Below the pieces are notes generated by a model, which saw only the letters and a program-made list of their open reading frames with translations, ran no database searches and was not told the origin of the DNA. A stretch of DNA of 64,000 nt from Tubulanus polymorphus (Eukaryota > Animalia > Nemertea), in contig NC_134030.1 of NCBI RefSeq assembly GCF_964204645.1, positions 9,823,222-9,887,221 of the forward strand, read 5' to 3'. Every line of letters begins with the position of its first letter. Position 1 is the first letter of the stretch. The translations under genes and the position numbers were made by a program. Shown here piece by piece: positions 1-64,000 of this stretch.

Positions 1-1483
1 TATACGTATGTTTCCTAAAAGAAGGTACTCACTTTAAATTCCATTACGGTTTTCACAAATTTTCGAATCAATCGTTAATATATTCTAGCCCGAACTAACA
101 TCCGATATGTGTATATGCACACGATGTACGTTAATAATAATGAGAATATTGGTCCAGCGTTATCAGTCAGAATATATCTGTGTCACCTGTGTTATTATCG
201 CTAAATACACACGAATACTCAATGTTTACCTCTGACCAAACCGGCGCTTTAAATCAGAGAATCGCTGACACCGGCGCGATACCGGGAAGTCATAAGTAAT
301 GAAAATTCCACGGTTACCCCCGCGTGTATAATATACGTAAACCACTCGCCGCCCGATCGGGGCATGTATCACAGGTGCGTCTATGGGTCTATAATATGTA
401 CGCTCTTCCAGCCGGCCCGGTGTAGACACTGGAAAAAAACACTCCGCAATATATCGACTATACCCCTCTACGGATACGCGGTGTCAAGTGGCCTGGGCTT
501 CCTAGAAAATAATGCAAGAGTACAAGCACGCACACATACCGGCGAGGCGCTGAAGCACCCTTGAAACAAAACACAAATTGCTCGTGCATCACCTACCCAA
601 ATCTAACCCGCCATTGTTTGGTTAGTAACACGATGAACGTGGAAAATATGGTAATAATCTTCTTCGTATGATATTGCGTACGGACGATCGAACGTTCATT
701 TGTGTTGTCATCACACTTATAATCTGCCCGCCAGAATTCTGCAAAAATCATCAAAATCAAAAGGGTAAAATTCAAAATACTCAGTTGATAAGAAAAATTT
801 GTTTTTATTGTTTTTACTGACTGCGTGTACCAGAGCTCGCGTGCGACAGCGATACGCCACTGACATTAAGGTTCTCGGTGAAGTACAAAGGGGAAGGTTG
901 GACAGAACAGACCCCTTAATTTTGAATAGGTGTAGCATGTGCCTCGCAAATGTACCGGCCTCCCTTCGATTTTCGAGGCAGAAAAACTCCGAACCTTCAC
1001 ATTTTCAAAGAAGCCATCTCAACTACACAATGCTATGTTGCGCCATTGTGTATGACGAAAAGGCGTATCGAAGATGTCAGCACTATCTGGTTGGTAGAAT
1101 AGAGAAATTCCGTTTTGCCACGCGGGTCCATTTTGCCCCGCATCTTTCTCTGAATCCGCATCGGACGAGATCCAAAAGACAGCTAGCCTCAATAGATCAA
1201 GACAATCAATCCACATTAGTCCGGACGCAAATAGTTAGAAGCGTTTCTTTGTGAAAATAAAAAGAACTCGCCTGTCAGTATATGCTAGTAATTGTTTCCG
1301 ACCATTCGATTCGAACGCTTCCAGTTTTGTCCCAGAAAGGATAAAGATTTGAAATCTAGTGAGCTAAAATCTAGGGAAGTTTATCCTTTCTTTACTTTCT
1401 TTAGGAATTAGGAAACCCATGTTTACTGGCCGCGTGCTTGCATTGTTCAAGCATTGAAAACGACAACCCCAATAAATGAGTTA

Positions 1484-1908
1484 ATTGCCCGTTCAGACTG
1501 GTTGGAAGATTGTTTGAATGAACCAAAACCGAATTTCTCAATACTGTACTTCGATTAAACAAAAAATTATATAATTTCGACCACCGATCACACGCAACTA
1601 TATCTGTTATCTGCATTTTATTTCCTTTAAAATGCTGTATAAATTAAGTTCATCGAGCAAGGGGCTGCAGAACTATATGATATTCAATCTAAACTTATGT
1701 TTTAAAAATGAGCGCAAATCATCGCAACAATCGGGACCTCGAGGGACCGCCACAAAATGGCGCCTAGAAACTGGAAACTTCTTTATTGCCCGTTCAGACT
1801 GGATGGAAGTTTTTTTGAATGAACCAAAACCGAATTTCCCAATACTGTACTTCGATTAAACAAAAAATTATATAATTTCGACCACCGATCACAGGCAACT
1901 ATATCTGT
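1484..1908. repeat. ~124-bp direct repeat (1484-1607 and 1785-1908)
   Basis: ATTGCCCGTTCAGACTGG...ATATCTGT occurs twice. The intervening 1683-1775 is the reverse complement of ~42443-42537. Confidence 0.85.
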
Positions 1909-4330
1909 ACTTCGATTTCCGATTTCAAAACAAACCCTTTGTTTCGCTCCCGGCAGGTGTGGTGGGTATATAAGGGACACCAAAACAAAAACAAAAATCA
2001 AACGAAATCTACCAATCAAATAGAGGGCGAATCCACAAACATCTGTCGCTGTTGCACTGCATTAGTTATCGAAATAAACATTATAAATTCAATCTAATGC
2101 GTTGTTCGAGTACGTTGTAAGTTGTGTTTTATCAAATGTTGAAAATCAATAGCAGGGTCAATCCCTATTATAAGATCGAAAAGATCAAAAAGAAAACGAT
2201 ATGACAAAATTGCGCCCTTAGTACGCACTATCTAGGAGCCCCAAGACTAGTATATCAGAAGATACGTACCGCGGTACTAATCACGCGAATAACGGCAAGA
2301 ATCATAATAATATGATCGCAGTTCTGCACGCGCAAGCGCACCTTTACTCAGCTCAACAAACTGCAACTCGCCAGCAAATTAGCGCCGAAACTTCTGCCAC
2401 ACAGACGGCGACTCACCATCCAGTATCCAGTATCCAGTAAGTATCCAGTTATTTTCCACTTTTTGATCATTTTAACTTCATATTTCATTAAATTTACTTA
2501 TAGTGGCCCGTCATTCAATCGCTAATTGATTATTTCAGTTAAATGTTGCGTTTGATAGAATTCGTGAAACATCGTAAATCTCAGCCGCTTTTTCTCGTTC
2601 GATTGTTCGCGTCAGGCTCGGCTGAAAATCGGTTTTCGCGATCTCTTAGTGAATTTAAGAAATAGATTTCAATGGATCAAAAGTTTGTTAATAAAACCAG
2701 TCTCAATTAATTGTAGAACAGTTTAATAGTCCCTATTTCCTATTTTGATAATTCTAGAGGTTGCGTACACGCAATATGTGTTAACTGTTTCCATGTTCAT
2801 TACACGCGGTACATCTTTTAATTTACGCTGTAAATCATGAATTCGTTCCTGTTTGATTTGATAACGAGTTTTAACGATAGATTCAATATTTGTCTTCGTT
2901 CTAATGAACGAAACGATGTCTGAAAGAACTCCGTGTAGTGATACGGCATGAGATATTATATGAAGACACGAAATGTACAGGGGCGGGCGAAAACCATGTT
3001 AGTGCTAACCGTGGCAAGTAAACTGTGGCTAGGTGTAAATGGGTGAAGGAAAACTCTGTTAGTTAACTATATTGTCTTCGTGCGATCGACCTCTTAGCCT
3101 AACGACGGATAAGCCACCATGAATCACGGTTAGACTGACAGGGTTTCCCTGCGCCCGCCCCAGGATTTCGAACGGCAACACATTTCTCAATTGACTGGTC
3201 GCGTGATGATGAAACGAGACACGACTAGATCTGCTGCAATCATTTTGAATACTTTCTACTCATTTCAATATTGTTCTCTTGTTTGCATATATTCCCGCCG
3301 CTGCCTTTTCTCTCATGCTTATCTTAGATAACTAGAGAAATAATCGCGATAGTTCGGAACATTTTTACGAAGAAATAACGTGTATTATACCAGACAACCT
3401 GCAATATACCCAAGCAGCGTAAGAGTATAAAAAGCGCGTGTAGGAAACCGTATTTGGATGGCTGTGCACTTCTGCCAGCAAATATCAATAAAGTTTCATA
3501 TATAGCACCAACTTTATTGTTGCTTTGTGCCTTGCGCACATGTGAGATTTATCGTCATCTGTGGAGTGATAGCGTGGAAAATATTGTGAGCGAAAATTCA
3601 ATATTGGCTCCATTTCGCAAAAACTGATGCAACATGCCTAATTCATGACATCGATGTTCGACGTGACCTGTACCTTACGATCTTTATCTAGTTTAGCGGG
3701 TTATCTAAACTATTAAAAGTTTGGTCAAAACAGCTTTCAATACGACTGAATCGTGATTCTAATTGTGAATTATGAAAACCTTTAGTTGGTTTCCACATCT
3801 GTGCGTTAGATTTGACTTTTGCGACATTATAATTTAGTTCATCATGCAGTGCTCCCAGTGTGAACTCCTACGCACGTATCAAATCTATCACGCAATCAAA
3901 ATGAATGACATTTTAAGATTGACGTGACGTTTAAGTTGGTGTTTAAAGTGCTAGGTGTTAGGTCCGAGGTTAAGACTGAATGGTTATTATTAGAACATGA
4001 CGTGTTATGTACGATACCCATTCCAGTTCCATATAAGAGGTGCGCGCATGTTTATGTTTTATGTGAAACCTTGCCGTACCCCTGTTGCTGTGAACATATG
4101 ATATTCAGCAAACGATAGACAATTTTCAACCTCTACGGTTCTTTATGTCTTCCTTAAAATCAGCCGGATAATCTCCAATTTGTGACGCACTCGTCAAACT
4201 TGAAACTACCGACTTGAAAATCGAAAAAAATTTTTCTCCCAAAAGTCTTAAAATGTGGACTCTACTTCGATGACACGACGTTTGTTCGAAAATGCCAATA
4301 AATCGTCAGTGTTTACGACTCAGTCGGGCA

Positions 4331-4379
4331 TAATAATAATAATAATAATAATAATGATAATAATAATAATAATAATAAT
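4331..4379. repeat. (AAT)n microsatellite
   Basis: Seen directly. Confidence 0.9.
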
Positions 4380-4692
4380 TTATTTACTTATAAAGCGCAT
4401 TTCTATAAAACATAATCATTCCACTTCACATTATTAAAACATATAAGACAGAAGCAGATTAAAACACTAATTGTACAGGTTTCTAAAATCGAATAAACAA
4501 TATCGCAAGGTCTTATACGTGCGTTTTTCTTTGATGTTGACTATCAACGTGATCAGAGCACGAATTCGGGGAACAGTAAATCATGCTGTCAATGATGTAC
4601 GATGGAACCAACACCATCATTATGAAATTCTGACCTCGATGCTTTTACGCGGGCACACCGTGGCACCTGTTACCGTGACGGTTCGATGCGCT

Positions 4693-4922
4693 CACTCTTA
4701 GAACAAAGGGTTCTAACGAAGAACCTTTAGGGGTTCTTGGGCTTGCCTCCAAGGGAGAACTCGTAAATAGTTCTTCGATGTTCCTTAAAGAACCCCTGGA
4801 AAAGGTTCTTCGAAAACCATTTCGTACAAAGGGTTCTTGTAAGAACCCCTTTCGATATCATCAGATGGTTCTTGACAAGGTTCTTTCGAGAACCATTAAA
4901 CTTAATTCATTTTTAGGGTTCC
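4693..4922. mobile_element. CACT-starting (CMC/EnSpm-like) MITE end
   Basis: CACTCTTAGAA followed by repeated GGTTC..GAACC palindromic units. Confidence 0.5.
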
Positions 4923-5949
4923 TCGTTCATTCGTAGACTGCTCAAACCATTCAGTATTTTCAATACGGCTCAAAAAATGCTCTATTACTCTAAAACCCCG
5001 TAAATGCGATTCTGATAAAGACGAAACCCGAAAATCTCCATATCAATCAGGATTTGGATGATACGAAACCCGTTTAATACGATAATTTCACTTTTGCCCA
5101 CAAGATTCGTATTAACGAGGTTCCGCTGTATAAAGCCATGAATGAATATCAATTGACGGAACACAATCCGTGTTGTGGTCATAATAGAATCTCACGCTTA
5201 TAACGAAAAGAACTATCATTAACTCGAGGAAACATTTCAGACTCATTTTTTCGTTATAAGTGTGTTATTTCTATATATATATATATATTTATAATGGCCA
5301 TGGATGATTGAATGTGTGGTGAATGGTTAAGGGACATCGAGATGCATTCTCGACAAAAATATTTCGCCTCCATGAAAAACAAATTTGGCGTTTTTCTTTT
5401 TTGGCCACGAAATCCGAGCTGATCTTATTCTTCATATAGTGTAATAGTGTGCCTTATCAGACACCATAAATATAACGATATCATTGGGTAGCGTTATAAA
5501 CTCGAAAGTAATACGGAAATAAGGAAATAAACTTGAACAGTCAAACGAAACTTAATGCCAGATAATCAGACTGGGATTTTCTTTCTAATGATTTATCATA
5601 CTGAGACTCGTAGACAATTTTAGAGGAAATTTAACCGTGACCATTAAAGCTGTTTATTGCCGATAAATTTGATATGTATGCAATAACATCGATGATAACG
5701 GTGACTTCGTTTGTTCAAAGCAGCTGATATGCCCCGTTTATTCAAAAATTCAATGGAGCCGAATGGCACGCGTGGCGGTTTCAGAAATGGCGAGGAAGTT
5801 AATAATGATAATAGTAATAATAATAATTATTGTTATTATAATTTTGATAGTGATAATGATATCTCGTCGTCAAAGTAATTAATACTTGTACAATCTTACA
5901 TCGATTTTACAGTTGGCGTTTTACCCTCAATGTACATATAAATCGTTTA

Positions 5950-6225
5950 CATGTTAAGTAACCGTAAGAAGCAATTTCAAAAGATTGTTAGATGTTGTAT
6001 TCATCCAATCTATGAATTTATAAATGCTCGGATTATTCCAATAAGTATTGGAGGATAAAATTGCGTCTTCTCGTGTTATATAGTGGATACGGTATAGTAA
6101 AACATGGTATTCGTCTTCGATTTGAATCGAGTTACAGCTAAACAAACGTAAATATAACTCGATATTTTGTGTTCGCGGACACCGGTCATTTTTCGTCAAC
6201 ATTCGAGTTCACACGAACACGATCG
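5950..6225 (-). mobile_element. Eroded LINE 3' fragment (EDEYH motif)
   Basis: IEDEYHVLL...YW.NPSIYKF resembles the C-terminus of the LINE at 22497. Confidence 0.55.
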
Positions 6226-6649
6226 CCGGCATACTTTAGCCTGCTTTCATGTTTATGGAAGAAAAATGGTCCCTGGGAACATTTCGAAATTTGTCAGTTA
6301 TAACCATGGTTTCTCATTGTTACTATGGTGATTGTCAACCAGATTAAGGATTTACTCCTACTAAAAAAGAAATCCATCCTGAACCAAAAATGATTCATCT
6401 ACAATAGAAAAAAAGAAACACGTTTCCGACATTCCGAACCAAAATAATATATCTAGAATAGAAATCTAAACACAGCCTTCACAAAGGATAGAGAAACCAT
6501 CCAAACCTATATGTAGCCTATACACATTCATCGGTGTGATTTTGACGAAAAATCCCGTTTGCACTACATGTATACATGTATATGTATGTGAACGATATCA
6601 TTCCCATCTAACCATTGATAATTGCTCTTTCGATTCAAGGAACGTCAAT

Positions 6650-7690
6650 ATGAAGGCACATCTCTTAATTCTGGTGACTTTGTTGACAATTTTGCATTGC
6701 GTAAAAGGTGGTCTAGTTACGTTGAAGCGGAGTCCGAAGTCTAAACGATCTGCTAATTTCTTGTCCTTGTGTCAGTCATTTTGCAGGTAAGTAGTCACGC
6801 TGTGATCATTGACTGTGCGAAACAATCGATGCTTTATTGTTACGAGCTTCAATTTCTACGACCGAAGAAAGTTTTTTACGGTACAATGTGTGCATTTTTG
6901 TATATACGTCACATTTTGTATTTTTCAGAATCCAAAAGTTGTGCCCTCCGGCATGCTCACCGAATAGGACGGCAATGAACAAAAGATTTCAAGATTCGCC
7001 TTCGTTAAGCGAATATAAGTAAGATCATGTCTTGATGGTGCAATATACTGTTTTGATATCTATTTTACTTTCAAAAAATAGTTGAATTAAACTGGGGCTC
7101 TTGTATAGCCGCGTTCACACTACCACTAGTTAAACCGTTTATTTTGCTGGTTGCAGTTTGTATCAATCTATGGAAAATTTGGTACAGCGGTTCATACGTG
7201 TGCCAGATGGGCACGAGACTAAAAACGTCGGACCAGGCCTGTGCCAAATTTTAACACCAGACAAATGATTGCGTTTGCATTGCAACTGGTACTGTAAATG
7301 TCTCACTTCGCTTTGTTTAAGCATTGTCTAATAGAATTGGCCCGGGCCAAAAAAACACTGAGTGGGATCGCGGCTATAGGCACGGGCCAAATTTTGCTCG
7401 GACCTGATCCGTGCCAATTTGCCCCGGGCCAAATCGTCTCCGTGTGATCGCGGCTATGGACTCTAGGGCTGATTCGCATGTCTTATCAACAGACGCATTC
7501 AAAGGCGTATAAAGTAAAATAAGAATTATCATCCTCTATGACATGATATTCGACCCTGCTTCCACTGTTGTGTGCACCTTTCTGCTACTCATTGTTTATA
7601 TTGTTAACGAAACTAATAATATGCGATCTGCGTATTTGTAGTTTTGACGATTACGTGCTGTACAAGTTGCTAGGCAGCACTTTTAGATAA
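6650..7690 (+). CDS. Small secreted prepropeptide (91 aa; neuropeptide/toxin/AMP-like); coding exons 6650-6786, 6929-7018, 7642-7690
   Basis: ATG at 6650 gives signal-like MKAHLLILVTLLTILHCVKG. Donors AG|GTAAGT (6786) and AA|GTAAGA (7018), acceptors TTTTTCAG (6928) and TTTGTAG (7641) are all phase 2. Spliced product: MKAHLLILVTLLTILHCVKG-GLVTLKRSPKSKR-SANFLSLCQSFCRIQKLCPPACSPNRTAMN-KR-FQDSPSLSEYNFDDYVLYKLLGSTFR*. A donor at 7700|GTGAGT and an acceptor at 8338 suggest a 3'UTR exon from 8339. Exon 3 is less certain than exons 1-2. Confidence 0.65.
7107..7455. mobile_element. PIF/Harbinger-like MITE in intron 2 of the peptide gene
   Basis: TIRs AGCCGCGTTCACAC / GTGTGATCGCGGCT; the same family end occurs at 63815. 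Confidence 0.65.
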
Positions 7691-8771
7691 AGTTGTACCG
7701 GTGAGTATAATTCCTCGGAAATTTCTCCTTCGATCTCGAAATAGGTTTCTTCCCGCTTAGTTATAATCCGTCGTCAATGATAGGCAGCGTGCGATGATGA
7801 TGATGATGGTTTTAATCGGATTTCGTAGAGAACGATCGATCGATGAGCAGAACGGTCTAGTGAGACCTATATTTAGTAACAGACACGGTGTGATGCATAG
7901 AATTGTTTTCTCGAAATCGATTTCATTCATTTGAATATCGTATTGAAAAATCTCAGCAGACGACGTTTCGTGTTGGGACTTTTCTGGGCTGTCCATAAAA
8001 TACGTCCAAAGTCGAGGGGGAGTGGCTGGTGAACTTTGGAATTTCGTGGACAAGGGTCTTTTAATTCCTGTAATAAGCCAGAACAAATAATTTAGTGCAT
8101 TACATGAATTATTACTTCTTCGAATTAGGAGGGGTGAGTGCAATTTGGACATATGGGAGAGGGAGTCAGAATTTTGCAATTCTGTGTGGACGTCTTTGAT
8201 GGCGAGCCCCTTTTGGGAATCTCGACTAAGAGTCAAGGAGTGCTTTCCCATGAGTGTATTAGTGTTAGAACCAGAATTTTTGAATATTCATTGGTGAAAA
8301 TGCATTGTTTTATTGAAATGATTTTCTTCCATTTTCAGAAAGCTTCCAGCAGCCGCACAATAATTCCAGATCGTCTAATTTTCAGCATCCACCAGAAGCT
8401 AGGCCGCAAACCGAAGCATTCCGGATCACAAGTATCACAAGTCCAGTAGTAGCCTAGAGATATCCAACCATCTAATTCAAACAACAATATGGAAGCAAGT
8501 TGAAGAATATCTTACGAGTACGAGAATGAGGCAGGTTTCGATAGGTCTCAGTAGCGATTTTGGAATGCATCCTTCTGGCGCGACCGTTTCGACCAGAATA
8601 GACTCTTCTGGAATAGCCTATATCATCTGTAAATATGATTGAAGGTCGTGTTTTAATCTGGATTATCGCTATACTTAAATCTAAATATACGTACAGCCCC
8701 TTTTATGAACATTAATTACATAATATTAATGACGACTCATTAATATGTCCAGCAAAGACCCTTGCTTTATT

Positions 8772-9216
8772 AGGGAGCGTTCAAATAGTACGTACGTACG
8801 GGGGTAAAAATTATGTGCTAACTTCGTTTGGGGAAGGGGGGTAATGAAAAAATGTACGTACCTTTCTGGTAGGGGGGTCTCCCAAACATGTACGTACTTA
8901 ATGGACGAGAGATATCCAAAATTACGTCAAACATATGTCTGAGACAAAATAAATTACAGTAAACCGATCCTTATCTCATGAAATCCTACTTCTTAGTTAA
9001 TACTAGCCTTATATAGTAGGCCTAAGTGACGGTAGGTCAAAAGTTCTATTAAGTTGGATTAAGTGTCATGTTATGTCTAATTTGTTGATTTGGGGGGTCT
9101 TTCAAAATGTACGTGCGGGTGGGAGGGGGTCAATGAAATAGGTACCAAGATCATACAAGGGGTAGGGGGTCTAAAAAACGGATAAACTGGCCGTACGTAC
9201 TTTTTTAGCGCTCCCT
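8772..9216. mobile_element. TA-flanked MITE
   Basis: TIR AGGGAGCGTTCAAATAGTACGTACG vs CGTACGTACTTTTTTAGCGCTCCCT. Confidence 0.7.
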
Positions 9217-10632
9217 TATTTGAAATAAGATCGAGCAGGGGTGGATCTAGGAAAATTGATAGGGCGGAGTCCAGAAGAACAAAAAAGGGCATCATGTCAA
9301 AGACCACTAGCGGGGTCTCACCCACGGTATTGATGACATTCTCGAAGAAATACGTCCTAAAAAATTTTAACTGCGAGAGGATGAGTGACAGATTTACTTA
9401 CGGGTTTACTTATCTCTGTCTTGGCCAAAAGGGCAACCTCAATGGGAAGGCTGGGGCCCGGTTCCTCGAGACCATCCCGTAAATCCGCACCTATGGTAAT
9501 TCGCTCGATCGATCCACTTCAAAGTCTATATATATATATACATATATATTGGAATGAATTATATCCGATTGTCGAAAAGAGCATTTTCAGAACTGCTGAT
9601 TTTCAATGGTAAGACGGTGTAATGTATAATGTATGAATAGCCAGTTATCTAAGATATAAAAATTATTTTCAATAGGCAAAAACACAAAATACATCATGTA
9701 AATTAGTATTCAAATAAAATGATTTCGTTCGTCTTCGTAGGTAAAACAGGGAGCTAAGGCTTGCACGTGTGTGTTAAGAAGGTATGTTATCCGCTTCATG
9801 CAGGGACGACCAATATAGGGCCGTACCTAGAGGGGCAGATTTTAGAAAAGCGCCCTTTTGCCAATATTGTCATCCAATAGAAGCGCCTTTTTTCGGGATT
9901 TTCTGCAACAACGAATTTGACAAGCCATAAATGAAATAAGATGACATGATTAAAAGACCCATGGCTTCCATTTTGTCCAAATTAGAACACGACACATTAG
10001 ATGTATATCCACGCCGCCACCGAATCATAATCTCCGACGAAACGACCTCGACCTCAACATCGTCCCTCTCAATTGCATTTACAGATTCAACTACATAATT
10101 CTAGGTTCATCACGATTTCATTCCGCGAATCTATGAAAAGCAGTAGCTCGCAAGATAGAATGATCGTAATTATGTATTATCAAACAAACGAAGAAAGAAA
10201 AATTGGGAGGCGCAGAGATGGAGATATTACGAATCTACGTCTGCGCTGATAGTTCAGATGTGTTGGTTACGATTCAATTACGCTCCGCTCCGTTCGTTCA
10301 AACGAGCGAAATATCACAAATACGCTGTAATTTCCTTTCCCTCGCAGGTGCGAGTCGGTACAGTTGATTCCTGGCTAATTCTCGACACTTTCATGCCTGT
10401 CTAACAAGACGAAGATTGACCACGTCGGCACATTTTTTTCAAAACGAGCGACTCGGATAAATAGGTTTTATGAATGTAGATTTCGTCATTTGATTAAGGA
10501 GACCAATTTGTGCCGCAGAGTCGACACTATTTTTTTTTTCGCTAAGTATTGTTCGGGTAACTTTTTTTTCAAAGGACACCCGAGAACAGCTCGAACAGGC
10601 AAACTCTCCATTTACTTCGTGTTTTCATGTTA

Positions 10633-11165
10633 CAGTCGAACTTAGTACGATTCGGCTTACAACGAAAACCTCAATACGATGAATTTAAGAATTCCCGGCT
10701 TTCCGTTTAGCGTTTACCTATAAAAAATGTTTGCTCACTACGATTACGTTAATACGAAATTCCCGGTAATACATTCAGTAAAATCTACGAACTCCCGTTT
10801 AAAACGATCGTCCACAATGAGTTCCCACTTTTTAAAGATGAACTCGTCCGATGCGTCGTCTTAGCTTGTCAGTTACCTTATCGTTGGTGGTAAGCTTTTA
10901 TAATCGGATGGGCTTCTGCCAACCAAATTTATGGTTTGTGAAAATATCCGATGGTGGTGAAACTAAACCACAGACAGGTTACCGACTACGTCTGAGCTGT
11001 CTATTGTGTGGTGGCACTGACCGCATGTGCAATAAATTCTTTATGGTTTGTCTGTTACATGTGGTATGTTTAAGGTAATATGGAATATTGTTTTGATTAA
11101 CAAAATTCGATTAGTACGATGATTTCTCATTTCCCAACGGGCGTCGTACTAACGAGGTTCGAATG
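10633..11165. mobile_element. pogo/Tigger-like MITE
   Basis: TA|CAGTCGAAC..TAGTACGA at the left end and TCGTACTAACGAGGTTCGAATG at the right end. Related ends at ~5105-5130 and ~63347. Confidence 0.6.
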
Positions 11166-12983
11166 TGTTCAACTGCCAAACTTACAATTAACTATTCTAA
11201 AGCTATGATGATACATTATCACTTATCGATACTACTAATGTGTCAAATATCTTTCTCCAAAGGTGCTAATTGCTTGATCTCAATAGTGTCTATACAAACC
11301 ATCTCACGTACTGCTTGAATATATACCCTTATTTCATATCTACGACAACAAACGATCATCGCATGATCGCGTGCGGGTTTTAGAAAGTAGCTTAGAAGCT
11401 TCAACTTGCAGTCACTTAACTATGATGCTAAAACAATTTGTCGATCAAGGCAAGATCAACGTGATTATCTCCACGATAGCGATTAACGCATCAAAGCCAC
11501 TGCTAGTTACAACTGTAATAAACCATTTTACAGTTGCTAGCCGCCATTTTGTTAGGGTACTTTTGTCCCGTATTGTTGGGTCATTTTTTTCTCTTTTTTA
11601 AAAACTATCCGTGATGTGTATTGTATCATATTTCATCTGTCGATGGATAGATTTTGACAACTTCAGCAACATTCAAACCGCGTGAATCTCAAGTTTTCAG
11701 TTTTGTAAAAATAATTTCTCAAATTTACAACAATGCAACATGAGAGCGATATAAAAATCGGTGGTCAGTTTTTGCCGAGCGCATAGAAATCCAGGGTACT
11801 GAACTTTGAAGTTCGTTATTTTCAGAAATAATTTTCTAAAAAATCCAAACATTTCAAGCACTGTGCGCATAAACAGCCCCTTTTAGGTGAACTTTGAAAT
11901 TTTAAGATATCTTGCCTAGTTTATTTCCTATGGCACTTTAACTGCAGCGCGTGTATTGTCATTCCGAGATTCGGCGCTGTTTTCTTTGCGTGTATTTCAG
12001 TATATGGGTGTTATTTCTTCATTTTCACTACACTTGTCTCTACGGAAAATGGTTTTAATTGTTGGTACGAGTATCAGGTTTAAATATCACGTCGTTTATG
12101 CAATATAATAGATCGAAGACATTAGAGATGTTGGGGTTTAAGGGATTTTTCTGACCAGTTTTAGCAGCGAGACTGAACGGCATTTTGATCACGCATTCGA
12201 AGTTGCGCACGGGAAGAGAATATATGGGCCTATATTGAGATGGAAGAAGAAAAGAAATATAACACTCAAAATCGAGTATGATGACCATTTAAATCAGTAG
12301 TCTATCAATAAATTTACATAAAAATCTACTGAAATTAGATGGATGGAGAAGTGGTCAAAAAGCTGGACAAATGGGGTGGGGCAAATATTCAGCTACTTTC
12401 TATGAATACTTTCTATTAAGTACACTCAAGATTGATTAGATTGGGAAGAAGATATAGGAAAACGTTTTCTTGTTTTGGTGGTGAAATATCAAGTATCAAG
12501 TTCGAATGTCAGACGCAGGTGATAAAAAGTAAAAAGTGACATCTACCATCACAAAAACGCAAGAAGTGTGTGGATTGCATTTACAACAAAAGAGTGATAT
12601 TTTGGGTTTTCTTGGGTGCATGTACGTAAGCCTCTGCCTATATTGTATTGTGAAAACGTAATGCCATCTACATTTATAATTTTGTTCAGTTTATTATTAT
12701 TGTCATACAAGTGTAAACACTTTGACGAAATAAACATTATATCAGTTTTGTTCCCGACAATAAAATCAACGTGTTTAGACTTCTTTCGCGACATTTGATT
12801 TAGAGTATCGTAACAACATTAGAATTTTCCCTAAAACGTAATGGAAATAAACTGAAAACGTATTTTTGAGCACCCACTCGTAACACCGTAATTTACGTAG
12901 TTGGCAGGACTGCAAAGTATGCTCGAATTGAAAAAAATGTAAAATGCCCCCATACACACTGTGTAACAGTGAATTGAATTTTG

Positions 12984-13692
12984 CGGTTGTAGGTAAACAT
13001 CCCCTGGGTAAAAATCCCTTAGGTAAAAATATCCTAGGTAAAAATCCCCAAATCTTGAAAGTAGGTAAAAATCTCCACTTAGCGAATTTCCAAGAACATT
13101 TCAAAGCAAGATATTTCTTCAATTCTATTCATTTGCAATAAAACTGCAACGTACAATGAACTCTTTCGTTGCAATAAATTTGTAAATAAATTCTTAGAAG
13201 TAATGGAATTAATGAACTTTTTATTTGTAACTTTTTTTAATTCGAACTGAATAACTCTTTTTAACGTGGTATAGGCCTATTTCACTGTGCGATGCGATAA
13301 ATTATGAGAAATGATTAACTTTTAATTTGGAATATTTCATATTAAAGCTAGTGTAAATTTTAACTGTGCGATGAACTCTTTTTTAACTTGCGATATACTT
13401 GAACTGTGCGATAACTTTTATTATTAATTTAGTATTAATGAACTGTGTAGTATTTTCTAATTTCAATTGTACAATAATTAATATGCTCATGATATTCTTT
13501 TGCTATACCATACAATAGAATATGAATAAATTGGATATATCAATTTGAATTAATTCACCTTATGATTGAATCTAGTTGCACACTGTAAGTCAAAAGGTGG
13601 GGGATTTTTACCCACTTGAAAGAATTAGGAATTTTTACTGAGGGGATTTTAACCTTGGGAATTTTTATCTAGGGGATTTTTACCGCATACTG
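12984..13692. mobile_element. DNA-transposon remnant with repeated GGTAAAAATCCC subterminal motifs
   Basis: Motif arrays in opposite orientation at 12990-13075 and 13600-13690; more copies at ~14740 and ~16010-16050. Confidence 0.65.
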
Positions 13693-15659
13693 AATTTTTA
13701 AACTAAACCTCAACAATAGAAAATCAGATATTGAAATCCTAAAACAAATTACTACAGATCGTGAGCATTGGAGAAGTAAAGTACACAACATCTTGGCGCA
13801 GCGGCGCTTGCTGTGATGATGAACCCGCCAGAACTTTCTGGCTAATCATTCCTTTAGGTTTATGTTTGATACTCTGTTCAATCATTCCAGTTTCAAACTT
13901 ATGGAAATGTTATTGAAAATCTTTACAATGCTGCCATATTAGATGTTTTAGATGTAATAGGCGTCCTGAAAGTTAATTTATCTAACAAAAACTAAATTAT
14001 GAGTTGGAACAATATGGATTAAAAGCTTTGAGCAATTTAACTTTGGACCTTATAAGTGATTTAGACCATTACAGATTATCAGTGAAATCTGTAGTAGCAG
14101 GACCTTTCTATATATAACAATGTAGCCTCATCCACACTTACAAATACAGAACAGTTATTCTATTAAGCAAAAATCGTCGTCAATTATAACTACAGTCCGT
14201 TTCCGCAGCGATGAGTGAAAATTGAATTAATATTATATATGAAGCTAAAAAAAATGCGCGATCCAAAGATACAATTCCACTATAAATGGCTAACACCCAT
14301 CAATGGTGACTGCACTGGTATAATACCAGTGTATTTCTGATCGGAAATATGTTTATGCTTGCGGAATAAAATCGATTTGAAATAAGTTCTGCGGAATTCA
14401 GCTTTGCAGTATAGTACAGACCAGCGGAAACCACTTTAGGTGTCTGTGTAGACCGGTATGCAACATTCAAAACTTTTCTGACGCACACTGAAATTAATAT
14501 AAGATGTACCAGTACCAAATAGTTCAGGCTCAATCATAACACAAATAGACTACGATCTGTTTAATACACTATTGGAGCTTGCCACGTCAAGAAATCTAAG
14601 GCGGCATAAAACGAACGTAGATAAAAGTCGCAGATAATCAAAGGTGCACGAATATTGTAAAAACACTTTGAAATTTTTAAGTTTTTCAACATAAGAATAT
14701 TAGAAGTATTCTATTGAATTTTGCTGTGAAATCAAATTTGGGGGATTTTTACCTGGGGGATCTTTACCGGGAGGAGGGGGGAGGGTATTTTTACCTGGTG
14801 GAATCCCTCCCCGTTGCTTGCAAAAAAATCAAAGTCAAAATGTGAGAGAAATTAGGCCAAAAGCTTTCAACCGGCCAAGCCATTCGCCAAATTTGCATTC
14901 AATAACCAGTCGTTTAGCTTAACGACTGGTTAGAATTAAACAACCTTTAAGCAACCGGCCCCAGCAATATAAGTCAGAATTTTATCAACATTAGACCCGA
15001 AATTGCCTGACTTAGAACATTCGCATTTCATATATTCGGCACAGTAAACTAACAGGGGAGTAGCAACCAAAAGATTATTGGTCAAACATATAATATAAAT
15101 AAATCATTGCCTCGGAGCGTGGAACCGGGGGAAGAAACTTTCGAAAATTGACTATGTAATTTAGTGCATTCTGAGGATTTTTCAGACCTGCAAAGAAGAA
15201 CCACCTTGGTAATTATTGGTCCGACATATTTCGGACCAACCGCACCGGTAGCTACGCCGCTGACTAAACACAATTACCTGCCTCACATTCATCAAAATTG
15301 CGACGCCGTCCTTGTTCAGCTTTAATCGTAGCGATATCACCGTAGCAAGCTTGAACCGAAGGACGCAAAAATAGACCCATGCCCACCGACTTTTTTCACT
15401 TAAAATATGTCGTTTTTTTAAATACGATGTGCCACTCTCTGGACAAACAGTCTCAGGATCTGATTTTCAGGAAGTTAGCATGGAAAGAGTTAAAATGATG
15501 TCGTAAACTGATGACCTATAGCAATGCTATAATTCTCAAGTGCAGAATCATACGAGCATGTCCGATTCATTCCCTGAAATGTAGGCATCCATCAAGGGAA
15601 CATATTAAGCCCTTTACTTTTCAATATTTCAATTAATCATATAATTTACATTTTTTACG

Positions 15660-15815
15660 ACTGCGATACACCTCCTCTTAATGATATTTTAATCCCCTGT
15701 TTAATGTATGCTGATGACCTGGCAATTTTCTCGCAGACGAAAGTTGGTCTACAGAAAGTTTGAATAAACTTAGTGAATACTGTAGTTCCTGGGGTATCGA
15801 AGTAAACTCCAAAAA
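15660..15815 (+). mobile_element. RT fragment of a LINE
   Basis: CLMYADDLAIFS (YADD motif) at ~15697-15735. Confidence 0.55.
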
Positions 15816-17350
15816 TTCTGCTGCGATGGTACAGAGCCGGGGTGGTACCCAATGGTGGTACCTTCCTTGATGATGATATCGGTGGTGACGATATTATCAT
15901 CAAGACGATATTACAGTTTTTTCATTTGATTTGATTTGACAAAAAGATGTACAAAAGAAAAAGAAAACATAATCTAACTAGAAAAGCAGAACGCAGACCT
16001 GACGGTTTCACCTACGGGATTTTTACCTAGGGGATTTTTACCACATACCGAATTTTGCCAACCGTCACTATTCTTATTACAGAGAAACAGCAGCTGTTAT
16101 AACATCATCATCTACTCTAACCATATAACAAGAGGCCTATCGATATTGAAGCGTCGGTTATGATGTTATGCATTGATATATTCATAACCAGGGGACATCA
16201 TCAATATCGGAAAACTTCGCATCGTTAAATGATGGTAACCAATTGTTTCAAAACAGTATTTCTATGCGTTTAGGACCGGAGTTACTTTTTGACGAGGCGT
16301 AGTTGATTTTTACCGGTATGCTTTTGTCCTTCCTTATAGAATGGCTCACAGTAAGAATTATGTGTTTCGACCAAACAGTAAACAAAAAAAAAACAGTCCC
16401 AAATTATTTTTTGGGGGACAAATAACCCGCCAGAACTTTCTGGCTAATCATTCCTTTAGGTTTATGTTGTACAGTTCGCTGTACAGTTTCCTGTGATACA
16501 TCAGACACTAAAAGGCTCTTAGTGAATGTCACACAAGATTGAATTTCCTATTCCCATCACCTATTTTCCTATCACCGTTCCTAGAAAATCTCACAGAAGT
16601 CCGTGCATACTTTTTAAAGTTGTTTAGCTTACGATGCAATTTTGATTGGATACACAATTAAACAAACAGAAAAATAGGCGGCGGAAAACCTCCTTGGTAG
16701 AGTAACAGAACTACCTGTTTATTCACGTATCGAATACAAACTATTGCTAGGCCTTTAGGGCCTTAACATGGAGATTCTAATGGTGACGGATTCGGGTTAT
16801 AACCTAAAATTCCACGCACGCAAAAAACAAAGCGTTTTAGCGAGCGTTTTTTTGCGCAAGTGGTACCTCGCGTATGGAATGCGTATGGCTTATGTCGAGT
16901 TAATTTCAAATGTGCATTTAAGAATCATCTTTTCGGCAAGCTTTTTACCTGTTTGCTCTATTACTGGTTTTTTTAATGGCTATTTCTATTCCGTATGATA
17001 TTTTGATTGTTTCCTAATTGTAGTTCTCTTTAAAATTTGGTAAAGCGCTTTAAAGCCTTCGGGAATGAGGCTCTGTAGATGAATGCCGCGTCTGTCATTT
17101 GTGCATAAACGTTTCAAGTTAGTTGAGTCGTTTTCGTTTAGTAACGAAATTTGTTAGCAAAACCCGAGTACTCTAAATGTACATTCAACCGTGATTATTC
17201 AGTTTTTGTCTCGTAAATCCGCGTACCTGAGATTCTTCCATATGCTTTTTGCGTTTACAACAACAAGAACATTTTCGATGTTTAATCTGTGTTTGCTATG
17301 TCGGAATAAAAGTTTTTTTTATTTTTCGAGTTTAAACAATTTATAATTAC

Positions 17351-17449
17351 CTTTATTTTTAGACTTGAATCGCTTGTATTTCGAAAGAGATGAAAAATGA
17401 CTATTATCCCTACTACTGGAACTGCAAACAACCACACTTTGCGCAACAT
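17351..17449 (-). pseudogene. Orphan first coding exon (TM anchor) of a third sulfotransferase copy
   Basis: MLRKVWLFAVPVVGIIVIFHLFRNTSDSSLKIK|GTAATT is nearly identical to exon 1 of copy B (62661-62765). No stem or catalytic exon is visible downstream (positions 1-17350). Confidence 0.65.
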
Positions 17450-17772
17450 TTTTTCAAAATGATTTGAACATTGTAATGAAAGCAGATCATGTAGATTCAT
17501 TTAGTCAGCAGGTATAAATACCACCACAGCTGTTACTATAGTGTACGGATAGACCGAATAAAAAAAACAAATGTTTCAGCACCTGCTGAAAACGACCATT
17601 TGATTTTAGCCACACTCTGAAAACCATTAGGCGAGAAGAACGCCAGAGAAGAACGCTAGAGAAAGAACTGGGCGTCATGCTCAAGTAAGGGGCCGTAGAA
17701 GAAGTCGATCATCTTCAGGTCAATTTTAAGACATTGCTTCCATTATAGGCCCCTGTTTACAATACCTACGTA

Positions 17773-18040
17773 TCGGTCGGTCGGTCGGTCGGTCGGTCGG
17801 TCGGTCGGTCGGTCGGTCGGTCGGTCGGTCGGTCGGTCGGTCGGTCGGTCGGTCGGTCGGTCGGTCGGTCGGTCGGTCGGTCGGTCGGTCGGTCGGTCGG
17901 TCGGTCGGTCGGTCGGTCGGTCGGTCGGTCGGTCGGTCGGTCGGTCGGTCGGTCGGTCGGTCGGTCGGTCGGTCGGTCGGTCGGTCGGTCGGTCGGTCGG
18001 TCGGTCGGTCGGTCGGTCGGTCGGTCGGTCGGTCGGTCGG
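17773..18040. repeat. (GGTC)n microsatellite, ~67 units
   Basis: Pure tetranucleotide run; source of the spurious PTDR ORFs. Confidence 0.98.
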
Positions 18041-18151
18041 TTTGACAATCACACGTGGGGTGTTTTTGGCCCAGAACAACTGTTCACACGGGCGCCAAAT
18101 GGGCCCGTACCTGTTTGGCCCGACCACGATAACTTTATTCAAAATAAATTA

Positions 18152-20950
18152 CTATTTCTGCAAGAAATTTAAATCGTAATCAAACAATATGAAATCGGCT
18201 TTGTATTCTTCATACAAATCATCGATCAATTTTTGAGGAAGGTCTTTGTAATATTTGTTCAACTTTTCTGAGGAATATGTATGAGGGAGTGTGGCCGTTT
18301 TTGCCAGTTCCGGTTCCAGGTGGAAACGATTTTGAACAAGTTTGAAATCATTTTCGACCGTATCTCCGTATTTCCCGATGAAACTGTAAGCAATATCGCA
18401 TGGACGACAAAGCCTTTCGTATGATGCCCAATGTATATCATCAACATAATGAAGAAGGATGAACTCAGCGAATTCTTTAAACGTTGCTCTGTCTCCAGGT
18501 TTGACATCATTTCGGGCTGACCGAATAATCATTGGCTCGAGGTCTGCGTATCCTTTATCGTATTTACGCACAATTTTATCCAAATACGCAGATAACAGTC
18601 TCTCAAAAGGATGTCGTACGAACAGAAATTTGAAGTAGGTTTTTAAGCGTTCGGTTTTTTCATCTTGAGAATAACTCGATAGTGGCCTGATTAAATCTAA
18701 CGACGTTAAGTAGATACTTTGTTTCGTGTCAAGGTTATTTATGAGGGATAGGTTTGTCGTGCGAAGTTTTCCGGTCGTGTGTAGTAACGTGTATCTCCAT
18801 ATCGACGTGCCCACTTTGGGAATTTCGCAATAAAGGATCTTGTGTACGTCATCGACCGTAAATCTCTTGTACGTGTACGTGTATGGACCTAGAAAAGATA
18901 GCGAGATATGTTTCGAAATTAAACACTCGAGACTTAATGACACGATGGAGAGTCCCAGGCCACAAACATTCATCCCACCTGTCGATGTATTGGTTAGTTT
19001 TTCACATCCTGATTTTACATGCGCGAGTCTCTGATGATAGGTAGCATTCCAATCACGAATTTTACTGTTCTGTGTCTGAAATATACATGTACGTATATAG
19101 ATTTTACCAGCGAAGCGATCGACTTTTATTGTTTAATGTAGATTTCCACCGTCACATTCAAGTCGCCTGCAGCGGTTTATATCGTAGTAGTGGAGAGGTT
19201 GGACGCGCTGGCCTTTCCATTATGGACAGAACTATATTCGTCTAAAAGTTGGACCATACCACAATGCACAATGCATATTTGAAATATTGCAAATGTTCAT
19301 TAGGTTTATTCCGGAAAATTTACGAAATATCACAACGATGAAATTGAATGGGATTTGAATTTGGTGGAATTGAATTACAGTATTGCCAGATTTGAAATGC
19401 TGGTTAATCTAAAACAAAACTCCTGTTGTGACATTCTAGGATCTGAAAACAACCTGGAAATTTCGTGAAGGTCCGTTAAGAAACTTTTTAAGATATTCTT
19501 GAGGAAGAAAAGAACATGGGAATGAGAAACAATGGAGTTTCTGCAGAAACCGACACGCTTTGTGTAGCAGTGAATTGAATGTCGTGGCGTGTGGCGAGAT
19601 AAAGATCAACCAACGTGTATAATTTTTTTTGGGAAAAATATAGAAAAGAGATTGTACTGATACTGATTTCACTGATCTGATCACAGAGCCACCACAGCTG
19701 ATACAACATTAATATCTACTCTTTCTTGGCAGCTTTTTTTTTCATTTGAACATAAAGGAGTGCATTAGTATGGATCTAACGTGGCGTTACACCGTGTTAT
19801 GTAAAACAATTTAATTGGTACAGTCTCATATATTTCAATACAGAAATATCAGTCAGAAACTTAGTGTTAAAGGCTGATATGCGCTTTGTGAGAAGAAGAA
19901 GTCGGTGAAACGTACTCTTTATTGGTAATGTACAAAACTGAGACTAATCACCCATTTTTAAGTAACTAAGCTTGGTATGGTTTTATGAATCTCGTTATAT
20001 ACGCCGGGTCGATCCGTTAGATCTGTTATACAGGTCCAGTCAGGCCACGCAAAGATAATGGCTTGTTTCCCACCAGTTTCATTTTCCCCGCGCGTCAAAA
20101 AAGGTTCGTCAGTAGGTAATAGAAATAAAAATGAAAGTGAAAAAAAGTAAAAATAAAGAATAGTCGCCCTCGTCACTTTCGGAATTTGGAAAAAAGGCTT
20201 TCTACATCTCTCTTCTTTCAAAGAGGGAGGTAAAAATAAAAACCTGCTGTATTTTTTTGCGTGGCTTTCACTGTGCCACGAACACAACAACCTAGGTTTT
20301 GGTGACCGTTCTTTTGCGCAAGGTGCAAGGCGTACCTCGTATGAAGAATGCGCAGGCCAGGTCATTTAATGCTTTCAAATGTGCATTGAAGATTCATCTT
20401 TTACCTTATTGCTCTAATTCTGGTTTTTGTATGGCCAGATTCTATTTCGTATTACATTTTAATTGTATCTTAATTGTATTTCTCTTTTAGATTCTATAAA
20501 GCGCTTTGGAGCCTTTATAAGAATGAGGCGCTGTAGATAAATGCCGCGTCTATCATCATTTGTGTACAAAAGTTCTTAGTTAATAAGTCGAATAGTTTTC
20601 AGTTACAAGATTTTCAATATTCAAAATTCGAGTACTCCAATTCGTGCATTCTAGTGTGAAATAATCCACGTTTTGTTTCGTCTATCCGCACACCTTGTTA
20701 TGATTATTTTCTTCCATATGTTTTCTTTTGCAGTTTATACACAACAAGAACATTTTTGAGAATATCATTCCGAGTTAGCTGTGTCGGAATACAAACTATA
20801 GTTTCTCAAATGTAGTGTCCTATTCGAGAGTTAACAATCTATATTTACCTTTATTTTTGCACCTACATCGATTACATTTCGAAAGAGATAAAGAATGACC
20901 AGTGTCACTACTGTTGGAATTGCCAGCGACCACGCTTTAATGCGCAACAT
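18152..20950 (-). CDS. Carbohydrate sulfotransferase (Sulfotransfer_2, CHST11/CHST8-14-like), copy A, 311 aa; exons 20950-20849, 19075-18979, 18888-18152
   Basis: 5'-PSB motif IPKVGTSIW, 3'-PB motif FVRHPFERLLSAY, HW..Y...C.PC and C-terminal Y..DF.LF.Y. Type-II anchor exon MLRIKAWSLAIPTVVTLVILYLF. Stem exon ..HQRLAHVKSGC. GT-AG introns in matching phases (0, 1). AATAAA lies just after the stop. Confidence 0.9.
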
Positions 20951-21511
20951 AATTTCAAAATGAATTGAATAATGTCATGTCTGCAGATAGTTATATCTAG
21001 TTCGCATGAATAGCAGCCGCCACAGCTGTTACATAAGTGATAATCAAACAAGACGGATGCTTTCAGGAATTGCAGAAAACGTCCAGTTGTTTTCAACAAT
21101 TCATTTAGAACAAAATCAGTTCCAGAAAACAATTTTACTAAGGTTTATATCCCTTTGGGAAAACAACGCCAAATGTCTAAATGCACTAACTGAGAATAAC
21201 GCCCTACAGAAGAAAACTGAGAACTGTTATCCACAATGGGTATACATGCAAAATACATGCAAAATAAATTCGTTGGTTCGTTGGTTGGTTCGTTGGTTGG
21301 TTCGTTCTTTGGTTCGTTGGTTCGTTGGTTCATTCATTCATTCAAACGATGGGCATCGTTTTGACCGATGATGCACCTTTAACGACGATTCCCGAAGGGG
21401 TCATGTGGTTATGTTTGTAACTGAATAACTGTAGGGTCAAATGTAAGTTGAGAATTGTGAAGGCGGGTTCTTGACGTGTGTCACCCTAACAACCGTAATG
21501 TAGAGAACACT

Positions 21512-21640
21512 CTGGGCCCAGTTTCACAAAGATTTAGGCCTAAATCGATTTAAGATTAATGAACTGAATTAATTAAGACTGAATTAATGAAGAAATTAAA
21601 TCGATTTAAGAGTTAAACTTTTTTGTGAGACTGGGCCCTG
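21512..21640. mobile_element. Short palindromic MITE
   Basis: CTGGGCCCAGTTTCACAAA ... TTTGTGAGACTGGGCCCTG inverted ends. Confidence 0.65.
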
Positions 21641-22496
21641 CCGCTGTTTCTAGCATTACAATCCAGCAGCTATTTTCACAAAGTTGCACCTTTGAACCCT
21701 TGAAACTTTTATCAAAAGAAATTAACAATGAACTTTGAACTACCCACTGGTTAACTCTAACCAAATTTTGAGCAAAAGGTGTACATAACAGTCCACGGAG
21801 CTGTTACCACGTTACAATATCGTGACCTTTTGTCGTATATGCCAAACTGGTTTGGTACCATAAAAATACAACAATACCATATTTTAAAATTCTCAAGATT
21901 TCTCACGAGTGGTCTTCTGATTATTGTTCACCAAGAACCAAGGCCGGAGTAGAACATGGGCAACTAGCCGGATACGGCCTGCGACGAGTCGGTAGGCGTC
22001 GGGTTGCCGTCGCAAGCCGGCTTATGTCGAACCGATAGAGCAGCAACTGGCGGCCTCTCGTAGGCCGCTAGTTGCCGCTAATCGGCGATAAACCCAGTTG
22101 CGTCGGTAGGCGTCGCCTTGCTTGTCGACATAAGCCAGCCTTTAAATTCTGATTACGCTAGGATCGTAGAGCGACAGAGATCTCTGCGGAGACAAACACA
22201 TTGCCATGACTGGGCGAAGATTATCGTCGCATTGAGCGTGAACAAATTAAGGTTAGATGGTCACCTAAAATGATTATTGCAATTATATTACAGGTAATAT
22301 TAGGAATCATTTCTCATCCTCTATACGAGACCACTTTAGAGACAGATGAGCATAATTCTGTAGATGCTATCGACCACTGGTGTCTTTGTTGTGTAACTTC
22401 TGTCTCGATCCGTAGATATCCTCAGGCCGTTTCTATACCTGTCACTTTGTGAAGTAGTAAAGGATATAAAAACATTAATCATATACATGATTGGAT

Positions 22497-24760
22497 TCAT
22501 TTTAGACCTAAGAAACAGTAATTACCTAATTTTAGCAATTCGTACTCGTTCTGTGTACTCAATAATTGAGTAAATTTATGTACAGATGGGTATCTATAAT
22601 AATAATGTTTTATAAATTTCTGTCGTAAATCATGAAATCTAGGGCATTTTAGAATAAAATGGTATTCATCTTCAAGATCAGTTCCATCGCAAAATCTACA
22701 GTTCCTCTGTTGTCTCTCCAGTAGTGGTCTTTGCCACCTCCCCGTTTCGATTAATAAGATATGGCTATTCATTCGTATTTTAGCTATACTTTTACAGTAA
22801 TTCGTATAAATCAGTCTTAAATATGTTTCTTTTTCAAAAATTGAATTTGATTCTCTGTCGAATGTAACTTTTCTGTATTCGTTTAGTTTCCCATGCCAGG
22901 TTTGAATGAACTGATCTTGAAGACGACGTTTTACAGTATTAATAAAGGTTGTCACATTATTTACATAACCATTAATCCATGCGTATTGCAGACCTAAACC
23001 ATACAATATATTTTTAATATTTGATGCCCAGTTATTTTCATTATTATTTATAACTTCATGCCTCATAATGAGGTAGAGTCGTCTGTTTAAAAAGGAGGTG
23101 TTATTGTCTGTAAGTTTTGGCCAGTATTTTATAGCTCTTAGCTGAAAATGAAAATAAAGGGGGAATCTCCCCAAATCACCATATATACGTCCTATAGGTG
23201 TACTTTTCTTTACCCCTAATATATCTCGGCAGTAGTCTAAGTGTATCTTCTCGATCAAAGATATTTCTTTTGTTCCCAATATCTCACACCCATAACTTAC
23301 GATGGGCACTACTAGTGAGTCAAAAAGATACATAATAGTTTCTATTTTTAGATATCTAAAATTGTCAGTGTATTGTTTTATCGCAAACAGCGCACGCTTT
23401 GCTTTATTAATTATATATTCATGATGTCTCCCAGTTTGACCGTTACTTTGCATGATATAGCCCAAATAGTTGTACTGGGTCACACTACTTCTATTTCTTT
23501 TCCATCGATATGGAATATATAATTTCTGCCGCCTTGCCTCTTAAAAATTACGATTTTGGTTTTCTCAACATTAATTTCCATTTGCCACTTTTTACAATAC
23601 TCTAAAAAGTGGTAAAGACCGTTTTGTAGACCTTCAGCCGAGTCTGCAATAAGCACCGTATCATCGGCGTAAAGTAATACATACAGTTTTAGCATATAAT
23701 AACTAACTTCGTTGTAGCCAGCGTTTATAAGTTCATCTTGTAAATCATTTAAAAACATAGTGAAAAGAAATGGCGAAAGGCTCTCTCCTTGCCTAACTCC
23801 ACTATTACAGATAAAAGGGTTAGAGAAACCATTATGCTTTACTACTGACTTCACTAAAGAATACATACTTCTAATAATCTTATATCTTATAATAAGTATT
23901 TTACCATCTATACCTAAATGTATTGATTTAAACCATAATGCGTCTCGGTTAATGTCATCGAACGCCTTAGAAAAATCTATTTAAGCACAGTACAGTTTCC
24001 TGCTGTGGATAATAAAATTATTAATTACTGACTGTAAGGTAAAAATATTGTCCATAGTTCCACACTTGGGTCTTAACCCGGATTGAATATCAGAGAAGAC
24101 ATTGTAAGCTTCAGCCCAAGTTAGTTAGTAAGATGAGTTTGCCAACAATGCTAAGGATGGTTACCCCTCTACAATTATCAACTTTGTCACTGTCACCTTT
24201 TTTTAATATGGGTACAATAATCCCTTCCATCCATAGGGCCGGATAAATTCCAGTATCGAGTATTATGTTGAAAATTATGGTTAAATGTGAAGTCAGGATA
24301 TCAATTCCATTCAACAAAAATTCAGAGATAACATCATCACATCCCGGAGATTTTCCTTTTTTAAACGTCTTATACCTAGATCAACCTCTTCCTTTGTAAT
24401 TGGAAATTCTGTTTCCCATGACAACAACATCGACATGTGATTCTAACAAGTTATTAAATTGTTTGTGTAAATTCTGAGGCAGGAATATCTGGGTTATATA
24501 AACTTTGAAAATAATCTCGGAACTCGTCGGTTGCAATGGAATTATTTACGCCTGGTTTTCTATTAATCCTTTTTAACTGTTTCCAGAATTCCTTATTATT
24601 ATCACTCCTTAAATTTGATATTTCTATAGATTTCCTCTTGTTGGCACCTAGACGTTTCCTTCTAAGTAATTTTTTATATTCCCTCCTTTTAATAACATAC
24701 AAATACCTATTAATTTCTGATGGCAATAGTCTATAAGTTTCATACATATTACTCTTCGCA
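22497..24760 (-). mobile_element. Degraded 5'-truncated non-LTR retrotransposon (RT plus C-terminal IETGR..C..C..EDEYH..C domain; RTEX/L2-type)
   Basis: RT motifs DFSKAFD, GVRQGESLSPFLF and LLYADD. Broken into several ORFs by stops and frameshifts; no endonuclease region seen. Confidence 0.9.
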
Positions 24761-25250
24761 TTTCAACACACTCACTATATAATCGATTATTCGTGAAATG
24801 ATGCATTAACAAGCAAATTCTCGGAGGTTACTTGCAGTCCAATATATGAGATACGAAACATTGTGTGGCAAATGCCAATGGTCAAAATTTGATCGATTAA
24901 CGCGAAAAGATAAAAAACCTAATTGAATTTGGTATGATAATCATTTTCACTGGAGGTTTAGCATTGACCCGCAACTCAGTCAATACAACGCTAATAAAAC
25001 GTCTCCTCATTGGTGGTCCATTCAGTCTTTCCTATTCAGAATGGTCTTACGAATATAATATGATACAAAGCGCACAATAGAATAATGAAACTGTTTGTGC
25101 GGAGATTTAAGTTGGGCGGACGTAGAACAACGATTTGAAGAATCGCAGCCATTCGACACGATAAGTTGAGCGATTTTGTCTGAATTTCAAGTACTTAGGG
25201 TTTTCGTCGTGTTCTTTGACTTCGGTGCGTCTGGCTCCACGGCTTTTTCA

Positions 25251-26333
25251 ATGTCTGATAACAACATCACTAGTACAAGCATTGCATTGACAACAACTCA
25301 GCTCATCACCTGGTGTTCAAAAAGAGAGAAAACACCAATCAAATGGATCAACAAATTCTGCGTATCAATATACTTAGGCTGGTATCTACCGGCGACTGTA
25401 TTCGGTTTGATATTCAACGCATTCACGTTGTTAGTTCTAAAACGGTTTGAATATGATAATTATTTTCTCATCAAAATTCTGGCTTTTACTGATCTTTTGT
25501 TTATGATCGCTACGTTCATTCTGTATCCGCTGAGAACTGCGTACGTTTACACCGTTTTGGGTGATATGGTATTTCGCTGGAATGACTGGAATTTTGGTAA
25601 GAGTTTTATCACGGTCTCTTTGCCGTTTTTCTACGTGTCTCAGATGACACGCAACTGGTGCACTGTACTGCTCAGTCTAGAGCGGTTGATCGTAGTATTA
25701 TTTCCACTGAAATCGCGTAAAATTCCCAAGAAGTTAATATCACAATGCGCAGTCATGTTCATTTCACTTTTGGGTTTTTGTGGCCATTTTATTCGCTTCA
25801 TACCTGAGCGTGAACTAGTATTTATCAATTGCCCGGATGAGTGGCCATATATTATGGTACTCGGTAGGTATTATCACTATCCCCAGTGGTTTAACCACGC
25901 AAGATGGCGTTACACAATCTCTGGAATCTATCTATCGATGTATCTTACTGTTATGATTCCAATTTGCTTTTTAGTTTTCATCAATGTTATCATTATTGCG
26001 GTGATATTTTTGCGTCGTATTACTCGACGTTCAGAGCTCGGTGTAAGTGATAAATCGTCCAGAAGGGAAATTAGGGTTTTAAGGATGGTTTTATCGGTTG
26101 TGTTTTTGTTTATCATCTGTGAAGGTTTTGGTTTTTACGAACGTTTAATGCATCTAGGTTATGTCCCATTTGTGCACACCATGAACCAGATAGCGATGGG
26201 ATTTTCTATCATCGATTCGTCAGGAAACTTCATCGTCTACTGCACGACGAATATTCAATTCAGGAAAGTAGCCATTGATATTTCAAGCAATGTCTGCCAC
26301 AAACAACGGGCTCCGCTGAATCGAAAACAATAA
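25251..26333 (+). CDS. Intronless class A GPCR, FMRFamide/peptide-receptor-like orphan (360 aa), paralog 1
   Basis: Seven hydrophobic segments; G..FN in TM1, LAFTD in TM2, SLERL (DRY equivalent), DSSGNFIVY in TM7; N-terminal NIT sequon. The first ATG is 25251 (the ORF track opens at an upstream TTG). Confidence 0.9.
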   Translation: MSDNNITSTSIALTTTQLITWCSKREKTPIKWINKFCVSIYLGWYLPATVFGLIFNAFTLLVLKRFEYDNYFLIKILAFTDLLFMIATFILYPLRTAYVYTVLGDMVFRWNDWNFGKSFITVSLPFFYVSQMTRNWCTVLLSLERLIVVLFPLKSRKIPKKLISQCAVMFISLLGFCGHFIRFIPERELVFINCPDEWPYIMVLGRYYHYPQWFNHARWRYTISGIYLSMYLTVMIPICFLVFINVIIIAVIFLRRITRRSELGVSDKSSRREIRVLRMVLSVVFLFIICEGFGFYERLMHLGYVPFVHTMNQIAMGFSIIDSSGNFIVYCTTNIQFRKVAIDISSNVCHKQRAPLNRKQ

Positions 26334-27059
26334 AATGACTGAACAGGACAGTTGGCAGTAGACATCCTACAGTTTGGTGACGACTGTACCGGAAAGTTGA
26401 AGGTAGACACCCTACAACCTACGTACATAATTTTACAACAACAACTTTGGCGAAGGACTCTTCAAAATGGTCGACGCTCAACCCGACACCCTACATGTAT
26501 CACTCGTCTGTGCGACGGAGGAGAAAAGCACCAGTTAGGAAATATCCTTGCCATCTTCTGTTCTAATGATAATTATAATGCGATCTTTTTCCCAAAAGCA
26601 CTTTGCATAAAGATCACTCTCACAGCTCTTTTACAACGATAGAAAGAATTGGCACCAAGGAGTACATGTAAAATTGACACCAAGGAGTACATGTAAAATT
26701 AGTTAAGATAGCATTCTCTAAATAAAAATGTTTTTTTCCCAGTTTAAAAAAAGGATTGACCATGTTATCTGTTTGACTGTTAGATTTCGTCCGATTTGTT
26801 TTGATTTGGTGTCCCTTACAAACCAACCACACCTGCCAGAAGCGAAACAATAAACATTTTTAACCTATGATATTAAAGCCTCAAATGATGATGTAGCCGA
26901 ATGGTGTTTTGGCGAACTATCTTAGACGAAAGGGCAGATACAGAAAATGATCTTATACCAAAAGACTCTGTGTGATAAGGTTCAAAGAATTGGATTTTTT
27001 ACGAACGTCTGGTTACATTTGATCAAACACTAAATCCGTGTTGTGACGATAATGTAGAG

Positions 27060-28590
27060 AGAATTATGAAGTTAAACGATACTTACCTGTAAGTTGATGT
27101 TTGACCGGAATTCTCCTAATTATACCGATGTGAGTAATTACATGAGATAGTCGTCACTTCCTTTACGTCACTCTTCTAAGATTCTGACAATTCGGAAAAA
27201 TAGTTGATTATCAATCTTACTAAACAAATCAAATATCTTAAAGATAAATCAATATGAATATGAATACATGAAATTCAAACATGTTATAGAACAGGGTGAT
27301 GGGAAAAGGACGTATTATTCCCAAATAAAAAAAGAGGAGGGCATGTAATTATTCACATCGGTATGATTAGGAGAATTCCAGTCAAACATCAAACTTACAT
27401 TCTTTAAACTTCATAATTATCCTGCATTACACCTAATGCTCGTAATTCCACGAGATTTCAAGTCTCCGAAGCGTCTGAATAATAAAAAAACTCAGTACAT
27501 ACATACCAAAACAAGCAATCTAATTAGTAGAATTCAACACAGCATTAGCAAATTGCTGAGCAGGATGAACTTGAATCGGCTTCTGATAGGTATGACGCAA
27601 AAGTTGTTTCACAATTCCAACTAACTGCAGTCATGATAGTAGATATGGGTATCGTTTTAGCCGCTGCCGAAGCTGAAGCTGATCTAGTCGAATGTGAAGA
27701 AAAACGATTAATGTCTATTCCAGCAGAACGAAGAACGTCTTTAATCCAATTAGATAAAGTTTGTGTCGATGCACAACTGAACGGTTTTCTCGTTATAATA
27801 AAAAATCCATCTGAATCATTCGAACGCAAATGTTTTGTTACATCGAGATAAGTTAAAATACAACGATAAACGCAGACATGATCATCATATGTATATTTAA
27901 AAAACGATATAGGTTTAATAACCTTCCCAGGCCGATCTTGTTTTTGTTTAATGAGGGTAAAACAAATATGGTCGGTGCACATTTTCATATTAGAATTTGT
28001 TAGTTGATGAAGTACTTTATACCTTTTCCCCGACGGCAAAGACATTAAACAAATGTCTTTTTAGTCAAATCCGACAAAAATAACTTATTTAAAGGTTCGA
28101 CTGTCTTCAGGAAACGTAGAACTTGGCCAACATCCCAAGTCTCATCGTAACGCGGAGTTGGAGGACGATGTTCAAACACTCCTTTGAGTAACCTCGTAAT
28201 AATTGGATGCGACCCAATATTTGCTTGATCAGAAGAAAAACAGAACGTTGAAACAGCTGATCTTGCAGTATTGATAGCACTGTATCAAAGTCCTCTTCGA
28301 AACGACGAGTTTAAAAATCAGCCAACGATTCAGGTGTAGGCGACATATAATTCTCTCCCATGTCAATCGCAAAATCAATCCATTGTAAATAGTACACTTC
28401 ATATTGTCGTAATGTCGATTCTCGCAACGATGATAAAATCAAATCAATAGTCTGTTCTGACGAGCCTCTTGCTCGTAAATTAAAACTTAAACTCGACAAA
28501 CCAGCAGATTCAGACGCTTGGAAATCGTATGAATTCGTTGCGAATCTTGTGGGAGAAACAATAGATTTTTCCTGCAAGACATAATGAACG
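27060..28590 (-). mobile_element. DIRS1-type tyrosine-recombinase retrotransposon, 3' remnant
   Basis: YR fragments SSLRESTLRQY..W and FSSHSTRSASAS. A ~57-bp inverted repeat (27089-27144 vs 27342-27398) plus a further complementary block (27060-27077 vs 27403-27421) match the DIRS ITR/ICR end. Confidence 0.8.
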
Positions 28591-28599
28591 AATCATTAC

Positions 28600-30875
28600 T
28601 CATAGATACTTATCTTGGGTTAACTTTAGATATTTACGTTGAAATACTGATAAACTAGTAGAATTACGAATCGGTTTAGGGATAGTATTCCAGAGAAGAG
28701 GTCCAGAAATCTTTACAGTGAATTGTCTAGAATTAGTTCTATAATTTGGCGGTCAAAAATTATCCATCGTCCGGGTGTTTCGATTGTGAATGTGATGACC
28801 GAGTTGCCAGTTCTTTGAAAAACGGTAGGAAGTTTTGCATTTACGAAGTTATAAACAAAGGAAGCTAGTTGTAATTTGTTGATATGTCCTAATTTCAATA
28901 TATTCAAACGGTTAAAAGTGGGGTCAGTATGAGCAAGGTACTCCGATTTACTGATTAAACGAATCGCTCTTTTTTGAAGAATAATTAAAGGGTTCAAGTT
29001 ACATTCGTAGTTTCGACCCCAGACAATGTTACAGAAAAATTGTAGAAAAAATTTGTAGAAGAGACTCGGTCAATCTCTTGGCCATCAATAGAGATTTGCG
29101 TATTACCAATATACGACTTACTGAATATAATGTAACATGTCTTTTTTATATTAATAGATAGCTTATTGGCACGAAACAAGATTACAAGATATTTCAATTT
29201 GATAATTCACAGTTGACAGTATTAACAAGACGATTAATATTTTGATCGGAATAGAAACAATTCGTGTCATCTGCGAACAAAATGAAATTTGAAATATCAG
29301 ATGAATTTGTACAGTCATTCATATTAGAAACAACAAAGGATCTAAGATAGAACCTTGGAGCACTCCAATACCAATACTAAGCGAAGTTGATTTAAATGCT
29401 TCAATTTGAACAATTTGACGACGGTTACTCAAGTATAGTTTTTGAACCACCAGTGCGTTACCTTTTATACCATAATGGTTTAATTTATGTAGTAAAATGC
29501 TGTGATTGACAGTATAAAAAGCTTTGGAGAGATCTAAAAATATCCCAATCGATGGTGTTTTTAGATTCAATATTAGCTGAAATTCTATCTATAATCTGAG
29601 TCAAAGCCATTGCTGTTGAGTGGTTTTTTTAAATCCAAACTGGTTGCTATTTAAGATTGAGAATTTATCACAAAATGAGGTTACTCTATTGTATACAATT
29701 TTTTCCAAAATCTTGAGAAAAAGGGTAGGATTGATATAGATCGATAATTATCAAAACAATGAGCGTCACCTTTCTTATAAAGTGGACGAACTCTGGCGAT
29801 TTTTAGTTCAAACGGAACAATACCTGATTGTAGGCTGCAATTAAATATATGAGAAAGTGGGTCTTTGATTGTGTCAATAATTTTCTTAATGATTTTCATT
29901 GAGATTTCATTAAGTTAAATTCATTGGCAATATTATAAGAACCACTTACGGCAGACCCATTCAAATAAAAAACATCTGGTAACTTTGAGTTCCTAGACGA
30001 TTTCCCAATAACCGAGTTAAGGACATTCCACATACCTTTCATGTTACCTTTGAAGAAATGCAATTTACGTTCATAATAATTTTTTTCTGCTAACCGTAGT
30101 AATCTACATAAGATGCGCTTATAGTCTTTATAACGTGTTTTTATCTCAGGGTCTGAATTACGCAAAGTTTTTCTAGACAAACTGTTCTTACATTTGATGG
30201 AATTAATTAAGCCGATTGAAAGCCATGGTTTCGACCATTTACTTTTTGATGTAGACCGTTGTTGGATGAACGGAAAACATTCATTTAAAGACTAGTAAAT
30301 TTGGATAGAAGTAATGAGTATGACAATCGAGGATCCATATTATCATAAATACTAGACCAGTCCACGGCTAATAAACATCTATAAAATCTTTGTACATTAT
30401 GATCACCCATATTTCTAGTGGGGGGTTGCGAACTATTATTATACACGATTTCGCATCCACTATACACAGTGAATACTGGGAAATGATCAGTGAAGTCACT
30501 ACAAAGAATACCAGATTTAAACTGTTTATAAATATCATTACTAAAAATGTTATCTATAATGGTGGAAGAAGAATTGGTTATCCTTGTTGGTTTATCAATA
30601 AAAGGGATAAATGACAAGGCTACCATATTATCAAGAAATACTTCTGCTGGTTTATGGTTATCAGCTTTTAATAAATCAATATTAAAATCTCCAAGAATAT
30701 AACAGATCTTATTCTCAGCATTGAGCTTATTCAACAAAGAATACAAATCATCATTAAAAGAACTAATATTAGATCCTGGCAGACGATATATTACACCAAT
30801 AATTTTATTTTTTGCCTTGCCACCATCAATTTCAATAAAAAGAGACTCAAAACTATTGTAAGCAGTAATATCCAA
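28600..30875 (-). mobile_element. Degraded CR1-group (Crack/Daphne/L2-like) LINE, endonuclease plus RT
   Basis: APE motifs IGVIYR.PG, LGDFNIDLL, PTR..IDNIF, DHFPVF. RT motifs NYRSISIL, DLSKAF, QGSIL, FADDT (~29265). Many frameshifts. Confidence 0.9.
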
Positions 30876-31477
30876 CTAAATATTTGGATGGATATATGAA
30901 AGCTGTGGGTACTGGAGTGTGTAATGGGTAGTGTAGTGTGATCTGTGTGCATTTGTGGCCAGCACACAGATCACATTGTTCATTGGGGTTTGGTCCAGGA
31001 CTCGCGAGATTTTCAACAACACGGAAGTAACGTGTAATAAATGATGACTTGAATTGCTTGACTACTCACCACACCTCATTATTGTTGGAAAACTAAACGT
31101 TCCGCACTGACTAAAAATTAGTAATAACATTTTAGAAATGGCCAGAATTTTAACTTAGGTTCTATCTCATTTTTATTTTACAATTGCGATTGGTATAATT
31201 TTTTTTTTAAACGGCCGTTAAGGCTTCATGTTTCGTCTGCAATTCACTGCAAATAGTTACGCAAATACGCAAATTTCAGTGTTTTTGGCAGCTGTACACT
31301 CAATCGGCACCGTTCGTAACTAGCTTCACTGCGGAATTATCATTAATTAATATCGCCATATCACATCATCAACTTATATTGTGCCTTAAAACCCTAACAT
31401 CCGAAATAATTGAAATGCACACACGATTTCTATAATTGAAAATTGAGAGAGTGGCCATGTTTGTGTTCTGCTGCTTC

Positions 31478-32321
31478 CAGGGGCGGATCCAGGGGGATGG
31501 GTAGACAGTATTGGAAGGAAATTTAAGGGCACCTTTCTGATCTTAGGGCACACCCAGTATCCAGGTCAATGCGAGCGCCGAAGGTGCGAAGTCCTTAGAG
31601 GGGGGTTTGGGGGCCCACCCCCAGAAAATTTTGAAAATATGGTACCATTTAAAGGCTTTTAGAGGGCTTCTAGAGGCTAGCAGAGCAATCCAGGATAAAC
31701 GAATTCGAGACAAGATTTCAACACATGCGGATAAAAATGAAGCTGGTGAACCCATGAAAGAATGGTTGTCGCCAACTTCGCCTAGTGCCCCTATAATCTT
31801 TCAAAGTGCCCCTTAACAATTATACAGAATACGGCTAAGTGCCCCTTCATTGTTAACAATCGGCAAAAATTGCCTCGTCTTCACATTTATCCTTATGTCG
31901 TGCCATCTTCCAAACCAAAAATGCCCCTAAAATTTTAAAAATTAGGCAAAAAAGTGCCCTTTTCTTCAACATTTTCCGCATATAGTGCCCTCTTCTAAAG
32001 TACGAGTGCCCCTTTAGCCCTCCCTGAAAAGGCAAGGAAGGACAAGGTGCCCTCATCTAAAGAATGAGTGCCCCTTGCAAAAGGAAAGTGCCCTTTTTAA
32101 TTTATCATGATTAAAGGCTTTACAAATATGATTATCTCTCCTCATTTTCTCGGCAGCAGTATATACCGATTAATTTTATAATTATGCCCGGATTACGGAC
32201 ACGGAATTAGCGGTTGCTGAAATAATGCCGTCAAAAATATTGCCGGTGAAATTTCGAAGGGCACTTAAAAATTCTAGACCGTATTGGGCAATACGGCTAA
32301 TACGGTCTGGATCCGCCCCTG
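31478..32321. mobile_element. Non-autonomous DNA transposon (MITE) with CAGGGGCGGATCCAG TIRs
   Basis: Perfect 15-bp TIRs with GCTTC duplicated on both flanks. Related ends occur at ~9237 and ~34533. Confidence 0.8.
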
Positions 32322-33262
32322 GCTTCGCGTAAATACCGCGCGGTGACGCAACCGCGCGGAGTGGGGCCGGTACGTCCAGAATACCAATTATTACTCCACA
32401 AACGCACGATAATGCCGTATACTGGACTAGCACCGAAGAGGGCAGTGCATTATGAATTGTTTGTCATCATCTATACAGAGCACTTTAGAGACAGCTGAGC
32501 ATTATTAGATACTATCTCCAACTGACATAATTGGTTAAACTGCTAGTGAAATACGTAGTTTCATCTGTTATGGATGTTGGTTTTATGTATCATTGCAAAA
32601 TATGCAATTTACATTATTTTCGCATCCATTTAGGCCTACCACGAATCATAGTAAAACATTAACATACGAAGCCTTCAATGAAATATATATCCAGTTGAAT
32701 AATGAGATGGGAAAATTTGTGTGGCAACTATGAATGGTCAAAATTCTATTTGATCATATCAACGCGAAAAGATACAAAACATAATTGAATTTGATGCGGT
32801 AATTATTTTCACGGGTCGTTTTAACAAAGCAAAATGTGTTCAAGTTTAATATACAAAATGTCTCAACAGAGATTGCGCTTTACAGCTCACTGGATGTTCG
32901 ATAACAGCATTAACTAGAACCGGTACCGCATTGACATTACCGCAAGTCCCAGTCACTATAGCGTTGATCAAACGTCTCCTCGTCGGTGTATCGACACAGT
33001 GTTTCGATAACGTATTCAGACTCATATAAAACGAATACCACGTTATTAATGAGCGCGCCATAGAATAAGCAAACTGTTTGTACGGAGGTTAAAGTCGGGC
33101 GCACGTAGACGTGCAAAAACACGAAACAAAAATAATTCGAAGTATCGCAACTATTCAACACGATTAGTGGAGCGATTTTGTGCCATTTTTAAGTACCGAG
33201 GGTTTTTCGGTTTGAAACGTGTTTTCCAACTGTTCTGGGCGTCCGGCTTTACAGCTTATGAG

Positions 33263-34345
33263 ATGTTTGATAACAACATTACTAGTACAATTCCTGCATT
33301 GACAACAACTCAACTCATCACCTGGTGTTCGTACAGGAAAAGAACACCAATTCAGTGGATCAACAAATTCTGCGTATTAATATACTTAGGCTGGTATCTA
33401 CCGGCAACTGTACTGGGTTTTATATTCAACGCATTCACGTTGTTAGTTCTAAAACGGTTCAAATCTGATAATTACTTTCTCATCAAACTTCTGGCTTTTA
33501 CTGATCTTTTGTTTATGATCTTTGCGTTCATTCTGTATCCGCTGAGAACTGCGTACGTTTACGCCGTTTTGGGAGATATGGTGTTTCGCTGGAATGACTG
33601 GAATTTTGGTAAGAGTTTTATCACAGTCTCCTTGACGTTTTTCTACGTTTCTCAGATGACACGCAACTGGTGCACTGTACTGCTCAGTCTAGAGCGGTTG
33701 ATCGTAGTATTATTTCCACTGAAATCGCGTAAAATTCCCAAGAAGTTAATATCACAATGCGCAGTCATGTTCATTTCACTTTTGGGTTTTTGTGGCCATT
33801 TTATTCGCTTCATACCTGAGCGTGAACTAGTATTTATCAATTGCCCGGATGAGTGGCCATATATTATGGTACTCGGTAGGTATTATCACTATCCTCAGTG
33901 GTTTAACCACGCAAGATGGCGTTACACAATCTCTGGAATCTATCTATTGATGTATCTTACTGTTATGATCCCAATTAATTTTTTAGTTGTCATCAATGTT
34001 ATCATTATTGCGGTGATATTTTTGCGTCGTATTACTCGACGTTCAGAGCTCGGTGTAACTGATGAATCGTCCAGAAGGGAAATTAGGGTTTTAAGGATGG
34101 TTTTATCGGTTGTGTTTTTGTTTATCATCTGTGAAGGTTTTGGTTTTTACGAACGTTTAATGCATCTAGGTTATGTCCCATTTGTGCACACTATGAACCA
34201 GATAGCGATGGGATTTTCTATCATCGATTCGTCAGGAAACTTTATCGTGTATTGTGTGACAAATGATCAATTCAGAAAAGTAGCCATTGATATTTTAGGC
34301 AATGTCTGCCACAAACAACGGCTTTCGACAAAACAGAAACGATGA
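33263..34345 (+). CDS. Intronless class A GPCR, FMRFamide/peptide-receptor-like orphan (360 aa), paralog 2
   Basis: Same length and motifs as paralog 1. ATG at 33263 (MFDNNITS). The upstream ~500 bp is also homologous to paralog 1's upstream region. Confidence 0.9.
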   Translation: MFDNNITSTIPALTTTQLITWCSYRKRTPIQWINKFCVLIYLGWYLPATVLGFIFNAFTLLVLKRFKSDNYFLIKLLAFTDLLFMIFAFILYPLRTAYVYAVLGDMVFRWNDWNFGKSFITVSLTFFYVSQMTRNWCTVLLSLERLIVVLFPLKSRKIPKKLISQCAVMFISLLGFCGHFIRFIPERELVFINCPDEWPYIMVLGRYYHYPQWFNHARWRYTISGIYLLMYLTVMIPINFLVVINVIIIAVIFLRRITRRSELGVTDESSRREIRVLRMVLSVVFLFIICEGFGFYERLMHLGYVPFVHTMNQIAMGFSIIDSSGNFIVYCVTNDQFRKVAIDILGNVCHKQRLSTKQKR

Positions 34346-36429
34346 AATGCAGACAATAGAGCAACAATTGGATGCCTTGTCCTTGGTCTGATGTAGGGGT
34401 TTATAGTGCGATGTACAGGGTTACTTTTTGAGCAAATCGGGGAATCTAGGAATCTATTATTGCGCTAGTAATATGCGAATCTATGAAAAAAGATCCTTGA
34501 TAGGTGACGTATCCTACAGCTGATGACAAGCGACTGGGGCGGATCCAGGGGCATATTTTGACTGCCTTCTAAAAGAAATGAGGGCACCCAAAGGGGGAGC
34601 GCGGGGTAACCCCCCTCGCCGGTGGGGGTTTGTGGGGTCTCCCCAAGAACATCTTTAATTTTCATGTCCTCAGATGCATTTTCCCAGCATCTAGGACATA
34701 TCTTTCTCAATCCTCACAATCCAAAATAAAGCCTTAAACACTGATGTAAGCAAAGTCTCCAACCAAAAATCCAAAATGCAGAAAGACATATGTTCAAGAT
34801 TTATATATATTTATTTTCAGTTTCATTTTCAGCATTTTTATGGTATGGTTACAACTTACATAATATTACAAGATTGCATAAAGTGAATATTTGTAATACA
34901 TACTGGAAACAACATTTATGAAAATGGCAATTTAAACATTTCCTTATTTAATATAGCATTTTGAGATAATTATCTCAATTATATTATTATATGAGTACAT
35001 TGCACTAGGATCATGTTATATAATGTACAATGTATCCATAAAATACTATTTTCAATACCGATTTATTGCTTAAATACATAATCAGTTAAAACACACAGAC
35101 TCTCATAAATTTCAAATGAGACATACCCAGATACCAACAAATTGCACCATATTTCCACTATTTTTCAGTTAGCTCACACATTGCAAATGAGACATTTTCC
35201 ATTGATACAGCAGCAAATTAAACAATATTTACAATTATTTTACAGTTAAAAATGACAGAATCTCACACATTGCAAATGAGGCATTTATGAAAGAAAATAA
35301 AACTACTATATACACTACAAAATAAACATTTATCTCATAAAGTTTTCAATATCCAATGTTATTTTTATCAAAATAACTTTAATCTACTGATACTGAACTA
35401 TATTATACTATATAATAATACTGATTGATTCAGCTCTGAATTACAATGCTGAGTAGATCATTCCAGCAAATAAATTCCAAATAATACTTTTCATAATCTG
35501 ACATAATCAACCATATATTTCAAAACATTTTACCACAAACAGCTATTAAAACTTGTAATTTCTGATATTTAATGGTTTATACTGTACACAAAACCACAAT
35601 AAGAATAAATTCACTAGAAAATTCCCATTAATACATATTTTGTCCTGACAGCAGTAAACCAGTCACAAAGGCAAACAACAATATCTGCTGAACACAAAAC
35701 TCAATCATGTCATGAATACCAGTTCTAGTTTATTATATCTAGCAGCACCATCTTTCTAGGATGAATTATTATTTTGAAAATAAAATTTTAATGTTTTTTT
35801 TACAATTCCAATAGAAAGATGTCTGTGCAAGTCACTTTTTTGAAGGATGATGTCGAAACGTCGAAAATAAATCATAAACTGAAGGAATGTCTATTAACAA
35901 CCCTAAAAGTTTACATTTACAAGAAACTTAATGGTGGTAGCTGCCAGGTATAGGCACTGGTAGCTGATGGTTAGCGTAGTCGTACCTGGCAGCCATTGAC
36001 GATACATATTTAGTAGCCTATGGCCTGAAAGCTACATTAGGAGCTCCTATCTTGTATTGGAATTGTAAAAAAAAAACATTAAAATTTTATTTTCAAAATA
36101 TCACGGTGACCAACCGACTGCAAATACGGGTTTTAGTTGTATGAAGTGACAAGGCCAATATCATCCAAATCATCCGCAACTTCATAATACACAATGGATT
36201 TATGAGAAACAATGAAAATATGAACAAAATAGCAGTAAAAGGGATGGAATAACTGTCATAATTCCGTTCTGGTTGACAGGATTGTTCCAGCTCTACTTGT
36301 AGTTTACTCTCGCTGTCGACTGTCAACAGTCAACTGATGTGAACACTGACCGAATAACGCGGTGTAACTCTACACATCACGTACTATAATGCCATATACT
36401 GGACTAGCACCAAAACTCGAAATCAATAG

Positions 36430-37380
36430 TTATTTAAGTGAAGTTCTACAGCGGATTTTCATACAGAAATATTCACGAATTTCCCTTCCCAGTAAAAGAT
36501 ATATGTAAAAATTCACCACAAAATTGCAAACATGGAACTGAGTGAAAACGTCATATAGAAAATCTGCCAGTTCCGTTGGGATTGGTAAAAACGTAGTTAT
36601 AGTGGATGGAAGATTAAATATTGCAAATGCGAATGAAACTGTTACAAGCATTATTGTTGTACGTTTTGATTTTGTAGTTTTCTGATCAGACGAAACAATT
36701 TTTGAACCTCTGAATAACTGAACTATTATAACAGAATTTGATGTTACAATCAAAATCAAGGGTATGATGTGGAGGTGGATGTCAATTATGGTAAAATATG
36801 TTATTTGGTCAGATAACGCATAGTAACATCCGAAAGACAGGTCTGTCAAATGAATCGATAAAGCAGGTAAAAGAAGCATGACCAGTACATTTACTGCAAT
36901 GATCATCAATATAACGAATCTTGCGAATGTAGGTGTACATATCAAACGAGATGTGAACGGGAAGAGCACAACTGCCTCACGTTCAATAGTTATCGCTACT
37001 ATTAACCACGAACTATTGCTGACCGCAAGCCCCATTATAAATTCGTGGATTTGACAACTGATTAGTGAATTCATGATAAATATAGGAGCATCTTTAACGT
37101 GGAAGAGAACAAACTGTAAAACAGGCATTAGCGTATAACTGATGCAGATCGTGAAATCGCTGATGGCCAAAGCGATCAGATAGTTAGCGTAAGATAAACA
37201 GCAGAATCGGCGACTTATCATTATCAGGAAAGTAGCTGAATTCCCGAAAACTCCAAGCATGAACAAGGTTGGTAAAACGACCAATGACACAGTACGGTAG
37301 GTTCCAGATCTGTTTACCACGGACATAGGAATGATGTTACTGCTATAAGTTCGACCGATCTGCATCCGAGTGGAATTCAT
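36430..37380 (-). CDS. Intronless class A GPCR, divergent peptide-receptor-like orphan (316 aa)
   Basis: LGVFGN (TM1), LAISD (TM2), Cys at the top of TM3, TIERE (DRY variant), FAIFNLP (TM6), NFVVNFYIY (TM7); N-terminal sequons. Confidence 0.88.
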   Translation of the reverse strand: MNSTRMQIGRTYSSNIIPMSVVNRSGTYRTVSLVVLPTLFMLGVFGNSATFLIMISRRFCCLSYANYLIALAISDFTICISYTLMPVLQFVLFHVKDAPIFIMNSLISCQIHEFIMGLAVSNSSWLIVAITIEREAVVLFPFTSRLICTPTFARFVILMIIAVNVLVMLLLPALSIHLTDLSFGCYYALSDQITYFTIIDIHLHIIPLILIVTSNSVIIVQLFRGSKIVSSDQKTTKSKRTTIMLVTVSFAFAIFNLPSTITTFLPIPTELADFLYDVFTQFHVCNFVVNFYIYLLLGREIREYFCMKIRCRTSLK

Positions 37381-40370
37381 GATTCATGATAACTACAAAT
37401 AAATCGAAGGTATGTTTTCGGCTTGCTCAGCACAGACACAAACGCTATGAATTTAACCAATCTACATATAAGTTAATCTCTGGACAAAGAAAGCGCTGAG
37501 AGAATATACTGTTGAATGAGTGTACTGTCTGTATCAATAGTCTGACGCAAGTTGAAGCCATCTCCTGTTTAGTGAGGCCTAAAATATACTTTGTTTGCAT
37601 CAAATGAAAAATCATTTCTCCAAAAATCTCACAATAGACTCAGACTGTGAAAATTGGACCATTGTCTAAAATATAAATGTAACTTAATCAAATATCAATA
37701 TCGGTTGTAAGAGAAGTAGTCATTATATTTATCGTGAAAATATTTCATCGTATAACATCCGAACAGGTCGGGTACAATTCAAATCGTGTTAATAAGGTCA
37801 GAATGATCTCGCAATTATTTTCTTTTTGTAAGCAGGACGATCACACCTGACCCTCGGTTCATAGTGGGTTGGGCAAATATTTCGGATACTGAAGGTCCTG
37901 ACTTTAAGTCTAGTACCCACACAACCTCAAGTAATTTTCTATTTTTGTGCAAAGATTAATAACCATATTTGATGGAGAATTTTAATTGTCCGAAGTTTTT
38001 AGATTTTTTGGAGTTGAACAAACCAAAAATGAAATAGAAAAGTAGTACCGTACACGTAACAAGTATCAATAAAAAATAAGTCGTAATAACTGAAATCGCT
38101 AGCACAACAGCTTGATTATCATTTGTTTTCTAGTGCTGATTTCCGAGCGCCTTTTAGAAGCTCAGTGCAATGAGATAACTCGAATAATATTTGCAAGACC
38201 TATACCAAAAAATACGCCTAATAAATGTATCAGACCGATTACTTCTGAAATTCGGGGTGGGGCGCGCACCAACACCCACAGGTTTCCTCTTGAGGGGCAA
38301 TGAACATAGATTTGCTTTACATCTCTAGTGAAATACTGCCAGCCTCGAGTGCCAAAACTTATGATAAGTATAAACAACAAACAAATTTTACGTGCGCTTA
38401 GTGCATTTTAGATTTAAGATTTCAATGGAAAGAACTACTCCAGTAAATGTAACTTCTTGAGTGTATTCACAGATAGTTCATTGTTTCAAAGATTGATATT
38501 TTTGTTTTCATTTTTGTAAGTGACTGTCTAATTCAATGAATGAAAAAGCCCAAACGACGGATTTAAACTGATACAGGATTTAACGATTCTGATGAGCGAC
38601 TTACAAAACAAATCTTTATCCCAAGAGCAGTTAAAACTACATTGAATACTAGAAATTGAATCATTTTGCTTGCAATGTATTGACAAAATTTGCTACTTTA
38701 GAATATGAATGTTTTGATAGAATCTTATAAAATAATTGTTGTTTTGAATTACATGTACCTATTGCTATTCTAGTATATCCCTTCAATAAACACACATTAC
38801 AGGTCGTATTTAAACAAGAATTCTTGAGCTTGTTTTCATTCACGTATTTTTGAACCAGTTGATTGTATCGGGTTTGCGTTGATCATGAAAATGGAAAGAG
38901 AACACCAAATGAAGAGGAAGATATGCAGATTTATTCAGAGCTGCAAGGTCACTTTAAGCGGTGGCACGGACGATCCTGCTCCTTCTACTAGTTTTCAATA
39001 TCTACTTCCATTCTGATTGGACTCGATCCCTCCCACTTTTGGACTATTCTGACGGGATACGAGGATGTTCTCTCAAACGAAGCGAAGGCTCCCTCTTCCT
39101 CGCAAACTTCACATAAAACTATTTACCACTCCAGTATTGAAAATTGTCTCGTTATATACTATGACTCTACTATACGAATACAAATACGAACATTTATTAC
39201 ACTCCAAACGCTTCCATGGTATATGGAGGAAAAACAGTATATAAAATCAATAACATAAACGGTACGAAAAGCTTTCAAAACTTGATAAACTGGGCACACA
39301 CTTACATAATACACTATTTACAATACATATTTACATGTACAATACATATACTACAGGAGAGATTTAGATACATCTAGACCTATTTTGATAAATTGAGCCA
39401 AATTCAAAGTTGGATTTAATACATCTACGTAAGTTCCGAAAGGTATTTACATCAAATTAGTTTTCACGGAATTCGGCGAGTAAATTACAATCGAAAATGA
39501 AATGTAGTTCGTCACCTAAAGCGTTGCAGGCAGGGCATATTCTATAAAAAAATATCACGAAAGTCATAACTAACGTATTTACACACTTAAGTCCCACTGC
39601 TGCATAACAATTCAAGCCCAACATCTAACTGATTTCATGTCTACTTTCCGGTCGAATCAGTGAGGTGTGATACCTAACGGTTTTAGGCTCCATGCCTTGT
39701 CGTCTATATTCACGAACTTTGTTTCAATTTCTATTAAAGGGGAAGCACTTCACACAAAAATTAATCAAACTAATAAAAAACACGGTCTTATTGACAATGC
39801 ACAAAGAACGGAGGGCTGAAACAGAACAGAATGAATTTCAACATCAACGCAAATAGTACATGTAAGTGTAAAATGTGACAATTTGTTACTGAATTGACGC
39901 TTATGTGTGTTCAGATGCGAAATATAACCAAGTATTCATTGACAATTGGACAAAATCTGCATACACATCCCCTTATGAGTATTGTGAATTAGTTAATGTT
40001 TCATGGAAATAATCATTCTTCCAGCTGATACAGTTTCATGGCTACTGGTTGTTCATAATCGCTTGATACATAGACTCACGGGTACAAACGTCACGCATGG
40101 GCATGGCGCAGTTTGGAATGATTAAAATTGCATCGCTTTCCGATTATATGACCACGCCGTGTCCTCTTTCTAACAATCGCAGTCAGTCGTCGCATATCAG
40201 AAATAGTTACGTAGATATTTCACTGTTTTATATTCATTAAGGAGTATACAATTGGCATCCTATGTGTTACAGATTTCGGATGTAAGTTTCCGGGGGCACA
40301 TCTTTAACTGGCAGCGAGTTTGAATCGTTAAAAGCGCTACTACCAAAACTATTTTCAATAACCCGAAACG

Positions 40371-43300
40371 ATGAGCGAAAAACAAGATGCGAAAGAGAAA
40401 GAGAATTTGAAAACGGCGGCTCTTGACTTCGCTAATGAAACGAACTTCCACGGAGTGAAATATATCGCCCACTCGCCAACCTACTTCACTAGGTAAGTAG
40501 CTCATTCACCAACCTAATTTCAGAACTAGGTAAGTTTTCTCAAATGAGGTAACTATTACGTCTAATTACCAGTTCGATGTTGATTAACAATCACTGTTGA
40601 GTTAACTCATCATTTACTCTATCGATGTAATTTTGTTCTAGATCAATGTATTTTCCTGTGATTCGTATTTTCAAAGCAGTTGAAATAAATAACATGCGCG
40701 ATGCAAAAAAAGAACGTGAATACAAAACAACGGTTACAATGAAAATTGGGCACCGGTAATTTCGTGTTCAGGGAGGTGTACTGAACAGTCCCACATATGG
40801 TGCCAACATGCCATGCATAACAAACTAAAATTCCGAACATAAGCGAAATCCAGCGACTGCGAACCTACGGACTTCTGTGGCAATCGAGGATTCCTGAAAT
40901 TCGGACGAGGATCCACCAGGTTCGCTAGTAGTAACTCAGTCTTTTGCGATCGATTTCTTCTACATTTTAGATAAAACTGAATGAACTTGTTCTTACATTA
41001 GTCCAAATCCGAGTCTGGTTGATATCTGAGTCGAAAAAAGAAGTCACTGTATATTTGGTGGGTCCTGTTTTATTTTGATTTGCGAGCCTAAAAATTTAGT
41101 TCAAAGCTGAGTGCTCGCCATTATCCATCTGGCATGGATAGCTGTTGTTGTGGGTTCTCGTTGTAATTTGAACTACCGGTAGTAAAAAGTTTAATAAAAG
41201 TAGAAATATTTCGGATGCTTGCTCCTTCTGTATAAAATGGTATAATGTGTAATAGAAATGAACCTTAAATTTTTTTTTCTTTTTGTTATACTTATCATTT
41301 TAGACTGGTGACGAAGGGTGGTGTCAGTATCTAACCGAAATATTTCTGCTTAGTTGAAATAGATTTGATGATTCTTTATTCAGTGTTGATGATGACATTG
41401 ATACATAATTTGTGTACAGTGCATAATTCATGTCTAAAAAAAACTAATTTGAACACACACAACATTTGAACAACTGGTTATCAAAATCTTAAAATCTACC
41501 CTTGAACCTAAGAACGGTGGCTTTTTGTTTGTATGACTTTATAAAGTATTGTAATCCATTTCAGGTTGATTTGGTTGATATTATTTTTGGGGATGACCGC
41601 AGTACTATGTTATCAGATATATGATCGCACCACGTTTTATCTTTCGTGGCCTGTAACTTCTGTTATATCAATGGGAAAACCAGAAACCGGGGAAATCTCA
41701 TTCCCCGCTGTCACTATCTGTAATACAAACACTTTCAGGTATCGTCTTGCTTTCAATTACAAATGTTGAATTCGTAAACTACTACTGGCAAACTGTACAC
41801 TCACAATGAGCGAACAAGAAATAGTTTATAATTCATAACAATACCAGTACTCGAAATCATCCTCTGAACAAATGTGGATCATTGAATTTAATTGTTCAAA
41901 ACGATACATTTATTTATTATTTAAAATATTTATTTGTTACAAGTTGATTTGATGATAACATTGTAAATGAAAATAGACTTAAGTTTTTCTCTCGATTTTG
42001 TAAGAAACTGTCTTCGTTTAAAGGTTGTCTGATGTAGAAGCGGCCGGGATTTATGAGCAGATATCGGGATTTTACAGCGACAAAGGACAGAACTCTTCAT
42101 CAGCTTCTGTCGTACCAATTGATTTACACTATTTGATGTTAAACATGAGCCACAAAATAGAAGATTCAATCAAAGAAGCGTCGTTTCAATGCCAAGAATT
42201 GAGTACGAATAATTTCACTGCGATATTTACCGATTACGGCTTGTGTTATAGTTTCAACGTCGACCCATCGCGACAGGTTTCCTCACGAGGAACGGGTAGG
42301 TTTTAGAAAAACTAAGAATCATTAAGACGCCTATCAAACGCATGTCAAACACGAAAGGGCAGCACTTGTAGACAATGAAATAGTTAAGACCAATAGAATG
42401 TAATATAGAACTGTAAAGCTGTATCGGAATAAAGAAGTTTCAAGTTTCTATAGGCGCCATTTTGTGGCGGTCCCTCGAGATCCCCATTTTTGCGATAACT
42501 TCGTCCACGCTTTTTTGAAACATAAGTTTAGATTGAATTCCAAATAGCGCATAGAAACATGAAATTTCGTTATTCTACACAAATCGTTTGGATTATTTTC
42601 AAGGCCAAATAATTAGGAAAGTTCATGATCATGGTGTATTGCAAGTTTTTCGTATGTTACTTTATGTCAGAAGTCAGTCAGAATAGCAAATAAAGCAAAT
42701 AAGCAAAATGAAAAACACTTATCACACTGATGTATGCTAATGAAGCTATATGAATATTCATTAGGTATCGCATTCGGATTGAGTCTATTGGTAAATCAGG
42801 AGACTTATCAGACAATGAGAGGTGAACACAAGGCATCGGGATTACGGGTTCTCGTTCACGATAAGAACGAAGTTCCTCGAGTAAAAGATCTGGGACTTTT
42901 TGTACCCGCAAAAATGACGGCCATTGTTGGTATCAATACGCTACAGGTAGGGGAAAACTGGACATTGACACTGCACAATTATTTGTTAAAAGCGATTGAA
43001 AATTAAATTGTCGAATTTTTGGTGATTCGTTTCGGGATGTTGTCTATACATTCGGGGCCCGTTGTACAGTCGTGACTTATACCCAACAGTGGTCTCCAAA
43101 TCTCGAAACCGGTCTTTTGTTGTTAGATTGCCCATATTTAATTAAGGTCCTAAACTTACGCCATGACTGTTCAACAGACCCCTGAAATAGGAGAAAATTT
43201 GGTGGATTAAAATGTGAAAAACTGTATTGGAATATGCGTGAGCAATTGATTGATTTTTCAGACGACTGAACTACCTTATCCGCACGGTACCTGTAAGCAT

Positions 43301-46300
43301 GGCGTCGCTTCGTTAGAAACGTGTTTGAGACAATGTCACATTAGAATAGCTGGCGATGTTTGTCGGTGTTTGCCTTATTACGCAGAACTAAATCAATTCG
43401 ATGGAATGCCATACTGCAGCATGAAAAAACACCGCGATTGTATGCAACCAGAACTGTGTACGTTTTAATCATTTAAGCGTTTGTGAATATTTACTTAAAC
43501 TCAATATTCTTTCTATGTGGTTAAACTACGCAAATCTGCTTTTGAATTTCCATAACGAATACCTCTCTGAATCACTAAATCACTATTACTGCTATGTTTA
43601 ACAGGCGCCAGTTCAGTTGTTCAAAAGTTGGTTAGAGTTAACCAGCGGATAGTTGATTTAGTGACAATTAAAAGTTCTTTGTTACTATATGGTATTTATC
43701 CGCTGGTTATCTTTTAAGCATCTTTTTAGCAACTGACCCGGCTCCTGACTATATCATTTACAGAAAATGTGTACACATTACTTCGTACAAATTAACTATA
43801 ACATTTGCATATTGTATGTAGTTACAGTAAAACAGAACGCGTTTTATTGAATGCTAAGTTTTTCAGAGTAAGTTTAATTAGATATTCTTAATTTATATTT
43901 CAGCCGAAGTAACACGGAATTCATCATCAATTTGTAATTCGGAATGTTCAATTCCTTGCGAGAAAATCTCGTACGATTCGCAAATTAGTTATTCGTCGCT
44001 ATCGTCCTATATGGCTAAAACAATATCGGCCAAATACAGCAAAGAAGAAACTCTGGTCTCCGACTATCAGACTTCAATCGACGCTTTACATCGGGTCGAC
44101 TCGAAAATAAAAACCAAAGACCTCGAGATAATCTCGAAATTCAACGACGATTTGGTCGACATCAAATCGCAAATAGATGATTTGGTGACGTTTCTGAAAG
44201 TCGAAACCGATACGGTCAGCGCTGCGTCGACGAATATGTACAACGCATTATGGATTATCGTGAAAGAACTGGAAAAAACAAAGAAAAACTATATAAAAGT
44301 ATCGGCGGTTGATCGAGTGGAACCGATGATTTTAACTCCGTTAGCCGAATTCAGACAAGCGTTAAAGTTAGAGGTTCCACCGCTGTTAGGTATAATGGAA
44401 GACTATCTGTTATCACAGATAGGAACGAAAGATGAATATCTTGAAAGCTCCGAAAAAGTATTCGATATTTTCGATCGAATTTCCGACGTTCAATTTCGAG
44501 TCTATAATGAATTTCATGACGTCTATCTGAGTCTGAAAGAAGAGAGCGAAAAACCGAAAGACGCGGATCCCTTGAGGCGTTTTCCTGCTGTATTACTAGC
44601 CGACGAGCTGGGAAAGATTAAAGGAACTATAGACCAACTTGCGGATGGAACGAACGCTTTGATTGCGGTTTCGAACGAAACTGCTAAAAAAATCCGGGCT
44701 TTCGAAACCCAATCGCCGACTGCGTCCGAATGGGCGGAGTTTGAAAATTCGATTCAAAACTACACGAACTACGCTAGCGATATCGGCGATACCGCTTTGA
44801 CACTTTCCGATAGACTCGAGTATATTCTAACGGCTGTACAAGACACGGTGGCTAAAATTAACACTCATCAATTAGCTATTGACTTCGCGTACACTAGATT
44901 AATGAATGCTCTTGACTACATTCAGCCAGATCCGTCGACAGATATCGATCTGCAAATAATCATAGACGAGGCGGACAAAAACTTTTCTCGACGTTTTCAA
45001 AATGTAACCAACAACGGTGAAGTCATCGGGAGGATGACGGACGTTCTAGAAGCGTGTGAGGAGATTTATCTCATCGAAGGCTTGCTATGGATATTGGACG
45101 ATTTTTTGACGTATGAGATTCCATCAATCACATCGGCCTATCAAGAACTTAAAAAGTAACGTATCCAAGTGTGAACTGATTTGAATTTAATTTCTTTCCG
45201 TAATACTCTGTCGGCTTTCGGCAATGGTGGCCCTGGCAGCTGCCATAATAAAAAGATGTTAATCATAGGTTAAAAATCTAAAAGTTACGGAAGTGTCCTG
45301 GGGACATGAAATGAAAATATCTTCAGAATTAATTCTGATTAGATAAAACGTGTTTTTTAACTAGATTTACTCCCAGATGGTATCTCGGAATGAAATATCC
45401 AACATCGAATAAAAATCAAAATTTCCGAATCAAGTTATCCGAATGAAATGAAACTTGTAAGAGTAAAGAAAACGTTTTCCGTATTAATTCCAAGATGATA
45501 TCTCGGAGTTATATCAAAAAACTATTTCATTCTAATATATAATACTTTATTCCGATATATTCTTGGATGTAATCGGAGCAAAATCAGTGGGCAGCCACGC
45601 GTGACGCCCGAGGCGGACAGATTACCGGATCGAACCCCGTCCGTTCGAAGTTTTCACGTAGTCGATCAACTTGATTTTAGGCTCCCGAATCCAGTTGTTC
45701 ATTAAACGAATCATCGACTAGCAATAGATTTACTTTCCCCTATGTTTTTGGTATTGTTTTCACTGATTTTTATGTTTTAAGAGATACTAAATGTACATCT
45801 GATGCCCAAATTTTCAGAATTTTCTTTTGAGCAGGGCTTTTCAATCGGCTAATGAGTACTTGGATATGAAAGTAGTAGGGGTTTCAACATTTCCATCAAC
45901 GAGTGAAATAGCAACTCGAATCATACCGACAATAGGAAGCTTTGTCAGCAACGCCGAAGAGCAAACTGAATTTATCAGCACGATGGCTCGCACTCTGAAG
46001 TCGGCGCACAGGAAAACAACTGAATCAAAAATCAAACTTGTTGAACACATGAGAAAATTTAATGAATCGATACAAATCGATGAAACCTTCATTCGGTAAG
46101 TGAGAGCCGGTGGTATTTTCAAAAAGCAACTAAAACACGAATCAAGTTTTTCATTCTATGAATCTTCTTGCATCGCAAACAACAGGTACAGACAGCAGGT
46201 CGTCTGAGAGGATACAGGGTACAGACAGCAGGTCGTCTGAGGGGGTGCAGGGTATACAGACAGCAGTTTGTCTGAGAGGATACAGGGTACAGACAGCAGG

Positions 46301-47329
46301 TCGTCTGAGAGGATACAGGGTATTGACAGCAGGTTGTCTGAGAGGGTGCAGGGTACAGACAGCAGATTGTCTAAGAGGGTGCAGGGTACAGGCAGCAGGT
46401 TGTCTGAGAGGGTGCAGGGGATACAGACAGCAGATTGTCTGCGAGGGTGCAGGATGTTTTGGAATACAGGCAGCGGATTTGCTAAGGGGTTTGGCGCATA
46501 TAGCGGATTGTCTGAGGGGGAATTGAGGGCCAGACAGCTGTCTAAGCGGTCTCAATTCGAGCCTCTTTTGGGTCAAAAGAGCACACGTACTCTTTAAGAT
46601 CTGTTTTTCTCATCTCAATTTTCAGAAATAACTTTGTTTATGTAAACGTTTTCTTTCGAACGATGGAAATTCAGAAATTGTCGAAATCGGAAGCGTACTC
46701 TTGGTTTTCATTAGTTTGTAAGTAACAACAAATTAGAAAATTTTTCCTTCCATTGTTGAACAATAACCATCGATGAAATGCTCTTAGTCCCTAATATAGA
46801 AAATCCCAAATTCAGAAAAGAAAAACGAGTTGGGTTTGTTTAGTAAACGATACATTTTCCGGGTTTTGACTATATCAATCATTTTGAGATTAGAAAGAAT
46901 TCCATATTCCTGATGATGCAGTCAAAACTTCGAAAGTAGATCATTAGCTAAAGGAAACTTTTTCGGACTTTCATTTTTTTTTTCTTTTCTGAGTGTTTGA
47001 TTTTCTATATCATAATTGAGTATATAAGGTTTTTCTTCATTTCTGACAAGAAGGCTTAACAAACGATCATACAACAGCAAACAGATCATCAAATCGATTG
47101 GAAACAGTTAACACTTTCGTAACTAATGTCATGATTGTATTGAACAGGTGATATTGGTGGAACCGCCGGATTATATCTCGGTGCGTCTTTACTGGCGCTT
47201 GTTGAGGTTTTATTTTTCGTCGGGAATCAAATGATCAATTCATTCGCGCGAAACAGAAACAAACCGAACGAAGTAAATCCACATCCGGATTATGTCGTCA
47301 GAAGGAGCCCGGTGACCACAATTATGTAA
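40371..47329 (+). CDS. DEG/ENaC (ASIC/FaNaC superfamily) sodium channel subunit, ~910 aa, with giant knuckle insertion; exons 40371-40492, 41565-41738, 42024-42295, 42765-42946, 43262-43457, 43904-45155, 45835-46095, 46626-46717, 47148-47329
   Basis: Pre-TM1 HG motif (TNFHG), TM1 LIWLILFLG.., FPAVTICN, GLCYSFN, GLRVLVH, 10-Cys thumb, NFVYVNVFF, and TM2 CDIGGTAGLYLGAS with the GAS filter. All eight introns are GT-AG with matching phases; total 2733 nt. The exon 7 acceptor (GAGCAG at 45834) is the least certain junction. Confidence 0.88.
43904..45155 (+). CDS. Large internal exon 6 of the DEG/ENaC gene (end of thumb, beta10, and most of the helical insert)
   Basis: Begins ..ICNSECSIPCEKISYDSQISYSSLS and runs open into the 382-aa ORF 44011-45159. 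Donor is AA|GTAACG. Confidence 0.85.
46186..46520. repeat. ~33-bp intronic tandem repeat, ~10 copies
   Basis: Unit GACAGCAGGTCGTCTGAGAGGATACAGGGTACA within intron 7 of the channel gene. Confidence 0.9.
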
Positions 47330-47480
47330 AACTCAACGGGATAAATCTATTCGAGTTAGACACGTATGAAGAATGAACCCCCAGCAAAGTGTACGTTCAC
47401 TGCATTCGGTACCACGGGGCGGTAATTATTTCAACAAGTTGAGAATCAGGGATTTCAGTAGTGCTATGACTGCTATACAT

Positions 47481-49290
47481 ATTTCACCGAGATAATCAGG
47501 GAACTCGGTAGCGTTGAGCATGCTGTAAATATTTCATCGAGACCATCAGGGAACACGGTAGCGTTGAGCATGCTGTGAGTATTTCACCGAGACAATCAGG
47601 GAACACGGTAGCATTGAGCATGCTGTAAATATTTCACCGAGACAATCAGGGAACTCGGTAGCGTTGAGCATGCTGTAAATATTTCATCGAGACCATCAGG
47701 GAACACGGTAGCGTTGAGCATGCTGTGAGTATTTCACCGAGACAATCAGGGAACACGGTAGCATAGAGCATGCTGTAAATATTTCACCGAGACAATCAGG
47801 GAACTCGGTAGCGTTGAGCATGCTGTAAATATTTCACCGAGACAATCAGGGAACACGGTAGCATTGAGCATGCTGTAAATATTTCACCGAGACAATCAGG
47901 GAACTCGGTAGCGTTGATCATGCTGTGAATATTTCACCGAGACAATCAGGGAACTCGGTAGCGTTGATCATGCTGTGAATATTTCACCGAGATAATCAGG
48001 GAACACGGTAGCGTTGAGCATGCTGTAAATATTTCACCGAGACCATCAGGGAACACGGTAGCGTTGAGCATGCTGTGAGTTTTTCACCGAGACAATCAGG
48101 GAACACGGTAGCATTGAGCATGCTGTAAATATTTCACCGAGACAATCAGGGAACTCGGTAGCGTTGATCATGCTGTGAATATTTCACCGAGACAATCAGG
48201 GAACACGGTAGCGTTGAGCATGCTCTAAATATTTCACCGAGACCATCAGGGAACACGGTAGCGTTGAGCATGCTGTGAGTATTTCACCGAGACAATCAGG
48301 GAACTCGGTAGCGTTGAGCATGCTGTAAATATTTCACCGAGACAATCAGGGAACACGGTAGCGTTGAGCATGCTGTGAGTTTTTCATCGAGACAATCAGG
48401 GAACTCGGTAGCGTTGAGCATGCTGTGAGTATTTCACCGAGACAATCAGGGAACTCGGTAGCGTTGAGCATGCTGTGAGTTTTTCACCGAGACAATCAGG
48501 GAACTCGGTAGCGTTGAGCATGCTGTAAATATTTCGACGAGACAATCGGGGAACACGGTAGCGTTGAGCATGCTGTAAATATTTCACCGAGACAATCAGG
48601 GAACTCGGTAGCGTTGATCATGCTGTGAATATTTCACCGAGACAATCAGGGAACACGGTAGCGCTGAGCATGCTCTAAATATTTCACCGAGACCATCAGG
48701 GAACACGGTAGCGTTGAGCATGCTGTGAGTATTTCACCGAGACAATCAGGGAACTCGGTAGCGTTGAGCATGCTGTAAATATTTCACCGAGACAATCAGG
48801 GAACACGGTAGCGTTGAGCATGCTGTGAGTTTTTCATCGAGACAATCAGGGAACTCGGTAGCGTTGAGCATGCTGTGAGTTTTTCACCGAGACAATCAGG
48901 GAACTCGGTAGCGTTGAGCATGCTGTGAGTTTTTCACCGAGACAATCAGGGAACTCGGTAGCGTTGAGCATGCTGTAAATATTTCGACGAGACAATCGGG
49001 GAACACGGTAGCGTTGAGCATGCTGTGAGTATTTCACCGAGACCATCAGGGAACACGGTAGCGTTGAGCGTGCTGTAGATATTTCACCGAGACCATCAGG
49101 GAACTCGGTAGCGTTGAGCATGCTGTAAATATTTCACCGAGACAATCAGGGAACTCGGTAGCGTTGAGCATGCTGTAGATATTTCACTGAGACAATCAGG
49201 GAACACGGTAGCGTTAAGCATGCTGTGAGTATTTCACCGAGACCATCAGGGAACTCGGTAGCGTTGAGCATGCTGTGAATATTTCAGCGA
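47481..49290. repeat. 50-bp minisatellite, ~36 copies
   Basis: Unit ATTTCACCGAGACAATCAGGGAACTCGGTAGCGTTGAGCATGCTGTAAAT with exact period 50 and no unique spacers. Confidence 0.97.
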
Positions 49291-50281
49291 GTTAACAATC
49301 AGTGAACTTTGTAGCGCTAAGACTGATGTCTATATCTCACCGAGTTGCCAATCGAGGGAATGGATTGAATATTGTTTTAACTGGACTGAATTCTAGAAAC
49401 ATTTGCGACTTGCGAACGAAGAATTGGAGCGACTTTCTGTAAAGTAAAAACGTCACGTTTGACGGTGAATTGATGTACAATATGACGCATGTTAACAATA
49501 CGTGTGAAATCTATGAATAAGGTAAATTTTAAGTGGACTGTATTGACGATAGAGTGGTAAATTACTTTGAAATTGTCTGCTTTTAATATTTTCATATTTC
49601 GCTGTAAAGTTTAAATTGACCGAATAAAAACATAGCATAATAGAAATAGATTATTTTGGATTTTTTGTCTCCTCAGTGAGTCTGGACAGAACCCGTTCTC
49701 CGTTTGTGTTGGTGTTAGGGAGTCGATTAGGATTTCAGATGAAATGCACTGCCCAGTGTACCGTATGGTGCTGCCGCTATGGTCATCGTTAGCGGTTTTT
49801 CACGCACTAACACCGACAGATTCTGACAGGTTGATAACCGATTTCAGTTTTTCATTTCAAAACTATAATACATCATCAAGATCTTAGATTATCGAATGTG
49901 AAAGAATGTCACTATAGTCGTTCATAGTGGTTTATGAAAGTAGTGAGGCAGCATGATAACTGGGGTCTGTCCATCTTACGTAATAGTGCATGAGAAAATC
50001 CGGCGCTGTCGATAAGCATAGCGGCAGGACCCCAAGGCGAAGTGTGTGCCTGAAATAGTATTGCCTCTATCGTGTATGTGACAATAGAGCACAAATGAAT
50101 CCTTTAAAGGAACCGATCGCGATAGATTGAACACGAACAATAGATAGTAATCGACTTTTTTATTTTATCCGATGATCGATTTTTTCTACCGGCCGCAGTC
50201 ACCCGGAAGTAGTACAGGAATATAAACAAATTGGCGGCTTTTTGAATCGCGGGGATTACGGTTCAGGGTTTAGGGTCTACA

Positions 50282-50423
50282 TGACACCTCTGACCACCGT
50301 CGATACCAGATCCTCTGATGCCCGATACCCCTGACACCTCTGACACCGTGACACCTCTGACCACCGTCGATACCAGATCCTCTGATGCCCGATACCCCTG
50401 ACACCTCTGACACTGTGACACCA
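50282..50423. repeat. 67-bp tandem duplication
   Basis: TGACACCTCTGACCACCGTCGATACC... twice. Confidence 0.85.
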
Positions 50424-51227
50424 GAACCGTCGGAAGGAATTTTTCAGTGGCGAGGCTTATTTCTGAAGGCTTATTTTACGGCCTCATTCACAGAAGCATG
50501 AGAAGTCGTGAGCCAACCACCTAGTACAGAGAACGACGAGCTGCTACGCGGTACAGCGTGCTTTTGAAAAAATTTTTTGTTATGCAAAAAAATGGGGTGG
50601 CTTTGGCCGCCCCTGCCGCCCCTGTTCCGACGGCCCTGCAATCAATACTTCGATAAAAAATACATCAAATGATACACAAGATGCTGCATGATTGGAGTTT
50701 CCCATAGAAGCCATATATTATTATACATATACCATTACATTATCCTTGGCCGTGTCGGGTCTGCTCACAGAAAAAGCTACGAAAGTTCAATAATAGAATA
50801 TCTTAATGAAATAAAATATTATGTTGTTTGGCACAGATTGAAGAGTTCTACGTCTTTATCGATTTTTCGGTTGAGTGTTTCATATTCTTACTCGATAAAC
50901 AAATTTCGTTTGAAAAAAAAGAATCCGTCGATATTTCTTCGAGAATATATCATATTTCTGGTCATCTATCGAACCGAAAGTACGATCGATAAATCGATGC
51001 TACCAATCAGCCACCGGAGAATAGACGTGTCAATGCAACAGATTTTACCAACCATTTAAAAAACTGCTCTTCTCAGAAGAACAGAAAGACAGGCGTGCGC
51101 GCGATGGATAGTTTCGACGTATAGTAGATCAAATAGCTGTTACACAGTCAACTGTATGAAGAGGAGTAATCAATGGACACATTGGGAACGAAAGCAGCTG
51201 TCGTAGGAATTATTACGAATAAATACC

Positions 51228-51390
51228 ATAATATAAAGTGGCTGGGATCGTAGGGCCGTGTGTAGAATCACCTAATATAAAGTGGCTGGGGATCATGGGG
51301 CCGTGTGTAGATTCACCTTATATAAAGTGGCTGGGATCGTGGGGCCGTGTGTAGATTCACCTAATATAAAGTGCCTGGGATCGTGGGGTT
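51228..51390. repeat. ~44-bp tandem repeat, 3-4 copies
   Basis: TAATATAAAGTGGCTGGGATCGTGGGGCCGTGTGTAGATTCACC units. Confidence 0.85.
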
Positions 51391-51938
51391 GTGACCTGGC
51401 CTGTCTATGGATTCTATAATATTTCATCTTCTTCCAGGGATCTAAACTGTCGCTGACATCAATCGTTGGCATCACTATGGGGATTTTCAATCGATATTCA
51501 AATTTATCAACTGGAACGAATGATCAACGTTTCGCAGCGCACTATAATTGAAACGCAGTCTCAAATGTTTTGTGACTTTCTCAAAATGTATCAAAAATTT
51601 AAGTAATTTTTAGTTCATAAGTCTTCAAATATTCAAATATGAACAGTTAAAAATTGTTGAAACATGTCGACTCAGCCGTAAAATCAACCCATTCACAGTC
51701 CCGAATGTGGGATAATGTCGGGCTTTAGAGAACATAATGCCCCCGAGGTCTTCACATTTACAGATATGATTATGTAAGCGTGTCGCGCGTTACACCGGAT
51801 AGGCACACAATAGAAATGTGAGCCGCACGTTCATTGATCATCACCAATTAAGAGGACCGCTATTGTGAAAATTGACTGCGGGAGGAATATTCCTCCCAAA
51901 GTCAATCGATGGAAACTTGACCAAGGGGTCTGATATGT

Positions 51939-52256
51939 CCAGACGTAACTAAAGCCTAAATGGTCCAACAAGGATTTCAGATAGAAAGTTTCTTTGTCTA
52001 TGATCCGTTTCAAGGTCTTGATTCATGATAGCCAAGGAAAATTTATGAGAACTACTGCCAATGTTAATAAAACATTAAGCTTTCAATTCAGTGACATCAT
52101 ACATTTTTCATGGGCTTAAAACAATTAAAATCGCTATTAATGAATTCAGAAAAGTGATTAATTTTAAGTTCATTTCATTACATATAATGAATATATCAAG
52201 AACTGTCATGAAAGAACTCATGCAAGTGGTCAATGAATAAACTTACTAGTGATGAA
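51939..52256 (+). repeat. ~318-bp dispersed repeat, second copy at 60439-60758
   Basis: Near-identical sequence CCAGACGTAACTAAAGCC...GATGAA at both sites. Confidence 0.92.
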
Positions 52257-55200
52257 TGGTTTGATAAAATGAGGGACGTCTGTACCGGTCAAATAAAGAA
52301 AAACCCTGTCGTAATGTCCGATTATAGCATTGACACACTGCAAGTTGGAATCGACGAATCTCTTTTTGGTAAGAAGAGAAAATACCACAGAGGAACTGGA
52401 AAAAAGATGTATGGGTTTTTGGTTTAGTAGAGAGAGGAACATATAACGTTCATCTGGAAGTTGTCTTAGATCGCCAAAAACAAACTCTGTTACCAATAAT
52501 TAAGAACGTTGTTGTTCCAAATCCAAATGGCAAGTATATTGTCGGACATGTGGAGTTCCTATCACTGTTTGGAGCAAGAAGGCTATCAGCATAGCACTGT
52601 AAACTGTTGTGGGGTTGCTTTCGGTTCTCCAACAATGTTGTGGAGTTGAGTTTCTCAACCAATTGTTGTGGGGGCCACGTTGCGTTCTCCCCTCGTGTTG
52701 TCGTTGTTGGTTCCAATTAATCCGATAAGTGATATCCCTCTGACTCCGGAATAATAACAACTCTTCTCGTGGGTCTACGTTCTTTCTTTATTTCCCCGCA
52801 CAATTCTTATTCCTTCCTACAGCTCGTATTTTTAGGCTTCTCCGCCACTCTAGCATCTCTCTCCCCCTTACTGTGCTGACCCTCCCCTTTTATCTTATTT
52901 CATGTTACTCGTGACGTATACTTCTACATATGTTATACGTCACGAGTTTATTACTTGTTTACTTCCTAGCCATACCAGAGCTCAAGGCTGCCACTATAAC
53001 CAGCAACCTTACGCAGATACTCACGTCACTTTCACCTATCTTCTATTCAGTGTCTTGTGTGCGACGTAAGCATCTACGTAGGTTGTTTACTAACTTCAGC
53101 CACTGCCCTGAACTCTGGCTTCCCTCCCTCTATGCAAACTACTAATTTATCACCCCAATACTATCCTCCTCCCCAGACGATTGGTCCCCAATCGCCAAAA
53201 ATTCGCAAGACCCTATTGTAGTTTCCCAAAAAAAAAAATCTTTTCAAAAGTGAACATCATTTATAAGCAACATCTCTTACAACTTAAAGCCAGCCGCAGG
53301 GTAATGAAAATTACACAAAACCTTCAGAACATCAAGACTAATGATACACAACCACCATTCCGTACATCAATTTACAACACCTGTAAAGTAGCCATAAATC
53401 ACAATTTCTGACCCTTTCCCCTATTATCCCATCCCGCATAACTTCTACCTAAACTAAGCAACACACCCCACTCATCATCAGTTCATCTTATTCATCAACG
53501 AGACCTACATGGACCCCATAGAATTTTACGGTAAGCCAAAAAAATTCCTAAATACTTATAAACTTAACACACGAACTTTATCTAAGGGAAAGCAATCATC
53601 TACAAATATCAAATATGAGACTCTTTTCATCAGTAATATATAACAATTATGAGGCATGTACATCTGTATATTGATCTTACATTTAATGAGAACAAGCCCA
53701 TACAATTGTAGTCATGCAAAAAAAACATATCAAACACAACTTCCCAAATAGCTTTCATAGACAATCACCCATTTCTCTATATCCACATTTATGTAGTCTA
53801 ATAATTTAACAATATATGACCAACCACTTCAACTTTCTGACTCTTCTCGTTCTCGTTGTCTTTACCAAAAAAAAGTAATCAGTGTGTGCAGCCTAATTTG
53901 CCTTTAAAATTACCATTGCAAACACGTCAATTTCCCACTGTCCAAACTATCAGCCGTTACCTTAACCGATATCAGATGATTTGTCAAACCTGTCCCGACC
54001 CCAAACAACGACGTAAATTAATACAGATGCCAGATACATCATTTAGTTGATTATCGTGTGCCCAGCACATGTTGGCAACAGACAGCTTCAACAATTAATG
54101 AATAATTTCATAATAATTCTAAGTGCATTTTATAAAGATGAGCCGAAATTTATGCAAAAATGGATATACTGATCAGATACATCCGAATCGCCGAGATGTC
54201 AGCTGCTAGTCCCCACCCATTGCCTCAGAAAGCACATTTATCCGTAGTCTAGGCAGGGATAACATGAACTGCTATTTGCGGCTTGGAACCGTTGAAATAG
54301 ACAGGCAGGCCGCCATATATTTATGGAAGGATGTCATAAAGTGACCACAAAACTCATTAAGATGCATCACCCAAAAGTTAGGGAAAATTCCTCTGGACAC
54401 TACTCATTCAGTGCCATTCAAACAGCCGATTCTCAAAAATTAACTTTTACTCCTGGGCCTATGGTCTTCCAAACCACCCACATCTGATATTCGAATTGTT
54501 CTAATTCCTTCCCGCAAATCTGGGGATATAACCCCACATGTAAAACGGCTGACGCATCATCCTGTATATAAACCAGTCAAGACGGACTGAAAGTTCGGAA
54601 AAAAACATAGCGAGCACACATCCCTGCTATCTACGACCATTCAGTTAAGATACCCAATCCACCGAATAATACTTATCATACTTATTGTATTACGCAATGA
54701 GCAACCCTTTACTTCTAAAAAACCAATCCCCTGAATGGCCATTTCAGCATACCTAACAAATAGCTGTATCGTGACATTTCTCATTTCCGTATCATCCCCC
54801 ATGTCACGCCTTACCGGAGTAAATAAAATCTATGGATAAATAGGGAACCGGCCGACGAATCACCCATTTGGTATTTCTTGATATTCGACCCTAATAATGC
54901 CCAACATATATATCCAATCTCTCCCCGAGGCCAGCCACTAAACATTATACTGTTTCAAAGGATCTTCAGAATTCATCCTTCGGGCTCTAATCCCCCGTAT
55001 CATTCCGGACCATCCCTAGAGCATCCCTTACTCTTCATCCAGGTCCCTGGTCCACCTTAATTCATCTCATATAAACTACTCTATTCAAACCCCCTCCGGT
55101 AAGATTCACCACTGAGCGCCCAATCTAACCTTTGCACAATAAACATATTCTATACTAACTCGCGATACTCATTATATATCTTAAAACCACATAAACACCA

Positions 55201-56845
55201 AAGTAATTTGTTAGGTATATACAGGCAGTGAGCGCTTTCAACTATCGTTACACTGATAACCAAGTGGCTTACCTAGACTAATAAATCATTCTTTCGCGAA
55301 ATACCATCCAGCAAATTTAGCAAACTATAAAAGATTTACGTAGTGCATATTTATATCTACGTAGATACAATAACCCAGCACACATGCAAAAAACGCTGAG
55401 CATTATTCTATAAAAGCAACCAAAACATGCAGAAATACATATCATATTATTTACAATTACTATAAGCCGCAATCGTAGTCCGTTGAACGTCTCCAAGGTC
55501 GATTTCCCGTAGCAGATCTATGAACTGTCCGATGATGAAATGCGTTTGTATAATGCCTCTAATACTCTACTGTTTTTCATTTATCGCGCTATGATCGCAG
55601 AATCACTTCGTTTCCGAACGCCATTATGTCCGCTAATTCACACGAATCTAAATTCGGAGTCGTAAATCCAATTTGCTGCCATGTAAAACGTAGTGTCCAA
55701 AACACGATCTTACGAAAACGCCACACCAAATCGGATAATTCAATTAATTTAAATATGGAAAGAAACAACTACTTTCCGCACTGGAAGCTCTATAATTCAT
55801 TTCAACTGAATCTGACGATACGAAGATTACATATTTCTCGAATAAGACAAACAAGCAGCTATTAAATCCAGACGGGAATGATTTTTATACACAGATCGAG
55901 TTATCCGCAATATTTCAACTTAACCCGCGGTAGCGGCCCGTATTTCATGTAATTATAACGGTTACGGAACGTAACGTTCATCTTACACTTTTACTTCACC
56001 CCTGTTCACTCACCAAATATTCACGATCGCTTGGCAGCGAGAGGTGCAGGATACACCACTGTTCTCCACCAATGTTGTGGGGTTGCTTTCGGTTCTCCAA
56101 CAATGTTGTGGAGTTGAGTTTCTCAACCAATTGTTGTGGGGGCCACGTTGCGTTCTCCCCTCGTGTTGTCGTTGTTGGTTCCGATTAATCCGATAAGTGA
56201 TATCCCTCTGACTCCGGAATAATAACAACTCTTCTCGTGGGTCTACGTTCTTTCTTTATTTTCCCGCACAATTCTTATTCCTTCCTACAGCTCGTATTTT
56301 TAGGCTTCTCCGCCACTCTCGCATCTCTCTCCCCCTTACTGTGCTGACCCTCCCCTTTTATCTTATTTCATGTTACTCGTGACGTATACTTCTACATATG
56401 TTATACGTCACGAGTTTATTACTTGTTTACTTCCTAGCCATACCAGAGCTCAAGGCTGCCACTATAACCAGCAACCTTACGCAGATACTCATGTCACTTT
56501 CACCTATCTTCTATTCAGAGTCTTGTGTGCGACGTAAGCATCTACGTAGGTTCTTTACTAACTTCAGCCACTGCCCTGAACTCTGGCTTCCCTCCCTCTA
56601 TGCAAACTACTAATTTATCACCCCAATAAAACCATTCAAAAGGGTTCAAAGCACCAGATGGGACACATACTAACTCAGTTGAAGGAATGTGGGGACAAAT
56701 AAAAGGAAGAATCAAAATAATGAAGGAAGTGAGACATGAAAGGATTCCCAAGATATTAGATGAGTTCGCTTATCGATACAGATTTGGAAATGGCTGCAAC
56801 GCTCACATATTTGCAGTAATACTTCGCGATTTAGCCGTAGTTTAG
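52250..56845 (+). mobile_element. Merlin (IS1595/IS1016-like) DDE transposase pseudogene, split by an LTR element (parts 52250-52604 and 56633-56845)
   Basis: IDESLFGKKRKYHRG, (frameshift) WVFGLVERG, ILSDMWSSY, GYQHSTVN | HSKGFKAPDGTHTNSVEGMWGQIK..LDEFAYR. Removing the insert and one AAAC restores TVNHS in frame. Confidence 0.88.
52605..56628 (-). mobile_element. Non-autonomous LTR retroelement (556-bp LTRs at 52605-53160 and 56073-56628)
   Basis: Near-identical direct repeats (about 6 mismatches seen by eye); AAAC TSD (52601-52604, 56629-56632). On the minus strand, PBS TGGTGGAGAA follows the 5' LTR and PPT GGGGGAGGAGGATAG precedes the 3' LTR. No internal ORF exceeds 100 aa. Confidence 0.9.
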
Positions 56846-57738
56846 GCTATAATAGACATAGATTTGTTTCAAATTTCAACATTTTTTTTTTGTTTGAGAG
56901 CAGTGCGCTCTCTATTCCGTTATTCTTAAAGATTGAATGAATGATAATAAAACGAAAGAATAATTTTTGAATCTCTTTTAGGCTTATTTTCAAAAGGCCA
57001 ATGAGTGCACCGGAACTGTCCCACCAGAAACAATTTTAATGGATATGGAGGATAAATCAAGCGTAAACAAATTATTCCAGTAATTTCTTGATTGCTAACG
57101 AATTAATTTATCTTGGTCCCATATGGTCGATGTTAACAGTAAATAATGTTCACAGTAGGCCCTATAGGACAAAAAGCCTTATGTGACATGATGTATTTTT
57201 TATCCACAAAAGGACGACATTCAGGAATTAGATATACCACTCTCACTGTCTGAACTGGAATCAGATCTGTACTCGTCACTTATATTGTGTAAATCGTCTC
57301 GTATATAGTGAAATGCGGAACGAATATTAACGTCAACATTGTCGACCAATAGCACTGGTCGACAGTAATTCGGAACGAATGTCGATGTCGACATTGTCGA
57401 CCAGTAGTACTGGTTGACAGTACCAATAGACCTACCAATAGTAATAGTAAAATAGGTCGCAATTCTTAAATTTTTAAACTCTAACCGCATCACTCAGTTA
57501 TGCAAGCACAGGGACTACAGTCCCCTATATTTCAGTTGATCTGAATGAGGACCGGCGGAAGGAGAAACACATTGGTCCGGCCACTTCTGCCAGTGAGGAG
57601 GTATTTCACTATGCGAACGCCCAAGGCGCGAAGCACTTGTGGGGGATGGGGGTGCTCTTACGGCCAGAGATTTTGATCAAATGACGCAGATTGAACCCCA
57701 TTGTTCCCGATCACGATAACTTTATTCAAAATAGAATA

Positions 57739-60700
57739 CTATTTCTGCAAGAAATTTACATCGTAATCAAACAATATGAAATCGGCTTTGTATTCTTCAT
57801 ACAAATCGTCGATCAATTTTTGAGGAAGGTCTTTGTAATATTTGTTTAACTTTTCCGAGGAATACGTATGAGGGAGTGTGGCCGTTTTTGCCAGTTCCGG
57901 TTCCAGGTGGAAACGATTTTGAACAAGTTTGAAATCATTTTCGATCGTATCTCCGTATTTCCCGATGAAACTGTAATCAATATCGCATGGACGACAAAGC
58001 TTTTCATATGGTGCCCAATGTTTATCATTATAACTATGAAGAAGGATGAACTCAGCGAATTCTTTAAAGGTTGCTCTGTCTCCAGGTTTGAAATGATTTC
58101 GGACTGACCGAATAATCATTGGCTCAAGTTTTGCGTATCCTTTATCGTATTTACGCACAACTTTATCCAAATACGCAGATAACAGTCTCTCAAAAGGATG
58201 TCGTACGAACAGAAATTTGAAGTAGGTTTTTAAACGCTCGGTTTTTTCATCTTGAGAATAACTCGATAGTGACCTGATTAATCCCAATGATTTGACGTAG
58301 ATACTTAGTTTCGTGCCAAGGTCATTTATGAGGGATAGGTTTGTCGTGCGAAGTTTTCCGGTCGTGTGTAGTAAAGTGTATCTCCATATCGACGTGCCCA
58401 CTTTGGGAATTTCGCAATAAAGGATCTTGTGTACGTCATCGACCGTAAATCTCTTGTACGTGTACATGTATGGACCTAGAAAAGATAGCGAGATTTGTTT
58501 CGAAATATAACACCCGAGACCTCATGACACGATAGCTGAGAGCCCCAGACCACAAACATGTCCCATCCGACGTATGTGTATTTTCATACCTGTCGATTTA
58601 TTGGTAAGTTTCTCACATCCTAATTTTATATGAGTGAGTCTCTGATGATAGGTAGTATCCCAATCGCGGATTGGCGGACGATTTCTATCATTCTGTGCCT
58701 GAAATAAACATGTACGTAATATAGATTTTACCAATCGATCGAATCAATCGACTTTCATTGTTGATTTCTAGTGTCGCATTCAAGTCGACTGCTGCGGTAT
58801 CTTACAAAAAAAGAGAAGTCGGACGTACTGGCCTTCGCATTATGAACACTACATATTTATCTAAAACCTCGACTGTACCGCAGACTTGGCATTCCAGTGC
58901 TCCGTAGTTTCGGAAGATTGACAATATTGACAAATGCTCATCGGGTCTATTCCAGTAAAATTACGAGACAATAAAATCGCACAGCAATGAAATGATTTTG
59001 GATTTTGGTGGAATTGTAAAATTCCAACTGAAATGCTGTTGTATTTAAGTGGCTGCATTGTCGAAAAATAACTAGAAAATTTGTATGCAAAGCATAACTG
59101 ATTGTAGGCTTGTAGAAAATATGGATCTAGATACGAATTTTGGAAATGATAAGTTCAAGCATAATTGAGATACGGGCGAGCGCAACGAAGACTGATCTGA
59201 TGGGGCATCAATCGAGTCTTATTTGATAAAAACTAATTTTAGTGATGATATCAGCGTGTAACAGAAATACATACGTTTTCACCCGATCGGAATATGAACT
59301 TATTCAATTTTATTGATTGCTATTTCATATATGGTAGAGGGTACACACGTTTTTACGGAGATGGCTGCATCTGTATTTCATAGTAGATAACGCCGATTAA
59401 AATGTGTTTTTCTTTTTCGCAGGTGTCACCCTGTGTTTTATGCCTTTACTAGGTCGACTGTATGGTAATATAGATTTCCGTGCGGTACTTGGCCTACTTA
59501 TTGAAAATTTGGAAAATTGTGTTGATTTGAATAACATTGGTATTCTACTATATGTTTTCCGGTCTTTGTTTTGAATAACTTAATTCTCCTTTCAAATTTT
59601 CGATCACTCTCTCAGTCCCATTGTTTGATTCTCGTTTGAATATACGTGTATATGCAGTTATATCATTCGCTATTCAGCACGCCTGATGATGGTTAGTCTT
59701 AAGCCGTAACTCTGCTCGAAATATTCATTTTTCACCATGTCACCTCCGGGGCTCCGTATTCTTGAATAGAATTGTATGATTATATATTCTATTTTATTTA
59801 TTTATCCATCATCATAGTCAATGTCTTTCATGGTGGATATATCCACGTACAAAAGAATATAATGTACATGTAAAACACCGATATCAGAAAATATAATGTC
59901 ACAGACAGTACAAGTAGGTTTTTCAGACATAATATCGAAAGAATCTATATTTTTGATTTAAGTTTAGTAACTTCATTTGAAAAACATTTCATACAACCCT
60001 GGAGTTTAGAAGTTCTTAATGAAAGGAGTTCAATAAATCTAAAAACACTAAGCCTTTTCCAGTAAAATCTTGGTATGTTTCTTCCTAATAGAGCTGAAAA
60101 AAGGACAGATCATTGTATGATGATATTCATCTTCGATTTCTCGCAAGTTACAGTGTTCGCAATCTTTTATTCTTTGGTATGGGGAGGTTCGTCCATCTCT
60201 AATACCTCTTTTAAGTCATATGTTGAAGTTCCAATTCGGCAGAGCGATTCAACAGCATATGAGGAACAGTTTTCTGAATAGTTTTCTGGACCAAATGACA
60301 ACTTTGTATGTTTATAGTAGTAACATTTTGAAGAATTCTCTAAATAAGACTGCCAGGATTGTATGAAATTGTCACGAAGTGTACTTTCTATAGATTTAAT
60401 AAAAAGGTTCTCATTGGATACTTCTATACTAATGTATGCCAGACGTAACTAAAGCCTAAATGGTCTAACAAGGATTTCAGATAGAAAGTTTCTTTGTCTA
60501 TGATCCGTTTCAAGGTCTTGATTCATGATAGCCAAGGAAAATTTATGAGAACTACTGCCAATGTTAATAAAACATTAAGCTTTCAATTCAGTGACATCAT
60601 ACATTTTTCATGGGCTTAAAACAATTAAAATCGCTATTAATGAATTCAGAAAAGTGATTAATTTTAAGTTCATTTCATTACATATAATGAATATATCAAG

Positions 60701-62765
60701 AACTGTCATGAAAGAACTCATATGCAAGTGGTCAATGAATAAACTTACTAGGGATGAACTTAAACTTAATAAAATATATAAGTTAATAATTCAAGACATC
60801 TAAGTAAGCTCAAAGGGAACAGATTGTCTTAAATCATCAAACGTAAATACATCGAAATTGTGAGGTAATTTTATTGCAAACTGGTGCAGTGTCTGATAAC
60901 ATCAAAGTCAGATATGATCATCGTAAATTTACCTAAACTAATTCCGGAATTGGTCTAATAATCTCAAAAAGTGACATGCCAAAACATCGGAAAACGTCAA
61001 TGCATTTGATTTCATGTAGTTAATAAAATGACAGTCAGTTTTCCATTTGTTCTTCCTTGGCCTTTTTATTTCGTGGCCATTTTTTCCTTGGTCATTTTTT
61101 CCTAGGCAAATACCTTGGCCATTCTTTCCTTGGCCATTTTTTCCGTCCACCATGCAGGTTTCATGAGATTAGCAATTTATAATAGCATAGCCGTCATATA
61201 CGGCTCCGCGTCCTCTGATGGCATGTGTATTAGGTGACAATTCAATTCAATTCTTTGTTGATCCTTATTACATATAAAATTCCGGGATAAAATTCCCTAA
61301 TTCAATAAAGTTACAAATTGAAGAATAAGAAAATACAACATACAAGACACACGCGTGATTCATACAGAATAACATAATGAACATAACATAACATACAGAA
61401 TAACATCTACATCGGAGAAACTGGACAAACATTACGTCAACGCTTGAACGGTCACAAATTTGATATCAGACACAAGAAAATGGATAAACCTATCGGCGAA
61501 CATTTCGATCTTCCGAACCACACCATCAGTAACCTTAAAGTGACCGCGTTACATAAAATGAACACTTCTAATAAACATTTGTGCAAAATCATGGAACAAA
61601 AACTTACTCAACGCGGTGATACTGTTAATCTTGGCCTCAATCGCGATCTAGGATTCAATTTCGTTTGTTATTCGTTGTATCTGGACTTATCTCGGACTTC
61701 TATTTCTTGTTATTCGTTGCTCTTAGATACCATCTGTTAATTTTACTTTAATTTAGTTTCATTTTGATTTATTTCTCTTTGATTTGTTTCAGTTTGTTGT
61801 TCCTTAATTAATTAATTATCTACTCACTCACTTAGTTATTAATTATCATGTCATTAATCATAGCTGTCTCCGCAGGATCCTTCACATAAGATGGCAAGAC
61901 AAAATTCCCAATACTGATGTCCTTGTCACAGCAGGTCTCCCAAGCATCGACACCCTGCTTCAGAAGGCACAAGTCCGGTGGGCTGGACACATAGTGCGCA
62001 TGCCTGACAGCCGCATCCCAAAGCAACTTCTGTTCGGTGAACTTGCCTCCGGCAAAAGATCAACAGGTGGCCAGAAGAAACGCTACAAGGACACTCTAAA
62101 AATGTCCCTTGGTGCATTTGGCATTGATCCCAAAACCTGGGAAAATTCTGCCTCTGACAGAGCCAGCTTCAAAAGCTTGACCCGCACACAGTGGGCTTCA
62201 AAAATCTATCCAAACACATTGGATCGCTAAAAATTTGGTCCAAACACATTGGACGCCCGCACACAGTGGGCTTCAAAAATCTATCCAAACACATTGGATC
62301 TGACCACACACAGTATCCTAATTGTAGTTCTCTTTGAAATTTGGTAAAGCGCTTTAAAGCCTTCGGGAATGAGGCTCTGTATAGATGAATGCCGCGTCTG
62401 TCATTTGTGCATAAACATTTCAAGTTAGTTGAGTCGTTTTCGTTTAGTAAAGAAATTTGTTAGCAAAACCAGAGTACTCTAATTGTACATTCAATCGTGA
62501 TTATTCAGTTTATGTCTCGTAAATCCGCGTACCTGAGATCATTTCATATGCTTTTTGCGTTTACCACAAAAAGAACATTTTCGATGTTTATTCTGTGTTT
62601 GGTATGTCGGAATAAACTCAAGTTTTTTTTTATTTTCGAGATTAAACAATCTATAATTACCTTTATTTTTAGACTTGAATCGCTTAGGCCTATATTTCGA
62701 AACAGATGAATAATGACTATTATCCCTACTACTGGAACTGCAAACAACCACACTTTGCGCAACAT
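57739..62765 (-). CDS. Carbohydrate sulfotransferase (CHST11/CHST8-14-like), copy B, 316 aa; exons 62765-62661, 58698-58590, 58475-57739
   Basis: Same PAPS-binding motifs as copy A, and the catalytic exon has the same length (737 nt). Exon 2 is AQNDRNRPPIRDWDTTYHQRLTHIKLGC..G|GTATGA. Exon 1 is the TM anchor MLRKVWLFAVPVVGIIVIIHLF. Phases are consistent. Confidence 0.88.
61405..61660 (+). mobile_element. Penelope-like element GIY-YIG endonuclease fragment
   Basis: IYIGETGQTLRQRLNGHKFDI...EHFDLPNH...EQ...GLNRD; lies inside intron 1 of sulfotransferase B. Confidence 0.8.
61863..62180 (+). mobile_element. RTE-clade LINE C-terminal fragment
   Basis: LRRILHIRWQDKIPNT..RWAGHIVRMPDSRIPKQLLFGEL..GKRSTGGQKKRYKDTLK. 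Confidence 0.85.
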
Positions 62766-62957
62766 TATCTTAAAATGAATTGAACATTGTAATGCAGAAA
62801 GCAGACCACGTTGATTGATTAAGTCAGTAGGGAAAATATACCACCACAGCTGTTACTATAGTGTATGTATAGATCGAATAAAAAAACAAATGTTCATCTT
62901 AAGGTCAATTTTGAGACATTGCATCCATTAAGGCCCCTGTTTACAATACCTTCGTAT

Positions 62958-63305
62958 TCGTTGGTTGGTTGGTTGGTTGGTTCGTTAGTTGGTCGGTCGG
63001 TCGGTTGGTTGGTCGGTTGGTTGGTCGGTTGGTCGGTCGGTCGGTCGGTCGGTTGGTCGGTCGGTCGGTTGGTCGGTCGGTTGGTCGATCGGTTGGTTGG
63101 TCTGTTGGTCGGTTGGATGGTTCGTTAGTTGGTTGGTTGGTTGGTTGGTTGGTTGGTTGGTTGGTTGGTTGGTTGGTTGGTTGGTTGGTTGGTTGGTTGG
63201 TTGGTTGGTTGGTTGGTTGGTTGGTTGGTTGGTTGGTTGGTTGGTTGGTTGGTTGGTTGGTTGGTTGGTTGGTTGGTTGGTTGGTTGGTTGGTTGGTTGG
63301 TTGGT
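62958..63305. repeat. Compound (GGTC)/(GGTT)n microsatellite
   Basis: Seen directly; occupies the position paralogous to 17773-18040. Confidence 0.97.
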
Positions 63306-64000
63306 CTAGCGGAGAACCCGTGGAAGCCACGGGCGTTTCTTAAACGTACAGTGGAACCTCGTTCGATAAATAATATGAGTACTTCGGCCAATAGAAAATC
63401 ATTCGTATTCACGAAAATTCGTAACATGCAACCCGGTATCAAATTTCCCGCCAATACCTGCCTATCGAATCGTTGTACGCCCCCATGTTCTCTGTTTGAC
63501 GTTACGTTTGACAATCACACGTGGGGCGTTTTTGGCCCAGAACAACTGTTCACACGGGTGCCAAATGGGCCCGTACCTGTTTGGACCGACCAAAGACGTC
63601 GAACCAGGCCCGAATCAAATTTTGCACGGACCAAAGCATTGCGTGCGGCAACTTGTTCCGGAAATGATCCACTTGGCTTTGTTTGAGCATCGTTTAGTAT
63701 CGTGTGGGTGGTCTACGTGTGAACACACTCTCTAATTAGGCACGGGCGAAATCTTACTCGGGCCTGATCTGTCGCAATTTGGACCAGGCCGAATCGTCTC
63801 CGTGTGATCGCGGCTTATCTGTACACGATTCTGAAAATAAAGCCATCAAAATAAAACTTTTTATAATTCATTGATTTCTTGATCAATTAAAACCTTGACG
63901 CGATATCAGATAATGTATTTGTTATACTACACTACTACGACCGATACAGGTGATCGACTAGATCAGCAATTGTATTAACCTCATTGATTTACTTAGGAAA

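Follow-up and report, generated by a model that had tools for sequence, protein, structure and literature searches.

A DEG/ENaC channel gene of Tubulanus polymorphus with a large, predicted all-helical domain between the knuckle helices alpha6 and alpha7

Stimuli as different as protons, peptides, bile acids, proteases and force gate the channels of the DEG/ENaC (amiloride-sensitive sodium channel) family, and the known specialisations of their extracellular domain are found mainly in the finger, the thumb and the acidic pocket. A gene of the nemertean Tubulanus polymorphus raises the question of whether a large helical domain has been built into another part of the channel, the knuckle, and of what such a domain would do there. 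We analyzed a window of 64,000 nucleotides, the whole stretch of DNA considered here. As presented in Table 1, positions 40371-47329 of its plus strand hold an intact DEG/ENaC gene of nine exons with canonical splice sites, whose summed length of 2733 nt corresponds to 910 codons and a TAA, with no internal stop in the computed spliced frame. Full-protein searches and folds were run on the RefSeq paralogs P0001 (74% identical) and P0002 as stand-ins, and the window gene was searched by exon.

Table 1. Features of the DEG/ENaC gene in the window
Feature	Positions	Strand	Basis
Exon 1: start codon, cytoplasmic N-terminus, FHG (HG) motif	40371..40492	+	ORF MSEKQ...NFHGVKYIAHSPTYFTR; donor ACTAG/GTAAGT; tblastn to P0002 residues 16-51
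Exon 2: TM1, post-TM1 FPAVTICNTN	41565..41738	+	Pfam ASC 2.5e-15; splice sites; tblastn to P0001 residues 1-49, 88% identity
Exon 3: finger / beta-ball, extracellular domain	42024..42295	+	Pfam ASC 3.5e-07; tblastn; splice sites
Exon 4: palm / beta-ball	42765..42946	+	Pfam ASC 1.5e-08; tblastn; splice sites
Exon 5: Cys-rich thumb, first part	43262..43457	+	tblastn to P0001 residues 199-266, 82% identity
Exon 6, first 146 nt: last cysteines of the thumb (CSIPC), beta10 (ISYSSLS), alpha6 (MAKTISAKYSKEE)	43904..44049	+	translation
Exon 6, remainder: helical insert, first 368 residues	44050..45155	+	open frame; homologous to at least 18 paralogous loci
Intron 6: splits the insert; only in a subgroup of four paralogs	45156..45834	+	GT...AG sites
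Exon 7, first part: last ~75 residues of the insert, final long helix	45835..46060	+	profile positions 404-488
Exon 7, end: alpha7 (NESIQIDETFIR)	46061..46095	+	equivalent in paralog aligns to ASIC5 NQSRKYIRENL
Exon 8: beta11-beta12 (NNFVYVNVFFRTMEIQKLSKSEAYSWFSLV)	46626..46717	+	sequence, splice sites; tblastn to P0001, 83% identity
Exon 9: TM2 with GAS filter (CDIGGTAGLYLGASLLALVE), C-terminus, TAA stop	47148..47329	+	tblastn to P0001, 85% identity

Membership in the family was examined with Pfam ASC (PF00858), which is also present in P0001 and P0002. Exons 2, 3 and 4 each scored over the curated cut-off (56.9, 30.1 and 34.6 bits vs 23.6), and the profile order was kept by exons 5 and 6, both below cut-off (E 0.0024 and 17.4 bits vs 23.6 for exon 5; E 0.0078 and 15.7 bits, profile positions 354-397, for the first 146 nt of exon 6). 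The HG motif (NFHGVKYI) was found in exon 1, the TM1 stretch (IWLILFLGMTAVLCYQIY) in exon 2 and the GAS filter (LYLGASLLALVEVLFF) in exon 9, the translation of which includes GDIGGTAGLYLGASLL and then the stop. Exons 5 to 8 read, in order, CRCLPYY, CSMKKHRDC, CNSECSIPC, ISYSSLS, the insert and IDETFIR NNFVYVNVFF, and this succession of thumb, beta10, knuckle, beta11 and beta12 agrees with that of ASIC5 when checked through P0002. The best solved relatives of P0002 in the PDB were ASIC5 (4e-44), ASIC2 and ASIC1, ahead of FaNaC and ENaC, with values from 4e-44 to 7e-34 across the ASIC and BASIC (ASIC5) structures (9mky, 6l6p, 6ave, 2qts), which share HG, TM1, palm, beta-ball, finger, thumb, knuckle and the GAS filter of TM2 with the window gene. 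By sequence, the subunit belongs to the ASIC/BASIC-like branch of DEG/ENaC, a likeness to ASIC5, ASIC2 and ASIC1 of overall similarity only, so that the gene is not classed as an ASIC proper. A preliminary description of this DNA had named a DEG/ENaC gene with HG, TM1 and GAS filter intact, in which exons 6 and 7 are read in one frame; the Pfam matches and motifs, with the Cys-rich thumb also intact, uphold the assignment, and the splice sites and the 910 codons free of internal stops uphold the coordinates and the reading.

The unusual part of the gene is a stretch of ~445 residues between the knuckle helices alpha6 and alpha7, encoded by exon 6 (43904-45155) together with exon 7 (45835-46095). 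Exon 5 ends on the donor T/GTACGT and shares a Ser codon with exon 6, which opens after the acceptor ...tttcag at 43904 and is translated as EVTRNSSSICNSECSIPCEKISYDSQISYSSLSSYMAKTISAKYSKEE followed by 368 more residues. From the stop-codon frequency of the window, the chance probability of its 417-codon open frame is ~2e-11. The donor of exon 6 (AAAAA/GTAACG at 45155/45156) overlaps a TAA at 45157-45159. The junction 45155/45835 is in frame (AA+G = Lys), and on direct reading an alternative nearer acceptor at 45817 leads to a stop in frame. Exon 7 consists of 86 whole codons ending in IDETFI(R), its donor TTC G/GTAAGT has phase 2 as in all paralogs, and exon 8 opens with NNFVYVNVFF.

The size of the insertion was assessed by aligning P0002 with ASIC5 of the PDB. 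The alignment came in two pieces, with residues 27-375 and 815-880 of the query matching 38-406 and 402-467 of the chain, and the first 146 nt of exon 6 end at the same point that the alignment of the paralog reaches. Since the break lies at 375/815 in the query and at 406/402 in the chain, alpha6 and alpha7 are separated by ~440 inserted residues at a point where ASIC5 has essentially none. Thus, whereas ASICs have ~30 residues from beta10 to beta11, the window gene has ~445 extra, as a separate helical domain. The insert has a pI of 4.4, in line with the acidic character noted earlier, and, as had been described, one Cys and the sequons NET, NYT, NFS, NVT and NES; an extracellular position at the knuckle is supported by its topology. 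The ~440 extra, extracellular and helical residues of the preliminary description are thereby recovered from the ASIC5 alignment, the topology and the AlphaFold2 models presented below. No internal duplication within the insert was detected by hhalign of its segments.

We observed that the insert is not peculiar to this gene. At least 27 loci of the T. polymorphus genome carry an insert of 440-540 residues at the same site, so that the single graft first proposed gives way to a family, to which an oyster gene is added below. The whole insert profile was matched by 18 loci, with nine in tandem at C6:7.11-7.18 Mb; more divergent inserts occur at three loci on C11 and one at C2:1.5 Mb, and an oyster-like type at five. 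All start in frame with CxxxC....Y / beta10, and the alpha7 motif ...F[IVL]x stands at every end that was read. The RefSeq models P0001-P0004 (861-937 aa) contain the insert, and two of the paralogs are named 'degenerin-like protein del-10' in RefSeq. Most paralogs encode the insert in one giant exon and the single-exon paralogs align ungapped across 45155/45835, so the splice rejoins what these paralogs encode without interruption, and the splice model of the preliminary description agrees both with them and with the RefSeq models. Intron 6 has an identical donor sequence in the four loci of its subgroup (L001-L004) and is absent from the single-exon paralogs; no tRNA or SINE was found in it, and it is not a repeat family.

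Word-indexed protein searches returned essentially the queries alone and missed P0003 and P0004, so they are uninformative on distribution. An exhaustive phmmer search with the window insert matched 4 cluster representatives, all from Tubulanus; since known paralogs of the same genome were missed by this search too, these matches are not evidence for confinement to one species. Indeed, the third match of a word-indexed search, XP_061183628.1 of the oyster Saccostrea echinata, an uncharacterised automated gene model with a truncated N-terminus, was recognised by reading its sequence to hold an insert of ~455 residues at the same alpha6/alpha7 site, homologous to Tubulanus loci on C1 and C6. Its alignment with the C1 paralog begins at CPVPC and covers 400 residues of the insert (E 2e-17), which is encoded in one giant exon, as in most Tubulanus paralogs. 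Compared with the window gene, however, the insert types are unalignable past the first ~55 residues, a part common to the main and oyster-like groups (hhalign 96%, 4.6e-09). The main, C11 and oyster-like types are all unalignable past the first third; the case for a common origin of the domain as a whole is therefore made by its position, its length and the N-terminal part that is shared. Taken together, the at least 27 paralogs and the oyster homolog point to a domain that is of old standing in a subfamily of spiralian channels and is maintained there by selection.

Selection and variation were then considered. The dN/dS was 0.28-0.40 for the insert in exon 6 and 0.18-0.50 for exon 7, and 0.13-0.19 for a short flanking channel segment. 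The DNA of a second individual showed 8 indels, every one intronic, including indels in intron 6; of its listed exonic SNPs, 8 were synonymous and 9 non-synonymous. On these values the insert is under constraint.

AlphaFold2 applied to residues 279-772 of P0001 gave an all-helical model of 8-9 long helices (mean pLDDT 86.7, pTM 0.69), and full-length P0002 gave the same helix pattern in the insert (pLDDT ~90). We read these predicted helices as two stacked four-helix bundles. In the models, each insert folds on itself into a bundle whose two ends lie at the base, and does not form a heptad coiled coil that would require three chains, so the models do not demonstrate one trimeric tower; of the tall helical tower on the trimer envisaged earlier, they bear out the all-helical domain of each chain. 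The channel part of the full-length P0002 model had a pLDDT <50, and we therefore infer how the three inserts are oriented and spaced and how high they rise.

No convincing solved fold for the insert emerged from Pfam, Foldseek/PDB or structure alignment. Pfam gave no match over cut-off on 22 inserts, a Foldseek comparison of the insert with the PDB, advised in the preliminary description, gave nothing at E <= 0.001, and the ESM Atlas, by features and shape, returned unrelated bacterial helical proteins with a TM below 0.5. By shape, four-helix bundles reached Z 16 on residues 111-299 of the model, and the sensor domains of McpZ, McpS and TorS reached Z 9.6-10.9 across residues 46-488, values short of Z ~13, the background level for helical bundles according to the notes of the aligner. 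Sensor domains of bacterial chemoreceptors and sensor kinases also made up the best, non-significant, Foldseek row. In McpS (2yfa), TorS (3o1h) and McpZ (8f7n), elongated four-helix bundles are likewise stacked, the ends lie at the membrane-proximal base and the last helix leads to the signalling part. However, there is no sequence or profile similarity between these domains and the insert, the Z values lie within the range of unrelated helical bundles, and the host is a loop of a eukaryotic channel for the insert and a pair of transmembrane helices for the sensor domain. Membership in the 4HB or HBM chemoreceptor sensor domains was rejected (no Pfam match in 22 inserts, Foldseek null, VIA Z below ~13), and the likeness is best described as an analogy of design.

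We consider it probable that the whole is explained by an intact spiralian DEG/ENaC gene with a maintained all-alpha domain in its knuckle, arranged as a stalk. Following the helix pattern of AlphaFold2, the insert chain would rise along one ~68-residue helix, form a distal four-helix bundle and return down a ~66-residue helix; two more long helices would close a proximal four-helix bundle, and the chain would re-enter the channel through alpha7 after a break of about four residues. On this path, every subunit would have a rigid stalk of its own, of the order of 100-150 Å tall, atop the trimer. Our leading hypothesis, still a tentative one, is that the stalk may serve as an extracellular sensor, much like an antenna. 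On binding of a ligand or partner, its last helix, which runs into alpha7 with hardly a break, would move, and the movement would be felt by beta11-beta12, palm strands that in ASICs govern opening and desensitisation. This would resemble the helical-bundle domains of bacterial chemoreceptors, which signal along their final helix. That the stalk is a dedicated receptor module, with an apex-driven gating mode not known among DEG/ENaCs, in which a macromolecular or small ligand, or a pull, acts via alpha7 on beta11-beta12 to open or modulate the channel, is conceivable but somewhat more doubtful.

Two other functions of the stalk were weighed. As a mechanical tether, it might anchor the apex of the channel in extracellular matrix or cuticle-like material, so that force would reach the gate of a mechanosensory channel. 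The insert lies at the apex of the extracellular domain, and in the models only very short linkers separate its long rigid helices from alpha6 and alpha7. Mechanical gating and cooperation with extracellular partners are known for some DEG/ENaCs, C. elegans MEC-4/MEC-10 among them. We nevertheless judge a tether unlikely: a set of at least 27 rapidly diverging copies, of which nine form a tandem array, suggests a repertoire of receptors more than attachment to a common matrix, and neither a matrix-binding domain nor a Pfam family is detectable in the insert. Less likely again is a structural or assembly role without gating, where the domain would be a spacer, a shield or an adhesion surface, or would choose which paralogs co-assemble in trimers. 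Heteromers are possible among so many paralogs, and the higher dN/dS of the insert (0.28-0.40, vs 0.13-0.19 in the neighbouring segment) is as expected of a recognition surface. Yet the most conserved parts of the insert are the base adjoining alpha6 and the joint between the two bundles, a distribution more in keeping with mechanical coupling than with a free surface.

The weakest alternative, an annotation artefact or dead gene whose insert is missing from the mature protein (a transcript ending at the TAA at 45157, a segment spliced out, or a nested gene or TE ORF in frame), could draw on the stop codon directly 3' of exon 6 and on the genomic nature of the runs carrying this DNA, without joints at the predicted junctions, but is close to refuted and very improbable, given the same in-frame layout at at least 27 loci (14-77% identity, most without intron or stop there) and in oyster, the open exons 7-9 with exon 7 under purifying selection, genomic domain matches that each begin at the channel CxxxC/beta10 motif, and the absence of TE or other Pfam family matches. 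The three sequencing runs that match the window DNA are genomic, with contigs passing through the introns and no exon-exon joints, and one putative RNA run of T. polymorphus had no match to it. Every genomic domain match starts at CxxxC/beta10, so no free-standing or TE-borne copy was found, and all the matches found in T. polymorphus lie within DEG/ENaCs, which answers a question raised at the outset. A TE or viral ORF was rejected on the same grounds (no such Pfam match, all genomic copies in frame inside DEG/ENaC genes, intron sequence unrepeated); the insert thus does not match a TE protein, an outcome that had been named as fatal to the first reading. Neither a TE nor a nested gene nor read-through accounts for the insert.

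Having retained a channel gene with a maintained knuckle domain, we compared it with other additions to the family. The preliminary description had left in doubt whether such forms are described, and our literature search found no paper on a DEG/ENaC with a large all-helical knuckle domain. On the sequence evidence, we regard the insert-bearing form as a real, undescribed variant of the family. The GRIP domain of ENaC, the finger insertions of FaNaC and the extra Cys-rich domains of nematode degenerins are gating-related extracellular additions, and known additions include a protease-released inhibitory tract and a peptide-binding site. These additions resemble the window insert in that family members often gain function-specific extracellular parts; they differ in lying in the finger region and in being much smaller or Cys-rich, whereas the insert is in the knuckle and all-helical.

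Overall, the insert appears to be a folded domain that equals the rest of the extracellular part in size; it is placed at the knuckle, one short linker from the gating strands, and is kept in dozens of genes and across two phyla. This short linker and this retention point to an unexplored coupling between an external sensor and the pore. If the stalk is indeed a dedicated receptor module, the fast-diverging tandem repertoire would be a chemosensory or recognition receptor set. The stalk would also offer a natural modular system, removable or swappable between paralogs, and the insert may serve as a marker by which to follow a subfamily of spiralian channels apparently left undescribed by family surveys.

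The DEG/ENaC channel gene of the window runs from 40371 to 47329 on the plus strand and comprises nine exons, with GT...AG splice sites at every junction. Summed, these exons represent 2733 nt, corresponding to 910 codons plus a TAA with no internal stop, and tblastn placed them in the order of the matching segments of two database proteins from Tubulanus polymorphus, a palaeonemertean. Four database relatives are present in the same species (RefSeq models XP_074652827, XP_074658670, XP_074657246 and XP_074641359). As presented in the table, Pfam ASC (PF00858) matched exons 2-4 individually above the cut-off; the matches of exons 5 and 6, below it, respect the profile order. The gene possesses FHG before TM1, FPAVTICN after TM1, a Cys-rich thumb and LYLGAS in TM2, in agreement with the intact HG motif, TM1 and GAS filter of the preliminary description.

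Exons of the window's gene and T. polymorphus loci matched end to end by the insert profile
Feature	Position	Strand	Number of loci	Remarks
Exon 1	40371-40492	+		GT...AG junctions
Exon 2	41565-41738	+		GT...AG junctions; Pfam ASC above cut-off
Exon 3	42024-42295	+		GT...AG junctions; Pfam ASC above cut-off
Exon 4	42765-42946	+		GT...AG junctions; Pfam ASC above cut-off
Exon 5	43262-43457	+		GT...AG junctions; Pfam ASC below cut-off
Exon 6	43904-45155	+		GT...AG junctions; Pfam ASC below cut-off
Exon 7	45835-46095	+		GT...AG junctions
Exon 8	46626-46717	+		GT...AG junctions
Exon 9	47148-47329	+		GT...AG junctions
Insert loci	C6:7.11-7.18 Mb		nine	tandem
Insert loci	C6:2.30-2.33 Mb		two	
Insert loci	C4:5.44 Mb		two	
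Insert locus	C4:8.83 Mb		one	
Insert locus	C2:26.1 Mb		one	
Insert locus	C10:10.0 Mb		one	
Insert locus	C8:15.2 Mb		one	
Insert locus	window (C6:9823222-9887221)		one	

Exon 6 first encodes the final cysteines of the thumb together with beta10 and alpha6 (CSIPCEKISYDSQISYSSLSSYMAKTISAKYSKEE), then continues uninterrupted for 368 more residues. This open frame of 417 codons (chance expectation at this location p ~2e-11) confirms the long in-frame extension proposed earlier. The exon 6 donor (AAAAA/GTAACG) overlaps a TAA at 45157-45159; the reading frame is retained when exon 6 is joined to 45835, and the nearer acceptor at 45817 leads to a stop. Exon 7 contributes 86 codons, the last of them IDETFI(R). 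Paralogs with the insert in one exon align without gaps across the 45155/45835 junction, and the RefSeq model of the paralog P0001 (74% identical) has the same junction, which together are the best available support for the predicted splice. Because of these paralogs, an artefact, whether truncation at the TAA, removal of the insert by splicing or a nested ORF, is very unlikely. The insert is acidic, with a pI of 4.4, and has the single Cys and the five sequons of the preliminary description.

Intron 6 (45156-45834) splits the insert only in a four-gene subgroup, namely the window's gene, L002, L003 and L004; the insert lies in one exon in most of the other paralogs read and in an oyster gene. 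Because of this restricted distribution, intron 6 looks like an intron gain within a giant exon. A search of this intron detected neither membership of a repeat family nor a tRNA-like element. L002, on a different chromosome (G000:C4:8827994-8832139), is nearly identical to the window's gene, with 97% protein identity, a dS of 0.035 and 95% identity over intron 6; it is the product of recent duplication, or possibly of the assembly itself.

With the window's insert as query, we found ten loci in its own genome, and a profile built from these ten matched 18 loci end to end, the window included. The nine-gene array (G000:C6:7109340-7175136; L012, L015, L020-L026) covers 66 kb on both strands. 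More divergent inserts were observed at three C11 loci and at a single locus of C2 (1.5 Mb), and a further type at five loci on C1 and C6. In every case the open frame starts with CxxxC....Y and beta10; where the end was read, it shows the alpha7 motif (...I.I.E.F[IVL]x) and then a donor site in phase 2. At most loci the whole insert, 470-540 residues, occupies a single exon. The same genome also possesses ordinary DEG/ENaC genes with a knuckle of ~50 residues, such as those at C3:5.63 Mb and C3:7.37 Mb. Genome searches of T. polymorphus with the insert and its profiles found no copy of the domain outside a channel gene. The domain described earlier as grafted is a real insert in a channel, but it belongs to a gene family and is not a one-off graft.

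Several other features surround the channel gene. About 140 bp past its stop codon begins a tandem array (47471-49291; 36 copies of a 50-bp unit, 91% matches), which, read on the minus strand, yields a series of spurious ORFs of 41 aa. Intron 7 contains a 33-bp minisatellite (46185-46453, 8 copies) on which contigs of sequencing runs pile up with rearranged joints, pointing to a dispersed or variable repeat. Upstream lie three intronless rhodopsin-type GPCR frames (25176-26333, +; 33167-34345, +; 36430-37380, -) with Pfam 7tm_1 and weak Srx/Srsx chemoreceptor-like matches. Sulfotransfer_2 open frames flank the region (18152-18973, -, E 2e-43; 57739-58467, -, E 1e-44), and a weak endonuclease/reverse-transcriptase match (Exo_endo_phos_2; 30285-30875, -) is probably a LINE remnant.

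For structure alignment and folding, the paralogs P0001 and P0002 stood in for the protein of the window's gene. Residues 27-375 of P0002 aligned with 38-406 of ASIC5, and 815-880 with 402-467; this leaves ~440 residues between alpha6 and alpha7, a position at which ASIC5 has no residues, and places the extra domain in the knuckle as first proposed. Known extracellular additions of the family, such as the ENaC GRIP domain, the FaNaC finger insertions and the nematode Cys-rich domains, differ from the knuckle insert in both site and kind. Full-text literature searches and family surveys mentioned neither a knuckle insertion nor any nemertean channel of such form, and insert-bearing proteins in databases are automated models only, named 'degenerin-like protein del-10' or 'uncharacterized'. 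By sequence, the insert-bearing channels sit with the ASIC, BASIC and DEL-9/DEL-10-type channels, a clade set out in PMC9822975. Overall, the insert-bearing DEG/ENaC is a real, conserved variant, apparently new to the literature.

A word-indexed protein search detected an oyster homolog, Saccostrea echinata XP_061183628.1, with ~455 residues between CPVPC.../beta10 and ...IDSSFIK DNF, likewise within one giant exon of the oyster genome. Starting at the CPVPC motif, its alignment with a Tubulanus C1 locus extends across 400 insert residues (22% identity, E 2e-17). The oyster-like and window types have the first ~55 insert residues in common (motif Y..ARE.L.R.D.....; hhalign 96%, 4.6e-09), and the window and C11 types the first ~120 (98%, 6.8e-15); past these N-terminal parts, the types could not be aligned with each other. 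These similarities suggest an insert older than nemerteans, and the simplest reading would be a single ancient insertion with rapid divergence afterwards. This spread over two species, one nemertean and one oyster, is a minimum, as single-sequence search missed even paralogs of the same genome. On the oyster sequence JAVQLB010000025.1 (L046:1-1694 and 10001-14523), the model lacks the N-terminus; a TM1-like exon matching P0002 67-108 lies 8 kb upstream, annotated as a separate 126-residue product, and annotation has probably split the gene in two.

In the four close paralogs, dN/dS was 0.28-0.40 for the insert part of exon 6 and 0.13-0.19 for its short channel part; over exon 7 it was 0.18-0.50. 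Public runs covering the gene come from the genomic DNA of a second individual or haplotype; all eight indels in them were intronic, exons representing 44% of the compared stretch, and the exonic SNPs listed were 8 synonymous and 9 non-synonymous. The insert is under selection.

AlphaFold2 on P0001:279-772, with an alignment of 22 paralogs, gave an all-helical model (mean pLDDT 86.7, pTM 0.69), in support of the helical character first assigned to the insert. Its helices span 21-31 (alpha6), 35-51, 53-120, 122-157, 162-202, 215-255, 260-325, 340-360, 380-425 and 427-485, and alpha7 follows the last after a four-residue break. The full-length P0002 model repeats this pattern (pLDDT ~90). Superposition placed model residues 111-299 on four-helix bundles, with Z up to 16, and residues ~62-480 on a further such bundle. 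Over the whole domain, the matches were the bacterial stacked-bundle sensor domains McpZ, McpS and TorS (Z 9.6-10.9) and AhlB, a subunit of an alpha-pore-forming toxin (Z 11.3); these whole-domain values all lie within the range that the aligner's notes give as common for helical bundles. Comparison with Foldseek, Pfam and the ESM Atlas gave no convincing match, and no internal repeat was detectable in the insert. We read the predicted topology as a long proximal bundle with a distal bundle stacked above and both chain ends at the base; from helix lengths, its height would be roughly 100-150 A.

By topology, the insert is extracellular and leaves the channel at the knuckle, which in ASIC/ENaC structures sits at the trimer apex, beside the finger of the neighbouring subunit. 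In the predicted model, the final insert helix is almost continuous with alpha7, which runs on into palm strands beta11-beta12, whose linker governs desensitisation in ASIC. Conservation within the insert is highest at the base and where the two bundles join. The knuckle site, the continuity with alpha7, this conservation and the large, tandem, fast-evolving family favour an extracellular sensor as the most likely reading, held tentatively and at less than even confidence. A force-transmitting tether comes next, followed by a role in assembly or as a spacer. As an extracellular sensor domain, the insert would modulate or drive the gating of these channels.
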